Shown here piece by piece: positions 1-64,000 of a DNA stretch of 64,000 bases; within the stretch, counting starts at the first letter, position 1; every line of letters begins with the position of its first letter. A program made the translations under genes and the position numbers. The stretch comes from Nitrosomonadales bacterium (lineage in GTDB: Bacteria > Pseudomonadota > Gammaproteobacteria > Burkholderiales > Gallionellaceae): the NCBI GenBank assembly GCA_016199835.1, contig JACQFX010000017.1, positions 18,577 to 82,576 of the forward strand, read 5' to 3'. The notes below the pieces were generated by a model. That model did no database searches and was not told the origin of the DNA. It saw only the letters and a list, made by a program, of their open reading frames with translations.

Positions 1-391
1 CGACACTGCGCAGATCGCCGCCGACCTCGAACGCATGTACGCGCTGTTTCCGCGCCTCGCCGAACGCCGTGCGCAGCTTGCCGGCACGCTTTCCGGCGGC
101 GAGCAGCAGATGGTGGCGATGGCGCGCGCATTGATGAGCAAACCCAAACTGCTGATGCTGGACGAACCCAGCATGGGACTCGCGCCCATGATGGTCGCGA
201 AAATATTCGAGACCATCAGCGACATCTCCGCGCAGGGCGTTTCCATTCTGCTGGTCGAACAGAACGCCAGACTTGCACTCGAAGTCGCACGGCGCGGTTA
301 TGTGCTGGAAAGCGGGTTGATCACTCTAGCGGACAGCGCGTCAAATCTGTTGGGTAGCGATGAGGTAAGGCGCGCTTATCTTGGCGCCTGA
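1..391 (+). CDS. livF: Branched-chain amino acid ABC transporter ATP-binding protein, C-terminal part (5' end outside window)
   Basis: Reading frame is open from the window edge. ABC signature LSGGEQQMVAMARAL, Walker B LLMLDEP, LivF-type tail. Confidence 0.85.
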   Translation, partial: DTAQIAADLERMYALFPRLAERRAQLAGTLSGGEQQMVAMARALMSKPKLLMLDEPSMGLAPMMVAKIFETISDISAQGVSILLVEQNARLALEVARRGYVLESGLITLADSASNLLGSDEVRRAYLGA

Positions 392-1257
392 TCGGGCCGC
401 CGCAGATTCAGCATATCCATCACCGTCGGATAACGCAGCACCACTTTTAACTCACGCTTCATGCGCAGGTTTGTCAGCCGCCGCGATTCGTTCATGAACG
501 ACAACAGCATCGGCGACAATGCGCTCTGCGCTTCGACACGGCTGATGCGCGGCGGACGCGGCAAACCGCAGGCATCCGCAACCGCATCGAAGTAGGCGCC
601 CATTTTCATCCCGCTATCGTCCGAGGCGTGATATACGCGATTCGGTTTTCCGTGGCGCAAAGCCGCGACGACAATGCGCGCCAGGTCGTCGGCATGGATG
701 TGGTTGGTATGGCTGTCTTCCTGCGCCACGATGGCGGGGCCGCCCGAGCGCAAACGTTCCAGCGGCAGGCGTTCCGCCGCATAGATGCCGGGGACGCGCA
801 GTATGCTGGCTGTTACACCATTGCGTTTGACCCAGGCACATATCTGCTGTTCGGCATCCACGCGGCGTTGCGCGCGTGGGTTCTGCGCATGGAGTGGATG
901 GGTCTCATCCACCACCGCGCCATTGCAATCGCCATAGACGCCGCTGGTGCTGATGTAGATGAAGTGTCCGGGCAGCGAGCCGCGCGATAGGGCCGCGAGC
1001 AGATTGCGCGTGCGCGTGTCGCCATTGCCCGCATTGGGTGGCGGCGCGAAGTGCAGCACCGTATCGGCCAGTCCGGCGATGCGTGCAAGACTACTGCGCC
1101 CATCGAGATCACCCGGCAACGGGGTGATGCCGGCAGCGCACAACACCGGAAAACGTGCAGCGCTGCGCGCCAGCCCGAACAAGGTATAACGTTCGCACAG
1201 CAATGCCGCGACCCGCAGCGCAATGTCCCCGCAGCCAACCATGAGAATTCGTTTCAT
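376..1257 (-). CDS. NAD-dependent epimerase/dehydratase (SDR) family protein
   Basis: Internal ATG at 1257 gives 293 aa starting MKRILMVGCGDIA (Rossmann GxGxxA). The upstream 297 codons of the 590-aa ORF are antisense to gene 1309-2337 and were discarded. Confidence 0.75.
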   Translation of the reverse strand: MKRILMVGCGDIALRVAALLCERYTLFGLARSAARFPVLCAAGITPLPGDLDGRSSLARIAGLADTVLHFAPPPNAGNGDTRTRNLLAALSRGSLPGHFIYISTSGVYGDCNGAVVDETHPLHAQNPRAQRRVDAEQQICAWVKRNGVTASILRVPGIYAAERLPLERLRSGGPAIVAQEDSHTNHIHADDLARIVVAALRHGKPNRVYHASDDSGMKMGAYFDAVADACGLPRPPRISRVEAQSALSPMLLSFMNESRRLTNLRMKRELKVVLRYPTVMDMLNLRRPDQAPR

Positions 1258-1308
1258 GCTGCGATTATGCGTTAAAATCGCGGCCTTCGCGTAAGCAGCA
1301 GGCACAGC

Positions 1309-2337
1309 ATGACGTTCACCACCACCATCAAACCCGGCAACCATAGTTTTTCTGTCGAGCAGGATGAAACCATACTCGATGCCGGACTCAAGCATGGCAT
1401 CACCTTGCCCTACGGTTGCCGCAACGGCGTGTGCGGCGCGTGCAAAGGCAAGGTGCTGGAGGGCGTAGTGGATCATGGCAATTCCCAGGCCCATGCATTG
1501 AGCGAGGCGGAAAAGGCCGCAGGCATGACCTTGTTCTGTTGCGCCCAGCCCCGATCCGATGTGGTCATCGAATGCCGCGAAGTGAGCGTATCCAATGATA
1601 TTCCGGCGCGGACACTGCCATGCCGCGTGGAGAAAATGGAAAAAGCGGCGGACGATGTGATGGTGCTTTACCTCAGGCTGCCCGCCAACGAGCGCCTGCA
1701 ATTTCTCGCCGGACAATACATAGACATCCTGCTGAAAGATGACAAGCCGCGCAGCTTCTCGCTGGCCAATGCACCGCACGACGACGAATTCCTGCAACTG
1801 CACATCCGCAACATCGCGGGCGGGACTTTCACGCAGCATGTGTTCAACAAAATGAAGGAACGCGACATTCTGCGCATCAAGGGACCGCTGGGTACTTTCT
1901 TCCTGCACGAAGATTCGGGCAAGCCTATCGTGTTTGTCGCCAGCGGCACCGGCTTCGCGCCGGTCAAAGCCATCATCGAACATGCGCTGTACAGCGGCAT
2001 GCAGCGCCCCATGCATCTGTACTGGGGGGTGCGCAAACCATCCGATCTCTACATGCTGGAGCGCCTGAAGGAATGGGAAGCGCGCGGCATAAAGTTCACG
2101 CCCGTCGTCTCCGATGAACCATGGGATGGGCGCACGGGATTTGTGCACCAGGCGGTGCTGGAAGACTACAGCGATCTATCCGGCCATCAGGTCTATGCTT
2201 GCGGCGCACCCGTGGTGGTGGAAGCGGCGCATCGCGAGTTCACTACGCAACGCGGTCTGCCGGATGAAGAGTTTTTCTCGGACGCATTCACTTTTGTGCC
2301 CAAGCCTCTGGATCGAAGGGTGGAAGCCGAAGATTGA
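1309..2337 (+). CDS. 2Fe-2S ferredoxin / FAD-NAD(P) oxidoreductase (CDP-6-deoxy-delta-3,4-glucoseen reductase-like, FNR family)
   Basis: N-terminal plant-type ferredoxin motif CRNGVCGACKG...C, followed by an FNR-like RSFSLA flavin motif and a GTGFAP NAD motif. Confidence 0.8.
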   Translation: MTFTTTIKPGNHSFSVEQDETILDAGLKHGITLPYGCRNGVCGACKGKVLEGVVDHGNSQAHALSEAEKAAGMTLFCCAQPRSDVVIECREVSVSNDIPARTLPCRVEKMEKAADDVMVLYLRLPANERLQFLAGQYIDILLKDDKPRSFSLANAPHDDEFLQLHIRNIAGGTFTQHVFNKMKERDILRIKGPLGTFFLHEDSGKPIVFVASGTGFAPVKAIIEHALYSGMQRPMHLYWGVRKPSDLYMLERLKEWEARGIKFTPVVSDEPWDGRTGFVHQAVLEDYSDLSGHQVYACGAPVVVEAAHREFTTQRGLPDEEFFSDAFTFVPKPLDRRVEAED

Positions 2338-2385
2338 ATGTATCACCTTGCCTTGGGCGCAGGCGCGAATGAATGCGCGCCTCGC

Positions 2386-3555
2386 TTATACCCATTCCAT
2401 CGCCTTGCGCGAATATCTGAGCGCCTCATCCGGCTTGTTCAATCTCTCGGCAAGCTGCCCTAAAGCAGTATAGGCGGCGCGGCTGGGAGATACGCTGATG
2501 CTGGCTTCGAGATAAGTCTGCGCTTTGCCCCACAGCGCCTGATGCAAACATAGTTTGCCCAGCGCCAGCAATAATCCTGCATCGTCCGTATGCAGTTTGA
2601 GCCAGCGCTCGGCCTGTTCGATCTGCCCGACCACATCGCCCACGAGGCAGTCGCCATATAGCGTGACCAAGCCACTGTCCCATTGCGCGTCCAGGCTGTC
2701 GGTGACTAGCTGTTGCGCATTCTTGCAATCGCCAAGCTGGATGAAAGCATGCGCGGCGGCGCTGGCGATCGGGGTGCGTTGGCGGAACTCGTCCGGCATG
2801 TTTCTCCACACCGACAACAGCGCTGAAGCATCCTGTGTTTGCGCGCGGATTTTTTCCAGCCAGGCCTGTTGGCGCACTTGCTCGGCGGCGGTGGTGTCCA
2901 TAGACTCGCGTTTTTCCAGCTGGTTGACGATATCCAGCACCGCATCCCAGTTGCGCGCCTGCTGCTGCGCCTTGAGTTCCAGGTGCAGTGCGCCGACATG
3001 GCCGCGCACGCCGGATTCGCGCAAGGCTTTCAGCGTGTCCAGCGCAGCCAGCGGTTGATGCTGATCCAGATTGAACTTGGCGGTGGCCATCAAGCGCATG
3101 GTGGTATCGCCGACCGTCTTGCCTTCGGCAGATGCAAGGTAGGCATCACGCTTGTCGAACTCGCGCAACTCGTGCGCCGCGCGCGCGGCGATGATGGGAT
3201 TGATGGCAGAACCCTCGTCCAGCTCCATCGCCAGTGCCGCAGCTTTTTCCGCCACCGCATAGCGCCCTTCGAAGAAGGCGCCCAGCGCCTCCATCATTGC
3301 CGCGCGCCCCTTTGCATGCGCGCGCTCGCTGCGGAAACGGCGCACATATTCGGGCAGACGCAGGGTCGCCGCTATCAGTTGCACAGTCAGGAAAGCAAAC
3401 ACGAATAGCACCAGCAGCCCCACCACAAACAGCGAGAGCGACATTTCGATGCGGTAGGGGGCATATACCAGCAGCACATAGCCGGGATTATGCGCGGCCA
3501 GCGTGAGCGTCACCGCCAATGCGAACAGCCCCAGCAACCAGAACAGAAATTTCAT
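2386..3555 (-). CDS. hemY: HemY-like heme biosynthesis-associated TPR membrane protein
   Basis: Two N-terminal TM helices then a TPR-like region. Sits at the end of the hemC-hemD-hemX-hemY array and its start overlaps the hemX stop by 4 nt. Confidence 0.8.
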   Translation of the reverse strand: MKFLFWLLGLFALAVTLTLAAHNPGYVLLVYAPYRIEMSLSLFVVGLLVLFVFAFLTVQLIAATLRLPEYVRRFRSERAHAKGRAAMMEALGAFFEGRYAVAEKAAALAMELDEGSAINPIIAARAAHELREFDKRDAYLASAEGKTVGDTTMRLMATAKFNLDQHQPLAALDTLKALRESGVRGHVGALHLELKAQQQARNWDAVLDIVNQLEKRESMDTTAAEQVRQQAWLEKIRAQTQDASALLSVWRNMPDEFRQRTPIASAAAHAFIQLGDCKNAQQLVTDSLDAQWDSGLVTLYGDCLVGDVVGQIEQAERWLKLHTDDAGLLLALGKLCLHQALWGKAQTYLEASISVSPSRAAYTALGQLAERLNKPDEALRYSRKAMEWV

Positions 3556-4604
3556 CGCGCGGGCTTCTCGCGCGACACACGGTAATTGCGCACCGCTTCC
3601 AGACTGGCGCTGATGTCAGGCAGCTCGATGCTGATATTGGACTCGCGCAATTTCTGTAGTGTGCTGACGGTTGTCGCACCGTCGCCCGATCTGGTGTCGA
3701 AATAGCGCGCCACCCATTCCTGCGCGGCTTGCAGATCGCGCTTATAGCTGGACTCGTCGCGCGCCAGCAGCGCCAAATGTGCCGACAGCAGGCGCAGCTT
3801 CAGGTTCTCGCGCAGAAAGTAAGTTTGCGCGGGCATGAGCAGCGGCAGCTCCTGCTTCTGCGTGTTCTCGATGCGCACCAGTTGTTTGGCGTCGGTCCAG
3901 ATCTCGTACAGCAGGCGTTGCCAGCCCGACGCGGCAGGAGCGGCAGGCGCGGCGACGGCGGCTTCCTGCGACAGGTGCATATCCTGCGCCAGCGGCAATG
4001 CATCCACGGCAACGATAAGATTGTCGAGGCGCAGATTGATGCCCGGCACATCCACATTGGGCAGCGCACGCAGCCTGTCCATATCGCGCGCGATGGCCTT
4101 GCGCAGGTTATTCAGCGAAGCCCTGTCCATGCGCTTGAGATTATCGTCGGCCTGCTGCATGGCAATCAGCGCGGCTTTCACGTTGGCGGCGAGTTGCAAC
4201 TGCTGCCCGGCGATCAGCAGCATCTGTTCGACCTGCGCCAGCACCGTCTCGTCGCGGCTGCTGGAAAGCTCCTGATACAGCGTCTCCAGCGCGGCGCGCT
4301 GGTTCTGCGCTTCGGCATAATGCGCTTCCAGCAGCACCACCTTGGCCGACAGTTCGCGCGTCGCTTCCTGGCCTTGCGTCACCAGCATCTGGCTGGCCTT
4401 GTTGCTGCCGTCCATCTCGGCCAGACGCCGCGCCAGTTCCTGCTGCATGTTGCCGATCTGGCGGTGTGCATCGAACCATTGCAGCACGAATATCACCAGC
4501 ACCACGGCCAGCGTCATCTGCGCGACGCTCATGCGCGCGATGAGGTTCGCCACCGGGTTATGCGGCGGCGGAGTTTGCTGCGTGGGTGGGGTTGCTTCGT
4601 TCAT
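3552..4604 (-). CDS. hemX: HemX-like membrane protein (uroporphyrinogen-III methyltransferase-like, function uncertain)
   Basis: One TM helix then a long coiled-coil-like region, located between hemD and hemY. The ATG at 4604 forms an ATGA overlap with the hemD stop. An alternative ATG lies at 4628. Confidence 0.7.
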   Translation of the reverse strand: MNEATPPTQQTPPPHNPVANLIARMSVAQMTLAVVLVIFVLQWFDAHRQIGNMQQELARRLAEMDGSNKASQMLVTQGQEATRELSAKVVLLEAHYAEAQNQRAALETLYQELSSSRDETVLAQVEQMLLIAGQQLQLAANVKAALIAMQQADDNLKRMDRASLNNLRKAIARDMDRLRALPNVDVPGINLRLDNLIVAVDALPLAQDMHLSQEAAVAAPAAPAASGWQRLLYEIWTDAKQLVRIENTQKQELPLLMPAQTYFLRENLKLRLLSAHLALLARDESSYKRDLQAAQEWVARYFDTRSGDGATTVSTLQKLRESNISIELPDISASLEAVRNYRVSREKPAR

Positions 4605-5359
4605 GCTGGTTTCCGGTTCTGCGCCCATGCTACCAAACCTTCGAGCAAGCCGTCATCTCCGCCTGCGGTCGCGGTCACTACCCGCCAGCCCTGGCGTTGC
4701 GCGGCAGCGGCGATGCGCTCGTGCTGCACGAACAATGGTATGGCGACAAGCTGCGCTCTGCCTTGTTCATCGAACATATCCCACAAATATCCCAGCGCTT
4801 CGCTGCTGGTTACGGTAATGGCGTCCGGTCCGGCAGCCAGCAATGCGGCGCCATCCTGTTGCGGTTTGCTGCGCTGGTAACATTCGGCATATTCCACGCT
4901 CGCGCCGCGTGCCTTGAGTGTATCGCCCAGCAGCTCGCGCCCGCCGTCGCCGCGAAAAATCGCGATGCGCCAGCCATCAACGTTCTGCAATTCGGGCAGG
5001 GCCAGCAGCGCTTCGCTATCGAAACGATCCTGCGGCGCAAGGATGCCGCTCACGCCCAACTCGCGCAGCACCCTGGCGCTGCCCTGGCCGACGCTGGCAA
5101 TCTTCAATGCGGCGGGTAATTCACGAATAGCCGCCATGCCGTAGCGCACCGCGTTGGGGCTGATGAAAATGGCGAGATCGAATTCGTGCAGGCGCGAGAC
5201 AAGTGCGCGCAGCGTTTGCGGATCGGCTGCCGGGCCGATCTCCAGCAAGGGGAACACTATGGCCTTGCCACCGGCCTGCGCGATGCGCTGCGCCAGTTGC
5301 GCCGCCTGTTCGCGCGGGCGGGTCACGGCGATGTTCAGTCCGGCAAGGGGCAAAGTCAT
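4601..5359 (-). CDS. hemD: Uroporphyrinogen-III synthase
   Basis: HemD-like sequence (LAGLNIAVTRPREQA...) downstream of hemC. The ATG at 5359 is preferred over the GTG at 5395. Confidence 0.8.
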   Translation of the reverse strand: MTLPLAGLNIAVTRPREQAAQLAQRIAQAGGKAIVFPLLEIGPAADPQTLRALVSRLHEFDLAIFISPNAVRYGMAAIRELPAALKIASVGQGSARVLRELGVSGILAPQDRFDSEALLALPELQNVDGWRIAIFRGDGGRELLGDTLKARGASVEYAECYQRSKPQQDGAALLAAGPDAITVTSSEALGYLWDMFDEQGRAQLVAIPLFVQHERIAAAAQRQGWRVVTATAGGDDGLLEGLVAWAQNRKPA

Positions 5360-5446
5360 AAAATCATTTGCCGCAGAGAACACAGAAAAAACCACAATCT
5401 ATTTACGGTGGTTTTCAACTCTGCGTTCTCTGTGGCTAAATTGTTT

Positions 5447-6397
5447 TTACAAAGCTAGCGCCGCAAGAATTTCGCCCGCGCCTTGTTTCAACAGGTCTTC
5501 TGCCACGGCATCGCCCAGCGCTTCCGGAGCGTTCACGCTGCCGGTATGCTCGGCGCGGATCAGGCGCGAGCCGTCGGGCGTGGCGACGAAGCCGCGCATG
5601 CGCAGCTTGCCGTCGACCACTTCGGCGAAACCGCCCAATGGCACCTGGCAACTGCCGCCCAGTTTGCGGCTCATCGCGCGTTCGGCCAACACGCAGGCGG
5701 CGGTGTCAGGATGATGCAGAGGTGCGAGTACGCCAACCAGATCGGCGCGGTCGGCGCGGCATTCGATGCCGAGTGCGCCCTGGCCCACGGCGGGCAGGCT
5801 GTCTTCGCTGGTAATGACATTGCGTATGCGGTCGCCCAGACCCAGGCGCTTCAGGCCGGCGGCGGCGAGGATGATGGCGGCGTATTGGCCCTCATCGAGT
5901 TTGCGCAAACGGGTCTGCACATTACCGCGCAGCGGTTCGATCTTCAGGTGCGGAAAGCGTGCACGCAACTGGCTTTCGCGGCGCAGGCTGGAAGTGCCGA
6001 CCACTGCTCCGGCGGGCAACGCTTGCAGGTTGTCGTAGTTGTTGGAGACGAAGGCGTCGCGCGGATCTTCGCGCTCACCGATGCAGGCCAGCATGAAACC
6101 TTCAGGCAGATTCATCGGCACATCCTTCAGGGAATGCACGGCGATGTCGGCGCTGCCGTTTTCCAGCGCAGTTTCGAGTTCCTTTACAAAAAGTCCCTTG
6201 CCGCCGATCTTGGACAGCGTGACATCGAGGATCTGGTCGCCCTGCGTGGTCATGCCGAGGATGCTGACCTGCGTTTGCGGATATAATGCGCGCAGCCTGT
6301 CACGGATGTGTTCGGCTTGCCACATGGCCAGCGCGCTTTCGCGCGAAGCGATCACCAGTTTGCTTGGAACCGATTGCGCTTGAGTTGTCTGATTCAT
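5447..6397 (-). CDS. hemC: Hydroxymethylbilane synthase (porphobilinogen deaminase)
   Basis: Strong HemC similarity: [41 protein letters not shown], and the cofactor Cys context GGSCQVP. Confidence 0.95.
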
Positions 6398-6500
6398 TGC
6401 TTATTCCTGACAAGTTGATTGATTCGGTGGTTTGTATAGCTAATAGCGGCGCATTTTAACACGACCCCGTTCTACCTCGCCGCAGAAACAGAAAACGAAC

Positions 6501-9269
6501 ATGCTAACTTTACTTTCCGCACCCGCCGACATATCGAGTAAGGACTTGCCCCTGCGCGAGGATATCCGCCTGTTCGGGCGCATCCTCGGCGACACTTTGC
6601 GCGAGCAGGAAGGCAACGAGACCTTCGAGCTGGTCGAGAGCGTGCGCCGCGCTGCCGTGCGTTTCCGCAAGACCCAGGACGAACGCGACCGCGACCAGTT
6701 GGAACAGATGCTGGATGCACTGTCGCCGCGCGACACGCTGTCGGTGGTGCGCGCCTTCAGTTATTTTTCGCAACTGTCCAATATCGCCGAGGACCAGCAC
6801 CACAACCGCCGCCGCCGCGCGCATCTCAAGGCCGGTTCGCCGCCGCAGGACGGCAGCATGCAACTGGCGCTGGATCGCGTGCAGGCCAGGCAAACCGGCG
6901 CGAACGCGGTGCAGGCGTTCTTCGACAAGGCGCTGATCTCGCCCGTGCTTACCGCGCATCCCACCGAAGTGCAGCGCAAGAGCATACTTGATTGCCAGAT
7001 CTCCATCGCCAGCATCCTGGCCGAGCGTGACCGCATGGACATGACGCCGGACGAGCTGGCCCAGAACGAAGAGCTGTTGCGCCGCTTCATCCTGATCCTG
7101 TGGCACACGCGCATGTTGCGCACCGCCAAACTGACCGTGCCGGACGAGATCAACAACGGGTTGGCGTATTACAGTTATACCTTTCTCACCGAGATACCGA
7201 AGATCTACGCCGATCTGGAAAAGCAACTGGAGCAGCGCTACGGCGAACACATCGCCATCCCGCCGTTTCTGCGCATCGGTAGCTGGATCGGCGGCGACCG
7301 CGACGGCAATCCCTACGTCACGCACGAGGTCATGCAGAATGCCGCCGAGCGCCATTCGACGCTGATCCTTGAACATTACCTGACTGAAATCCATACCCTG
7401 GGCACGCGCTATTCGCTTTCTTCCCGTCTGGTGGAAATCAGCGACGAACTCGACGCCTTCGCCGCACAGTCGCTGGACGATGCCGCCAGCCGCGAGGATG
7501 AGCCGTACCGCCGCGCGCTGATCGCGATTTATTCGCGCCTTGCGGTCACCGCGAAACAGCTCGAACACCGCGCGGAGCATTTGCGCCCCGCCGACCCCAA
7601 TGCCCGACCCTACGCCGACGCGCAGGAATTCATCGCCGACCTCGACATCATCATCAATTCGCTCAATCACCACGGCGCGACATATCTCGCGCGCGGGCGC
7701 ATCGCTTATCTGCGCCGCGCCGCGCAGGTGTTCGGTTTCCATCTTGCGCCGCTGGACATGCGCCAGCACAGCGCGGTGCATGAGCAGGTGGTGAGCGAAC
7801 TGCTGGCAGTCGCCGGCCGCAAGGATTATGAGCAACTCGACGAGGCCGCGCGCCGCAGCACGCTGCTCGACGCGTTGCATGCGGGCAAACATCTCGCCAC
7901 AGAAATGGAAAGGTTTTCGCACACCGTGCAGGGCGAGTTGCGCATCATGCATGCGGCGGCGATCATCCATCGCCGCTTTGGCCGCGCCGCGCTGCCCAAT
8001 TACATCATCTCGATGACCAAGGGCGTGAGCGATTTGCTCGAAGTCGCGCTGATGTTGCAGCAGGCCGGCTTGCTTGACACCGATCCCGCGCTGCATCTCA
8101 ACATCATTCCGCTGTTCGAGACCATCGTCGACCTGCGCGGCTGCGGCCCCATCATGGATGAACTGTTCTCCATTCCGTACTACCGCGAACTGTTAAAGAC
8201 ACGCGGCAACACGCAGGAAGTGATGCTGGGCTATTCCGACAGCAACAAGGATGGCGGTTACCTCACCGCAAACTGGGAGCTGTACAAAGCCGAAATCGAA
8301 CTCGTACAAGTGTTCGAGAAACACGGCATCGAACTGCGTCTGTTCCACGGGCGCGGTGGCACCGTGGGTCGCGGCGGCGGCCCCAGCTATGAGGCTATCC
8401 TGGCGCAACCGCCGGGCAGCGTGAATGCGCAGATCCGCATCACCGAACAGGGTGAGGTCATCGCCAGCAAATATTCCAATCCGGAAATCGGACGGCGCAA
8501 TCTCGAAACGCTGATCGCCGCAACCATGGAAGCCACGCTGCTGCATCACCATGGCGCCGACAGCACCATGCCCGAATTCCATCGCATCATGGAAATATTG
8601 AGCGCGGATGCGTTCATCGCATATCGCCAGCTGGTATATGAGACACCCGGCTTCACCGACTATTTCTTTGCCGCCACGCCGATACGCGAGATCGCCGAAC
8701 TCAACATCGGCAGCCGCCCCTCATCGCGCAAGGCGAGCGACAAGATCGAAGACCTGCGCGCGATTCCCTGGGTGTTCAGCTGGAGCCTGAACCGTGTGCT
8801 GTTGCCCGGTTGGTTCGGTTTCGGCAGCGCCGTGCAACGTTTCATGGAACGCGAAGGCGGGGGCGGCCTTGCGCAACTGCAAGCCATGTACCGGAACTGG
8901 GCGTTCTTTCGCGGCCTGCTTTCCAACATGGACATGGTGCTATCCAAGACCGATATGGGCATCGCCTCGCGCTATGCCGAACTGGTGCCGGATGAAACGC
9001 TGCGCAACAGGATATTCGGCGAGATCGAAGCCGAATGGCAGCGCACGGTGGACATGCTGTTCGCCATCACCGGCGCTTCCACGCTGCTGCAAGACAATTC
9101 CACGCTGGCGCGCAGCCTCACCACGCGCACGCCCTACATCGATCCGCTCAACCACCTGCAAGTCGCGCTGCTGCATCGCCACCGCGCAGGAGATGACGAT
9201 GTGCTGGTGAAGCGGGCAATACATCTGACCATCAACGGCATCGCAGCAGGGTTGCGGAACAGCGGTTAG
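6501..9269 (+). CDS. ppc: Phosphoenolpyruvate carboxylase
   Basis: 922 aa with VLTAHPTE, GYSDSNKDGG, FHGRGGTVGRGGGP and the C-terminal IAAGLRNSG signature. Confidence 0.97.
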   Translation: MLTLLSAPADISSKDLPLREDIRLFGRILGDTLREQEGNETFELVESVRRAAVRFRKTQDERDRDQLEQMLDALSPRDTLSVVRAFSYFSQLSNIAEDQHHNRRRRAHLKAGSPPQDGSMQLALDRVQARQTGANAVQAFFDKALISPVLTAHPTEVQRKSILDCQISIASILAERDRMDMTPDELAQNEELLRRFILILWHTRMLRTAKLTVPDEINNGLAYYSYTFLTEIPKIYADLEKQLEQRYGEHIAIPPFLRIGSWIGGDRDGNPYVTHEVMQNAAERHSTLILEHYLTEIHTLGTRYSLSSRLVEISDELDAFAAQSLDDAASREDEPYRRALIAIYSRLAVTAKQLEHRAEHLRPADPNARPYADAQEFIADLDIIINSLNHHGATYLARGRIAYLRRAAQVFGFHLAPLDMRQHSAVHEQVVSELLAVAGRKDYEQLDEAARRSTLLDALHAGKHLATEMERFSHTVQGELRIMHAAAIIHRRFGRAALPNYIISMTKGVSDLLEVALMLQQAGLLDTDPALHLNIIPLFETIVDLRGCGPIMDELFSIPYYRELLKTRGNTQEVMLGYSDSNKDGGYLTANWELYKAEIELVQVFEKHGIELRLFHGRGGTVGRGGGPSYEAILAQPPGSVNAQIRITEQGEVIASKYSNPEIGRRNLETLIAATMEATLLHHHGADSTMPEFHRIMEILSADAFIAYRQLVYETPGFTDYFFAATPIREIAELNIGSRPSSRKASDKIEDLRAIPWVFSWSLNRVLLPGWFGFGSAVQRFMEREGGGGLAQLQAMYRNWAFFRGLLSNMDMVLSKTDMGIASRYAELVPDETLRNRIFGEIEAEWQRTVDMLFAITGASTLLQDNSTLARSLTTRTPYIDPLNHLQVALLHRHRAGDDDVLVKRAIHLTINGIAAGLRNSG

Positions 9270-9339
9270 ATTCTTTGCTGGCGGAAAAGGAAGCTGCCGT
9301 TACTCGCGGATAAAAAATAACCGGGCGCGTGGGCAGGCT

Positions 9340-10938
9340 TTACTCGGCCATGCCCTGGCTGCGCAGATATTCTTCATACGTACCGTGATAGTCCGTCACA
9401 CCCTTGGCCGATATCTCGATGATGCGTGTGGCCAGCGAACTCACAAACTCGCGGTCGTGGCTGACGAAGATCAGCGTGCCCTTGTACAGGTCGAGCGCGG
9501 TATTGAGCGACTCGATGGCTTCCATGTCCATGTGGTTGGTCGGTTCGTCCATCAGCAGCACGTTCGGTTTTGCCAGCATCAGTTTGCCGAACAGCATGCG
9601 GCCCTTCTCGCCGCCGGACAGCACTTTCACTTTTTTCTTCACGTCGTCGCCGGAAAACAGCAAACGCCCCAGCGTGCCGCGCACCACCTGATCGTCGTCG
9701 TGCGGGCCGCGCCAGTCGGTCATCCATTCCATCATCTGTTTGTCTTCGGCGAAGTCGGCGGCGTGATCCTGCGCGTAGTAGCCGAGCTTGGCTTTCTCCG
9801 CCCATTTGATGGTGCCGGTGTCGGGTTCGAGGTCGCCCGCGAGGCAACGCAGCAGCGTGGTTTTGCCGATGCCGTTGGGCCCGATGATGGCGACCTTCTC
9901 GCCCGCGTCGATGCGGAAATTTACATTGGAGAAAAGAACTTTGTCGAAGCCCTTGGCCATGTGCTGCACTTCCACCGCGACGCGATGCAATTTCTCGCGC
10001 TCGTCGTATTCGTAGCGAATGAAGGGGTACTGGCGGCTCGAAGGCTTGATGTCCTCCACCTTGATCTTGTCGATCTGGCGCGCGCGCGAAGTGGCCTGCT
10101 TGGCCTTGGAAGCGTTGGCCGAGAAGCGCGCCACGAAGGCCTTGAGTTCGGCGATCTTCTCCTTGGCCTTGGCGTTGTCCGACGATTGCTGCTCGCGCGC
10201 CTGCGTGGAGGCCAGCATGTAGTCGTTGTAGTTGCCGGGATACACGGTGATCTTGCCGTAATCGAGATCGGCCATGTGCGTACACACGCTGTTCAAAAAA
10301 TGACGGTCGTGCGAGATAATCACCATGGTGCTGTTGCGCGCGTTGAGGATGTCTTCCAGCCAGCGTATGGTATTGATGTCGAGGTTGTTGGTCGGCTCGT
10401 CCAGCAGCAGGATGTCGGGGTTGGAAAACAGTGCCTGCGCCAGCAGCACGCGCAGCTTGAAGCCGGGTGCGACTTCGCGCATCGGCCCGCCGTGCAGTTC
10501 GATGGCGATACCCAGCCCCAGCAGCAGCTCCCCGGCGCGCGCTTCGGCGGTGTAACCATCGTACTCGGCGAACACGGCTTCGAGGTCGGCGGCGCGCATG
10601 TAATCTTCTTCGCTCGCATCCGGGTTGGCGTAAAGCGCGTCGCGTTCCGACATCGCTTCCCACATTTCGGCATGGCCCATCATCACCACATCGAGCACGC
10701 GGTTGTCTTCATAAGCGAACTGATCCTGGCGCAATTTGCCCAGGCGTTCGCCGCGATCCAGCATGACTTCGCCTGAAGACTGCTCCAGATCGCGACCGAG
10801 GATTTTCATGAAGGTGGACTTGCCGCAACCGTTCGCGCCGATGAGGCCGTAGCGGTTGCCGTCGCCGAATTTGACGGAGACGTTTTCGAACAGCGGCTTG
10901 GCGCCGAACTGCATGGTGATGTTTGCGGTGGATAACAT
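9340..10938 (-). CDS. ybiT: ABC-F family ATPase (YbiT-like, two ABC domains, no TM domain)
   Basis: Near full-length colinear similarity to E. coli YbiT as I recall it ([39 protein letters not shown], duplicated Walker/signature motifs). Confidence 0.9.
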
Positions 10939-11050
10939 AGGACTGCCTTATTTTCGAAGGCGCGCATTCTACCATTATCCATGTACCATGACCGCGCAGC
11001 GACCATGCCGACAGGCGCAGAAAGCGCCCGGTTCCGTCCCGCCCGGCTTA

Positions 11051-11104
11051 TTGACTCCTGCCCCGTGATGGCTTATTTTGTATCCCGATACAAAGCGGAT
11101 ACAA
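11051..11104 (+). promoter_or_regulatory. Putative sigma70 promoter (TTGACT-17-TATTTT) with overlapping palindromic operator TTGTATC-CC-GATACAA and extra GATACAA half-sites
   Basis: TTGACT at 11051-11056 and TATTTT at 11074-11079. Palindrome at 11078-11093. GATACAA repeats at 11098-11104. GGGGG Shine-Dalgarno sequence before the ATG at 11130. Confidence 0.35.
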
Positions 11105-11129
11105 ATACAAATCACCCAAGGGGGTTGAA

Positions 11130-12425
11130 ATGCTACGAGTGTTATCGAGGATATTTTTAGGGTTGGCCCTGGGCTTCATCCCGGCTGCGCAGGCCGGGTT
11201 GTTCGGCAGTCTCGCCAGCATGGCGGGTTCTTCCGGTAGCACTTCCGGCGATGCACCGCCCCCATTCGATCCCGCGCAACCTCCCGCCAGTCTGGCAGAA
11301 ACATTCGTCAAAACGTACGGGCTCGACAAGCTCAAGACCAAACGCGTGGCGATCACCAGTTTCGGGGTCGAGTTCAATCGCAAGGTTCATGTGAGCGTGA
11401 GCGACCGCAACATCATCACCGACACCTACAGCAACAACAAGACGGACTTTACGCTGGAAGGCGTGCCGGATGAGGTGATGCAGCGCGTCGCCGACCGGGC
11501 ATACGACCAGTTCGTCGCCGACCTCCAGCATGCCGGTTTTGAAGTGTTGCCGCAGGAAACCTTGCGTACCAACGAGGCATACCAGACGCTGATCAAGGGA
11601 GCCAAGGCGCAAGAGAAAACCAACATCGAATACAAAATCTCGAAGCGGTTCGACTACGACCACGATGTCTCGTCCACGGTGGTCGCCCCGCACGGACTCC
11701 AGTATTACGAACCGGAGATCGATGAAGACGAAGGGCGCGGCGCGGCGGGCGACAACATGCTGGGGGTGATCGGTAGCCTGGCCAAGAACGTGGGCGACAA
11801 GGCCGGCCGGAAGATACGCATGAATGAAGTGGAGGCGGCAAAATCCCTCGACGCGAACATACTCAAGGCGCGTTTCGTCGTCGGCTTCGGCGATGCCTCG
11901 GCAAGCACCGTGCAGCAGCACTCCATCCATACCGACTACCTCAGGGAAGAGGTCTCCCAGAAGCTGACCACGAGCAACAAGAACAGCGCGAAAAGCCGTT
12001 TGAGCATACTCGGCAGGGGCGAGTCCTACATTGCGTTCCGCACCGCAGAAGCCAGTCCCTATCACAAGGAGCGCACGACGGTACACGGCGGCAAGGGCGG
12101 GCTGTTGAGCAAAATGATGGTGGGAACCGAACACGATTCGCTGGACGGGAATGTGACGCTGTGGCTCGCCGAGTCGGTGGACTCCACCGACAGTTTCCTG
12201 GCGGACAAGGTCAAGGATGCGACGACTGCAAGCCAGGAAGCGGACAACAAATCCAGTTCCGGTTTCGCGGCGGCGACCGCCAAATTCGGGCAGTTTATCG
12301 GCTCATCGCAGAGCAAGAGTTTTGTCGCGCAAGCTGATCCGGACCTGTATGAATATCTGACTTCTGCTTATCTCGACGCGGTGCGCAAGATGTTTGTCGC
12401 CAAACTATCCGGCCAGGCAAAATAA
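11130..12425 (+). CDS. Hypothetical secreted protein (signal peptide, no recognised domain)
   Basis: 431-aa ORF with signal-like N-terminus MLRVLSRIFLGLALGFIPAAQA. It has its own promoter-like region and a strong terminator. I recognise no family. Confidence 0.6.
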   Translation: MLRVLSRIFLGLALGFIPAAQAGLFGSLASMAGSSGSTSGDAPPPFDPAQPPASLAETFVKTYGLDKLKTKRVAITSFGVEFNRKVHVSVSDRNIITDTYSNNKTDFTLEGVPDEVMQRVADRAYDQFVADLQHAGFEVLPQETLRTNEAYQTLIKGAKAQEKTNIEYKISKRFDYDHDVSSTVVAPHGLQYYEPEIDEDEGRGAAGDNMLGVIGSLAKNVGDKAGRKIRMNEVEAAKSLDANILKARFVVGFGDASASTVQQHSIHTDYLREEVSQKLTTSNKNSAKSRLSILGRGESYIAFRTAEASPYHKERTTVHGGKGGLLSKMMVGTEHDSLDGNVTLWLAESVDSTDSFLADKVKDATTASQEADNKSSSGFAAATAKFGQFIGSSQSKSFVAQADPDLYEYLTSAYLDAVRKMFVAKLSGQAK

Positions 12426-12473
12426 AGACAGCGGGTTAACCTCTACCGCTTCAATGCAAACACGGTTCGATGC

Positions 12474-12502
12474 GCGCCCGCTTTTTGCGGGCGCCTTGTT
12501 TT
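12474..12502 (+). terminator. Rho-independent terminator
   Basis: GCGCCCGC-TTTTT-GCGGGCGC stem-loop followed by CTTGTTTT. Confidence 0.75.
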
Positions 12503-12558
12503 GCGGTAACGCTACATAAATCAGCTAAAATGCCCGCACCCAATTTCGCAGACATCCC

Positions 12559-13830
12559 ATGGTTCCCCATCTCGCCACAGCTTTGAAAGGCCCGCTGCTC
12601 GATCTCGAACACCGCATTCTTAACGCGCAGCCCGCCATCGAGCACTGGTTCCGCACGCAATGGCAGGAGCACACGCCGCCGTTCTATTCTTCGGTAGACT
12701 TGCGCAATGCCGGCTTCAAGCTCGCACCGGTGGACACCAACCTGTTTCCCGGCGGTTTCAACAACCTCAATCCGGATTTCCTGCCGCTGTGCGTGCAGGC
12801 AGTGCAGAGCGCGGTCGAAAAAATATGTCCGGAGGCGCGCGGCGTGTTGCTGGTGCCGGAGAACCACACGCGCAACCAGTTCTATTTGCAGAACGTCGCG
12901 CAGCTCGCGCTGATACTCAAGCAGGCCGGACTGAACACGCGCATCGGCAGCCTGCTGCCGGAGATCACGGCACCCACCACGCTGCAATTGCCCGGCGGCA
13001 GCTCGCTCACGCTGGAGCCGCTGCAGCGCAACGGCAACCGCCTCGGTGTGGAAGGCTTCGATCCCTGCGTGGTGCTGCTCAACAACGATTTGTCTGCGGG
13101 CGTACCTGAGATATTAAAAGGGCTGGAGCAGACCGTGTTGCCGCCGCTGCACGGGGGCTGGACCACGCGGCGCAAATCGCGCCACTTCACCGCATATGAC
13201 CGCATCGCCGATGATTTCGCCGCGTTGATCGGCATAGACCCGTGGCTCATCAACCCGTATTTCGCCACCTGCGGCAAGGTGGATTTCCATTCGCGCACGG
13301 GCGAGGATTGCCTCGCCTCGCATGTGGAAGCCGTACTGCACAAGACCCACGCGAAATACGTCGAGTACGGCGTCAAGGAAGCCCCTTTCGTCATCGTCAA
13401 GGCCGATGCGGGCACTTACGGCATGGGCATCATGACGGTGAAGGACGCCGACGAAGTGCGCGACCTCAACCGCAAACAGCGCAACAAGATGGCCGTGGGC
13501 AAGGAAGGGCTGCAGGTGCAGGAGGTGCTGGTGCAGGAAGGCGTCTACACCTTCGAGCGCATCACCGAAGCCGTGGCCGAGCCGGTGATCTACATGATAG
13601 ATCGCTATGTGGTGGGCGGCTTCTATCGCGTCCATACCGGGCGCGGCGTGGACGAGAACCTCAACGCGCCGGGCATGCATTTCGAGCCGCTCGCGTTCGA
13701 GCAGTGCTGCAGCCTGCCCAATCCCGATTGCGCGCCGGATGATGTGCCCAACCGTTTCTATGCCTACGGCGTGGTGGCGCGACTGGCGATGCTGGCGGCG
13801 GCGGCGGAACTGGAAGAAATGCAGCAATGA
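12559..13830 (+). CDS. gshA: Glutamate--cysteine ligase (T. ferrooxidans/betaproteobacterial GshA family)
   Basis: 423 aa. The N-terminal FYSSVDLRNAGFKLAPVDTNLFPGGFNNL and overall layout match the short proteobacterial GshA family as I recall it. Confidence 0.75.
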   Translation: MVPHLATALKGPLLDLEHRILNAQPAIEHWFRTQWQEHTPPFYSSVDLRNAGFKLAPVDTNLFPGGFNNLNPDFLPLCVQAVQSAVEKICPEARGVLLVPENHTRNQFYLQNVAQLALILKQAGLNTRIGSLLPEITAPTTLQLPGGSSLTLEPLQRNGNRLGVEGFDPCVVLLNNDLSAGVPEILKGLEQTVLPPLHGGWTTRRKSRHFTAYDRIADDFAALIGIDPWLINPYFATCGKVDFHSRTGEDCLASHVEAVLHKTHAKYVEYGVKEAPFVIVKADAGTYGMGIMTVKDADEVRDLNRKQRNKMAVGKEGLQVQEVLVQEGVYTFERITEAVAEPVIYMIDRYVVGGFYRVHTGRGVDENLNAPGMHFEPLAFEQCCSLPNPDCAPDDVPNRFYAYGVVARLAMLAAAAELEEMQQ

Positions 13831-14894
13831 TACGTTCCAGCCGTTCGCTGTTGCTCGCAATAGCCTTTCTGCTCTCTGCCTGCGGCAACAAAGAGCTGAC
13901 CACCTACGAAGAGCAAGGCTACGTGTTCGGCACGCTGGTGGAAGTCAGCGTATATGGCGAGGAGGATGCCAAAGCCCGGCAGGCAGTCAATGTGGTGATG
14001 CGTGAATTCCAGCGCCTGCACGATTTGCTGCATGCATGGAAGCCATCGGAATTGAGTTCATTGAATGCGGCCATCGCCAAGGGCGAGAGCCGCGAGATGC
14101 AGCCTGAAGTGGTTGCCATGCTGAAGGATGCCGGGCAGCTTTCAGCACAAGGAGACGGTTTGTTCAATCCGGCTATCGGCGGATTGATCAAGCTGTGGGG
14201 ATTCCAGGCCGACGAATTCAAGTCGGCGCTGCCGGATGAAAAATCCATCGCGGCGCTGGTGGCGGCAAAACCGCAGATGAGCGATCTCGCCCTCTCTCCC
14301 AGCCCCGCTCCCGCGAGCGGGAGAGGAGAGTTGGTAGGCAGCCGCAACAAGGCCGTGCTGCTCGACCTTGGCGGCTATGCCAAAGGCTACGCGCTGGATC
14401 GCGCGGCAGAGTTGCTGAAACAGCAGGGTGTACACAATGCGCTGATAAATATCGGCGGCAACGTGCTGGCCATGGGACAGCATGGCGACCGCGCCTGGCG
14501 CATCGGCATCCAGCATCCGCGCAAGCCGGGGCCGATCGCCACACTGGAGTTGCACGACGGCGAGGCCATCGGCACCTCGGGCGATTATCAGCGTTTCTTT
14601 GAATATGGCGGCAAACGCTACTGCCATCTGATCGATCCGCGCAGCGGCTATCCGGCGCAGGGCGTGCAGGCGGTCACCATTCTGACCCATGGCGCGCGCG
14701 CCGGAACCTTGTCGGACGCGGGTTCCAAGCCGCTGTTCATTTCCGGCAGCGCGGGCTGGCGTGAAATGGCGCGCAGGATGAATCTGAATGAGGCGCTGCT
14801 GATAGACGGCGAGGGTGTGGTGCATCTCACCGCCGCGATGCAGAAACGGCTAGAATTCACGGAGCCCGCCACCATCAGGAAGGTCGAGCCATGA
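13827..14894 (+). CDS. apbE: FAD:protein FMN transferase ApbE (lipoprotein)
   Basis: Lipobox LLSAC, then ApbE motifs LDLGGYAKGYALD, GTSGDYQRFF and HLIDPRSGYP. ATGA overlap with the gshA stop. Confidence 0.9.
   Translation: MIRSSRSLLLAIAFLLSACGNKELTTYEEQGYVFGTLVEVSVYGEEDAKARQAVNVVMREFQRLHDLLHAWKPSELSSLNAAIAKGESREMQPEVVAMLKDAGQLSAQGDGLFNPAIGGLIKLWGFQADEFKSALPDEKSIAALVAAKPQMSDLALSPSPAPASGRGELVGSRNKAVLLDLGGYAKGYALDRAAELLKQQGVHNALINIGGNVLAMGQHGDRAWRIGIQHPRKPGPIATLELHDGEAIGTSGDYQRFFEYGGKRYCHLIDPRSGYPAQGVQAVTILTHGARAGTLSDAGSKPLFISGSAGWREMARRMNLNEALLIDGEGVVHLTAAMQKRLEFTEPATIRKVEP
14285..14335 (+). repeat. GC-rich hairpin-forming in-frame insert inside apbE (encodes LSPSPAPASGRGE)
   Basis: CTCCC-GCGAGC-GGGAG core with CTCTC/GAGAG outer arms. 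Encodes a Pro/Gly-rich peptide just before the conserved LDLGG block. Confidence 0.4.
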
Positions 14895-14964
14895 ATACAC
14901 TGGAACAGGATCGCATCAAGCGCAGCGTGCAGCGCACGGCAGGCGTTATTTGGGAGTCATCTGA

Positions 14965-15393
14965 GTGATAGGAATTTTATTGATAACGCATAACGGCCTG
15001 GGTGACAGTCTGGCGGATTGCATAAAGCATGTGATGGGTAGTGTGCCGGACAACCTCAAGACTTTGTCGGTGCTGGCAAGCGATGATCCGCAACTCAAGG
15101 AAGACGAGGCGCGCGCTTTGATCGCGCAACTTGATACGGGCGAAGGCGTGCTGTTATTGTCTGACTTGTTCGGCTCGACGCCATGCAACATCGCGCGGCG
15201 GTTATGCCAGCCGGGTCGGGTGGAGGGGCTGGCCGGGGTGAGCCTGCCCATGCTGCTGCGCGCTGTATGCCACAGCGGCAAGCCGCTGCAAGAGGTCATG
15301 CAGAAAGCGCTGGAGAGCGGGCGCCAGTGCATGATGGATATCAATTCTGAATCGGGAAGCTGCGATGTTGCAACAGGATGCACTGATTATTAA
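14965..15393 (+). CDS. PTS EIIA component, mannose/fructose family
   Basis: MIGILLITHNGLGDSL with the phosphorylatable His in the ITH context. GTG start. Followed by HPr and EI. Confidence 0.85.
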   Translation: MIGILLITHNGLGDSLADCIKHVMGSVPDNLKTLSVLASDDPQLKEDEARALIAQLDTGEGVLLLSDLFGSTPCNIARRLCQPGRVEGLAGVSLPMLLRAVCHSGKPLQEVMQKALESGRQCMMDINSESGSCDVATGCTDY

Positions 15394-15634
15394 CAAGCTG
15401 GGGCTGCATGCGCGCGCCTCGGCCAAACTGACCCAGACAGCTTCGCAGTATCCCTGCGAAGTATGGCTGTCGCGCAATGGTCGCCGCGTGAACGCGAAAA
15501 GCATCATGGGCGTAATGATGCTGGCCGCAGCCAAGGGCGCGACCATCAATGTCGAGACCAGCGGCGAACAGGAACAGGAAGCGATGCATGCCTTGATAGC
15601 GCTTATCAACGATTATTTCGGGGAAGGCGAATGA
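15365..15634 (+). CDS. ptsH: Phosphocarrier protein HPr/NPr
   Basis: 89 aa with the INKLGLHARASAKL active-site His motif. Confidence 0.92.
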   Translation: MLQQDALIINKLGLHARASAKLTQTASQYPCEVWLSRNGRRVNAKSIMGVMMLAAAKGATINVETSGEQEQEAMHALIALINDYFGEGE

Positions 15635-17358
15635 ATTTCACCCTGCACGGCATCGCGGTTTCCAGCGGCATCGCCATCGGCCATGCCCACCTGCTGTCGC
15701 ACACCGCGCTGGAAGTGGTGCATTACGTGCTGCCCAAGCAATTCATCGCGGCCGAGGTTGCGCGCTTTGATGCCGCGCTGGAAAGCACGCGGCAGGAACT
15801 GGCCGCATTGCGCGGCAGCCGCCCGCAGCAAGCCGCCGCCGAGTTCGATGCTTTTCTCGACCTGCATCTGATGATCCTGGACGATGAGCACATCAGCCGC
15901 GCACCGCGCGCGATGATAGAACGCGAGCATTGCAATGCGGAATGGGCGCTCAAGGTGCAGATGGATGATCTGGTCGCGCATTTTGAGGCCTTCGAGGATG
16001 CCTACCTGCGCGAACGCAAGACCGACGTGGTGCAGGTAGTGGAGCGCGTGCTCAAGACGCTCACCGGCCAGCCCGGCCACGTGCCGCCCCCGCCCCAGCA
16101 CGACGGCAACATGATATTGGTGGCGCACGATGTCAGCCCGGCAGACCTGATCCAGCTCAAGCCGCACCAGTTCTCCGCCATCCTCACCGACCTGGGTGGC
16201 GCCACTTCGCATACCGCCATCATCGCGCGCGGCTTGAATACGCCGTGCGTGGTCGGATTACACCACGCACGCGAATTGCTGCGCGAAAATGACCTGCTCA
16301 TCGTGGATGGCGAGCTGGGCGTCATCATCGTCAATCCGGACAAACAGATACTCACCGAATACCGGCTGCGTCAGGATCAGTTCGGCCTGGAGCGCAAAAA
16401 ACTCCGGCGGCTTAAAGCCACCCAGGCGACCACGCTGGACGGCACGACCATCGAGTTGCATGCCAACATCGAGTTGCCGCACGATTTGCCCGAGGTGAAA
16501 GAGAACGGCGCCACCGGGATAGGCCTGTTCCGCAGCGAATTCCTGTTTCTCAACCGCGATGAATTGCCGGACGAGGAAGAGCAGTTCGAAGCCTACCGCG
16601 CGGTGGCCGAAGGCATGGAAGGTCTGCCGGTCACCATCCGCACTTTCGATCTCGGTGCGGACAAACAACTCAACAACGCCAAGCGCGTGGCCAGCAATCC
16701 CGCGCTGGGTCTGCGCGCCATACGCCTGTGCCTGGCCGAGCCGCAACTGTTTCGCACCCAATTGCGCGCGCTGCTGCGCGCTTCGCACTATGGCAATGTG
16801 AAGATACTGGTACCCATGCTCTCCGGCGTGGCGGAAATCAGCCAGACGCTGCAATTCATCAATTCGGTCAAACAAAAACTCGATGCGGAAGGCATACCCT
16901 ACAACCGCTCGGTGCCGATCGGCGGCATGGTCGAGATCCCGGCTGCTGCGCTCGCGCTCAACGCCTTCACCAAGAAACTGGATTTCCTTTCCATCGGCAC
17001 CAACGACCTGATCCAGTACACGCTGGCGATAGACCGCACCGACGAGGAAGTCGCCAGTTTGTATGATCCCTTGCATCCGGCCGTGCTGTATCTGCTGGCA
17101 CATGTCATCGGCAGCGCAAACAAGGCCGGCATCCCGGTCTCGGTGTGCGGCGAAATGGCTGGCGAGCTGGTCTATACGCGCTTGTTGCTCGGTCTTGGGC
17201 TGCGCCAGTTTTCCATGAACACGGCACAGTTGCTGGCCGCCAAGCAGCGCGTGCTCACCACCAGTCTGCCGGAACTCGCTACGCTCACGCAGAAGATACT
17301 GCGCGCGGACGATCCGCTGAAAATACACGAACTGCTGGCCAAGCTGAACGCGGCGTAG
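15631..17358 (+). CDS. ptsI: Phosphoenolpyruvate-protein phosphotransferase (PTS enzyme I)
   Basis: The ATG at 15631 forms an ATGA overlap with the ptsH stop. Motifs GGATSHTAIIARGL (active His), GLFRSEFLF and GTNDLIQY. The 56 upstream codons of the listed ORF overlap ptsH and were discarded. Confidence 0.93.
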   Translation: MNFTLHGIAVSSGIAIGHAHLLSHTALEVVHYVLPKQFIAAEVARFDAALESTRQELAALRGSRPQQAAAEFDAFLDLHLMILDDEHISRAPRAMIEREHCNAEWALKVQMDDLVAHFEAFEDAYLRERKTDVVQVVERVLKTLTGQPGHVPPPPQHDGNMILVAHDVSPADLIQLKPHQFSAILTDLGGATSHTAIIARGLNTPCVVGLHHARELLRENDLLIVDGELGVIIVNPDKQILTEYRLRQDQFGLERKKLRRLKATQATTLDGTTIELHANIELPHDLPEVKENGATGIGLFRSEFLFLNRDELPDEEEQFEAYRAVAEGMEGLPVTIRTFDLGADKQLNNAKRVASNPALGLRAIRLCLAEPQLFRTQLRALLRASHYGNVKILVPMLSGVAEISQTLQFINSVKQKLDAEGIPYNRSVPIGGMVEIPAAALALNAFTKKLDFLSIGTNDLIQYTLAIDRTDEEVASLYDPLHPAVLYLLAHVIGSANKAGIPVSVCGEMAGELVYTRLLLGLGLRQFSMNTAQLLAAKQRVLTTSLPELATLTQKILRADDPLKIHELLAKLNAA

Positions 17359-17417
17359 CTGCCATGCAATGTCAAAGCGTGCGATTGACATCCTCGATCA
17401 AAACCCGGAAACTTCGT

Positions 17418-17515
17418 CCCGTGCCGATTTGAGCTCAGCTTGCGGGGCACGTTAAACATACCAGCTAAAGCGTACAACCCGTTTTGGCGCAAGCTGAGCG
17501 GGTTTTGTATTTTCG
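17418..17515 (+). promoter_or_regulatory. Candidate SAM-II (SAM-alpha/metA-motif)-like riboswitch plus terminator-like hairpin in the metX leader
   Basis: P1 pairs CGUGCC (17420-25) with GGCACG (17446-51). Loop UUUGAGCU (17428-35) can pair with downstream AGCUAAA (17463-69) to give an H-type pseudoknot. An 11-bp alternative pairing joins 17433-43 to 17489-99. AACCCG/CGGGUU hairpin is followed by UUUUGUAUUUU (17476-17513). Motif assignment is from memory only. Confidence 0.35.
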
Positions 17516-17524
17516 GGAATCGAA

Positions 17525-18658
17525 TTGAACACATCGGTCGGTATCGTCTACGCGCAGCGCGCAATCTTCGACACGCCGCTCACCTTCAGGAGCGGCGCCG
17601 TGCTGCCGCGCTACGAATTGGTGTATGAAACTTACGGCACATTGAACGCCGACAAGTCCAATGCCATCCTGGTATGTCACGCGCTGTCCGGCCACCATCA
17701 CGTTGCGGGCCATTACGCCGATGCGCCGGAGAACGTGGGCTGGTGGGACAACATGATCGGCCCCGGCAGACCCGTCGACACCGATAAATTCTTCGTCATC
17801 GGCCTGAATAATCTCGGCGGCTGCCACGGCTCCACCGGACCTTCCAGCATCAACCCGGAAACCGGCAAGCCTTATGGCGCAAGTTTTCCGGTGGTGACCG
17901 TGGAAGACTGGGTCGAGTCGCAGGCACGGCTCGCCGATCTGCTCGGCATCACACAATTCGCCGCCGTGATGGGCGGCAGCCTGGGCGGGATGCAGGCCAT
18001 GCAATGGTCGCTGTCGCATCCTGAACGCGTGCGCCATGTGCTGGCGATTGCGACTGCGCCGCATCTGACGGCAGAGAACATCGCATTCAACGACGTGGCG
18101 CGCAACGCCATCCTGACCGACCCCGATTTCCACGGCGGCGATTTCTATCAGCATGGCGTGGTGCCTACGCGCGGCCTGCGTCTGGCGCGCATGCTGGGTC
18201 ACATCACCTATCTGTCCGACGATGCAATGGCGGACAAGTTCGGGCGCAGCCTGCGCGCGGGCAAGCTCGGTTACAACTACGGTATCGAGTTCGAGATCGA
18301 ATCCTACCTGCGCTATCAGGGAGACAAGTTCGCAGCCTATTTCGACGCCAACACCTATCTGCTGATGACCAAGGCGCTGGATTATTTCGACCCGGCACGC
18401 GAATTCAAGGGCAGTCTGGACAAGGCGTTTGCCGTTTCACGCGCGGACTTCCTGGTGCTGTCGTTCACTACCGACTGGCGTTTCTCGCCCGATCGTTCGC
18501 GCGAGATTGTGCAGACACTGCTGCACAATCATCTGAACGTAAGTTATGCCGAGATCGCCTCGACGCACGGGCATGACTCGTTCCTGATGGAGCATGAGCA
18601 TTATCACGAAGTGATGCGTGTATATCTCGACAGAATCGCGAAGGAATTTTCCGCATGA
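17525..18658 (+). CDS. metX: Homoserine O-acyltransferase MetX (acetyl- or succinyl-transferring)
   Basis: Alpha/beta hydrolase MetX motifs: [26 protein letters not shown] (nucleophile Ser), HGHDSFL. TTG start as listed. Confidence 0.92.
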
Positions 18659-19269
18659 GCGCGCACGATCCTGCCGAACTCGCCGCCGCGCGCCCGGACT
18701 TCGCCGCCATCGCGGCATGGATACCCGAAGGCGCGTCCGTGCTCGACCTCGGCTGCGGCGACGGCAGCCTGTTGCGCCACCTGAAAGAGACTCGCAAGGT
18801 GCGCGGCTACGGTGTGGAAATCAGCGACGAGAATATTGTCGCCTGCATCAGGAATGGCGTAAACGTAATCCAGGGCGATCTGGATTCTGGCTTGTCAGGT
18901 TTCGAGACGCTGGCGTTCGATTACGTCATCCTGTCACAGACGCTGCAAGCCACGCGCCACACCGAAGCACTGGTGCGCGAAATCCTGCGCGTAGGTAGTG
19001 CAGGCATCGTCAGTTTCCCCAACTTCGGTCACTGGAAAGCCCGCCTCAACGTGTTGCGCGGCCACATGCCGGTGTCGGAGGAGCTGCCCTATCAATGGTA
19101 CGACACGCCCAACGTGCACCTGTGTACCTTGCACGACTTCGAGGACTTCTGCACCAAATGCCAGGTGCAAATTCTGGAACGCCGCGTGATGACTGACGGT
19201 ATCGAAGTGAATCTGCTGCCGAATCTGCTGGGCAGCATGGCGGTGTATCGGTTCAAGCGCGCGGGATAA
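18655..19269 (+). CDS. metW: Methionine biosynthesis protein MetW
   Basis: SAM-methyltransferase-like [12 protein letters not shown] motif. Overlaps the metX stop by 4 nt, giving the classical metXW pair. Confidence 0.92.
19186..19269 (+). repeat. Direct repeat copy 1 (functional 3' end of metW)
   Basis: 84 nt match 20782-20865 at 79/84 positions, with the stop codon at the same relative position. Confidence 0.9.
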
Positions 19270-19308
19270 GGTTCCGCTGCATAAGTAATCTTCTGGCATG
19301 CGAAGACT

Positions 19309-19340
19309 AAAACGGGGAAGCGGCAACGCTTCCCCGTTTT
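19309..19340 (+). terminator. Rho-independent terminator after metW
   Basis: Perfect 14-bp stem AAAACGGGGAAGCG-GCAA-CGCTTCCCCGTTTT. Confidence 0.85.
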
Positions 19341-19436
19341 CCGGATTTCTAAATTCTCACCTTGCCTTGTTTTAGTTTTTGCGTAAAATATAAAAAACAG
19401 ATCGGGCTTATTTTAATTCAGGGAAAAGGCGTTCCG

Positions 19437-20561
19437 ATGAAAAGCTTCCAGGCTGGCCGGTATACCCAGCGTGCGCATTACAAAAGCTTCCAGCCCGCCC
19501 CCATCAACCGCGCATGGGTCGTGGACGACATGAGCCTGCTCCAGTTGCTCGGACAGGCAGACCGGGAACTGGGCCGACTGGACATGTATTCCGAGTACAT
19601 TCCGAATATAGACCTGTTCATCCGCATGCATGTGCTGAAAGAAGCGACGCAATCGAGCAAGATCGAAGGCACGCAAACCAATATGGAAGAAGCGCTGCTG
19701 GCAAAGGAAGATGTTGCAGTGGAGCGGCGCGACGACTGGGAAGAAGTGCATAACTATGTGGCCGCGATGAACCGGGCCGTGGACAGGTTGCAGACGTTGC
19801 CCTTTTCTGCGCGACTGATCCGCGAAACCCACAAGACGCTGATGCAAGGCGTGCGCGGCAAGCACAAGCAACCGGGCGAGTTCAGGCACAGCCAGAACTG
19901 GATCGGCGGGGCGAGTATCAACGATGCGATATTCATACCGCCGAGCCATGAGACGGTCGGCGAACTGATTACCGACATCGGAAAATTCGTCCACAACGAG
20001 CAGCAATATTTTCCGGAATTGCTGAAAGCGGCGCTGGTGCATTACCAGTTCGAAACCATCCACCCTTTTCTCGACGGCAATGGCCGCGTGGGGCGCCTGC
20101 TCATCACCTTGTATCTGGTGAGCCGGGGAATATTAAAACAGCCCGTGCTTTACCTGTCGGACTTTTTCGAGCGCAACCGTCAACTTTATTATGACAACCT
20201 GATGCGGGTGCGGGAAAAGAACGACCTGCAGCAATGGTTCAAGTTCTTTCTGGTGGGTGTGATCGAAACAGCCAAGAGCAGCACCACCACATTCGACAAC
20301 ATCCTCAAGCTGCAAAAGCAAGTGGAGATCCAGTTGCAAACCTTGGGCAGCCGCGCGGCCAATGCGCAGAAGGTCATGTATCACCTGTACCAGCATCCGA
20401 TGGTCGATGCGGCCAAGGTGGGCGCGGTAGCAGAAGTTTCTCCCGCCTCGGCCTACAAATTGATTGCCGATCTGGAACACTTCGGCATACTGCGGGAAAT
20501 TACCGGGGCGAAGCGTGGCAAGATGTACGCATTCGATGCCTACCTGAAACTGTTCAAATAG
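19437..20561 (+). CDS. Fic family protein (Fic_N + Fic + C-terminal wHTH), class II with internal inhibitory motif
   Basis: Active-site HPFLDGNGRVGR. N-terminal inhibitory-helix motif SSKIEG ((S/T)xxxE(G/N)). wHTH-like C-terminal end. The ATG at 19437 is preferred over the listed upstream start. Confidence 0.85.
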   Translation: MKSFQAGRYTQRAHYKSFQPAPINRAWVVDDMSLLQLLGQADRELGRLDMYSEYIPNIDLFIRMHVLKEATQSSKIEGTQTNMEEALLAKEDVAVERRDDWEEVHNYVAAMNRAVDRLQTLPFSARLIRETHKTLMQGVRGKHKQPGEFRHSQNWIGGASINDAIFIPPSHETVGELITDIGKFVHNEQQYFPELLKAALVHYQFETIHPFLDGNGRVGRLLITLYLVSRGILKQPVLYLSDFFERNRQLYYDNLMRVREKNDLQQWFKFFLVGVIETAKSSTTTFDNILKLQKQVEIQLQTLGSRAANAQKVMYHLYQHPMVDAAKVGAVAEVSPASAYKLIADLEHFGILREITGAKRGKMYAFDAYLKLFK

Positions 20562-20595
20562 CCATTGTCATCACGCACTACGAAATCGAGAAAAC

Positions 20596-20865
20596 ATGCT
20601 CACAGGCAAACTCCGCAACCAAGTCGATAAAATCTGGCTGACCTTCCACTCTGGCGGCGTCACTAATCCGCTCGCAGTGATTGAACAATTCACCTACCTG
20701 CTCTTCATTCGCCGCCTCGACGACATCCACACCCTCAAGGAAAAAGCGGCCAACGCCTTTGGCACGCCCATCGACCGCCCCGTGATGACTGACGGCATCG
20801 AAGTGAACCTGCTGCCGAATCTGCTGGGCAGCATGGCGGTGTACCGGTTCAAGCGGGCGGAATAA
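20596..20865 (+). pseudogene. Chimeric remnant: N-terminal ~62 codons of a second type I methylase (hsdM') fused in frame to a duplicated metW 3' end
   Basis: MLTGKLRNQVDKIWLTFHSGGVTNPLAVIEQFTYLLFIRRLDD is an HsdM N-terminal domain of a different family from the intact hsdM downstream. From 20782 the ORF becomes [27 protein letters not shown], matching the metW C-terminus. Confidence 0.8.
20782..20865 (+). repeat. Direct repeat copy 2 (orphan metW 3' end)
   Basis: Five differences from 19186-19269. Four are synonymous third-codon positions (GGT/GGC, AAT/AAC, TAT/TAC, CGC/CGG) and one is G->E in the last codon. Confidence 0.9.
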
Positions 20866-20923
20866 ATAATGCCGCATCGGCGGCCGTCACCGGCATTTCT
20901 CAATTCGATAATTCCGGATCACC

Positions 20924-22438
20924 ATGTTCGAACAAACCTTCAAAAATATCGACGACGTCCTGCGCAAAGAAGCAGGCTGCGCCAGCGAACTGGACTACAC
21001 CGAACAAAGCTCCTGGCTGCTGTTCCTCAAATACCTCGACGCGCTGGAGCACAGCAAAGCGATGGAAGCCGAACTGGAAGGAAAAAAGTACACCTGGCTG
21101 CTCGACAAACCCTACCGCTGGGAAACCTGGGCCGCACCCAAAGGCAAGGACGGCAAGATCGACCACAACGCCGCCATGACCGGCGACGACCTGCGCGACT
21201 TCGTCAACCAGACGCTGTTCCCCTACCTGCACCGCTTCAAGGAAAAAGCCGACAACTCCAAAACGCTGGAATACAAAATCGGCGAAATCTTCGGCGAGAT
21301 CAAGAACAAAATCCAGAGCGGCTACAACCTGCGCGACATCATCGAGCACATCGACGAACTGCGCTTCGGCTCGCAAGCCGAGAAGCACGAACTCTCACAC
21401 CTGTACGAAGCCAAGATTAAAAACATGGGCAACGCCGGGCGCAACGGCGGCGAGTACTACACCCCGCGCCCGCTCATTCGCGCCATGGTGCAAGTGGTCA
21501 ACCCCAAGATCGGTGAAACCATCTACGACGGCGCCTGCGGCAGCGCGGGCTTTTTGTGCGAAGCATTCGATTACCTGCGCTCTGGTCGCAGCACCGCTCC
21601 CGGTTCCGTTCGCCCTGAGCCTGTCGAAGGGTTGAACGGCGCACCGACAGGATTGACTACGCGCGACCTAAAAACCCTGCAAGAATCCACCTTCTACGGC
21701 ATCGAAAAGAAAAGCCTCGCCTACGTCATCGCGATCATGAACATGATCCTGCACGGCATCGAAGCGCCCAACATCGCCCACGCCAACACCCTCGCGCTCA
21801 ATCTCGCCGACGTGCAGGACAAAGACCGCTTCGACATCGTTCTCGCCAACCCGCCCTTCGGCGGCAAGGAACGCAAGGAAGTGCAGCAAAACTTCCCCAT
21901 CAAGACCGGCGAAACCGCCTTTCTGTTCTTGCAGCACTTCATCAAGTTTCTGAAAGCGGGCGGACGCGGCGCAATCGTCATCAAGAACACCTTCCTCAGC
22001 AACACCGACAACGCCTCGGTGAGCCTGCGCAAACACCTGCTGGAAAGCTGCAACCTGCACACCGTGCTCGATTGCCCCGGCGGCACCTTCCAGGGCGCGG
22101 GCGTGAAGACCGTGGTGCTGTTCTTCGAGAAAGGCGCACCGACGCGCAAGGTCTGGTACTACCAACTCGAACCCGGCCGCAACATGGGCAAGACCAACCC
22201 GCTCAACGATGCCGACCTCGCCGAATTCATCGCATTGCAAAAGACCTGCGCCGATTCACCCAAGAGCTGGAGCGTGGATGTGGCGAGCATCGACCCCGCG
22301 ACGTTCGATCTCTCGGTGAAGAATCCCGATGGCGGCGAAGCGGTGGTGCACCGCAGCCCGCAGGACATCATGGACGAGATCGCCGCGCTGGATGCGGAGG
22401 GTGCGGAAGTGCTGGGGAATATCAGGGCGCTGTTATGA
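20924..22438 (+). CDS. hsdM: Type I restriction-modification system DNA methyltransferase subunit M
   Basis: HsdM_N (SELDYTEQSSWLLFLKYLD), AdoMet motif DGACGSAGFL, catalytic NPPFG. Confidence 0.95.
   Translation: MFEQTFKNIDDVLRKEAGCASELDYTEQSSWLLFLKYLDALEHSKAMEAELEGKKYTWLLDKPYRWETWAAPKGKDGKIDHNAAMTGDDLRDFVNQTLFPYLHRFKEKADNSKTLEYKIGEIFGEIKNKIQSGYNLRDIIEHIDELRFGSQAEKHELSHLYEAKIKNMGNAGRNGGEYYTPRPLIRAMVQVVNPKIGETIYDGACGSAGFLCEAFDYLRSGRSTAPGSVRPEPVEGLNGAPTGLTTRDLKTLQESTFYGIEKKSLAYVIAIMNMILHGIEAPNIAHANTLALNLADVQDKDRFDIVLANPPFGGKERKEVQQNFPIKTGETAFLFLQHFIKFLKAGGRGAIVIKNTFLSNTDNASVSLRKHLLESCNLHTVLDCPGGTFQGAGVKTVVLFFEKGAPTRKVWYYQLEPGRNMGKTNPLNDADLAEFIALQKTCADSPKSWSVDVASIDPATFDLSVKNPDGGEAVVHRSPQDIMDEIAALDAEGAEVLGNIRALL
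21581..21655 (+). repeat. GC-rich in-frame insert inside hsdM (encodes ...GRSTAPGSVRPEPVEGLNGAPTGL...)
   Basis: Imperfect hairpin CCGTTCGCCC...GGGTTGAACGG (21606-21639). The Pro/Gly-rich peptide lengthens the segment between the DGACGSAGFL and YGIEK blocks. Confidence 0.35.
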
Positions 22439-23582
22439 GAGTAGGGTGGCAAACAAGCACCTTAGGCAATACCTGCGAGTTGTATCAGCCTAAAACTATC
22501 TCTGGAAAAGAGTTGGTGGAGGACGGCGCATATCCAGTTTTCGGTGCCAATGGCATCATTGGTCGCTACGACAAATTCAATCACGAAGAGCCTCAGCTTC
22601 TCATAACGTGCCGTGGTGCAACTTGCGGGTCGGTGAATATCTCGGAACCCAAGTCTTGGATTACAGGCAACGCGATGGTAGTTCGCCCGAAAAATGTATC
22701 TATCGAAATGCGATTTTTGGAATATCTATTTCGAGGCGGAATAGACATCTCCAAAGCAATCACAGGTGCTGCACAGCCACAGATAACTCGGACGAATCTT
22801 GCGCCGCTCGAAATCAATTACCCCGTGGATATTTCAGAACAGCAGCGCATCGTCGGCATTCTCGACGAAGCGTTTGACGGCATCGCCACCGCCAAAGCCA
22901 CCGCCGAACAGAACCTGCAAAACGCCCGCGCCCTGTTCGAAAGCCACCTGCAATCCGTCTTCACCCAGCGCGGCGAGGGGTGGGTGACGACAACGCTCGG
23001 TTCAGAAATTGATCTTCTTGCAGGGTTCGCATTTAAGAGCGCCCAATACACAAATAACGATGATGACATTCGCCTACTCAGAGGCGATAACATCATTCAA
23101 GGTTGCCTACGTTGGGATGATGTTAAGAAATGGCCTGCTACCGACACAACCCTCTACGACCGATACCAGATTCGCGAAGGTGATGTTGTCTTGGCGATGG
23201 ACCTTGGGTTAAGGCGGGTTTGAAGCACGCGATTATCACTGCGGATGATCTGCCCTGTTTGCTCGTCCAACGAACAGCTCGTCTTCGTGGCGGGGCGAAT
23301 CTCGATAATCGTTTTTTGATGTTTCTCATCGGAAGCGCGGCTTTCACTAGCCATATTCTTGGTGTTCAGACGGGGATTGGTGTTCCACACATCAGCGGTC
23401 AACAAATTCAAGACTTCGAGTTCGCTAGGCCGCCAATCGGCGAGCAGAGACGCATTGCTGATAAACTCGACTCCCTCCGCGAAGAAACCCAACGCCTCGA
23501 ATCCCTCTACCAGCGCAAGCTCGCCGCCCTCGACGAACTGAAGAAGTCGCTGCTGCATCAGGCGTTCAGCGGGATGCTTTAA
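22435..23582 (+). pseudogene. hsdS: Type I R-M specificity subunit S, disrupted by a -1 frameshift in the second target-recognition domain
   Basis: ATGA overlap with the hsdM stop. TRD1 plus the central conserved region (EQQRIVGILDEAFDGIATAKA) plus the start of TRD2 are in one frame and stop at 23223. The rest (PWVKAGLKHAII...RRIADKLDSLREE...LLHQAFSG) continues in another frame. Restoring one C at 23202-23204 (CC to CCC) joins them as ...LAMDPWVKAGLK.... Confidence 0.8.
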
Positions 23583-23633
23583 TGAGCTATTCCCCGTACA
23601 ATTCTGCAATTCCTGCCTAGCCGGAGCGCCGTT

Positions 23634-24479
23634 ATGAATGCCCAACGCATAGCCAACCAGCACCACGCCACCTTTGAAAGCATCCGCCAGAAGGATGCGG
23701 ACGGAAATGAGTTCTGGTCTGCCCGCGATTTACAACCGCTGCTGGAATACGCCACTTGGGACAAGTTCAAGCGCGTTATTGAGAAGGCGATAGAGGCTTG
23801 TGGTCAGTCCGGCAATGACGCCGAGGACCATTTTTCCCAAACGGGAAAAATGGTCGATATTGGCTCTGCTGCCAAGCGCGAGATCGAGGACTACCGGCTT
23901 TCCCGTTATGCCTGCTACCTGATTGTGCAGAATGGCGATCCTTCCAAGTCGGTTATCGCCAATGGACAAACCTATTTTGCGTTACAGACGCGGCGTCAGG
24001 AGCTGAATGACGACGAGAAATTTGCGCGTTTGTCGGAAGACGAAAAGCGTCTGGCGATCCGCAACGAACTGGCCGAGCACAACAAACAGCTCGCCGCCGC
24101 GGCCAAGGATGCCGGGGTGGATACGCCGCTCGATTACGCGATCTTTCAGGATCACGGTTACAAGGGGCTGTACGGAGGCATGGGGGCGAAAGACATTCAT
24201 GCTCGCAAGGGGCTGAAGAAGAGCGAGAAGATACTCGACCACATGGGCAGCACCGAACTGGCAGCCAATTTGTTCCGCGCTACACAGGCGGAAGAAAAGT
24301 TGAAGCGGGACAATATCAGCGGCAAGCAGCGCGCCAATCAGGCGCATTTCGAAGTGGGTCAGAAAGTACGCCAGACTATCCAGGAGCTGGGCGGCACCAT
24401 GCCGGAGAATTTGCCTGTGCCAGAGCAAAGCGTGAAGAAGATCGAAAGAGCGAAGATGAAGCTGGATAAGAAGAAGTGA
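23634..24479 (+). CDS. dinD: DNA damage-inducible protein D homolog
   Basis: Colinear similarity to E. coli DinD as I recall it: SRYACYLIVQNGDPSK, GQTYFALQTRRQEL, MGSTELAANLFRATQAEEKLKRD, VRQTIQELGGTMPE. Confidence 0.85.
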   Translation: MNAQRIANQHHATFESIRQKDADGNEFWSARDLQPLLEYATWDKFKRVIEKAIEACGQSGNDAEDHFSQTGKMVDIGSAAKREIEDYRLSRYACYLIVQNGDPSKSVIANGQTYFALQTRRQELNDDEKFARLSEDEKRLAIRNELAEHNKQLAAAAKDAGVDTPLDYAIFQDHGYKGLYGGMGAKDIHARKGLKKSEKILDHMGSTELAANLFRATQAEEKLKRDNISGKQRANQAHFEVGQKVRQTIQELGGTMPENLPVPEQSVKKIERAKMKLDKKK

Positions 24480-24599
24480 CGGGGCAGACCATGTCGAGGA
24501 CATTCTCGATAGGGTTCGGATGTGATAAGCAATTACCGTTTTCTGAACATGTTGCCTGCTACGTGATCAGTAAGCCTCATTTTCTTTACATGTCCATGC

Positions 24600-24650
24600 C
24601 ATCGACATATCGGCAGGTTATGTCGATGAAACGAGAATAAATCGACACAT
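24600..24650 (+). promoter_or_regulatory. Operator-like repeats (10-bp inverted repeat CATCGACATA-N9-TATGTCGATG plus a third ATCGACACAT copy) upstream of Fic-hsdR
   Basis: Perfect 10-bp arms at 24600-24609 and 24619-24628, with a third copy at 24641-24650. Three TTGAC motifs follow at 24676-24704 in an AT-rich 243-bp gap. Confidence 0.4.
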
Positions 24651-24722
24651 CCGGTCAAGCCCGACTTGATGCGGCTTGACACAAAACTTGACTTATACTT
24701 GACTCTCGATTAGCCTTTTTCC

Positions 24723-25730
24723 ATGGCTTATATCCCTCAATTTTCCATTACTCCAACCCTGCTTGCCGAAGTTGAGCAGGTGGCGGCGTTGCGCGAGCGC
24801 ATTCAAAGTGCCGTGGTTGACCTTGCGTGGATACCTGCTCTCCAGAAAGACACCCGCACGCGCAACGTCCACGCTTCGACGGCCATCGAGGGAAACCCGC
24901 TGACTCTCGAACAGGTGCGTGCATTGGAGGAGGGCCGTGAGCTTTCTTCTTCCGGTGCACGACCCAAGCGGGAAGTCATCAATTATTTTGCCGGGCTGCG
25001 TTACGTGGAAAAAAATGCGGATAAGAAAGTTATCCGTCAGGCGGACATTCTGGAGTTGCACCGGATTTTGGCGGGGGAAGTAATGGATCAGGGCGAAGCC
25101 GGAAAGTATCGAATGATCGCTGTTCGGGTCGGGCAATATCTTCCTCCGCCGCCCGATGCCGTTTCCGGTCTGATGTTCGAGTTGCTGGAGTGGTGGAACA
25201 CGGCCGCAAAAAAACTTTCGCCGGTTCTCAGTTCAGCCATCCTGCATTACCGTTTCGAGGTCATCCATCCGTTTGCCGACGGTAACGGGCGCACAGGCCG
25301 TGCGCTTGCGCTGTGGGAGCTTTATCGGCGCGGCTTCGATACGCACCACATTTTTTCGGTGGACGAGTATTACTGGGAAGATCGCCCGGCATACTATGCC
25401 GCATTGCAAGGTGTGCGCGAGGCCGGGGAGGATATGAGCGCATGGCTGGAATACTGTGCGGCGGGACTGCGGCAAACGCTGGAACGGGCATGGCTGCGGA
25501 TACAAACCTTGCAGGTGAAGTCTGCGGAGAAACTGGTTTTGCGTCCAAGGCAGGAGCAGCTTCTGCATCTGCTGCGCGATCATGGCGGCATGGCTCCCGC
25601 TGAAATATGGGAGGCGTTGGGCGTGTCTAGGCAGGGGGCGATGGATTTGCTGCGTCCGCTGCTGGATGCGGGGGTGGTCGAGAAGGTCGGCGGGAATAAA
25701 ACTGGCCGGTACGTTTTAAAAAATTCATGA
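24723..25730 (+). CDS. Fic family protein with C-terminal wHTH (class II, internal inhibitory motif), translationally coupled to hsdR
   Basis: HPFADGNGRTGR active site, inhibitory motif STAIEG, and a C-terminal wHTH-like segment. Its stop overlaps the hsdR ATG (ATGA at 25727-25730). Confidence 0.85.
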   Translation: MAYIPQFSITPTLLAEVEQVAALRERIQSAVVDLAWIPALQKDTRTRNVHASTAIEGNPLTLEQVRALEEGRELSSSGARPKREVINYFAGLRYVEKNADKKVIRQADILELHRILAGEVMDQGEAGKYRMIAVRVGQYLPPPPDAVSGLMFELLEWWNTAAKKLSPVLSSAILHYRFEVIHPFADGNGRTGRALALWELYRRGFDTHHIFSVDEYYWEDRPAYYAALQGVREAGEDMSAWLEYCAAGLRQTLERAWLRIQTLQVKSAEKLVLRPRQEQLLHLLRDHGGMAPAEIWEALGVSRQGAMDLLRPLLDAGVVEKVGGNKTGRYVLKNS

Positions 25731-28189
25731 ACGAAGCCGAAACCCGTGCCGAACACATCGATCCCGCGCTGAAAGCCGCAGGCTGGGGCGTGGTGGAGGG
25801 CAGCCGGGTGATGCGCGAATACCGCATCACCGAGGGGCGCTTGCAAGGTGCGGGGCAGCGCAGCAAGCCGGAGATTGCGGACTATGTGCTGGTGTATCGC
25901 AACCACAAGCTGGCGGTGATCGAAGCGAAGCGCTGGGATTTGCCGCACACCGAGGGCCTGGCGCAGGCCAAGACGTATGCGGGTAAGTTACGTGCACGTT
26001 TTACTTATGCCACCAACGGCCAGCGCATCTACGGCGTGGATATGCAGAGCAGTGTGGAAGGCGATGTGGATGCCTATCCAACACCCGAAGAATTGTGGAA
26101 TCGCACCTTTGCCGAAACGAATGATTGGCGCGAGCGTTTCGCTGCCGTGCCATTCGAGGACAAGGGCGGCATGTGGGGCTCGCGTTACTACCAGGACAGC
26201 GCAATCAACAATGTGCTGGAGGCGGTGGCCGATAACCAGCAGCGCATTCTGCTGACGTTGGCGACGGGAACAGGCAAGACCTTCATTGCGTTTCAGTTGG
26301 CGTGGAAATTGTTCAAGTCGCGCTGGAATCTGAAACGCGATGCGGCGCGTCAGCCGCGTATTTTGTTTTTGGCCGATCGCAACATTCTTGCGGATCAGGC
26401 TTACAACTCGTTCTCGGCTTTTCCCGAAGACGCGCTGGTGCGCATTGCGCCGGATGATATTCGCAAGAAGGGGCGGGTGCCGAAGAACGGGAGTGTGTTC
26501 TTTACGATCTTTCAGACCTTCATGAGCGGGCCTGCTGCACAGCCCCTTCCTCCGGGCAGGGGGAAGGTTGGGATGGGGGTGGAAGAGCAGATTAGCCCCG
26601 ACGTTTCTACCCCCTCCCTGGCCCTCCCCCTGCATGGGGGAGGGAATGAAACTTCAAGCGGCGCTCAGCCCGAGCGGGCTTTCTATTTCGGCGAGTACCC
26701 GCCAGACTTTTTCGATTTCATCGTCATCGACGAATGTCATCGCGGCGGGGCGAACGACGAGAGCACCTGGCGTGGCATCCTCGAATATTTTGCGCCTGCG
26801 GTGCAGCTCGGTCTGACCGCCACGCCCAAGCGCCGCGACAACGCAGACACTTACGCCTACTTTGGCGAGCCGGTGTATGTGTATTCGCTGAAGGAGGGTA
26901 TCAACGACGGCTTCCTCACGCCGTTCCGCGTGAAGCAGTACGCCACCACGCTGGACGAGTATGTGTACACCTCGGACGACAATGTGGTCGAGGGCGAGAT
27001 CGAAGCCGGGAAGCTGTACGAGGAAAAGGATTTCAACCAGAGCATCGAGATTGAGGCGCGCGAGAAGTATCGTGTGAAACTTTTCATGGATGCGATCAAC
27101 CAGCGCGAGAAAACACTGGTGTTCTGCGCCAATCAGAAGCACGCGCTGCTGGTGCGCGACCTGATCAATCAGATGAAAACGGCCAGTGCCGATCCGCTGT
27201 ATTGCGTGCGAGTGACGGCCAACGATGGCGCGCTGGGCGAACAGTATCTGCGCGACTTTCAGGACAACGAGAAGAGCATCCCGACCATCCTCACCACGTC
27301 GCAGAAACTTTCCACCGGGGTGGATGCGCGCAACGTGCGCAACATCGTGCTGATGAGGCCGATCAATTCGATGATCGAGTTCAAGCAGATCATCGGGCGC
27401 GGCACACGGCTGTACGACGGCAAGGATTACTTCACGATTTACGATTTCGTGAAGGCGCACAAGCTGTTCAACGACCCGGAGTGGGATGGTGAGCCTATCG
27501 AGGTGGGTAATAGCGGCGACAAGGAATTCCCGCCAACCGTTCCCAAGCCACAGCCGGATGCAAAACAGTCGAGTGCCGAATACGAAGCGAAGAAAAAAGT
27601 GCGCGTGAAACTGCGCGACGGCAAAGAGCGCAATCTCCAGCATATTTCGGTGACGACTTTCTGGGGGCCGGACGGCAAGCCGATTTCGGCTGCTGAATTT
27701 CTGACGCTGCTGTTCGGCGAACTGCCCGCGTTCTTCAAAGATGAGGATGAGTTGCGCGCGCTCTGGAGCTTGCCGGATACGCGCAAGAAGCTGCTCGAAG
27801 GTCTGGCGGAAAAAGGCTACGACAAAGATCAGCTATGCGAAATGCAGAAGATCATTGACGCCGAGAACAGCGATCTATTCGACGTGCTGGCGCATGTGGC
27901 GTTTGCGATGCAGCCGATTACTCGTGAAGAGCGTGCGAGTGTTGCGTATAGAGAGGTGCAGGAACGCTTCAGCGACAAGCAACAAACCTTCCTCGACTTT
28001 GTGCTGGCTCATTACGTGCAGGAGGGCGTGGAGGAACTGGAGCAGGAGAAGCTGACGAAGCTGTTGCGCCTGCGCTACCACGATTCCATACCCGATGCGG
28101 TGGCCGACCTGGGCGGCGACATCACGGAGATACGCAATCTGTTTGCCGGTTTTCAGCGCTACCTGTATCAGGGCGAGACTGCGTTGTGA
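25727..28189 (+). CDS. hsdR: Type I restriction enzyme endonuclease/helicase subunit R
   Basis: N-terminal nuclease domain (NEAETRAEHIDPAL, ADYVL...IEAK), Walker A TGTGKT, DEAH-type VIDECHRG, and helicase C motifs QIIGRGTR. Confidence 0.95.
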   Translation: MNEAETRAEHIDPALKAAGWGVVEGSRVMREYRITEGRLQGAGQRSKPEIADYVLVYRNHKLAVIEAKRWDLPHTEGLAQAKTYAGKLRARFTYATNGQRIYGVDMQSSVEGDVDAYPTPEELWNRTFAETNDWRERFAAVPFEDKGGMWGSRYYQDSAINNVLEAVADNQQRILLTLATGTGKTFIAFQLAWKLFKSRWNLKRDAARQPRILFLADRNILADQAYNSFSAFPEDALVRIAPDDIRKKGRVPKNGSVFFTIFQTFMSGPAAQPLPPGRGKVGMGVEEQISPDVSTPSLALPLHGGGNETSSGAQPERAFYFGEYPPDFFDFIVIDECHRGGANDESTWRGILEYFAPAVQLGLTATPKRRDNADTYAYFGEPVYVYSLKEGINDGFLTPFRVKQYATTLDEYVYTSDDNVVEGEIEAGKLYEEKDFNQSIEIEAREKYRVKLFMDAINQREKTLVFCANQKHALLVRDLINQMKTASADPLYCVRVTANDGALGEQYLRDFQDNEKSIPTILTTSQKLSTGVDARNVRNIVLMRPINSMIEFKQIIGRGTRLYDGKDYFTIYDFVKAHKLFNDPEWDGEPIEVGNSGDKEFPPTVPKPQPDAKQSSAEYEAKKKVRVKLRDGKERNLQHISVTTFWGPDGKPISAAEFLTLLFGELPAFFKDEDELRALWSLPDTRKKLLEGLAEKGYDKDQLCEMQKIIDAENSDLFDVLAHVAFAMQPITREERASVAYREVQERFSDKQQTFLDFVLAHYVQEGVEELEQEKLTKLLRLRYHDSIPDAVADLGGDITEIRNLFAGFQRYLYQGETAL
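26537..26670 (+). repeat. GC-rich palindromic in-frame insert inside hsdR (encodes AAQPLPPGRGKVGMGVEEQISPDVSTPSLALPLHGGGNETSSGAQ)
   Basis: Two hairpins: CCTTCC/GGAAGG (26545-26567) and a 9-bp stem CCCTCCCCC-TGCAT-GGGGGAGGG (26622-26644). The insert lies between Walker A and the DEAH box. Confidence 0.5.
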
Positions 28190-28231
28190 TGAGGCACACT
28201 GTCCGCTTTGCGGATCTTTAAAGGATCACCC

Positions 28232-29503
28232 ATGTCCGTCTGGCAACAACTCTTCACCCGCCGCATGCTGATCTGCGTGTTCACCGGATTCTCTTCCGGC
28301 CTGCCGCTGTACCTGCTGTTCAACCTCGTGCCTGCATGGTTGCGCAGCGAACATGTCGATCTGAAAACCATAGGCTTGTTCGCGCTGATCCAGTTTCCCT
28401 ATACCTGGAAATTTTTATGGTCGCCGCTGCTGGATCGCTATGTGGTGCCCGCCTTCGGCAGGCGGCGCGGCTGGATGCTGCTGACGCAGATCGGCTTGTT
28501 TGCGGTGATCGCCGCGATGGGCGGGTTCTCGCCACAAAGCGATCTGCGCACCATCGCGTGGACCGCCACACTGCTCGCCTTTCTCAGCGCCACGCAGGAC
28601 ATCGTGCTGGATGCCTATCGCCGCGAACTGTTGTCTGACGCCGAACTGGGGCTGGGCAACTCGGTGCATGTGAACGCCTACCGCATCGCGGGGCTGGTGC
28701 CGGGTTCGCTGTCGCTGATCCTCGCGGATTTTTTGCCGTGGGACAGTGTGTTCATGGTCACCGCGTTGTTCATGCTGCCGGGCATGGCGATGACGTTGCT
28801 GGTGACGGAGCCGCATCGCGCTGCGCCGCCCAAAACTTTGCGCGAAGCGGTGGTCGAGCCGTTCCATGAATTCATCACGCGCCGGGGCTGGAACAGCGCG
28901 CTGCTGATCCTCGCCTTCCTGTTCTTCTACAAACTCGGCGACAGCATGTGTACTTCACTGGCCACGCCGTTCTATCTCGACATGGGTTTCACCAAGACGC
29001 AGATCGGGCTGATCGCCAAGAATGCCGGACTGTGGCCTGCCGTGATCGGCGGTTTGCTCGGCGGTTTATGGATGGTGAAGATCGGCATCAACCGCGCGCT
29101 GTGGCTGTTTGGCGTGGTGCAGGTGGTGTCCATCTTCGGCTTCGCCTGGCTGGCTTCGGTGGGGCATCATGATGAGATCACTTCCGTGGAACTGGCCCAG
29201 CTCGCCCTCGTGATCGGCCTCGAAGCGCTGGGCGTAGGATTGGGTACTGCGGCCTTCGTCGCCTTCATCGCGCGCGCCACAAATCCCGCTTACACCGCCA
29301 CACAGTTCGCACTGTTCACCAGCCTCGCCGCCATGCCGCGCACCTTTGCCAACGCGGCGACCGGCTGGCTGGTGGAGGCAGCAGGGTGGATGGGATTTTT
29401 TTTATTGTGCGCAGTCCTGGCACTGCCGGGGATGTTGCTGCTGCTCAAGGTTGCGCCGTGGAGGGATGGGGCTCAGCATGGGCAGACCGATAAAAATTCC
29501 TGA
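28232..29503 (+). CDS. ampG: Muropeptide MFS permease AmpG
   Basis: MFS protein with the AmpG-like N-terminus FTGFSSGLPLYLLF..LPAWL and WKFLWSPLLDRY. ATG at 28232 is preceded by AAAGGA. Confidence 0.85.
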   Translation: MSVWQQLFTRRMLICVFTGFSSGLPLYLLFNLVPAWLRSEHVDLKTIGLFALIQFPYTWKFLWSPLLDRYVVPAFGRRRGWMLLTQIGLFAVIAAMGGFSPQSDLRTIAWTATLLAFLSATQDIVLDAYRRELLSDAELGLGNSVHVNAYRIAGLVPGSLSLILADFLPWDSVFMVTALFMLPGMAMTLLVTEPHRAAPPKTLREAVVEPFHEFITRRGWNSALLILAFLFFYKLGDSMCTSLATPFYLDMGFTKTQIGLIAKNAGLWPAVIGGLLGGLWMVKIGINRALWLFGVVQVVSIFGFAWLASVGHHDEITSVELAQLALVIGLEALGVGLGTAAFVAFIARATNPAYTATQFALFTSLAAMPRTFANAATGWLVEAAGWMGFFLLCAVLALPGMLLLLKVAPWRDGAQHGQTDKNS

Positions 29504-29674
29504 GGTTTGGGTCGTCGTTGAATTTCTATTGTCCCGCCCGTTTATTGGGTATGACTTTACATTCTGGCCTCTCCGAAGAACTATGAGTACTCTTTCCATT
29601 CGCCAAGCTGTTCTCTCTGATCCGGAAGCGCTCGTGCCGCTTATGCCCGCAGAAAAATAGTAGCCTTAAAGCCG

Positions 29675-30124
29675 ATGCCTACCATAGATAAAGCTCATCC
29701 CTCCGACATTCCCGCACTCATCGAGCTGCTGGCCTCGCTGTTCGCGCAGGAAGCCGAGTTCACGCCCGATGCGGAGGCGCAGCGCAGGGGGCTGGGGACC
29801 ATCATCAACAATCCGGATGCCGGCGCAATCCTGGTGCTCAGGGAAGGAGAGCGCATCCTCGGCATGGTGAATCTGCTGTTCACCGTTTCCACGGCGCTTG
29901 GCGCGCGCGTGGCGCTGCTGGAGGACATGGTGGTTGCGCCGCAGGCGCGCGGCTGCGGCCATGGTTCGCTACTTCTGTCGCAGGCGCTGTCCTTCGCCAG
30001 GGAAGCAGGCTGCAAGCGCGTCACGCTGCTCACCGACGGGGACAATCTGGCGGCGCAGCGCTTCTATGAACGGCACGAATTTCGGGCCTCCGGCATGCTG
30101 CCCATGCGGCTGTTGCTGTACTGA
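29675..30124 (+). CDS. GNAT family N-acetyltransferase
   Basis: 149 aa with acetyl-CoA motif VAPQARGCGHGSLLL and C-terminal AQRFYERHEF. Confidence 0.8.
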   Translation: MPTIDKAHPSDIPALIELLASLFAQEAEFTPDAEAQRRGLGTIINNPDAGAILVLREGERILGMVNLLFTVSTALGARVALLEDMVVAPQARGCGHGSLLLSQALSFAREAGCKRVTLLTDGDNLAAQRFYERHEFRASGMLPMRLLLY

Positions 30125-30209
30125 TGCCCAGCGCAGTTGTTGCCGGGCTACGCCCTGTGCTAGGTTTCCCCTGTTTCGTCGTCATAACAATTTGATCGGG
30201 GAGAGAGCC

Positions 30210-30840
30210 ATGCCGCAGACCAAATTCATCCTGCAGGAAAACGAGATTCCGACGCACTGGTACAACGTGGTGGCGGACATGCCGAACCCGCCCGCGCCGG
30301 TGCTGGGGCCGGACGGCAAACCTATAGGTCCCGAATCGCTGGCGCCGATATTCCCGATGAGCCTGATCATGCAGGAAGTGTCCGCCGAGCGCTGGATACC
30401 CATCCCCGAGCCGGTGCGCGAAGCTCACGCCCATGCTCAAGATGTACACGCTGGGCCACGACTTCATGCCGCCCGGCATCCACGCCGGAGGACTGCGCTA
30501 TCACGGCGATTCGGCGCTGGTGTCGCAGCTCTACCACGAGAAGTTGATCGAGGCGGTGGCCGTGCCGCAACTGGAAACTTTTCAGGCGGGTGTGCTGTTC
30601 GCGCGCGCCGAAGGCATCATACCCGCGCCCGAATCCAACCACGCCGTCGCGGCAGTCGTCGCCGAAGCGTTGCGCTGCAAAGAAACGAAAGAACCGAAGA
30701 CGTTGTTCTTCAACCTTTCCGGCCACGGCCACTTCGACATGGCGGCCTACGACAAGTATTTCGCGGGTGAACTGGAAGACTTCGCCTATCCGGAAGAGGC
30801 GCTGAAAATCTCGATGGCGAATTTGCCGAAGGTGGGTTAA
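30210..30840 (+). pseudogene. TrpB-like (TrpB2) PLP enzyme remnant with a large internal deletion and frame change
   Basis: Codons from 30210 encode a TrpB2-type N-terminus (MPQTKFILQENEIPTHWYNVVADMP...[12 protein letters not shown]). From about 30425 another frame encodes the C-terminal ~135 aa ([25 protein letters not shown]...SGHGHFD). The ~250-aa PLP core between them is missing. Confidence 0.75.
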
Positions 30841-30849
30841 GGCCGTGCC

Positions 30850-31623
30850 TTAAAGCTCGAAGTTGTAGTCCACCATCAGCGGCGCATGGTCGCTGAAGCG
30901 CTGCTCCTTGTAGATGCCCGTGCATAGCGCCTTGGCGGCTATGCCGGGGGTGGCGATCTGGTAGTCGATGCGCCAGCCCACATTTTTGGCCCAGGCCTGG
31001 CCTCGATTCGACCACCAGGTATAGGCTTCGAGTTCGGGGTGTAATTTGCGGAACACATCCACGAAGCCGACCGCATCGAATAGTTCAGTGAGCCAGGCGC
31101 GCTCTTCCGGAAGGAAGCCGGAGTTCTTCCGGTTGCCGCGCCAGTTCTTCAGATCTTTCTCCGTGTGCGCAATATTCCAGTCGCCGCACAGAATGACTTC
31201 GCGCCCACTGCTCCATAGCGCCAGAAGATGCGGCATGAAGGCAGCCATGAAACGGAACTTCACCTCCTGACGCACTTCGCCGCTGGACCCGGAGGGCAGA
31301 TAGACAGACACCACGCTCAGGTTGCCGAATTGCGCTTCGATGTAACGGCCCTCGACATCGAATTCGGGCAGGCTCAAGCCTTCGATCACGACATCCGGCT
31401 TGCGTTTCGAGTAGATGCCTACGCCGCTGTAGCCTTTCTTTTCCGCATAATGGAAATAGCCGTGGTAACCCAATGGGGCGAGCATGTCCGGCGTCATGTC
31501 GGCGGCTTGCGCCTTGAGTTCCTGCACGCAGACGATATCGGCATTTTGATTGGCGAGCCATTCCGCCAGCCCCTTATTGTAGGCAGAGCGGATGCCGTTG
31601 AGGTTAAGCGAAATGATGCGCAC
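30850..31623 (-). CDS. xthA: Exodeoxyribonuclease III
   Basis: MRIISLNLNGIRSA, CVQELK, GDWNIAH and SDHAP motifs. Confidence 0.93.
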   Translation of the reverse strand: MRIISLNLNGIRSAYNKGLAEWLANQNADIVCVQELKAQAADMTPDMLAPLGYHGYFHYAEKKGYSGVGIYSKRKPDVVIEGLSLPEFDVEGRYIEAQFGNLSVVSVYLPSGSSGEVRQEVKFRFMAAFMPHLLALWSSGREVILCGDWNIAHTEKDLKNWRGNRKNSGFLPEERAWLTELFDAVGFVDVFRKLHPELEAYTWWSNRGQAWAKNVGWRIDYQIATPGIAAKALCTGIYKEQRFSDHAPLMVDYNFEL

Positions 31624-31639
31624 TTTGTTCTCCGATATA

Positions 31640-31667
31640 AAGAGCAGCCATTATAATGGCTGCTCTT
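31640..31667. promoter_or_regulatory. 28-bp perfect palindrome centred on TATAAT in the xthA/pyrE divergent gap
   Basis: AAGAGCAGCCATTA|TAATGGCTGCTCTT, located between the xthA start (31623) and the pyrE start (31689). Confidence 0.4.
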
Positions 31668-31688
31668 ATCTTTTCGACGACTCTCACC

Positions 31689-32336
31689 ATGCAGGCTTAC
31701 CGCCAGGATTTCATCCGTTTTGCCGTCGCGCAGAAGGTGCTGCGTTTCGGCGAGTTCCAGACCAAGGCCGGGCGCCTGTCGCCATATTTTTTCAACTCGG
31801 GATTATTCCAGGATGGCGCGGCCCTGCGCGATCTGTGCCTGTTTTACGCACAGGCGATACTCGCTTCAAACGTCGAATTCGATATGTTGTTCGGCCCGGC
31901 CTACAAGGGTATCCCGCTGGCCTCAGGCACGGCCATCGCTCTGGCAGGGCAGGGGCGCAATGTTCCGTACTGCTTCAACCGCAAGGAAGCCAAAGACCAC
32001 GGCGAGGGCGGCATGACCATAGGTGCCGCATTGCAGGGGCGCGTGCTGATCATAGACGATGTGATCTCGGCCGGGACATCGGTAAGGGCATCCATTGAAC
32101 TGATACGTGCGGCGGGAGCTGAGCCGTGCGGCGTGGTGATTGCGCTGGATCGCATGGAGCGCGGGCAAGGCGAACTGTCTGCCGTGCAGGAGGTGCAGCG
32201 CAATTATGGGATTCCCGTAGTATCCATCTCAACGCTGGATGACCTGCTGGGCTATTTGCAGGGTGAGCCGGAGATGGTGCAGAATCTGCAAACAGTGCAA
32301 TCCTATCGTGATCGTTACGGAGTGAAAAATGACTAG
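31689..32336 (+). CDS. pyrE: Orotate phosphoribosyltransferase
   Basis: [36 protein letters not shown] and PRPP motif [13 protein letters not shown]. The ATG at 31689 gives 215 aa. Confidence 0.93.
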
Positions 32337-32916
32337 GGTCAAAATTCTTGGCGCGGGCCTGATGTTGTGCATCGCCTTCAGCGCGGCGGCAGCCAGACAG
32401 AACAAGTGGGTGGATGATAACGGTGAGACGCATTACGGCGACGTGATCCCGCCGGAATATGCCAACAAGGACAATGTCCAGATCGAGAAGGGGCACGAAG
32501 TCAAGAAGAAGGCGGATCCTTCTGCGCCTAAAGCGCCAGAGGAGCTTGCGGTGATTGAGCAGCACCGCAAGGACAAGGCCTTGTTGAACACCTACAGCAA
32601 CGAGAAAGAGATAGATCTGGCGCGCGACCGCAACCTGCAACAGGTAGAGGCGCGCATAGACAGCGTCAAGCTGTTGCAGCAATCCGCGCAGGAAAGCCTG
32701 GATGGCTATCGCAAGGAAGCGGACGGTTTGCAACAGGCTGGCAGGAAGATTCCCGCCTCTTTGCAATCGGACATCGCCATGGCCGAAGGCAAGGTGGCCA
32801 AGCTCAGGCAGGACATGGCGGCAGCCCAGGAAAAGGAAACGGCGGTTCGGGCCAGCTTCGAGGCTGACAAGGTGCGCTATCGTGAGTTGACCAAGGCCAT
32901 CAAGCCCAGTAAATAA
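32329..32916 (+). CDS. DUF4124 domain-containing periplasmic protein
   Basis: Signal peptide then the [13 protein letters not shown] motif typical of DUF4124, followed by a coiled-coil-like tail. Confidence 0.7.
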
Positions 32917-32982
32917 GCAATCTTCAGATTGCCGCGGCCACGCAGGCAGTGTTGCCGGTTGGCAAAATAATCACGAGTGGTT

Positions 32983-34305
32983 TTAGACAATCAGGGGTGT
33001 GTGAGATGATCGTCGCTGGCGATAGGTAAAAATAAGTCCTGTGCCGCTGGTGCGATTCCTCAGCGAGACCGAGCCTTTGAATTGGTCGGCAATGCTGCGT
33101 GCGATGGCCAAACCCAAGCCGCTGCCTCCCTGTGTATTGTTAGGCAGTCGGTAAAAAGCGTCAAAAACCCGCTCAAGTTCTACATCTGGAATGCCAGGGC
33201 CATTGTCTATGACTTCGAGGATGGCATCGCCATCCTCGGAGCTAATGATAACGGTCACTTCTCCGGCTGCGGGAGCGTAGCGTAATGCATTATCCACCGC
33301 ATTGCGCAGCATCATTTTAATGGCTGACGCATCGGCATCTATTTGCACCGTCGCTTCCTGAACTAAGCCCAGATCAATTTTTTTTGCATCGGCGATGGGC
33401 ATGATCTCTTCTATGACAGTGAGAGCCGCCGCCGCCAGATCCACTGGAAGCAGTATGGTTACGCTGGCTTGCTGGCGCACCATGTCTAATAGTTGATTAA
33501 GCAGATGGCGTGAGCGTTCTAAACCGTCCTTGAGTGGGACCAAACGTTCTTTGCTAATAGCAAACGAGCCTGTTCGTTCGATATTTTGTGCCTGCAACGA
33601 TAGCGCGGTCAGTGGCGAACGTAATTCATGCGCGGCATCGGCAATGAAACGGCGTTGCGATTCATTCATCTGGTTGATGCGGCCCAGCAGTCGATTGATG
33701 GCATGTATGAATGGGGCGACCTCATCGGGTGCTTTATTGGTAGGCAACTCAGACAAACACTCTTTGTTTTGAGCATCAATTAGTTCGGCGAGTGTCCTTA
33801 ATGAGGACATTTCACCCTTAATGATTAGTCTTAAAATGGAAATTAAAATCGGAATCAATACCAGCAATGGCCATAAAGTAAGTAGCGCGCTTTTACGGGC
33901 CATTGCTGTGCGTATTCCCGCTTCTTGAGCAACGGCTATGTGCTTGCTCAAGATGGTTGGGTAGATATAGACACGCCAGTACAAACCATCAATCTTGACG
34001 GTGTGGAATCCAATGGACAAGTTATCTGGCATTCTAAGCAATGGCGGAAGAGCCGAGGGAGAGGCGGCTACCGGCTGTACTATAATGCGCTTGGGGTCGC
34101 TATTCATCGACTCCAGAAAAAATTCGTCTTCGAGCGGTGTCTTGTAGGCGTCAACCAATAGAGCCGCTTGGCGTAGCGCATCATCCTGAAATTTTTGTGC
34201 TTCGTTAAAAGCGAGCCAGAAAGAAACGCCCGAAGCCAATAAACCAATGGCAATAATGGCGACGCTGAGCCAGACAAATAATTTATTTTGCAGCGAATTT
34301 TTCAT
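32983..34305 (-). CDS. Two-component sensor histidine kinase (QseC/PmrB-like)
   Basis: Two TM helices flank a periplasmic domain. H-box AAHELRSPL, N-box NAVDNALRY, G-boxes DNGPGIP and GGSGLGLAI. Overlaps the response-regulator stop by 4 nt. Confidence 0.88.
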   Translation of the reverse strand: MKNSLQNKLFVWLSVAIIAIGLLASGVSFWLAFNEAQKFQDDALRQAALLVDAYKTPLEDEFFLESMNSDPKRIIVQPVAASPSALPPLLRMPDNLSIGFHTVKIDGLYWRVYIYPTILSKHIAVAQEAGIRTAMARKSALLTLWPLLVLIPILISILRLIIKGEMSSLRTLAELIDAQNKECLSELPTNKAPDEVAPFIHAINRLLGRINQMNESQRRFIADAAHELRSPLTALSLQAQNIERTGSFAISKERLVPLKDGLERSRHLLNQLLDMVRQQASVTILLPVDLAAAALTVIEEIMPIADAKKIDLGLVQEATVQIDADASAIKMMLRNAVDNALRYAPAAGEVTVIISSEDGDAILEVIDNGPGIPDVELERVFDAFYRLPNNTQGGSGLGLAIARSIADQFKGSVSLRNRTSGTGLIFTYRQRRSSHTPLIV

Positions 34306-34964
34306 GTGTTACGTGCCACCATCCAGCCCGCGCCACGCACATTCCTGATTGCGCCAACACCGAGTTTCTTGCGGATGCCGTGTATTAAGAAATCTACGGC
34401 GTTACTTTCCACTTCCTCATTCCAGCCGTAGATACTTTCCTCTAGTTGTGTACGGGTAAAAATCGTGCCGGGGCGTAGCAACAAGGTATGCAACAGCGAA
34501 AATTCGCGCGCACTTAGCAGGCACACCACATCGCCATGGCTTGCCTCGCGAGTGGCGGGGTTAAGGCTAATACTGCCGTTGCTGAGCAGCGCCGATGCAT
34601 GCCCTCCCTGGCGACGCAACGTAGCACGTAATCTTGCGAGCAGTTCATCAATATCGAAAGGCTTGACCAAATAATCGTCGGCACCTAAATCCAGGCCCTT
34701 AACGCGATCACTGGTCGCATCTCGTGCGGTGACAATGATTACCGGTAATGTGCCGCCATTTGCACGCAATTTTTTCAGGACTTCAAGGCCGTCGCAGCAG
34801 GGCAAGCCCAAATCAAGCAATACTGCCTGATGTTCCTGATTGTCTAGCACGAGCAAAGCAGTCTTGCCATCATGCACCCAATCCACCGCATAAGCCGCAT
34901 CACGCAGTGCCACGCACAATGCTTCGCCTATCATCGGGTCATCTTCAACTAACAGAATACGCAT
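34302..34964 (-). CDS. OmpR-family response regulator (QseB/PmrA-like)
   Basis: Receiver domain MRILLVEDD...LLDLGLP...KP plus a winged-helix Trans_reg_C tail (IRNVRGAGW). Confidence 0.9.
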   Translation of the reverse strand: MRILLVEDDPMIGEALCVALRDAAYAVDWVHDGKTALLVLDNQEHQAVLLDLGLPCCDGLEVLKKLRANGGTLPVIIVTARDATSDRVKGLDLGADDYLVKPFDIDELLARLRATLRRQGGHASALLSNGSISLNPATREASHGDVVCLLSAREFSLLHTLLLRPGTIFTRTQLEESIYGWNEEVESNAVDFLIHGIRKKLGVGAIRNVRGAGWMVARNT

Positions 34965-35032
34965 GCTTGCCTTCCGCTACCCCGAATATAGATTCCAATC
35001 GTCTCTGGCATGCTTATATGGCAGGTGGTTGA

Positions 35033-37237
35033 TCAGAAATCCATGCGATAGCCCAAGTTAAAATATTTTCGTCGTGTCCTATTATCTATCGTTGGGCTTC
35101 TGGTATGGGTTTGCACGAATCCTGCGCCACTCTCGAAATTGAGCGTTCCCTTCATGCGGTAACTCAATTTAAGGCCGGGGCTAATGCGCGTTATATGTTC
35201 ACTCAGGTTGTTGTTCTCGGTGTAATGCTGCAGCGCAATATCCAGTTGCCAGTTTTGTCTGAACGTCGCAGTCTGGCTAAATGACAGTGACTTGGCCTTA
35301 TAGGTATTGGCATTGGTATAACTGATGCTCGCCACACCCAGATCATTGTCGAATAATAAACTGTTGCCTGCCACTTGGATGGAATAAATGGATTCTACCT
35401 TTCTGGGGAACACCATCCTTGTATTGCTAACGGAATCGTACCCCTCATAGCTGGTTGTATTGGAAATCCGAATATCTCCACCCAGCTTCAGGCGTGTGGA
35501 ATAAGGTCGAGTCATGCCGATCATGAATTGGTTAGATAATCGGCTGGCCGCAAGCGCATCTGCGTGCAAGGTGCCAGTCGAAACACCAGCACTGAGCAAC
35601 TCTGCAATTGACTGCGTGGGTTGACCTAATAGTAACGCGCTGGAAGTTTGCAAGGAGGGCAATCTGCGATGGTCTATCAGCATGGTGTAGTTGGAGCCCT
35701 CCGCAGTTGTCCAGTTGTCCTGAAGCAATCCGACATTTACTTTTTTGAACAGGGTGTCATATTCCAACAGAGCCATGTGATTACTGTGGGCATTGAAATA
35801 ATGCGCTTCTATCCCGGCAGCTCGGCGATCCATGGTACCGCTAACGCGCTGTCCAATCAGATAGGCGTTGCCACTCCATTGCTCCGGCAGGCGTGTAAGA
35901 TCAACGCTGATTGCGGCAAAAGTTCTGGTTTCCGCAGCATTGCCAGAAGCTTGTGCAGGTTCGCCAAAGCTGCCGTTGATGCGCCATGTGGAATTGAGAT
36001 TGCGGCTCAGCCATGCGCCGTCAAAGCGACTGGGCACACCACCTGCTGCACCTGCCTGCCTGCCGACGCCATAGAAGTAGCCTTGGTCGCTGGAAGCTTG
36101 CTCAACATAGGCGGCACTTAACGAATTGTTGCTGCCAATGCCGGGCAATAAATTCGCGGTGTAAGCATTGCGAAACACCAAACGAGTTTCGGCGGTCTCG
36201 GTGCGTTTCAGTCCTGTGAACTCCAAAGATGAGATCAACTGCGACTGGTCATTGCTGGTCAAGGAGGTGACCTCGGCAGCGGGAAGTACCATGCTATTAG
36301 TGTGCAATACGCCCTTGTAATAGTGCTGGGAAAAACTACCGAAGACAATCATTTTGTCATTGGCAGCCATTTTTTCCGGCGCTGATTTTTCAGCTTGGTA
36401 CGCAGCCATAAATACTCGTGCCAGGCTTTCTCTCACTCGGTTCAGTTTTTTCCCCTTGGGGTAACGTTTCAAATACAAGTCATATTCTGTGCGTGCCTTA
36501 ACAAATTCCCCGTTTTTTTCGTATGCCTGGGCGATCATTAGCTGCGCGGCTTGAGATTGCTGGTTGGCTGGCAAGCCGAGCAATTTTTTTAATGTATCAA
36601 TCACCTCCTGGTTCAGATTGTTCTTGAATGCTATCTGGGCGTTGACGAACAACTGTTTCGCTTCCAGTTCTGTCAATTCAATCTCCGCAGCACTGCGGGG
36701 CGCTGCTGGCCTGGGCATCTCAATCAGCCCGATTTCCGACGAAGGTAATGCCGCAGGAGCAGCCACTACTTGCAGTTGGCTGAGCGGTTTTGCGATAGGG
36801 GTAAAAATGCTGATACTTCGCCCATCATTGCCGGGACGAATGTAGTAATCAACCTCTTTGCCAAAGCTGATTGAAAGCGAGGAGTCGGATTCCGGATATG
36901 TAACATTAAAATGCGAAACAATGTTTGATGGCGGTGAGTCCCTTCTTTGCCAAACCAGTCTTGGATCTGTTGCATCTATTCCCAGGAAGTACAAATAAAT
37001 CCGAATATCACCATTCTTAAGCATGACCTGTCGCACAAATTGGACGCGAGTAACAAACCGAATCTGGATCTCTGCCTCATCACCCGCCTGATTGATCTGG
37101 ATGCGATCAATCATCTCCGCACATGCTGGTTTAACGGCAGCGCCAAGCAATAAGCTGCCGGCCAGGAAAATAAGCCGTAAAGAAATTATTCTTATTAAGG
37201 TATGCAAAACGACACCGCCTTCCAATCTCTTGACCAT
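35033..37237 (-). CDS. Outer-membrane protein: N-terminal AMIN-like beta domain, short TPR region, large C-terminal beta-barrel (function unknown)
   Basis: Signal peptide ending ...KPACA. TPR-like QLMIAQAYEKNGEFVKARTEYDLYLKRYP. Alternating beta-strand pattern over the last ~450 aa, ending NLGYRMDF (terminal Phe). Start is uncertain (ATG 37237, TTG about 37210, or ATG 37336). Confidence 0.6.
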   Translation of the reverse strand: MVKRLEGGVVLHTLIRIISLRLIFLAGSLLLGAAVKPACAEMIDRIQINQAGDEAEIQIRFVTRVQFVRQVMLKNGDIRIYLYFLGIDATDPRLVWQRRDSPPSNIVSHFNVTYPESDSSLSISFGKEVDYYIRPGNDGRSISIFTPIAKPLSQLQVVAAPAALPSSEIGLIEMPRPAAPRSAAEIELTELEAKQLFVNAQIAFKNNLNQEVIDTLKKLLGLPANQQSQAAQLMIAQAYEKNGEFVKARTEYDLYLKRYPKGKKLNRVRESLARVFMAAYQAEKSAPEKMAANDKMIVFGSFSQHYYKGVLHTNSMVLPAAEVTSLTSNDQSQLISSLEFTGLKRTETAETRLVFRNAYTANLLPGIGSNNSLSAAYVEQASSDQGYFYGVGRQAGAAGGVPSRFDGAWLSRNLNSTWRINGSFGEPAQASGNAAETRTFAAISVDLTRLPEQWSGNAYLIGQRVSGTMDRRAAGIEAHYFNAHSNHMALLEYDTLFKKVNVGLLQDNWTTAEGSNYTMLIDHRRLPSLQTSSALLLGQPTQSIAELLSAGVSTGTLHADALAASRLSNQFMIGMTRPYSTRLKLGGDIRISNTTSYEGYDSVSNTRMVFPRKVESIYSIQVAGNSLLFDNDLGVASISYTNANTYKAKSLSFSQTATFRQNWQLDIALQHYTENNNLSEHITRISPGLKLSYRMKGTLNFESGAGFVQTHTRSPTIDNRTRRKYFNLGYRMDF

Positions 37238-37346
37238 TAAACAATTACCCGGCGGTAGCACACCACTTGTGTCGTGGTGTGCCAGCCAAGCCGGACGAAC
37301 CTGCGTACTGAACGAGCTGCGGCTTGATTGCGGCAAGGGTTCTTGG

Positions 37347-38543
37347 CTACGGTATCAGGATAAGGTTTTGCGTTGCATCCGCTGCGGAAATGTCCGCATC
37401 AACCTGCTGAGGCTGGTAGCCAGTCGCAGTCGCTTCAATGGCGTACTTTCCTGCCATGGCAGATTGTGCAGCTAACGCAATTGGCAGCGTGCCGGTAGTG
37501 TATTGACCGAGCATTGGCGCACCCACGGGCAAGGTCAGGGTGTAGGCGCCGGATGCTGAGTCATCGGCTGCCACGAATTGCACCGTTACGGCCGGGGCAG
37601 TTCCGAAAGTCTGCTTCGCCGCAACGTAGGCAATTTCAGTCGAACTAGTCGGGCTTAAGGTTGCTGTGCCGCTGACAATATGAGCAGCAGACACTGGCAA
37701 TGTGATCGGCGTGAGGATGTCACTAACGTTAACCACGCTAGTGGTGCTTATAACCGGTACCGTGGTAATAACTGCTGTAGCATGAGCATTGGCTGTGAGA
37801 ACGACATCGTAGTTTCCAGGCGCAAGGCGACTGAGAAGAAATTCGCCGGTTTGCGCGTTTGGTATGGTGGATTGAACCACGGTACCACTCTGTTGCGCGG
37901 TAATCGTGACGCCACTACCAAGTAATGTGGTATCGATAAATCCATCAATGCCATTCAGCGCAAAGGGAAGTATTTTAATCACCGGCTTAAGCGAATAGGT
38001 TCCGTTGCCATGCTTCACAATTGATTTGCAGGCATTAAAGTCCATTACCAGGTCAACCCGTTGGCCGGATACAACATCGAACTCGTTGATGAGCTTAATC
38101 CCGCTTTGCACAGCGCTGGGAGTGATGAGCGCAGTCTCTGTGCCACCTGTAGGGACAACCGAGTTTGCGAGACCACCCGAGGTGTTCGGATCCAATACCA
38201 ATTGCAGTTGTGTGTAATGTCCCGCAGACAGTGATGCCTCGCCAAGGTTGTCGAGCACGCCATTGGTCAGATTGAGCAAATTTATCTTGCGCGAAGGATT
38301 CAGCGCAATATCAGTCCAGCCAGCATCGTTGACGGAGGCCGATCTACTTTGGTGTACCCGCACCTTCACTACAGTCACATTCACTGCGTCAAAACCGCAG
38401 GATGGTGCGTCTGTGAGGGAAACGCCGAGTGTGCCCACGCCCCCGCTACCGCCGCCACCGCATCCAGCCACAAGCATCGCCATTAGCGATGCCGCCAACC
38501 AGGCCAATAATCTTGGCGTGGAATAATTTCCGACTTTCTTCAT
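37347..38543 (-). CDS. DUF4382 domain lipoprotein with C-terminal Ig/carboxypeptidase-regulatory-like beta domains
   Basis: Lipobox LVAGC then a Gly-rich linker. LGVSLTDAP...VNVTVVKVRVH...INLLNL resembles DUF4382. The ATG at 38543 follows a perfect AAGGAGG Shine-Dalgarno sequence. Confidence 0.65.
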   Translation of the reverse strand: MKKVGNYSTPRLLAWLAASLMAMLVAGCGGGGSGGVGTLGVSLTDAPSCGFDAVNVTVVKVRVHQSRSASVNDAGWTDIALNPSRKINLLNLTNGVLDNLGEASLSAGHYTQLQLVLDPNTSGGLANSVVPTGGTETALITPSAVQSGIKLINEFDVVSGQRVDLVMDFNACKSIVKHGNGTYSLKPVIKILPFALNGIDGFIDTTLLGSGVTITAQQSGTVVQSTIPNAQTGEFLLSRLAPGNYDVVLTANAHATAVITTVPVISTTSVVNVSDILTPITLPVSAAHIVSGTATLSPTSSTEIAYVAAKQTFGTAPAVTVQFVAADDSASGAYTLTLPVGAPMLGQYTTGTLPIALAAQSAMAGKYAIEATATGYQPQQVDADISAADATQNLILIP

Positions 38544-38759
38544 TTTATCCTCCTTGTGAAGCATCAACGCCTTGCGTTAATGCTGTCGCATCCAGTCCTT
38601 GTAAACAGCGTGAATCAAAGTTGCGCCGTATTTCTTGATCATGGCTTGCAAGTGTCTCCAGGTATTCACTGCGGTAAATGAAGCTTTTGAAAATACTTGA
38701 AGTCCCCACCGGTAACCCGACGGGGACTATGAGCTTATGACTGATTGGTCAGCATAGCC

Positions 38760-39104
38760 CTAGTGTCTTTTCGCGCCACGATGATCGCCACTATGGCCGT
38801 TGGCAGAACCATCGGTTGAGTCACCACCACCATTGGCGTGGCCGTGTGTTGGCGTAGGTGTGGGTGTCGGCGTTGGCACGGGTGTTGGTGCTGGTGTTGG
38901 CGTAGGTGTGGGTGTTGAAACTGGTGTGTGACAACTTGTGCAAACGGTAGCTGACGTAACAAAAGTATGAGAAGCAGGTTGCGCTCCAAACACACAAGTA
39001 CCGCAGCTAGGAAGAGTTGCAAACGCATTACCCGCAAAGAATGTGGACAATACCAATGTCGATGCTAACGCTGATGCCAAACCAACGGATTTAATGATTT
39101 TCAT
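38760..39104 (-). CDS. Small secreted protein: signal peptide, CxxC, CxxCH (heme-c-type motif), (TP)n linker, His/Gly/Asp-rich tail
   Basis: 114 aa. Signal peptide ...AGNAFA|TL. CGTC at residues 34-37, CTSCH at 55-59, TP-rich stretch at 60-86, tail THGHANGGGDSTDGSANGHSGDHRGAKRH. TAGGAGGT Shine-Dalgarno sequence 5 nt before the ATG. Confidence 0.6.
   Translation of the reverse strand: MKIIKSVGLASALASTLVLSTFFAGNAFATLPSCGTCVFGAQPASHTFVTSATVCTSCHTPVSTPTPTPTPAPTPVPTPTPTPTPTHGHANGGGDSTDGSANGHSGDHRGAKRH
38847..38927 (-). repeat. Imperfect hexanucleotide (ACNCCN) tandem repeat encoding the (TP)n linker
   Basis: Visible on the plus strand as GGTGTGGGTGTTGGCG-type units. Encodes TPVSTPTPTPTPAPTPVPTPTPTPTPT. 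Confidence 0.7.
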
Positions 39105-39189
39105 AATACCTCCTAAGAGTTAATAAACAATTGGCACTTTGATCTGCCGCTCAAATTAATTCGAGCAAGCACACAGTAACAAATCAAAA

Positions 39190-39207
39190 TTAGCAATCTC
39201 TTAGCAA
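39190..39207 (-). promoter_or_regulatory. Direct repeat TTGCTAA-N4-TTGCTAA (11-bp period) upstream of the small secreted-protein gene; candidate OmpR-family binding box
   Basis: On the minus strand: cTTGCTAAgagaTTGCTAAt, about 85-100 nt upstream of the ATG at 39104, inside an AT-rich 347-bp gap. Confidence 0.3.
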
Positions 39208-39451
39208 GGTAAGTTCAACAGAATTATTTTTATAGCGGGCATCACTTCGCGAGAGATTCGGGCTCTTTGCAATTCTGGGATGACCCGGATAATCCATTAG
39301 GGTGTTCCCGTGAGAGCAGCTTTAGCCGCAATTGGCTGGCTGGCGAATTTATTTAGGGAAGTGCCGATTAAGTTCTTCGCTCGCGGCGGGCTTGGCGCCG
39401 AAGCGAATAGAGAGCAGGTGGTTCGTGCCGACGGAAGTGCAGCGCAAAGCT

Positions 39452-40876
39452 TCAAGCCTTTCTCGTATCGAGCACTTTCATCAGGTGATCCCTGAGCGAG
39501 CGCAACAACACCAGCTCGTTCGGTTCGATCTGCTCCGTCGTACCTTTTTCCCAGTCGCCATATAGCAGGCCGATAGGCCGTCCATTGAAAGTCATGGGCA
39601 ACAGGACGAAAGCTTGCACATCGGGCAGGGTTGCAATGAGCCAGGGCGGTATGCTGGATGCCGATTTCACCGAGGTAACATCTTCTATGAAGATGTCGGC
39701 GCTGTTGGTCAGCGACAGGTAAAAAACGTTCGCGCTGTCGGCCTCGGAGAAAGTCAGGTATTGCAGCGCTTCCGGCATCATGGCACCAAATCCCAACCGG
39801 CCCTTGAACGATATGCCATCGCGCAGGAAGGCGACCACGCGATTGAATCCCATGCTGCCATACATGGTTTCAAGAACCAGATTCAGCGCATTGCCAAAAC
39901 TCATTCCCTGGGCCAGCGCAGCAGTGGCCTCATATACGCCCACGGCCAGCCGCTCGCGCGAATCGGCGGGTTTGCCATGCGGCTCATTGAGACATTCCGG
40001 AGGGATGGAAGAGTTTTTTGCCAAAGCGGCTTGATGCACAGATTCGGCTATGGATTCGGTGGAGATCAGCAGGGCGTCGCCATAGCGGGAGGCGATCTGT
40101 GCAATATTCTTCCCGCCTCCGAGCATTGCCGTCGCAGCTTCCCCGGCAAAATTTGCCATGGTTTTGAGCCAGTCCTGCGAGCCGGGAATATTGCTTCCGC
40201 TTGGAGTAGCCTGGCTTATCATGGTATCGGAGATTTTTCGCGGTAGCCGCCAGAGCTTGGCGATTTCCCTGGATATTTCGTCCAGAGTCACGCCGATGAC
40301 TTCCAGCGTTGCATGGTTTTCGGCGGCGGGTTTGCCGCCCGAGATGTTTTGTATCCTGAGCCACTCGTCGGGGAAGTAGAACACCAGCAGCAAACGACCC
40401 AGATGATGCATGAGTGCACAGACGACAGCCTCCTCGCCATCCGCCAGATTGGCCTTGCCCACGAGGCTTCTTGCGATGTCTCCGGCCAGCAGGGCTTTGG
40501 CCATTTCCGTGCGTGCCACAGTGGAATCCGGCGCACTGGCCGAGAGCGTATCTATGAATCGCACGCTGAGCGCCAAATGCGAGACAGCATCCAGGCCGAG
40601 CACCATCGCTGCCCGCGTTACGGTGGTGATTTCTCCGCCCATCCCCGCATACATGCTGGAATTGGCGAGCCGGATCACTTTCTGTGTCAGCGAAAAATCG
40701 CTCAGTATGGCTCCGGTGATGTCAGCCATGCTGTTGTTTTCGTCGTGCATCTCTTCGGCCAGGGTATGCACGGACCTGGATAAGGAAGGGAAGTCTCCCT
40801 GCTCGCTCATGCGTTTCAACAAGAGCGCGAAAAAATCGTCCCTGCCATTTTCCAAGGTTGATATCAGCGTCGTCAT
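39452..40876 (-). CDS. HDOD domain + GAF domain signalling protein
   Basis: HDOD-like FPSLSRSVHTLAEEMHDE...ILSDFSLTQKVIRLANSSMY. C-terminal GAF-like block. The ATG at 40876 forms an ATGA overlap with the upstream EAL gene stop. Confidence 0.8.
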   Translation of the reverse strand: MTTLISTLENGRDDFFALLLKRMSEQGDFPSLSRSVHTLAEEMHDENNSMADITGAILSDFSLTQKVIRLANSSMYAGMGGEITTVTRAAMVLGLDAVSHLALSVRFIDTLSASAPDSTVARTEMAKALLAGDIARSLVGKANLADGEEAVVCALMHHLGRLLLVFYFPDEWLRIQNISGGKPAAENHATLEVIGVTLDEISREIAKLWRLPRKISDTMISQATPSGSNIPGSQDWLKTMANFAGEAATAMLGGGKNIAQIASRYGDALLISTESIAESVHQAALAKNSSIPPECLNEPHGKPADSRERLAVGVYEATAALAQGMSFGNALNLVLETMYGSMGFNRVVAFLRDGISFKGRLGFGAMMPEALQYLTFSEADSANVFYLSLTNSADIFIEDVTSVKSASSIPPWLIATLPDVQAFVLLPMTFNGRPIGLLYGDWEKGTTEQIEPNELVLLRSLRDHLMKVLDTRKA

Positions 40877-42525
40877 GGTATGCAATTCTTCTGAAAATCG
40901 GCAACGCTCATCGGTTTGCCGGTGAGATACCCTTGAATCAGGTCGCAGCCTTTGGTTTTGAGGAATTCGAGTTGTTCTGCAACTTCGACTCCCTCTGCCA
41001 CCACTGCCAGGTTCAACCCGGCTGCCAGACTCAGCACCGCTGAAACGATGGCGACATCCTGGGTGCAATTGGGCACGTCATCAACGAAAGATTTATCTAT
41101 TTTCAGAACGGAGAGCGGGAATTTTTTGAGATAGGCCAGCGAAGAATAACCGGTGCCAAAATCATCTATGGCGATTTTCACTCCCAGATCGCGCAAGCTG
41201 GACAGGATGGCTCCGGATTTTTCCGGATCCTGCATCAGGACGCCTTCGGTGATCTCCAACATCAGCGTCGACGGGGCGAGGCCGGATTCCGCCAGCGCCT
41301 TGCCGACCAGGTCGAAGAAGTCCGTGCGCCGGAACTGGCTGGGCGATACATTGACGGAAACATAGAAGTCGGTGATGCCCGCAGTCTGCCACAGCATGGC
41401 CTGATGACAGGCCATGCGCAGCGCCCATGCGCCGAGGATTTCTATCAGGCCGCTGCTTTCGGCAAGCGGGATGAATCTTGAGGGAGACACCAGGCTATGC
41501 CCCGGACGATCCCAGCGCATCAATGCTTCAGCACCTTTCAATACGCCCGTTCTGGCGCAGAAAACAGGCTGGTAATGCAGCAGGAACTCGCCGTTCAGCA
41601 CACCTTCATGCATGGCTGCTTCCAGCGACAGTCCGCCCTTTTCGGTGCTGTCTATCTGCGGGCTGTAGATTTCCCAGCGATTCTTGCCTTGCTCTTTTGC
41701 GCTGTACATGGCGATTTCCGCCTGCTTCAGCAACAACGAAGGATCATCGCCATGCTCCATATAAATGGAGGCGCCGATGCTCACACTGATATACAGGTCG
41801 TTACCTTCAATCTGGAACGGGCGTTGCGTCAGGGCCAATATTTTATTGGCCACGACCTCGACATCTTTTTGTTTATTCTGTCCGGTGATGGTCATAATCA
41901 GCGCAAATTCATCCCCGCCTATTCTGGACAGGGTGTCGGTGCGCCGGATGAGCCCCTGTATGCGTTCGGCAATAGCCTTGATCAGTTTGTCGCCGAGCGA
42001 GTGGCCGAGAGAATCATTGACCTTCTTGAATCCGTCCAGATCAAGGAGAAACAGAACCAATCCTTTTTTCTCGCGGCTGGAGCTGTTGATACCCATGCGA
42101 ATACGATCATCCAGCAACGTCCGGCTGGGCAGGCCGGTAAGCAGATCGTGGGTAGAAAGGTGGGTAAGCCGTGCCTCGTTCTCCTTCCAGTGAGAGGCAT
42201 CGAAAGCCAGAAGGATGTAGTCGCCGGAATCCGGCAAGCACAAAATGTGGCAGTCCGCCCACACCGGCAAGGCGCGCTGGCGCAACAGGCGGCAGACAAA
42301 AGAACGCTTGGCCCCAGTCAGTACGGCAAGTTCCTGCGCATCCTGAAAAACTGCCAAGTCCTCTGGCAGAACAAAATGCGATACCGGTTCGCCTGCGGGG
42401 CTGGCAGTAAGATCAAGAAATGTCTGCGACTGCTCCGATGCTTGCTGGATAATTCCATCCGCATTAAGGCGGACGGAAAAATCGGTCAGGCAGGAAAGTA
42501 GACTGAAAGAAAGCGGATCATTCAT
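40873..42525 (-). CDS. PAS-like/GGDEF/EAL c-di-GMP turnover protein
   Basis: GGDEF domain with RIGGDEF, and EAL domain with EALMRW, DDFGTGYSSL and KIDKSF. Confidence 0.9.
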   Translation of the reverse strand: MNDPLSFSLLSCLTDFSVRLNADGIIQQASEQSQTFLDLTASPAGEPVSHFVLPEDLAVFQDAQELAVLTGAKRSFVCRLLRQRALPVWADCHILCLPDSGDYILLAFDASHWKENEARLTHLSTHDLLTGLPSRTLLDDRIRMGINSSSREKKGLVLFLLDLDGFKKVNDSLGHSLGDKLIKAIAERIQGLIRRTDTLSRIGGDEFALIMTITGQNKQKDVEVVANKILALTQRPFQIEGNDLYISVSIGASIYMEHGDDPSLLLKQAEIAMYSAKEQGKNRWEIYSPQIDSTEKGGLSLEAAMHEGVLNGEFLLHYQPVFCARTGVLKGAEALMRWDRPGHSLVSPSRFIPLAESSGLIEILGAWALRMACHQAMLWQTAGITDFYVSVNVSPSQFRRTDFFDLVGKALAESGLAPSTLMLEITEGVLMQDPEKSGAILSSLRDLGVKIAIDDFGTGYSSLAYLKKFPLSVLKIDKSFVDDVPNCTQDVAIVSAVLSLAAGLNLAVVAEGVEVAEQLEFLKTKGCDLIQGYLTGKPMSVADFQKNCIP

Positions 42526-42803
42526 GATGCCGTCCGTTGCCCCAATTGTTCGACAAGTTGCATCTCTTGTATAGGTTGCGATTCTAGCTCAACTTCCCAT
42601 GCTCTTGCGATGGATGTGATGGCAGCGCTTCATTCATGGCTGATCATCGCATTCAAACTGTGCCTTGCCGAGTTATATATTGCACAAGTGCTGCGTTGCA
42701 AACAAAGTATGGATGGGATGGCTCGCCGATAAATGCACCATTTTTCGCTCTACAATGATGCACGATACTTTATTATTGGTTTGATCAAGCTTGGCATCAA
42801 TCG

Positions 42804-43634
42804 ATGGGGAGAACACAAATTACAAAGTATATCCTGCTATTGCTCCTGACAATGCAGGGCTGCACGGTCGGAAACAGCCGCATGCCAGGTGCGCCATCGC
42901 AACCATCGACTGCGGCCCAGCCATCCGACGAGGCCTTGGACTGCGCAGATCATGCAGTGGCGCAGTCAGGCCCTTTCCGCGTGGAGAATAACACGTGGGG
43001 TAAAGGTGTATTCGAAAGCTGGTCTCAATGTGTGAACATAAGAGATCGAGGCGTCGGGAGAGTCTCGGCGCACTGGACGTGGAATTGGCCCGACACCGAA
43101 GGCGGGGTGCAAGCCTATCCGGAAGTGATTTTTGGCCAGAAACCCGGGAAACAGACCACTACGAATACATTGCCACGCAATCTGGGTGACATACAGACCG
43201 CAACAGTTTCTCTGGATTATGCGTCTTACCACACCGGCGCAGGCAATCTTTCCTTCGATATCTGGCTGGCCGATACTGCCAAGCCAACTGAATTTGCCGT
43301 CCCTCCGATTACGCACGAAATTATGATCTGGCTTGACTCTTACGGCGATATGAAGCCCTCTTCCCATCCGGTTGGCAGGGTGTCCATCAATGGTTTCGAT
43401 TATGAGATTTTTGTAAGCGAGAAAATCGGGAAAGGATGGCGATACATTGCATTTCAGCGCACTCAGGTGCAAACCGGCAGCGTCAGATTGGATCTGGTGC
43501 CATTTTTCTCTTACCTTAAAAGCAATAAATTGATAACGGGAAATGAATTTGTTGCGTCCATCGAACTGGGAAACGAAATAATCCGGGGCGCCGGGGAAAC
43601 CAGAATCGATTCATACTCGGCATCAATACGGTAG
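42804..43634 (+). CDS. Glycoside hydrolase family 12 (endo-beta-1,4-glucanase-like) lipoprotein
   Basis: Lipobox LTMQGC. GH12 hallmarks NNTWG, YPEVIFG, HEIMIWL (nucleophile Glu) and ELGNEI (acid/base Glu). Confidence 0.7.
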   Translation: MGRTQITKYILLLLLTMQGCTVGNSRMPGAPSQPSTAAQPSDEALDCADHAVAQSGPFRVENNTWGKGVFESWSQCVNIRDRGVGRVSAHWTWNWPDTEGGVQAYPEVIFGQKPGKQTTTNTLPRNLGDIQTATVSLDYASYHTGAGNLSFDIWLADTAKPTEFAVPPITHEIMIWLDSYGDMKPSSHPVGRVSINGFDYEIFVSEKIGKGWRYIAFQRTQVQTGSVRLDLVPFFSYLKSNKLITGNEFVASIELGNEIIRGAGETRIDSYSASIR

Positions 43635-43668
43635 CGGATCAGCCTCCAGGATCGGGAAGAGGATGTGA

Positions 43669-44799
43669 ATGAGCGACAGCATTGCCCCCAACGAGCCGCG
43701 ATTAATGATCGTCTTGATGTCCGGGACCTGGCTGGGCATCTCTCGCTTGCCCAAGGCCTTAAGCATGGCTGGTTTCAGGGTGGCCACTTTCTGCCATGAC
43801 ACTAGTTTTCTGTCCAGGACCCGCTACGCAGAACGTACCTTCAAGGCGCCAACTGCGGGCGATCTGTTTGCCCCCCTGGTTGCTGCCGCGCGGCAATACA
43901 AGCCGGACATGATCATTCCGGGATGTGAATCGTCGGTTCATTTTCTGCATGAAATTGTGCATGCCGGTTCTGATGGCAGATTGGACCAGACGGTGCAAGA
44001 CGTTGTCGAGCTCGCACGGCGTTCACTCGGTGCCCCGGCTTATTATCGGGCGACCCTGAGCAAGCACGAAACACTGAGAATTGCAGCCAGGCTTGGGTTG
44101 CGTACTCCGCAGCAATCATTCATTAGCGGGGTCGAGGATGCCATGCGCTGTGCCGACGAGTATGGCTATCCATTGGTTATAAAGGGTGAGTTTGGCAGCG
44201 GTGGAAGCGGGGTAAGGATATGCGGCACGCGGGATAAAATCGCGGAAGCTTTTCATTCCCTGAATGCCTCCGGTGCCAGTTCCCTCATTGTTGCGCAGCA
44301 ATACATACACGGCACGGCAGCTATGCAAACGGCGATAGCCATTGCGGGTGAAATGCTGGAAAGCCTGACTTTCCAGAAAGAGCGCTGTCATCCGCAACCT
44401 GCGGGCCCCGGCAGCGTAGTGCGGCATACCGAGCATGCAGAAGCCAAACACGCCGCCTCGGCGCTGATCAGGGAATATGGTTATACCGGCTTCGGGCATT
44501 GCGATTTCATCATTGAAAACGAAACCGGGGCGGCCTTCCTGCTGGAGTTCAATCCGCGCCCATCGCCGGTCTGCCATCTCGGCTGGCTGTTTGGACAAGA
44601 CCTGTGTCGTGCATTATGGTGCCGATTGGCAGGCACTACCTATCGGAGACAGCCGCCCGCTAGTGATTACCGAACGGTGGCGTTGTTTCCCAGCGAATGG
44701 TCCCGCGATCCTCAGAGTCATTTCCTGACACAGGCGTACCACGATATTCCAGAAGATGATCCTGCCTTGCTGGACGCATTCATCAGAGCCTGCACTTGA
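43669..44799 (+). CDS. ATP-grasp domain protein (carboxylate-amine ligase-like, substrate unknown)
   Basis: YGYPLVIKGEFGSGGSGVRI and HCDFIIENETGAAFLLEFNPRP are typical ATP-grasp motifs. Confidence 0.7.
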   Translation: MSDSIAPNEPRLMIVLMSGTWLGISRLPKALSMAGFRVATFCHDTSFLSRTRYAERTFKAPTAGDLFAPLVAAARQYKPDMIIPGCESSVHFLHEIVHAGSDGRLDQTVQDVVELARRSLGAPAYYRATLSKHETLRIAARLGLRTPQQSFISGVEDAMRCADEYGYPLVIKGEFGSGGSGVRICGTRDKIAEAFHSLNASGASSLIVAQQYIHGTAAMQTAIAIAGEMLESLTFQKERCHPQPAGPGSVVRHTEHAEAKHAASALIREYGYTGFGHCDFIIENETGAAFLLEFNPRPSPVCHLGWLFGQDLCRALWCRLAGTTYRRQPPASDYRTVALFPSEWSRDPQSHFLTQAYHDIPEDDPALLDAFIRACT

Positions 44800-44852
44800 T
44801 GATACTTGTGGGTGACTGAATCGCTCCCGATTCAGACTCGAACCAGCCGCAA

Positions 44853-45479
44853 CTATAGCGGCCTGAATTCATTCGTGGCCGTATCGTGGCTCAGTAATTG
44901 TCCGCGCTCTATGTCGAAATACCAGCCGTGCAGGGAAAGTGTGCCATTTTCGATGCGTTCACGTACCCATGGGAACGTTTTGAGATTATGCAAAGAGATC
45001 AGGATGGCGCGCTGCTCGCAAGCTTGCAGTTTTTCATCCAGCGGTGCGCCGGGCATGTCCTGTTCTACCCCTGCGCGCGCATCTTCCACCAGATGCATCC
45101 AGTCGTCGATGAAGGAATCGGGGTTGCTGGCACCGCCTGTCTCCACCAGCGTGCGGATACCGCCACAATGGGCATGGCCCAGCACGATAATGTGCTGCAC
45201 ATCGAGGTTGCGCACGCCGTATTCCAGTGCTGCGCTGGTGCCATGATGGCCGATCAGATTTTCCGATGGCGGCACCAGATTAGCCACGTTGCGGATAACG
45301 AACAGGTCGCCCGGCGCGCAATCCAGAATGATCGCGGGATCCACGCGCGCATCGCAACAGGCCACCACCAGTATTCTGGGGGTCTGTCCCTGAGACACCA
45401 GTTGCCGGTACAGCGCATCGGTGAAATGCTGTTCGCGAAAACGCAGAAAACCCTGGATTAACTGATTCGGAGTGGTCAT
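44853..45479 (-). CDS. Beta-class carbonic anhydrase
   Basis: [18 protein letters not shown] and GHAHCGG zinc-ligand motifs. Confidence 0.9.
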
Positions 45480-46360
45480 GCGCCAGTCAGTCGCCGCAGG
45501 GCTTCGTGATATTTATCCGAAGTTTTTTGCAGCACGTCGGCTGGCGCTTCGGGCGCGGGCGGTTGTTTGTTCCAGCCCGTACTCTCCAGCCAGTCGCGCA
45601 CGAATTGTTTGTCATAGCTGGGCGGGTTGCTGCCTGTCTGGTATTGGTCGGCAGGCCAGAAGCGCGAAGAGTCGGGCGTGAGCGCCTCGTCTATCAGATA
45701 CAGCTTGCCCGCCGCATCCGTGCCGAATTCGAACTTGGTATCGGCAATGATAATCCCCTTGGTCGCGGCGTAATCGGCGGCCTCGGTGTACAGCGCCAGT
45801 GTGGCTTTTTTAACTTCTTCGGCGCGAGCCTCGCCCAGCAGCTTTTTCGCTTCTTCAAACGAGATGTTCTCGTCGTGCTCGCCCACTGCCGCCTTGGTAG
45901 AGGGCGTGAACAAAGGCTGCGGCAGTTTCTGCGCTTCCTGCAAACCGGCGGGCAAAGCGATGCCGCACACCGCGCCGGTTTTCTTGTAATCCTTCCAGCC
46001 GGAGCCGACCAGATAGCCGCGCACAATGGCCTCAATGGGCAGGGGCTTCAGGCGCTTCACCACGAAGGCACGACCCGCAACCTGCGCGCGGTCGGCCTCG
46101 GTTTTCACCACGTCTTTGGGCGCGATGCCGGAGAGATGGTTGGGAATGATGTGGCCGAGCCTGGCGAACCAGAAGTTGGACAGCGTGGTGAGTATCTGCC
46201 CCTTGCCCGGCACCGGGGTCGGCAGAATCACGTCGAATGCGGACAAGCGGTCGGTCTGCACGATCAGCAGATGCTGGTCGTCCACTTCGTAAATATCGCG
46301 CACCTTGCCACGGTGCAAAAACTTCAGGCTGGTCAAACTGGATTCGTGCAGTGCGGCCAT
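45476..46360 (-). CDS. purC: Phosphoribosylaminoimidazole-succinocarboxamide (SAICAR) synthase
   Basis: [15 protein letters not shown] and ADTKFEFG motifs. 294-aa long-form PurC. Confidence 0.93.
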
Positions 46361-46375
46361 AGAGAACCTCGTAAT

Positions 46376-46867
46376 TTAAAGAGCAGGCAGCGTCGTTGCC
46401 GCGATTTGCTCCGCCTGTTTTTTGCGATAGTCAGCCAACTTCTGCGCCAGTCCCGCATCGTTCGATGCCAGCATGGAAACGGCAAACAGCCCGGCATTCG
46501 CTGCGCCCGCTTCGCCTATGGCGAAAGTGGCGACCGGAATGCCTTTGGGCATCTGCACGATAGACAGCAGAGAATCCACGCCCTTGAGATACTTCGAGGG
46601 AATGGGCACGCCCAGCACCGGCAGCGTGGTCTTGCCTGCAATCACGCCGGCCAGATGTGCCGCGCCACCCGCGCCGGCAATAAAACACTGTACGCCCTGA
46701 GCGTGCATGTCCCTGATGTAGTCGAACAGCAGGTCGGGCGAGCGGTGCGCGGAAATCACACGGGCGTCGAACGCCACGCCGAAATCCTGCAATGCGCGTG
46801 CGGCCTGTTGCATGATCTCCCAGTCATTGGCGCTGCCCATCACGATGGAAACGAGTGGCTTGCCCAT
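46376..46867 (-). CDS. purE: N5-carboxyaminoimidazole ribonucleotide mutase
   Basis: VSIVMGSANDW, SAHRSP and AGGAAHLAGV motifs. Confidence 0.95.
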   Translation of the reverse strand: MGKPLVSIVMGSANDWEIMQQAARALQDFGVAFDARVISAHRSPDLLFDYIRDMHAQGVQCFIAGAGGAAHLAGVIAGKTTLPVLGVPIPSKYLKGVDSLLSIVQMPKGIPVATFAIGEAGAANAGLFAVSMLASNDAGLAQKLADYRKKQAEQIAATTLPAL

Positions 46868-46869
46868 GA

Positions 46870-47871
46870 CTATGCCTCTTTGTGATACCCGACGATGCGC
46901 TCGACTTCGTTCTTCGAGCCGAGGATCACCGGCACGCGCTGGTGCAGGCCGTTGGGTTTCAGTTCCATGATGCGTTCGCGGCCGGTCGAGGACATGCCGC
47001 CAGCCTGTTCCACGATGAAGGACATCGGGTTGGCTTCATACATCAGGCGCAGCTTGCCCGGCTTGCCCGGATCCTTGGTGTCGAACGGATACATGAAGAT
47101 GCCGCCGCGCGTCAGGATGCGGTGCACTTCCGCCACCATGGATGCCACCCAGCGCATATTGAAATTCTTCTCGCGTCCGCCGTCCTTGCCTTTCACGCAT
47201 TCTTCCACGTAGCGCTGCACGGGCTTTTCCCAATAGCGCTGGTTGGACATGTTGATGGCGAATTCCTGCGTATCGGCGGGAATGGTCATGTTGGGGTGGG
47301 TCAGGAAGAAGTCGCCTACGTCGCGATCCAGCGTGAAACCGTTTACGCCGTGGCCGGAAGTGATGACTATCATGGTGGCCGGGCCGTATAGCGCATAGCC
47401 CGCGCATACCTGCCTGGTGCCGGGCTGCATGAAGTCTTCGGCGGTCGGGTTGGTTACGCCTTCCGGACAGCGCAGGATGGAGAAGATGGTGCCGACGGAA
47501 ATGTTCACGTCGATGTTGGATGAGCCATCCAGCGGATCGAAGGTGATCAGGTACTTGCCCTTGGGATATTTCGCCGGGATCGGATAGATGTCGTCCATTT
47601 CTTCGGACGCCATCGCGGCGAGGTGACCGCCCCATTCGTTGGCCTTGATGAACACTTCGTTGGTGATGATATCCAGCTTCTTCTGGGTTTCGCCTTGCAC
47701 GTTTTCGCTGCCCGCGCTGCCCAGCACGCCGATCAGCGCGCCCTTGTTCACGTCATGCGCGATTTGTTTGCACGCGGAAACGATGTCGCTAAGCAGGCCG
47801 GTGAAGTCGCCGGTGGCGCCTGGAATCTGTCTTTGTTCTTCGATAATGAATTGCACCAAACTCTTGCTCAT
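46870..47871 (-). CDS. fbp: Fructose-1,6-bisphosphatase class 1
   Basis: [24 protein letters not shown] and [13 protein letters not shown] motifs. The ATG at 47871 follows a GAGAGAGAGG Shine-Dalgarno sequence. Confidence 0.93.
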
Positions 47872-48035
47872 GTAAACCTCTCTCTCGATCACTCAGGAAT
47901 AAAATTTTCAAAAGCGGGATTTTACCCTTTTTCCGGGCCACCCTCTACGCAGCATTTGGCTTTACCAAAAGTTTCTGCACTTCAGTTATGGTTTTTTGCT
48001 AGATTGTGAGCTTTATTGCGTGCTTCATTCTTGTC

Positions 48036-48305
48036 ATGATTAACCCGCGCACTGTACTGTTATTCAAAAACCTGTCAGACAAGTACCCGCGTTTGCTGGA
48101 GCGGGACTTCCCTTACGTATTAAATCGCCTGATGCAGTTGTGGGCCACGCCAGAATTCGAACCGTATATGCATGATTTGCTAATCAGCAAGCGTGGCAAG
48201 CGGGAGGGTTTTCCGCTTGGCGTGCTGGAGGAACTGGTATTCCTGAACGGGCTACACGAAGCCTGCAAGCGCAAGGGGCATTCCCTGCCCGATGTAGATA
48301 TTTGA
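48036..48305 (+). CDS. Small hypothetical protein
   Basis: 89-99 aa ORF (ATG 48036 or GTG 48006) in an otherwise empty gap divergent from fbp. I recognise no domain. Confidence 0.45.
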   Translation: MINPRTVLLFKNLSDKYPRLLERDFPYVLNRLMQLWATPEFEPYMHDLLISKRGKREGFPLGVLEELVFLNGLHEACKRKGHSLPDVDI

Positions 48306-48352
48306 CTGCTGATTGCAACCGCAAGAATTCGGCACGGGCAGCCGGTCTCTCT

Positions 48353-49093
48353 TCAAGCTTCCGCCAACCAGATAAATGACCCCATTCTTCCCGTTGCACC
48401 ATCGCGGCGGTAAGAAAAGAAGCGGGAATGGTCGGAGTAGGTGCACAGGCCGCCGCCGTAGATGCGATTGATGCCGAGTGCATTCAAGCGCAAACGCGCG
48501 AGTTCATAGATGTCGGCATACCATTTACCGGCCACGCCTGGAACGAAAGCCGCAGCAGCCTGTGACTGCCGCGCGACGAAAGCCGCACGCACTTCATCGC
48601 CCACTTCAAATGCCTGCGGCCCGATGGCCGGACCCAGCCAGGCCATGAGGTTGCCTGGTGGCGAGTTCATGGCGCGCACAGCTTGCTCAATCACCCCATC
48701 GCATAGCCCGCGCCAGCCCGCATGGACTGCTCCCACCACACTACCTTCGTCGTCGCACAGCAATACCGGCAAGCAGTCCGCCGTCATCACCACGCACACT
48801 GCGCCCGCATGAGTGGCGATGCATGCGTCGGCCTGCGGTGTGCATTGGGGCGTGCCTGTATCCACCGCCACAGTCCCATGCACCTGGTTCAGCCACACCG
48901 GCTCGTTCGGCAACAATGGCGCAAGCAATTGGCGGTTGCGCGCGACAGCCAGCGGCACATCGCCGACGTGACTGCCGAGGTTCAGGCTGCTGTAAGGTGC
49001 CGCACTTGCTCCGCCGTTGCGCGTGGTCTGCAAGGCCCTGACGTTCCCCGGGGCTGGCCAGTCGGGGGTGATGATGTGCTCAGGCAGGCTCAT
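48353..49093 (-). CDS. pgeF: Peptidoglycan editing factor PgeF (YfiH, laccase-domain protein)
   Basis: The ATG at 49093 gives 246 aa with QVHGT, ADCLPVL and HAGWRG motifs. The upstream 118 codons overlap rluD and were discarded. Confidence 0.88.
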   Translation of the reverse strand: MSLPEHIITPDWPAPGNVRALQTTRNGGASAAPYSSLNLGSHVGDVPLAVARNRQLLAPLLPNEPVWLNQVHGTVAVDTGTPQCTPQADACIATHAGAVCVVMTADCLPVLLCDDEGSVVGAVHAGWRGLCDGVIEQAVRAMNSPPGNLMAWLGPAIGPQAFEVGDEVRAAFVARQSQAAAAFVPGVAGKWYADIYELARLRLNALGINRIYGGGLCTYSDHSRFFSYRRDGATGRMGSFIWLAEA

Positions 49094-50078
49094 GTGCGGC
49101 TTCCCTGATATGTCGCAGCAACTGCGCCATATCATCCGGCAATGGCGCATGCCATTCCATCCATACGCCGCTGACCGGATGCTCCAGCCCGAGCAGGGTT
49201 GCATGCAAGGCCTGACGCGGGAAAGCGCCAAGGATCGCACGCAGTTGCGGCGCACATTTCTGTGCGCCCTTGATATACGTGCTGTCGCCGACCAGGGGAT
49301 GACGCAAGGAGGCGAGATGCACGCGAATCTGGTGGGTGCGCCCGGTCTCCAGCTTGCAACGCAACAGGGTGCAGCCCTGCCCCAGACCGGTTGCAGTAGC
49401 GGGAAAGCGCTCCTCCACGCTGTAATGCGTGATGGCTGGTTTACCATCTTCGACTATCGCCATCCTGGTGCGCTGCGTGGGGTGGCGTCCCATGGGCGCA
49501 TCCACCGAGCCGTTGCGGTTCACCTCGCCATAAGCCAGCGCCAGATATTCGCGATGCACGGTACGCGCCTGCAATTGTCGCACCAGCGCGGTTTGTGCGG
49601 TCAGCGTCTTGGCCACCACCAGCAAGCCGCTGGTGTCCTTGTCCAGCCGGTGCACAATACCGGCACGCGGCACCTCGCCGAGTTGCGGTGCGTGGTGCAG
49701 CAGGGCATTGAGCAGCGTGCCTTCCCAGTTGCCGCTGCCGGGATGCACCACCAGCCCGGCGGGTTTGTTGATGACGATGATGCTGTCATCCTCGTACACG
49801 ATCTCAAGCGCGATATCCTCGGCCTGGTGCGGCTGTTCGGCTGGATGGGATTGCGGCGTAACGGCTATAGCCTCGCCGCCCCACATCTTCTGCTTGACCG
49901 TGGCATTCGCATTATCGACTTTGACCTGACCCTGCGTAACCCATTCTTGCAGGCGGCTGCGTGAGTAGTCCGGCAACAGTTTGGCCAGCACCTGATCCAG
50001 GCGCATCCCGGCGCATTCGCCCGGCACCTTGAACGCAAGCGGGGTATAATCGGCCGATATTTTTCTGGATTCAGTCAT
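49080..50078 (-). CDS. rluD: 23S rRNA pseudouridine synthase RluD
   Basis: S4 domain (GMRLDQVLAKLLPDYSRSRLQEWV) and catalytic HRLDKDTSG. Conserved rluD-pgeF pair. Confidence 0.93.
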   Translation of the reverse strand: MTESRKISADYTPLAFKVPGECAGMRLDQVLAKLLPDYSRSRLQEWVTQGQVKVDNANATVKQKMWGGEAIAVTPQSHPAEQPHQAEDIALEIVYEDDSIIVINKPAGLVVHPGSGNWEGTLLNALLHHAPQLGEVPRAGIVHRLDKDTSGLLVVAKTLTAQTALVRQLQARTVHREYLALAYGEVNRNGSVDAPMGRHPTQRTRMAIVEDGKPAITHYSVEERFPATATGLGQGCTLLRCKLETGRTHQIRVHLASLRHPLVGDSTYIKGAQKCAPQLRAILGAFPRQALHATLLGLEHPVSGVWMEWHAPLPDDMAQLLRHIREAAHEPA

Positions 50079-50871
50079 GCGCCATAGTTTAGCTTTAATT
50101 CTGCTGCTTACGTTAACTGCGTGCGGTACATTCCAGTCGGCGGAAGAAAAAGAGAAGAATATACCCGTCGAGCAGCTTTACGCCGATGCCATGGAGGAAA
50201 TGGAGAACCATAATTACGAAAAGGCGGTAACGCAATTCGAGAAGTTGCAATCGCGTTATCCCTATGGCCGCTATGCGCAGCAGGCGCAACTGGAAACCGC
50301 GTATGCCTATTACAAGCAGAAAGAGCCGGAATCTGCGCTGGCCGCCATCGACCGCTTCATCAAGCAATATCCCAATAATGCGCATGTGGATTACGCTTAT
50401 TACATGAAGGGCTTGATCAATTTCAACGAGGATCTCGGCCTGTTGGGCGGTGTGGTGAAGCAGGATCTTTCTGACCGCGACCCGAATTCCGCGCGCGACG
50501 CCTTCGATGCCTTCAAGGATCTGGCGACACGTTTTCCCGACAGCCAATATGCGCCCGATTCCCGCTTGCGCATGCAATACCTGATCAATGTGCTTGCACG
50601 CTATGAGATACATGTGGCGGAGTTTTACCTGCGCCGGGGCGCCTATGTGGCTGCGGCCAGCCGCGCCAAGGGCGTGCTCAGCAGTTATGCGCAAACCCCT
50701 GCCTCGCGCGATGCCTTACGCATCATGGTACAGGCTTATGCTGCGATGGGCATGAACGACTTGCGCGACGATGCGCAGCGCGTGCTGGACCGGAATGTGG
50801 AAAAAGATCTGGCGGCGGGCATCGTGGCTGCACCGCAAAGCGCAAAACCATGGTGGCAGTTCTGGAAATAG
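50077..50871 (+). CDS. bamD: Outer membrane protein assembly factor BamD
   Basis: Lipobox LTACG. TPR-like YEKAVTQFEKLQSRYPYGRYAQQAQLETAYAYYK. Divergent from rluD, as in many proteobacteria. Confidence 0.9.
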   Translation: MRHSLALILLLTLTACGTFQSAEEKEKNIPVEQLYADAMEEMENHNYEKAVTQFEKLQSRYPYGRYAQQAQLETAYAYYKQKEPESALAAIDRFIKQYPNNAHVDYAYYMKGLINFNEDLGLLGGVVKQDLSDRDPNSARDAFDAFKDLATRFPDSQYAPDSRLRMQYLINVLARYEIHVAEFYLRRGAYVAAASRAKGVLSSYAQTPASRDALRIMVQAYAAMGMNDLRDDAQRVLDRNVEKDLAAGIVAAPQSAKPWWQFWK

Positions 50872-50883
50872 GATGGGACGCCG

Positions 50884-51435
50884 ATGAAATTCTGTAGCGA
50901 ATGTGGCGCACCGGTCGAGCTGCGGTATCCACCCGACGACAATCGCGAGCGCCATGTTTGCACGGCTTGCGCCACCATCCATTACCAGAATCCCAAGCTC
51001 GTGATTGGCGCCATCCCGGAATGGGAAGATGGTCGCATCCTGTTGTGCCGCCGCGCCATTGAACCGCGCCACGGGCTGTGGACGCTGCCTGCGGGATTCA
51101 TGGAGAACAACGAAACCACTGCCGAAGCCGCTGCGCGCGAGACTCTGGAAGAAGCCAATGCCCGCGTCGCTATCGGCGAACTGTATTCGATGTACAACTT
51201 GCCTTACATCAGCCAGGTGTATCTGCTATTCCGCGCGCGCCTGCTCGACCTGAATTTTTCGCCCGGCACAGAAAGCCTGGAAGTCGAATTATTTGCAGAG
51301 CAGGACATCCCGTGGGATGAGCTTGCATTCCGCCCGGTGCTGTATACCCTGCAACACTATTTCGCCGACCGCAAGGCGGGCCATTTCAAATTTTACTCTG
51401 ACGACCTGCTGGCGCCGATGCGCCAGCAGCCCTGA
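50884..51435 (+). CDS. NUDIX hydrolase with N-terminal zinc ribbon
   Basis: CSECG...CTAC zinc ribbon, then Nudix box GFMENNETTAEAAARETLEEA. Confidence 0.85.
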   Translation: MKFCSECGAPVELRYPPDDNRERHVCTACATIHYQNPKLVIGAIPEWEDGRILLCRRAIEPRHGLWTLPAGFMENNETTAEAAARETLEEANARVAIGELYSMYNLPYISQVYLLFRARLLDLNFSPGTESLEVELFAEQDIPWDELAFRPVLYTLQHYFADRKAGHFKFYSDDLLAPMRQQP

Positions 51436-51492
51436 CCTTTCGCAAGAACAGTGTTCCGCCTATAATTTTATTAAAACAACCTGTCTTTTCCC

Positions 51493-52338
51493 ATGTCTGT
51501 TATCCGCATCCTTCTGTTACTCGCCACCAGCTTCGCTTTGGGCGGCTGCGCCTCGACGCATAACAATCCGAAAGACCCGTTCGAGTCGTTCAATCGCGGC
51601 GTGTACAAGTTCAACGATGCACTGGATAAAGCCATCATCAAGCCAGCGGCGAAAGGTTATACCGCCGTGGTGCCGGCGCCGGGCAGGATGATGGTAACCA
51701 ATTTCTTTTCCAATATAGACGATGTCGTCGTCACCGCCAACGATCTGTTGCAACTCAAGGTAAAGCAGGCCGTTGCCGATTGCGGGCGCTTCGTGGTGAA
51801 CTCCACAGTGGGGCTGTTCGGCCTGGCTGACGTTGCCACAGCATTGGGATTGGAGAAACACAAAGAAGACTTTGGCCAGACTCTCGGTTTCTGGGGCGTA
51901 GGCAACGGCCCTTATATGGTTCTGCCCATACTCGGCCCCAGCACCTTGCGCGATAGCATCGGCGATCTTGCAGACAGCAATCTGGGTGTGGTTAACCAGA
52001 TCGAGCAAGTAGACACACGCAACCAGTTGTTGGTGACGGATATGCTGAACCGCCGTGCCAAGCTATTGGATCGCGAGAGCCTGCTGGAAGAAGCCATGCT
52101 CGATCCTTATTCCTTCATCCGCGATGCCTATCTGCAACGCCGCTTGAACCAGGTGTATGACGGCAATCCGCCGCGCGAGAAATTCGATGACGAAGATGAC
52201 AGCAGCAAGCCGGATCAGCACTCTGCCAACGACCCGGCAGATTATGTACAGCCCGTCGCTGCCCGTGACGAACCGGCGCATTTTGGGGTGAGCCGGGTAT
52301 GGGTATCGCAACGACCGGGAAATATGCTGAATCCTTGA
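51493..52338 (+). CDS. mlaA: Phospholipid-binding lipoprotein MlaA (VacJ family)
   Basis: Lipobox ALGGC, then DPFESFNRGVYKFND and the VacJ-type core. Confidence 0.9.
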   Translation: MSVIRILLLLATSFALGGCASTHNNPKDPFESFNRGVYKFNDALDKAIIKPAAKGYTAVVPAPGRMMVTNFFSNIDDVVVTANDLLQLKVKQAVADCGRFVVNSTVGLFGLADVATALGLEKHKEDFGQTLGFWGVGNGPYMVLPILGPSTLRDSIGDLADSNLGVVNQIEQVDTRNQLLVTDMLNRRAKLLDRESLLEEAMLDPYSFIRDAYLQRRLNQVYDGNPPREKFDDEDDSSKPDQHSANDPADYVQPVAARDEPAHFGVSRVWVSQRPGNMLNP

Positions 52339-52358
52339 GCTTGAGCAGGGCCCAAGCC

Positions 52359-52388
52359 AAAAGGCTTGCATCGCTGCAAGCCTTTTTT
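52359..52388. terminator. Bidirectional rho-independent terminator between mlaA and htpX
   Basis: AAAAGGCTTGCA-TCGC-TGCAAGCCTTTTTT, with A and T tracts on both sides. Confidence 0.85.
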
Positions 52389-52391
52389 GCA

Positions 52392-53273
52392 TCAGCGTCC
52401 CGCGCGTAACGCGTCGATGCGTTCTTCCAGCGGCGGGTGCGTCATAAACAAACGGGACATCCCCTTGCCACCCGAGATGCCGAAGGCGGCCATCTTTTCC
52501 GGCAAGGCAGCCTGTTCGTGATTCATCTTCAGACGCTCCAGCGCGGCGATCATCTTGTTGCGACCCGCCAGCGAAGCACCGCCCGCATCGGCGCGGAATT
52601 CGCGCTGGCGCGAGAACCACATGACGATGATGCTGGCCAGCACGCCCAGCACCAGTTGCGCTGCAATCTCGGCGACAAAAGCGCCGATGCCAGGGCCGTT
52701 GCGCTCGTCGTTCTTGAGCAGCACGCGATCCACCAGAATTCCAAACAGCTTGGCGAAGAAAATCACGAAGGTATTGACCACGCCCTGGATCAAGGCCAGG
52801 GTCACCATGTCGCCGTTGGAAACATGGCTGATTTCGTGGGCCAGCACGGCTTCCGCTTCATCGCGGCTCATGCTGTGCAGCAAGCCGGTGCTCACTGCCA
52901 CCAGCGCGGCATTGCGGTTCCAGCCCGTGGCGAAAGCATTCACGTCCGGCGCGTCATAGATCGCCACTTCCGGCATGCCTATGCCCGCCGCATCGGCCTG
53001 CCTGCGCACGGTTTCCACCAGCCAGCGCTCGGTCGGGTCGATGGGGTTTTCGATGACCTGCGCACCCACCATCTGCTTCGCCGACCACTTGGACATCAGC
53101 AACGAAATAATCGAGCCGGAAAAACCGATCACCAGCGACATCACCAGCAGCGCATTGAAATTGATGCCGCCGCCCTGATTGAGTATGCGGTCCACGCCGA
53201 GCAGGCGCAGCGTGATGTTGATGACGAAAACCACCGCAAGGTTGGTCAGGATAAACAGGAAAATCCGTTTCAT
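52392..53273 (-). CDS. htpX: Zinc metalloprotease HtpX
   Basis: HEISHV zinc motif and HtpX N-terminal topology [14 protein letters not shown]. Confidence 0.93.
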
Positions 53274-53433
53274 GTACTTGTCTCCATCAAACTAAAAAGG
53301 CGGAGAAGTTTATCTTCTCCCCCGCGTAGCGATACATTGGGTCGGTAGCGGAAATTTTCAAGGTGCCGCGCGATCAATAAAACTTTGCGGCGAAATTGGA
53401 ACGCCCGCGATGGAAAAAGTTGCGAATCTGCGC

Positions 53434-53478
53434 TTGACTTTAGTTCTAGTTAGAACTTATGATGTACTAACTAGAACT
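53434..53478 (+). promoter_or_regulatory. Putative marR promoter (TTGACT-18-TATGAT) overlapped by inverted repeat AGTTCTAGTTAG-N13-CTAACTAGAACT
   Basis: -35 at 53434-53439 and -10 at 53458-53463. 12-bp arms at 53442-53453 and 53467-53478. The left arm is also part of a local palindrome AGTTCTAGTTAGAACT. Confidence 0.5.
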
Positions 53479-53490
53479 TGTTGAGCGACC

Positions 53491-53931
53491 ATGCCGCAAA
53501 AATCCTTCATCCCGGTGTTACGTGAACTTGCCCGCGCCTATCAGGAATTCGAATCCTTTTCGGCCAGCCACATCCGCACTCTTGGCCTCACGCCGTCGCA
53601 GTTCGACATCGTCGCCACGCTGGGCAACACGACAGGCATGAGCTTCAAGGAACTGGGCGAGAAAACCCTGATCACCAAGGGGACGCTCACCGGCGTGGTA
53701 GACCGCCTGGAAGCCAAGAGCCTGGTGCGTCGCGTCGCGTCGCCCAGCGACGGGCGCAGCCAGACCGTACAACTGACGCGCAAGGGCGAAGCGCTGTTCG
53801 CCAGAATATTTCCGGCCCACCTGGAACACGTGGCCCAGGCATTCACGGCTTTCTCGCAGGCAGACCTGGATGCTACGGCAACTACGTTACAGCGTTTGCG
53901 CGAAACACTTTTTGCAGCCGGCAACAAATGA
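53491..53931 (+). CDS. MarR family transcriptional regulator
   Basis: 146 aa with wHTH pattern LTPSQFDIVATLG...SFKELGEKTLITKGTLTGVVDRLEAKSLVRR. Confidence 0.88.
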   Translation: MPQKSFIPVLRELARAYQEFESFSASHIRTLGLTPSQFDIVATLGNTTGMSFKELGEKTLITKGTLTGVVDRLEAKSLVRRVASPSDGRSQTVQLTRKGEALFARIFPAHLEHVAQAFTAFSQADLDATATTLQRLRETLFAAGNK

Positions 53932-53960
53932 CATTCTTAACCACCACGAAAGGAAATACC

Positions 53961-54200
53961 ATGACACAAGCCGTATGCACGCAAAAATCTCCTTACGCAG
54001 TCGAACTCGAAGCGGGCGACCATTACTGGTGCGCGTGCGGCCGCTCGAAGAACCAGCCGTTCTGCGATGGCGGGCATTCCGGAACCGGCATCGAGCCGGT
54101 AAAATTCACCGTCACGCAAAAGGAAACCAAATACCTTTGCGGTTGCCGCACCGCAGCCGGCGGCTCCCCGTTCTGTGACGGCTCGCACAAGGCGCTTTAA
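53961..54200 (+). CDS. CDGSH-type iron-sulfur domain protein (two CDGSH motifs)
   Basis: CACGRSKNQPFCDGGH and CGCRTAAGGSPFCDGSH. The ATG at 53961 follows AAAGGA. Confidence 0.85.
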   Translation: MTQAVCTQKSPYAVELEAGDHYWCACGRSKNQPFCDGGHSGTGIEPVKFTVTQKETKYLCGCRTAAGGSPFCDGSHKAL

Positions 54201-54224
54201 ACAAACGGCCAGCAGGAGAATAAA

Positions 54225-55040
54225 GTGCAGGAATTGCTGAACCATCCCGCCGTACAAGGCGGCCTCGCGCCCTTCGTCGCCGCGCTGATCGTGGCGGAGT
54301 TGTTGCAGCGCCTGCGCCTGAGCGGCCTGGCAATCATCGCGGGATTCACCGCTACGGTCTATCTGGCGAGCGACTTTTCGTTCGAGCCGCTCACGGCGTC
54401 GCGCAAGATCGTGCTGCTGGGATTGGCTTCGGCGTTGCTCGCGCTGCCGCTGGGTTTTATCAAGGCCGACTGGCTGCGCCCGCTGCTCGCCGTGGCGGGC
54501 GGTGTCGCTGCGGTGTGGGTGATGCAACGCATTTTGCAACAACAGGAAGCCGCCTCGGTGGTACTGTGGGGCGTAGGCTGTTTGCTGTATGTGGGCTGGC
54601 TGGTGTTCTGGATGGATGGCTTGAGCGATTCCCCGGTGCGTGCCGGAAGTGCGGGTTTGGCGCTGGGTCTGGGTTCAGGCGGAGCCGCGCTGTTCGGCGC
54701 TTCCGCCCTGCTCGGCCAGTTCGGCCTGGCACTCGGTGCGGCAGCGGGCGCTTATCTCCTGATCCAGATGATCACCAATACCCCTTTGCCCTGTGGCCGC
54801 AGCTTCACGCTGCCGCTGTCGCTCATAGCGGGATCGGCCGCCGTGCTTGCCGTGCTCACAGCAGAATTGCCGTGGTATGCATTGGCGGCGCTGTCGCTCA
54901 TTCCGCTGGCGGCCAAAATCCCTGTGCCCGAGAAGCAAGGACTGTGGCTGCAATCCCTGCTGTTGTCCTTTATCACCCTGAGCTGCGCCGCCGGTGCGGT
55001 ATATCTGACCTGGCGCGTAGCCGGTGCGCCACCGCTGTAA
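54225..55040 (+). CDS. Hypothetical polytopic inner-membrane protein
   Basis: 271 aa, about 8 hydrophobic segments, GTG start. Sits between the CDGSH and yceI genes. Confidence 0.6.
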   Translation: MQELLNHPAVQGGLAPFVAALIVAELLQRLRLSGLAIIAGFTATVYLASDFSFEPLTASRKIVLLGLASALLALPLGFIKADWLRPLLAVAGGVAAVWVMQRILQQQEAASVVLWGVGCLLYVGWLVFWMDGLSDSPVRAGSAGLALGLGSGGAALFGASALLGQFGLALGAAAGAYLLIQMITNTPLPCGRSFTLPLSLIAGSAAVLAVLTAELPWYALAALSLIPLAAKIPVPEKQGLWLQSLLLSFITLSCAAGAVYLTWRVAGAPPL

Positions 55041-55075
55041 GCTGAATTTTCAACCCACTCTTTTAAGGAGAAACC

Positions 55076-55639
55076 ATGAAACGCAATGCCATTGCCATTT
55101 TGATCGCCGCAAGCCTGCCGCTGGCTGCTCACGCGGATTCCTATACGATCGATCCCCCTCACACTTTCGCGAACTTCAGCATCAGCCACATGGGCTTTTC
55201 TACCATGCACGGCCGCTTCGACAAGAGCAGCGGCAAAGTGACGCTGGATCGCGCCGCCAAGACCGGCTCGGTGGACATCGCCATTGAAACCGCGTCCGTC
55301 AGCACCGGTTTCGCCAAGCGCGACGACCACCTGAAGTCACCCGACTTTTTCAACGCCGCCGAGTTTCCCACCATCACCTACAAATCGAGCGCCGTGAAAT
55401 TCAAGGGCGACAACCCTGCCAGCGTGGAAGGCAACCTCACCATGGCCGGCGTGACCAAGCCGGTGACGCTGACCATAGACGCCATCAAGTGTGACACCAA
55501 TCCGATGAACAAGAAGTATGAATGCGGCGTGGATGCCAGCGCGCAGATCAAGCGCTCGGACTTCGGCGTGAAATACGGCCTGCCCGGCGTGGGCGACGAC
55601 ATCAAGCTGGTGTTCGAAGTGGAAGCGTATAAAGACTGA
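55076..55639 (+). CDS. yceI: YceI family periplasmic polyisoprenoid-binding protein
   Basis: Signal peptide, then YTIDPPHTFANFSISHMGFSTMHGRF and the YceI lipocalin-like pattern. Confidence 0.9.
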   Translation: MKRNAIAILIAASLPLAAHADSYTIDPPHTFANFSISHMGFSTMHGRFDKSSGKVTLDRAAKTGSVDIAIETASVSTGFAKRDDHLKSPDFFNAAEFPTITYKSSAVKFKGDNPASVEGNLTMAGVTKPVTLTIDAIKCDTNPMNKKYECGVDASAQIKRSDFGVKYGLPGVGDDIKLVFEVEAYKD

Positions 55640-55657
55640 TACGTTTATGTGCAATAA

Positions 55658-55687
55658 ATAAAGGCAAGCCTGACAGCTTGCCTTTAT
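55658..55687. terminator. Bidirectional rho-independent terminator (convergent yceI / SUKH gene)
   Basis: 12-bp stem ATAAAGGCAAGC-CTGACA-GCTTGCCTTTAT, flanked by A/T-rich runs. Confidence 0.8.
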
Positions 55688-55694
55688 TTACATC

Positions 55695-56159
55695 TTATTT
55701 TGCCGACAGGCTTTCTGTCCACTCATACAACTGATAATCGCGCCGGATGAGTTCCTGCATAAAGAATGAAAAGTCGTCCGCCATACGACTGACGATACGT
55801 CCGGGATTGCGGATGTGATAAATATTGCCACGTTCAGGATCGAATGCATAACGGTTGCCGACAGCGTCCCCCGCAAAAACGACACATCCGGCCAGCGGTT
55901 TCCAGTCTATGACAAAAATAAAGTCGCGGCGGAATTGCAACTTCCCATCCACATCGCCATATCCCGCCAGGCGCAGCCACCTGGAAAATCCGACGGCAAA
56001 TCTAACGTTCAATTCCTGCGCCAACCGGTACAGCTCGGCTTCGGTAATAGGAGGGGCAAAGAATTTATATACGGGTCGGCTCATGAACAGCCGCTTGCGT
56101 TTTGCGGTCAGGATAACCTTCGCTATTTCATCCATATTTTGGGCGAGCATCAATTCCAT
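55695..56159 (-). CDS. SMI1/KNR4 (SUKH-1) family protein
   Basis: 154 aa. The pattern ...PITEAELYRLAQELNVRFAVGFSRWLRLAGYG...VFAGDAVGNRYAFD... matches the SUKH fold signature as I recall it. Confidence 0.6.
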   Translation of the reverse strand: MELMLAQNMDEIAKVILTAKRKRLFMSRPVYKFFAPPITEAELYRLAQELNVRFAVGFSRWLRLAGYGDVDGKLQFRRDFIFVIDWKPLAGCVVFAGDAVGNRYAFDPERGNIYHIRNPGRIVSRMADDFSFFMQELIRRDYQLYEWTESLSAK

Positions 56160-56164
56160 TCGGG

Positions 56165-56488
56165 TTAAACTTTTATGTCGATGTGAATCGGCCTGTCATC
56201 TTCCCGTTGCGTACCATGGCGCCGATCCTTGCCTGAGCGGAGCTCGAACAGGATAGGATCCTGCCGGATACGACGGACACATTTCCGGCGCTCCGTATCG
56301 ATGGTTCCGGCATATCTCCGTTCTTTTTCACGAACCTCATCCGGAACTGATTCGGGTTGCCGATGTGGCCGCTCAACTTCCTGTGGCGGCAGGATGCGCT
56401 CCCGCGCAGGCTCGACGCCGGACAGCGCTCTAGTGCCCCTGCGCTGCTGCGGCGCGGAAATGGATGGAAGGCTGGACACGTATTTCAT
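56165..56488 (-). CDS. Hypothetical Arg/Glu-rich small protein
   Basis: 107-aa ORF ending 6 nt upstream of the SUKH gene. Highly charged and predicted disordered. Contains RSGKDRR-type motifs. Confidence 0.4.
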   Translation of the reverse strand: MKYVSSLPSISAPQQRRGTRALSGVEPARERILPPQEVERPHRQPESVPDEVREKERRYAGTIDTERRKCVRRIRQDPILFELRSGKDRRHGTQREDDRPIHIDIKV

Positions 56489-56634
56489 GATTCGTCCTTT
56501 GCAAAAAGGCTGTCACATCCTTTATCGCCATTTTTACCCCCAACTTTAGCCAGCCGCGCATGGCGGGACTGTAGCTATTGTCTGTACCAGCGTCAATGGT
56601 GTACAAAGCCCGCTCATCATCCCTGACGTTCGCC

Positions 56635-57948
56635 ATGCCCAACACCGACCTGCTCGCCCGTTCTCATGCCGCCGTATGGCATCCTTGCACGCAGATGAAG
56701 CGGCATGAGACTTTGCCGCTGGTGCCCATACAGCGTGGGCAAGGCGCGTGGTTGTATGATTTCGACGGCAACCGTTATCTGGATGCAGTGAGTTCCTGGT
56801 GGGTTAATCTGTTCGGGCACTGCAATCCGCGCATCAACGCGGCTATCACCGACCAGCTCGGCAAGCTGGAACACGTGATGCTGGCTGGATTCACGCATGA
56901 GCCGGCAGTCCGGCTTTCCGAACGACTCGCGCAGATCGCGCCCGCCGGGCTGGGGCATTGTTTCTACGCTTCGGACGGCGCATCGGCTACCGAGATCGCA
57001 CTGAAGATGAGCGCCCACTACTGGCGCAACTCGGGGCATGCGGACAAGACGCAATTCATCAGCCTGCAAAACAGCTACCACGGCGAAACGCTGGGCGCCT
57101 TGTCGGTCACCGATGTGGCCTTGTTCAAAGATGCTTATGGCGCACTGGTCAAACAGAATGCCACGGTGCCCAGCCCGGACTGGCGCAATGCTGAAGCAGG
57201 CGAGCGCGCGGAAGATTTTGCGTTGCGTTGCGCTGCACAACTCGAAGCACATTTACAGCAACACCACGAACACATCGCCGCCTTCATCGTGGAACCGCTG
57301 GTGCAGGGTGCGGCGGGCATGGCGATGCACCATCCCATTTATCTGCGGCGCGCGCGCAAACTGTGCGACGAATACAAAGTGCATCTCATCGCCGACGAGA
57401 TCGCGGTAGGCATGGGCAGGACCGGAACCATGTTCGCGTGCGAGCAGGCCGCCATCACGCCCGACTTCCTGTTGCTGTCCAAAGGCATCACCGGCGGTTA
57501 TCTGCCGCTGTCGGTGGTGATGACCACCGACAATATCTACCAGGCATTCTATGCCGACGAAGTGGCGCGCGGCTTCCTGCATTCGCACTCCTATACCGGC
57601 AATCCGCTGGCCTGCCGCGCGGCGCTCGCCACGCTGGACATCTTCGCGCAGGACAATGCGTTGCACACCAATCGCGCCAAGGCCGCATACTTTAACGGCA
57701 TTGCCGAACCGTTGCGCGCGCATCCTGCCGTGCGCAACTGGCGCAATACCGGCATGATTTGGGCATTCGAGATAGAGCATACGCACGCTGATTTTGCCCA
57801 ACGCTGTTTTGCCCTCGGACTGCAAAACGAGCTGCTGCTGCGTCCCATGGGCAACACGGTATATTTCATGCCGCCTTACATCATCGGCGAAGCAGAGATG
57901 CAATTGCTGGCGGAGCGCACATTGAAGATCGTGGAGATGCTCGCATGA
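56635..57948 (+). CDS. bioA: Adenosylmethionine-8-amino-7-oxononanoate aminotransferase
   Basis: The ATG at 56635 gives 437 aa with VWHPCTQMK, SWWVNLFGH, DEIAVGMGRTG and LSKGITGGYLPL (PLP Lys). Confidence 0.92.
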   Translation: MPNTDLLARSHAAVWHPCTQMKRHETLPLVPIQRGQGAWLYDFDGNRYLDAVSSWWVNLFGHCNPRINAAITDQLGKLEHVMLAGFTHEPAVRLSERLAQIAPAGLGHCFYASDGASATEIALKMSAHYWRNSGHADKTQFISLQNSYHGETLGALSVTDVALFKDAYGALVKQNATVPSPDWRNAEAGERAEDFALRCAAQLEAHLQQHHEHIAAFIVEPLVQGAAGMAMHHPIYLRRARKLCDEYKVHLIADEIAVGMGRTGTMFACEQAAITPDFLLLSKGITGGYLPLSVVMTTDNIYQAFYADEVARGFLHSHSYTGNPLACRAALATLDIFAQDNALHTNRAKAAYFNGIAEPLRAHPAVRNWRNTGMIWAFEIEHTHADFAQRCFALGLQNELLLRPMGNTVYFMPPYIIGEAEMQLLAERTLKIVEMLA

Positions 57949-59360
57949 GAACATTACTCGGGCTGCTGTTTATTTGTCTGACGGGTAACACGCTTGCCGC
58001 CGCCTTGCCGCCCGCCGTGCGCGATGCCTTGCAGCGGGCACATATCCCGCTGTCTGGAGTCGGCATCGAAGTGCGCGAGCTGAGTGCGCGTAAACCGCTC
58101 ATCAGCATCAACGCACAACAAGCGATGAACCCCGCCTCGACCATGAAGCTGCTCACCACCTGCGCCGCGCTTGACCTGCTCGGCCCCGCCTACACCTGGA
58201 AGACCGAGGCATATCTGGATGGCGAATTGCAGGATGGGGTGCTGAACGGCAACCTGATCCTTAAAGGTTACGGTGACCCGAAATTCACCATCGAGCAATT
58301 CTGGCTATGGTTGAGCGAATTGCGCGCGCGCGGCCTGCGCGAGATACGCGGCGACCTGGTGCTGGATCGCAGCTATTTTGAATTGCCCGCCTACGACCCC
58401 GGCGCATTCGACAAAGACCCGATGCGCGCCTACAACGTCGGTCCGGATGCACTGCTGCTCAACTTCAACACGCTGCGCCTGCGCTATTTGCCGGAAGGCA
58501 ACACGCTGCGGATCATCAGCGAACCCTCGCTGGAGAACGTTAAACTGGACAATCGCATCACGCCACATCCGACGAAAGATGATTGCGACAACTGGGACGA
58601 TGGCATTCATGTGCAGCCCGGCGGCGACAGCGTCATCCTGCAAGGCGATTACCCGAGCGGCTGCGGTGAACGCGAACAGAACCTCAGCGTGATGCCGCAT
58701 CCGCGCTATGTCGAAGCCGTGTTCCGCGCGCTGTGGCAGGAACTCGGCGGTACGCTGGACGGGAAGTTGCACGAAGGTGTTGCAGGCAACAGCGCGCGCC
58801 TCTTTTCCACCCATCGCTCCGAACCGCTGGGCATCGTCATCCGCGACATTAACAAATTCAGCAACAACGTTATGGCGCGCCAATTGTTCCTGACCCTGGG
58901 CGCGCCCGTTCCGGCAGCTTCAGTGGAAATGCAGAAGCCGGTGACCAGCCTCGCACGCAGCTCCCAGGCCGTCAGCGACTGGCTACAAGGGCAGAATCTC
59001 GACTTCCCCGAACTGGTGCTGGAGAATGGCGCAGGCCTGTCCCGCACCGAACGCATCAGCCCGCACAGTATGGCGCTGCTGCTGCAACATGCTTCCGACC
59101 ACCCGCTCAGCGCCGAACTGCAAGCCTCGCTGCCTATCCTCGGCGTAGACGGCACGGTAAAAAAGCGCCTCAAGGAAACCCCTGCCGCCAGCCACGCCCA
59201 CCTCAAGACCGGCACGCTGGAAGGCGTAAAGACGGTTGCGGGCTACGTGCGTTCACGCTCTGGCCGGGAATGGGTGGTAGTGTTCTTCATTGAAGATCCC
59301 GGCGCCAAACGCGGGCAGGCAGCACAGGATGCGCTGATCGAGTGGGTGCAGCAGCGATAA
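57945..59360 (+). CDS. dacB: D-alanyl-D-alanine carboxypeptidase/endopeptidase (PBP4 family)
   Basis: PASTMKL (SxxK), FSNN (SxN) and KTGTL (KTG) motifs. Signal peptide present. Confidence 0.9.
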   Translation: MRTLLGLLFICLTGNTLAAALPPAVRDALQRAHIPLSGVGIEVRELSARKPLISINAQQAMNPASTMKLLTTCAALDLLGPAYTWKTEAYLDGELQDGVLNGNLILKGYGDPKFTIEQFWLWLSELRARGLREIRGDLVLDRSYFELPAYDPGAFDKDPMRAYNVGPDALLLNFNTLRLRYLPEGNTLRIISEPSLENVKLDNRITPHPTKDDCDNWDDGIHVQPGGDSVILQGDYPSGCGEREQNLSVMPHPRYVEAVFRALWQELGGTLDGKLHEGVAGNSARLFSTHRSEPLGIVIRDINKFSNNVMARQLFLTLGAPVPAASVEMQKPVTSLARSSQAVSDWLQGQNLDFPELVLENGAGLSRTERISPHSMALLLQHASDHPLSAELQASLPILGVDGTVKKRLKETPAASHAHLKTGTLEGVKTVAGYVRSRSGREWVVVFFIEDPGAKRGQAAQDALIEWVQQR

Positions 59361-59517
59361 CCGAAATCTGGCGCAGCATTAATTCCTAAAGTTTTTCACA
59401 GCATAGCCGTAAAGTTGGTTATCGCAGGGTCGGGAGTCTGCTGGTTCGCCACAGCTCCAAAGCCAACAACGCAAGCCGGTCAATTCAAAAACAATCTTTA
59501 AAATTAGGATGAGAGAC

Positions 59518-61122
59518 ATGGCCAGGAAAATGTATTTACTGATAGGGATGTTTGCTTTCAGCATCGTGATCGTGATCGCGCTGTCCTGGGTCGGAATGAG
59601 CAAACTCGGCCAACTGCAGAATGAGGGTTTTGCGCGTGGCGAAGATAGCGTACATACCACCGCCGCTGCCGCCATCGGTGCGGAGTTGTATCAAGTTGTC
59701 GCCGACAGCATCATCAACGGCAACTTGGCGGAAAGCGCAAAGGACTGGCAAAAAGGCAAGGAAGCCGCCGCCGTCAAACTGGCAGAAGTCGAGCGTAGTG
59801 TAGATACGGACGAGGAAAAGCGTCTCGCTCTGGCGGCGCACCAGGCCTATGACGACTTTATCAATATTTACGAAAAGGAGATGCTGCCCCTGTTGCATAC
59901 GGAACCCAAAAACCCCGCAGCAATTACTGCAGTTGACGACAAGATTGATGAGGCATCTCTCCGCATCAGCGACAGCCTGGACAAAATTCAGAAGTCCATA
60001 GAAAAGGAATCCAAAGAAGCAGATACCGAATTCGATTCAGTCGCTGGCACAACCATCACCACGCTGCTCGTCATCGGGGGTGCCATACTTATTGCAGCGA
60101 TGCTGTTCGGGCTCGGCATAGCGCGTAATGTTCTGCACCAACTGGGGGGCGACCCCAGGGACGTAGCGCAGGTGGTCAACACCATGGCTTCCGGCAATTT
60201 CTCCATGCACACCGGCCAGGTGCCAGCGGAAGGCAGCCTGCTGGCAAACGCCTATCAGATGCAAGCCAGCCTGCGCGGCATGATCTCCACGGTCAAGGAT
60301 CAGGCCCATCAGGTTGAAGACATGGCAAGCGCTCTGGCCGTGGCCGCCAGACAGATCGCCGAGAACGTTAACCACGAATCGGACTCCGTGAGCAGCATGG
60401 CCTCGGCAATCGAGGAAATGAGCGTATCCACCGCGCACATCAGCGATCAGGGCGGCAATGCCCGGCAGATTGCCGACGCTTCGCGCAACAGCGCCGAAGC
60501 GGGCGCGCAGGTGGTGAATAAAACCGTTTCCGGCCTGTTGTTGACAGCACGGGAAATCGAAACCGCCTCGGGCGAAGTTTCGCGCCTGGGCGAGGACGCC
60601 ACGCGCATTATTGATGTGGTGAAAGTCATCAAGGATATTGCCGACCAGACCAACCTGCTGGCGCTGAATGCGGCAATCGAGGCCGCGCGTGCCGGCGAGC
60701 AGGGACGCGGCTTTGCCGTGGTGGCGGACGAAGTGCGCAAGCTCGCCGAGCGTACCGGAAATGCCACCAACGAAATCAACCAGATGTCCGGCAAGATCAG
60801 CGAAGTGGCGAACCGCGCGCTGACCAGCATGGACAAGGTGGTGGAAACCACGCGCCAGGGCGTGACCGACGCGGAGACCGCGCAAAGCTCCATCTCCGGC
60901 ATTCAGCATAGCTTCAGCGAAGTGGCAAACGTCATCGAAGACATTTCCGCCGCGCTGGCCGAACAGAACGTCGCCTCGAATGACCTGGCAAAAAATACCG
61001 AGCGCGTAGCGCAAATGTCCGAGGAAAATTCCAGTGCGGCGCAAAGTCTGCTGAGTCTTGCGCATGACCTGGAAAACAAGGCGGCGGAAGTTAAAAGCGC
61101 CGTGGGGGCATTCAGGGTTTAG
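59518..61122 (+). CDS. Methyl-accepting chemotaxis protein (4-helix-bundle sensor, HAMP, MA domain)
   Basis: Conserved signalling hairpin [40 protein letters not shown]. The ATG at 59518 has better Shine-Dalgarno spacing than the ATG at 59509. Confidence 0.9.
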
Positions 61123-61288
61123 CCGTAATCCGTCGCGCCCCTTCTGTCATGTAGCGCCGGATAATTCACAGCTTTTTGCCGACCGGTATGTCGCCAGCAT
61201 GCTGCAATTGCAAAAAGTGTGCGATGCAGGTAGCCTGCAATCAGGGTGGCCATCATCCACAGTGTGCCGCCGCCCGCATCCAGCTTGG

Positions 61289-61651
61289 ATGCGAGGTGAC
61301 GCAGTGGACATCAGCACATTTGATTTCGACGAATGGGCAACACTGGCCAAGTCCGCGCCGGACGTATTCGAACTGCGCCGCCGCGAATCTATCGAACACC
61401 TGATCGCCGAGTGCGACAACACTCCCCGCCTGCAATTCCGCATTGATATGGAAAGAGTCCGGTCGCACACCGCGATGAGATCCTGTTTGCGGCTATCTGC
61501 GCTGATGTGGGATTCGTTTCTGGATTGTCGGAGTGCGCTGAACAACCTGGTCTACATGAAACCTGCATTGCTGCCCCCGAGGGGCTCAGGTTATCCCATT
61601 TCGAAAAGGACGAGGATCCGGGCCCCGGCGGCCTGGAGACCAGCCGTGTAA
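61289..61651 (+). CDS. DUF3135 domain protein
   Basis: FDFDEWATLAKSAPDVFELRRRESIEHLI...LQFRIDMER...CLRLSALMWDSF matches DUF3135 as I recall it. The upstream part of the listed ORF overlaps the MCP gene and was discarded. Confidence 0.6.
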   Translation: MRGDAVDISTFDFDEWATLAKSAPDVFELRRRESIEHLIAECDNTPRLQFRIDMERVRSHTAMRSCLRLSALMWDSFLDCRSALNNLVYMKPALLPPRGSGYPISKRTRIRAPAAWRPAV

Positions 61652-61696
61652 GGGATTTAATGTGCAGGGTGCGGCAGTCTTGTAGATTGCTACAGC

Positions 61697-63160
61697 TTAC
61701 AACCCCAACTCAGCCCACATCGCATCCACCTTCGCCTTAACCGCCGCATCCATCGCGATAGGCGTGCCCCATTCGCGCTGCGTCTCGCCCGGCCATTTGT
61801 TGGTGGCATCCAGCCCCATCTTGCCGCCAAGGCCGCTGACGGGTGAAGCGAAATCAAGATAGTCGATGGGCGTATTCTCCACCAGCAGGGTGTCGCGCAC
61901 CGGGTCCATGCGCGTGGTGATCGCCCACATGACTTCTTTCCAGTCGCGCACGTCGATGTCGTCGTCCACCACGATGATGAACTTGGTGTACATGAACTGG
62001 CGCAGGAAACTCCAGATGCCGAACATCACGCGCTTGGCGTGTCCGGCGTATTGCTTTTTGATGCTGACCACCGCCATGCGATATGAACAGCCTTCCGGCG
62101 GCAGATAGAAATCTACGATCTCGGGAAATTGTTTTTGCAGCAGCGGCACGAACACTTCGTTCAGCGCCACGCCCAGCATCGCCGGTTCGTCGGGCGGCTT
62201 GCCGGTGTAGGTGGAGTGATAAATCGGGTCGCGGCGCATGGTGATGCGCTCGATAGTGAACACCGGAAATTTATCCTGCTCGTTGTAGTAGCCGGTGTGG
62301 TCGCCATACGGGCCTTCGAGTGCAGTCTCGCCGGGATGGATCACGCCTTCCAGCACGATCTCGGCGGATGCGGGCACTTGCAGCTCGGGGCCGATGCACT
62401 TCACCAGTTCGGTCTTGCTGCCGCGCAGCAATCCGGCAAACTGGTATTCGGATAGCGAGTCCGGCACTGGCGTCACCGCGCCCAGAATGGTCGCGGGATC
62501 GGCGCCGATCACCACCGCGACCGGGAACGGCTGTCCCGGATTTTTCTCGCAGTAATCGCGGAAATCCAGCGCGCCGCCGCGATGCGCCAGCCAGCGCATA
62601 ATTACTTTGTTGGGTGCAATCACTTGCTGGCGATAAATGCCCAAGTTCTGGCGCGCTTTGTTCGGCCCGCGCGTGACCACCAATCCCCAGGTGATCAGCG
62701 GCGCCACATCGCCGGGCCAGCAATGCTGGATCGGCAGTCTGCTCAAGTCCACATCCTTGCCTTCCCACACCACATCCTGGCACGGCGCGGACGACAGCAC
62801 CTTGGGCGACATGGTCAAAACTTGTTTTAGTATCGGCCATTTGTCCCATGCGTCCTTCAAACCTTTGGGCGGCTCCGGTTCCTTGAGGTAAGCGAGCAGC
62901 TTGCCGACTTCGCGCAACGCGCTGACGCTTTCTTCGCCCATGCCCAATGCCACCCGGCGCGGCGTGCCAAACAGGTTGGCGAGTACGGGCATCGTGTGTC
63001 CCGCAGGATTTTCAAACAGGATCGCCGGGCCTTGCGCGCGCAACACGCGGTCGCAGATTTCGGTCATCTCCAGATGCGGGGAAACGGGCGTGCTGACGCG
63101 CTTGAGCTCGCCGAGTTTTTCCAGTTGAGCGATAAAGTCGCGCAGGTCGTGGTATTTCAT
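61697..63160 (-). CDS. ubiD: 4-hydroxy-3-polyprenylbenzoate decarboxylase
   Basis: [23 protein letters not shown]-terminus and full-length UbiD-like sequence (487 aa). Confidence 0.95.
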
Positions 63161-64000
63161 TTGTAGAAGCTTTGCCTTTCCTCGCCTTCCGGCCGCGTCT
63201 TGAAACGTTTGTGCAGCCAGAAATACTGTTCCGGCATTTCCAGCACGCGCTGTTCGATGAATTCGTTCATGCGCCGAGCGTCGGCAATGTCATCGCCGCT
63301 CGGATAGTTTTCCCACGGTGGGTAGAACTGCAACACGTATCCCATGGCACCCGGCAACATGCGCGTGGTACAGGGCACGACTATGGCGCTGGTCATCTGC
63401 GCGATGCGCGATACGCTGGTCATGGTCGCGGCGGGCACGCCGAAGAAAGGGATGAATGCACCGTCCTTGACGGTCTGATCCTGATCGGGTGGATAGATGA
63501 ACGGCATGTTTTCGCGCAAACCCTTGATGATGGGACGCAGCCCTTCCTGTCTCGAATACAGACGCTGATGGCCGAAGCGGCAGCGCTTCTCCAGAATGAA
63601 ATCGTTGTAGTACAGGTTTTTCTGCCTGGCGTACATGCACACCACATCCACGCGTTGCGATATCCATTGCCCGCCGGTGTCCATCGCCACGAAATGCGGC
63701 GTGAGCAGGATAACGGGTTTGCCCTTCGCGGCATTGAAATATTCTTCGCCTTCGACGCGAATCAGGCTATTGATGCGCGCGGCGCTCGACCACCAGATGA
63801 TGCTGCGCTCGATCAGGCTGCGGCCAAACGCCTGGAAATTCCTGCGCACCAGTCGGGCACGTTCTGCCTCGCCCATCTGCGGAAAACACAGACGCAGATT
63901 GATGGTCGCGACCCTGCGCCGCTCATGCGCCAACACATACATCAGCAGGCCGACTGCATTGCCGATCCACACCAGAATGCGGAATGGCAGGAAATGCAGC
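63157..64000 (-). CDS. lpxL: Lipid A biosynthesis lauroyl/myristoyl acyltransferase (LpxL/HtrB family), 5' end outside window
   Basis: NLRLCFP, LTPHF (HX4D-type region), PPDQD and WLHKRFK motifs. The frame stays open to the window edge. Confidence 0.85.

Follow-up and report, generated by a model that had tools for sequence, protein, structure and literature searches.

A type IB restriction-modification island between metW and ampG carrying DinD-family and Fic genes as probable modular defence cargo

Organization of the metW/ampG island

In a Nitrosomonadales metagenome-assembled genome (MAG), metW and ampG are separated by an 8.9-kb island. This is a type I restriction-modification (R-M) locus with added members of known or candidate anti-phage families, and we consider it probable that it represents a modular defence locus, in which a DinD-family protein and a Fic protein (Fic-2) reside as independent and self-contained units in the variable cargo bay of a type IB R-M system. 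Within the window, the 64,000-nucleotide stretch of DNA that was analysed, the gene order is metW / Fic-1, hsdM' remnant, hsdM, hsdS (frameshifted), DinD, Fic-2, hsdR / ampG, all on the + strand. The gene list, order and place given in a preliminary description agree in every detail with the open reading frames and profile matches, and the coordinates likewise place the cargo between hsdS and hsdR. The island has a lower GC content (0.50-0.58) than its flanks (0.59-0.63). On the left it is bordered by metW (18655..19269; Pfam MetW 2.2e-71), 3' of which an intrinsic-terminator-like hairpin (GGGGAAGCG/CGCTTCCCC) with a T run can be read from the sequence at ~19310-19341, and on the right by an ampG-like MFS permease (28208..29503; MFS_1 4.5e-22, Acatn 4e-14), a homologue of which with 92% amino acid identity flanks the allelic island of a related contig, L095.

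The backbone is best explained as an EcoAI-family (type IB) hsdM-hsdS...hsdR arrangement, the gap between hsdS and hsdR forming a cargo bay of changing content. The hsdM gene (20924..22438) encodes an intact N6-adenine methyltransferase (N6_Mtase 1.5e-59; PADLOC MTase_I 5e-160) with NPPF and DGACGS motifs, and hsdR (25727..28189) belongs to the EcoAI (type IB) family (NF046051 816 bits, cutoff 550; ResIII and EcoEI_R_C domains) and has the DECH and D...EAK motifs. Both genes carry loop insertions that are in frame and variable among homologues, a REP-like one in hsdM (VRPEPVEG, ~21605-21650) and an imperfect palindrome in hsdR (~26548-26645), and varied forms of these are common to intact homologues. 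The hsdS gene (22435..23582) consists of two reading frames (22435-23223 and 23220-23582), both with Methylase_S matches, and the intact HsdS proteins of L049, L053 and L088 align across the frame switch at ~23196-23211. The R-M copy may be inactive because of this frameshift, but since the sequence stems from a MAG it could also be an assembly error; no homopolymer was seen at the site.

Fic-1 (19434..20561; Pfam Fic_N and Fic; PADLOC SoFic 2.5e-120) belongs to the SoFic-type class II Fic AMP-transferases and has its HTH at the C-terminus. The inhibitory motif, SSKIEG (19653-19670), is N-terminal, and the catalytic motif is HPFLDGNGRVGR (20061-20096). Fic-1 shares the architecture of the SoFic system, known from S. 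oneidensis and E. coli proteins, and aligns over its full length with the SoFic structures 3ZCN and 3EQX (1e-33), the difference being that it scores below the NCBIfam SoFic equivalog cutoff (163 against 550 bits). In L179, a 91% homologue precedes another type I hsdM by 21 nt. Between Fic-1 and hsdM lies a chimeric remnant of 89 residues (20596..20865; HsdM_N 1.2e-6, PADLOC MTase_I 4.7e-13), of which the first ~63 correspond to an HsdM N-terminus and are fused in frame to a diverged metW end, so that its 3' end (20773-20865) forms a 93-nt direct repeat, 92% identical, with the 3' end of metW (19177-19269). In L095 metW directly abuts hsdM, like the second metW-end copy here. The chimera is a scar of earlier replacement by recombination at the metW/ampG site, and Fic-1, as a separate SoFic-type gene, is probably left over, along with the hsdM' piece and the second metW end, from an older Fic-1/type I locus that the present one displaced in part. 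The interval is best explained as a recombination-prone site holding a modular defence locus.

DinD and Fic-2 as independent cargo

The DinD-family gene (23634..24479) encodes a Bro-N domain and a helical C-terminal half, and resembles E. coli dinD both by an equivalog-level match to NCBIfam PRK11525 (450 bits, cutoff 242) and by 64-66% identity in tblastn. E. coli DinD is an SOS-induced inhibitor of RecA filaments and is found in a stand-alone context, whereas the gene of the island is placed in an R-M context and no LexA box was found upstream of it. Since it starts just 51 nt after hsdS, it is probably co-transcribed with hsdMS. In a Foldseek search with the AF2 model (pLDDT 93.3) the top matches were to DdrC (probability 1.0, E 9e-6, ~240 columns), at a sequence identity of 15-17% and a modest TM-score (0.37-0.47). 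DdrC is a DNA-break-binding damage-response protein of Deinococcus radiodurans, and the two proteins are alike in being associated with DNA damage, but the predicted resemblance, which is new here, is a lead that does not establish homology, and no paper linking them was found in a literature search. Given the homology to the E. coli inhibitor and the DdrC-like predicted fold, DinD may act as a DNA or DNA-end binding accessory.

Fic-2 (24723..25730; Pfam Fic 4e-21, MarR_2/HTH families) is a class II Fic AMP-transferase whose core is FICD-like and whose C-terminus forms a wHTH (~25545-25727; pLDDT 80-85 in the AF2 model). Its N-terminal inhibitory motif STAIEG (24876-24893, with Glu56) and catalytic motif HPFADGNGRTGR (25266-25301, with the catalytic His182) are intact like those of Fic-1, and judging from these motifs both proteins are of the autoinhibited type. 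Fic-2 is similar to SoFic in having an N-terminal inhibitory Glu, a Fic core, a C-terminal wHTH and a likely autoregulated promoter, and it matches the PADLOC models SoFic (2.1e-57) and PDC-S04 (1.9e-23). It differs, however, in having no Pfam Fic_N match, in its translational fusion to hsdR, seen in about half of the copies, and in its core, since the best PDB sequence matches are 4RGL (8e-30) and FICD (~1e-28), with SoFic at only 1e-12. Fic-2 is not a SoFic orthologue, given these nearest relatives and a score of 73 bits where the NCBIfam equivalog cutoff for SoFic is 550. Furthermore, no AS1-like small antitoxin gene was found directly 3' of it in the comparison with SoFic. By its sequences Fic-2 belongs to a strongly conserved clade, which is new here, with dN/dS of 0.03-0.09; the corresponding values for DinD are 0.07-0.14, and both genes are under strong purifying selection.

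Comparable loci occur at other sites with other cargo. L001 and L005 have hsdM-hsdS-DinD-hsdR at other chromosomal sites, L006-L013 have rph / hsdM-hsdS-(Schlafen/AlbA_2 ATPase)-DinD-(ParE/RHH)-Fic-hsdR / rdgB, L175 has purD / hsdM-GIY-YIG-hsdS-Fic-hsdR / slyX, and L179 has Fic-1-hsdM-hsdS-KwaAB-MNT/HepT-hsdR. At the very same metW/ampG site, L095 has hsdM-hsdS-Fic-2-Phd/PIN-hsdR and neither Fic-1 nor DinD, the latter being missing by an indel between the two loci. A DinD gene is present in none of 80 metagenome Fic-2 loci, and a Fic of any kind in just 5 of 41 R-M-embedded DinD loci, where it is 25-35% identical to Fic-2; DinD and some class II Fic are found together inside type I loci of five distant lineages (L032, L047, L052, L078 and L092). 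DinD and Fic-2 are hence not a conserved pair, as each occurs without the other. Nor is either confined to R-M loci, outside of which both are found in about half of the cases: among 80 DinD homologues at species level, 41 adjoin hsd genes and 37 are without them, and homologues also adjoin plasmid partition genes, integrases and satellite elements.

The Fic-2 promoter and the link to hsdR

A promoter and candidate operator of Fic-2 are predicted at 24675..24722 (+ strand) from repeats and hexamers read from the sequence and from alignment of homologues. Three CTTGAC direct repeats are found at -48/-43, -36/-31 and -25/-20 before the gene, the second of which would supply the -35 hexamer TTGACT (24688-24693), followed by a 17-nt spacer and a -10 hexamer TAGCCT (24711-24716). 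Since the latter matches TATAAT at just 3 of 6 positions, a generic promoter scan missed the element. Merely 6 nt and no Shine-Dalgarno sequence separate the -10 hexamer from the ATG, a leaderless geometry that would also place the transcription start. The element is found upstream of every Fic-2 homologue examined, and across 60 distinct sequences 97-100% invariance is seen for the repeats, T-12, A-11 and T-7 but not for the positions next to them. Many of the pairs compared here have a coding dS above 1. As read from these alignments, an invariant three-repeat promoter with leaderless geometry is a new feature of the Fic-2 clade.

Further upstream, a non-coding conserved stretch (24488..24665; alignment of L096, L097, L099-L101, L105 and L172) is shared by some Fic-2 loci only. 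Within it lie the two arms of a 10-bp inverted repeat, CATCGACATA (24600-24609) and TATGTCGATG (24619-24628), as well as a third TCGACA element (24640-24649). The stretch has a fold z-score of -2.4 on the + strand; it gave no Rfam match, and a 54-residue reading frame within it gave no Pfam match.

The stop codon of Fic-2 overlaps the start of hsdR (ATGA, 25727-25730). Of 80 loci whose sequence runs on for at least 400 nt downstream, 39 share this overlap, a feature of the clade that is likewise new here, and 3 more have a 3-nt gap. The earlier proposal of a Fic-2/hsdR expression unit is therefore plausible, as Fic-2 has a conserved promoter-like element of its own and hsdR appears to be translationally coupled to it. 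About 38 loci are without detectable hsdR, and many of these 'solo' copies keep an hsdR 5' remnant, which together with the frequent overlap hints at a closer tie to HsdR than that of passive cargo.

Alternative explanations

The tie could mean that Fic-2 mainly controls HsdR, through a C-protein-like action of the wHTH on fic-hsdR transcription, through reversible AMPylation that switches HsdR, or both, and such switching would serve restriction alleviation or safe establishment in a new host. The message from the invariant, repeat-bearing promoter would continue into hsdR, CccR and SoFic, both wHTH-Fic proteins, each bind the promoter of their own gene, class II Fic enzymes work both as AMPylases and as deAMPylases, and the hsdR remnants of solo copies make the R-M-linked state look ancestral for the clade. 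C-protein R-M systems likewise have a small HTH-bearing gene directly before and overlapping the restriction gene and repeats in the promoter, but a C-protein has 70-100 residues whereas Fic-2 is an enzyme of 335, C-boxes are palindromic whereas these repeats are direct, and Fic-2 also exists without any restriction gene. In the loci where no hsdR follows, the gene and its promoter are equally conserved (e.g. L014 and L001, with dN/dS still ~0.04), and Fic-2 must therefore have a function independent of HsdR; many EcoAI-family loci with DinD (e.g. L001, L005) are furthermore entirely without Fic. We thus regard control of HsdR as an unlikely main function.

PrrC of EcoprrI is a tRNA-cleaving anticodon nuclease whose gene lies within a type I system, flanked by hsdS and hsdR. 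By analogy, DinD as sensor and Fic-2 as effector might form a guard that is kept silent by the intact type I complex and set off once restriction is disabled by an anti-restriction protein of a phage. The position of the cargo is that of prrC, Fic-2 is often coupled to hsdR, DinD and class II Fics recur in type I loci of five distant lineages, and a 717-residue PADLOC 'Specificity_I' model with a DinD-like N-terminus, unless an artefact, hints at DinD-HsdS fusions. Moreover, a shut-off of translation by Fic-2, predicted from the action of SoFic on EF-Tu, would resemble PrrC as a second line of defence, albeit by AMPylation rather than tRNA cleavage. Nevertheless, no such fusion was found among ten long DinD representatives, 36 of the 41 R-M-embedded DinD loci are without Fic, no Fic-2 locus of the 80 has DinD, and the allelic island has Fic-2 but no DinD. 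PrrC is reported almost exclusively from R-M loci, unlike Fic-2 and DinD, which are linked to R-M in only about half of their loci. A joint guard is accordingly rather improbable, though a PrrC-like guard role of Fic-2 is conceivable.

Toxin-antitoxin pairs (ParE/RHH, Phd/PIN and MNT/HepT) are also present in such bays, Fic/Doc proteins count among the classical toxins, and the plasmid partition genes, integrases and satellite elements beside DinD homologues could likewise suggest that the cargo consists of selfish stabilizing or addiction modules, or of genes of mobile elements, that hitch-hike without an anti-phage role. However, toxin-antitoxin modules at such positions are themselves often defensive, the validated defence system Kiwa is found in this bay in L179, and SoFic-type proteins have measured anti-phage activity (PMC12249575), making this a poor candidate. 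Least probable is a decaying locus whose arrangement has no current function, since the frameshift in hsdS, which may be an assembly error, the hsdM'::metW' chimera and the palindromic insertions, in frame and with varied forms in intact homologues, are set against full-length hsdM, hsdR, DinD, Fic-1 and Fic-2 with intact catalytic motifs and cargo under strong purifying selection.

Relation to known defence genes

The preliminary description had regarded genes within type I R-M operons as a known niche of defence functions, and embedding is indeed a published principle of discovery: the phage-defence candidates (PDCs) of PADLOC go back to genes found within BREX, DISARM and type I R-M loci ('guilt by embedding', Payne et al., bioRxiv 10.1101/2024.01.29.577857). 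The cargo does belong to defence-associated families in view of the PADLOC matches to SoFic, PDC-S04 and PDC-S13 (DinD, 3.5e-124), although the preprint has single-gene candidates and no pair, and no discussion of PDC-S13 was found in searchable text. The placement of the cargo given in the preliminary description and its Fic-2/hsdR unit stand, but the idea of an undescribed DinD/Fic-2 sensor-effector combination does not: Fic-wHTH proteins are of the known SoFic type, a single-gene anti-phage system with measured activity (PMC12249575), published figures and tables already place DinD-like proteins within type I loci (NgoAV, bioRxiv 10.64898/2026.01.10.698759; PMC9881135), and the survey of R-M loci revealed no conserved pairing (0/80; 5/41). 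No defence assay on the Fic-2 clade or the R-M-embedded DinD group was found in the searchable literature.

In the modular defence locus that we favour, the invariant promoter of Fic-2 would give rise to a leaderless mRNA, the Fic-2 wHTH would probably bind the CTTGAC repeats and so provide autoregulation, and hsdR would be translated off the same message through the ATGA overlap. SoFic is an inhibitor of translation that AMPylates switch I of EF-Tu, and it also binds the promoter of its own gene (bioRxiv 10.64898/2026.07.09.737422). By analogy, infection may relieve the autoinhibition of Fic-2, which would then AMPylate an essential protein of the host. The most likely target would be a GTPase of translation, for example EF-Tu, which is extrapolated since Fic-2 is not a SoFic orthologue. 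The ensuing stop of translation would abort the infection and provide a second layer of defence behind restriction. As the same layout recurs in many bacteria, the island illustrates well, but in a mostly ordinary way, how defence genes are nested within restriction operons.

Organization of the island

Between metX and ampG the genes form a single co-oriented array on the + strand, as determined from an ORF listing and profile search, in which metX (17525-18658) and metW (18655-19269) are followed by Fic-1, the first of two Fic-wHTH genes (19434-20561), a chimeric 89-aa ORF holding the hsdM remnant hsdM' (20596-20865), hsdM (20924-22438), hsdS in two frames (22435-23223 and 23220-23582), a DinD-family gene (23634-24479), the second Fic-wHTH gene Fic-2 (24723-25730), hsdR (25727-28189) and ampG (28208-29503). 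The gene order of the preliminary description, with its hsdM' remnant, hsdS frameshift and two autoinhibited Fic-wHTH proteins, is borne out by ORFs, profiles and motifs. The GC content is ~0.60 in the flanks and 0.50-0.58 within the island, and the source can be recognized as a metagenome-assembled genome, since a Nitrosomonadales MAG encodes a DinD protein 100% identical to that of the window. An exact-sequence database look-up of the MetW, Fic-1 and DinD proteins of the window returned no record.

The restriction-modification backbone belongs to the EcoAI/type IB family. HsdR scores 816 bits against NF046051 (cutoff 550) and combines the N-terminal PD-(D/E)xK nuclease, SF2 helicase motor and EcoEI_R_C tail that define the family (domains ResIII, SWI2_SNF2 and EcoEI_R_C; motifs D...EAK and DECH), and HsdM is an N6-adenine methyltransferase (N6_Mtase 1.5e-59, PADLOC MTase_I 5e-160) with the AdoMet motif DGACGS and the NPPF motif. 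The catalytic motifs of both hsdM and hsdR are intact. An intact HsdS with two target-recognition domains is not found in the island, where both halves are present in different frames, and intact HsdS homologues align across the frame switch near 23200. Since the site holds no repeat tract, the shift is best seen as a point frameshift or, as it may be, an assembly error rather than as obvious phase variation. Palindromic REP-like DNA is inserted in-frame in hsdM (21605-21650) and hsdR (26548-26645) and translates as ...VRPEPVEG...; the insertions occupy surface loops, have other lengths in the homologous loci L001 and L005, are absent from the homologous locus L006, and are similar to in-frame palindromic elements described in other bacteria. 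A search of the island intergenic regions against Rfam gave just sub-threshold miRNA-like matches, on the palindrome inside hsdR.

Distribution of DinD and Fic-2

The proposal that DinD and Fic-2 constitute a new sensor/effector defence pair is contradicted by surveys of the two genes. DinD relatives were sought by scanning one genome of each species with a pattern, using the closer of two alignments (A2), the distant one (A1) being too diverse, and the survey consequently covers relatives of 63-81% identity; at least 592 were found, and HMMs derived from the window proteins served to label the best 80 of these, which come from many phyla. Among these best 80 of at least 592, hsd genes are directly adjacent to DinD in 41, in the orders M-DinD-S-R, R-S-DinD-M and M-S-DinD-R, and 37 loci have no hsd gene and, where the flanks suffice, housekeeping neighbours. 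Plasmid copies adjoin partition genes, integrases and toxin-antitoxin pairs. A Fic gene is present in 5 of the 41 R-M-embedded loci (again among the best 80 of at least 592), and these Fic proteins are non-orthologous class II members, 25-35% identical to Fic-2. The Fic-2 survey comprised 80 metagenome loci encoding proteins 81-96% identical, and DinD was found in none of the 80. From these separate distributions we can conclude that DinD and Fic-2 are independent cargo which here share the gap between hsdS and hsdR, in the following termed the cargo bay.

Other homologous loci with the same backbone carry a GIY-YIG gene as other cargo and no DinD (L175) or a Schlafen/AlbA_2 ATPase and ParE/RHH beside DinD (L006-L013), and L001 and L005 are DinD-only loci. 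In many loci of the M-DinD-S-R order the HsdS HMM also labels an ORF of ~200 aa just upstream of hsdM, ~2 kb upstream of DinD (L027, L029, L047, L055, L058, L062, L065 and others), representing either a half-HsdS or HMM drift.

The DinD-family protein

DinD matches PRK11525 with 450.5 bits (cutoff 242) over residues 4-280, that is, full-length and at equivalog level, and the PADLOC phage-defence candidate (PDC) model PDC-S13 (PDLC04919) with 3.5e-124 over positions 1-272 of 281. The hsdS-dinD spacer is 51 nt, and judging from the sequence DinD is probably co-transcribed with hsdMS; a consensus scan for the LexA box CTGT-N8-ACAG, allowing up to one mismatch, found none in this spacer or in the island intergenic regions. 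The function of DinD has been obscure since its finding as an SOS gene. Inhibition of RecA filaments is known for the E. coli protein only, for which it is reported by Uranga et al. 2011 (as cited in PMC10602874).

An AF2 model of DinD, built with 34 diverse homologues, has a pLDDT of 93.3 and finds its top solved-structure matches in three entries of Deinococcus radiodurans DdrC (probability 1.0, E 9e-6 to 2e-3; ~240 aligned columns, TM 0.37-0.47), which is also its sole significant solved-structure match, and the viral matches of the model are Bro-N/KilA-N regulatory and antirepressor proteins. DdrC is known to bind DNA breaks and to bridge them. Since about half of the DinD genes surveyed lie in type I loci and the model resembles a break binder, DinD may plausibly act on the ends that type I enzymes leave when they cut; it might, for example, limit the rescue of restricted DNA by recombination or modulate restriction alleviation. 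No paper connecting DdrC with DinD was found in the searchable literature.

The 717-aa 'Specificity_I' model PDLC03083 likewise matches DinD (23634-24479), over its first 270 positions (4e-119), and either DinD-HsdS fusions exist or the model includes mis-merged sequence. An HsdS domain was absent from all ten long DinD representatives examined, and the fusion is accordingly unconfirmed and possibly a model artefact.

The Fic proteins

Both Fic proteins carry the catalytic motif HxFx(D/E)GNGRxxR in the form HPFxDGNGRxxR (HPFLDGNGRVGR at aa 210-221 of Fic-1 and HPFADGNGRTGR at aa 182-193 of Fic-2). The inhibitory helix that marks class II, (S/T)xxxE(G/N) positioned N-terminal to the Fic core in the same polypeptide, is likewise found in both, as SSKIEG in Fic-1 (aa 74-79) and as STAIEG in Fic-2 (aa 52-57), the latter aligning with the equivalent segment of 4RGL, and by these motifs both are classified as class II autoinhibited Fic AMP-transferases. 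Furthermore, both match the profile of SoFic and share its architecture of N-terminal helix, Fic and SoFic-like wHTH. SoFic is a class II Fic-wHTH protein described as a single-gene anti-phage system (PMC12249575). It AMPylates switch I of EF-Tu and also removes the modification again, inhibits translation and binds to its own promoter (bioRxiv 10.64898/2026.07.09.737422).

Fic-1 matches PADLOC SoFic with 2.5e-120 (positions 4-358 of 361) and SoFic in the PDB with 1e-33 (residues 16-360), and Fic-2, which has a C-terminal wHTH, matches PADLOC SoFic with 2.1e-57 (positions 54-349 of 361) as well as PDC-S04, a further PADLOC phage-defence candidate model. SoFic orthology as defined by the NCBIfam equivalog NF046030 (cutoff 550 bits) is however not reached, the scores being 163 bits for Fic-1 and 73 bits for Fic-2. 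Indeed, Fic-2 is closer in the PDB to 4RGL (8e-30) and human FICD (~1e-28) than to SoFic (1e-12), and its sequence places it in a distinct class II Fic-wHTH clade. The predicted structure of Fic-2 is poor (pLDDT 53.8), since the available homologues are too similar to one another, and it was left out of the fold search.

The probable Fic-2 promoter and coupling to hsdR

Fic-2 is under very strong purifying selection, with dN/dS of 0.03-0.09 at dS of 0.3-1.7. An upstream element of ~50 nt is common to every Fic-2 homologue examined, R-M-linked or not (24675-24722 in the window; also in the homologous loci L001, L006-L014 and L095-L175). In 60 distinct sequences CTTGAC at -48/-43, AACTTGACT at -38/-30, ACTTGAC at -26/-20, T-12, A-11 and T-7 are 97-100% invariant, the positions between these blocks vary freely, and no Shine-Dalgarno sequence is found upstream of Fic-2. 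The geometry is TTGACT, 17 nt, TAnnnT, 6 nt, ATG, and the element is likely a sigma-70 promoter whose predicted transcript start is the start codon itself, so that the mRNA would be leaderless. With spacings of 12 and 11 nt, roughly one helical turn, the flanking CTTGAC repeats likely make up a candidate operator for the wHTH of Fic-2 itself, by analogy with SoFic and CccR, which are reported to bind their own promoters (bioRxiv 10.64898/2026.07.09.737422). The triple CTTGAC direct repeat is kept even where synonymous sites are saturated. It should also be mentioned that a generic promoter/terminator scan returned match counts equal to the shuffled expectation and did not pick up the conserved Fic-2 promoter.

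A second conserved non-coding element (24488-24665) is found upstream of the promoter in a subset of the homologous loci only (L096, L097, L099-L101, L105 and L172). It contains an inverted repeat (24600-24609 and 24619-24628), with conserved arms and a variable loop, and a third TCGACA at 24640-24649, and it has no Rfam match. A small ORF in the DinD-Fic-2 gap (24476-24640) was considered as an antitoxin and rejected, since it has no Pfam hit and the pattern of conserved arms and variable loop looks non-coding.

The hsdR ATG overlaps the Fic-2 stop codon as ATGA in 39 of the 80 loci with enough downstream sequence, and a gap of 3 nt is found in 3 more. About half of the 80 metagenome loci have Fic-2 followed by hsdR, which is full-length in 20 and cut by the contig end in 20, and ~38 are without detectable hsdR downstream. 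At least 8-12 of these 'solo' Fic-2 copies nonetheless retain partial hsdR, mostly its first 20-75 codons only, and these remnants together with the ATGA overlaps make the R-M-linked state look ancestral for the Fic-2 clade. Given this overlap and apparent ancestry, the notion that hsdR is expressed as part of a Fic-2/hsdR unit seems reasonable.

History of the metW-ampG site

The last 93 nt of metW are duplicated (19177-19269 and 20773-20865, 92% identical), and the second of these copies follows in frame upon ~63 codons from the start of an hsdM. The same chromosomal site is found in L095, a metagenome contig from a relative, where a 78% identical metW directly abuts hsdM and is followed by hsdS, Fic-2, a Phd/YefM + PIN toxin-antitoxin pair, hsdR and ampG (amino acid identities to the window of 96% for Fic-2 and 92% for ampG). 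L095 is without Fic-1/hsdM' and without DinD, window positions 23574-24665 are an indel relative to it, and its toxin-antitoxin pair (810 nt, L095 4338-5146) has a 19-nt duplication of the hsdR start on its flanks. In L179, another Nitrosomonadales MAG, a different type I system begins 21 nt after a 91% Fic-1 homologue, and its hsdS and hsdR enclose Kiwa (KwaA/KwaB) together with an MNT/HepT pair (12788-15125). The possibility that hsdM' is a relic of an L179-type hsdM was rejected, since there is no similarity and the L179 homology ends at the Fic-1 stop codon.

In the simplest history, an older Fic-1/type I locus at metW would have been partly overwritten by an incoming metW'-hsdM...hsdR-ampG allele, and DinD would have been gained in the window lineage, or lost in L095, as a separate event. 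The metW-ampG site is a cargo-swapping hotspot. Non-R-M Fic-2 copies often retain the first 20-75 hsdR codons (L104, L116, L137, L148, L164, L099, L100, L105 and L157), and the conserved 5' end of hsdR may serve as a recombination handle for cargo exchange. In addition, the Fic-2 cassette is in L001 (~3300-3431) and L128 found immediately downstream of an apparent tRNA 3' end and a candidate terminator hairpin, a combination typical of the points at which islands integrate. The window, L095, L175 and L006 provide a series of natural alleles, at one chromosomal site and at neighbouring ones, that is well suited for work on cargo swapping.

Possible functions of the cargo

The arrangement is real and non-random, and the cargo, which is probably expressed as had been anticipated, is of defence type, a PADLOC profile search assigning Fic-1 to SoFic, DinD to PDC-S13 and Fic-2 to SoFic and PDC-S04. 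We consider it probable that the island holds independent, self-contained cargo in a variable type IB R-M bay, and that Fic-2 works in abortive infection, as an enzyme similar to SoFic. The tight coupling of Fic-2 to hsdR would also fit a role of Fic-2 as a controller of HsdR, though this seems unlikely. An equally doubtful possibility is that EcoAI-family systems have a dedicated fourth component in the Fic-2 clade. In that case Fic-2 would be made by coupled translation on the HsdR message, under a leaderless promoter autoregulated by Fic, and would monitor HsdR or the restriction complex; once restriction is blocked or can no longer cope, it would modify a translation factor, or HsdR itself, by AMPylation and so abort the infection, and a DdrC-like DinD would act on the DNA ends from type I cleavage. 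The 'solo' copies with hsdR 5' remnants would then be derived escapees. Less probable still is a PrrC-like guard. The cargo does lie between hsdS and hsdR, and Fic-2 is tightly coupled to the latter, but neither gene has the near-exclusive type I R-M location of such guards, Fic-2 being without hsdR in ~38 loci (some with 5' remnants) and DinD without hsd genes in 37 of the best 80 of at least 592 loci.

The embedding principle is already published, and the suggestion in the preliminary description that the combination is undescribed is not supported, since each cargo family has been flagged before. PDC candidates were, according to the preprint that describes them, found by their embedding in BREX, DISARM and type I R-M (bioRxiv 10.1101/2024.01.29.577857), DinD is drawn within the gonococcal NgoAV type I locus (bioRxiv 10.64898/2026.01.10.698759), and a survey of invertible hsdS includes loci in which core hsd genes enclose a CDS with a dinD domain or one of Fic/DOC type (PMC9881135). 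The searchable literature yielded no functional study of the Fic-2 clade or of the DinD group embedded in R-M, and a full-text search found no mention of 'PDC-S13'.

The island is an example of the published principle that defence genes nest in restriction operons, at sites where cargo is exchanged through recombination. What gives it value is the probable Fic-2 promoter with its link to hsdR, and the similarity of DinD to DdrC, rather than the joint presence of DinD and Fic-2. The Fic-2 clade might reveal how restriction is connected to abortive infection by AMPylation, or to post-translational control.
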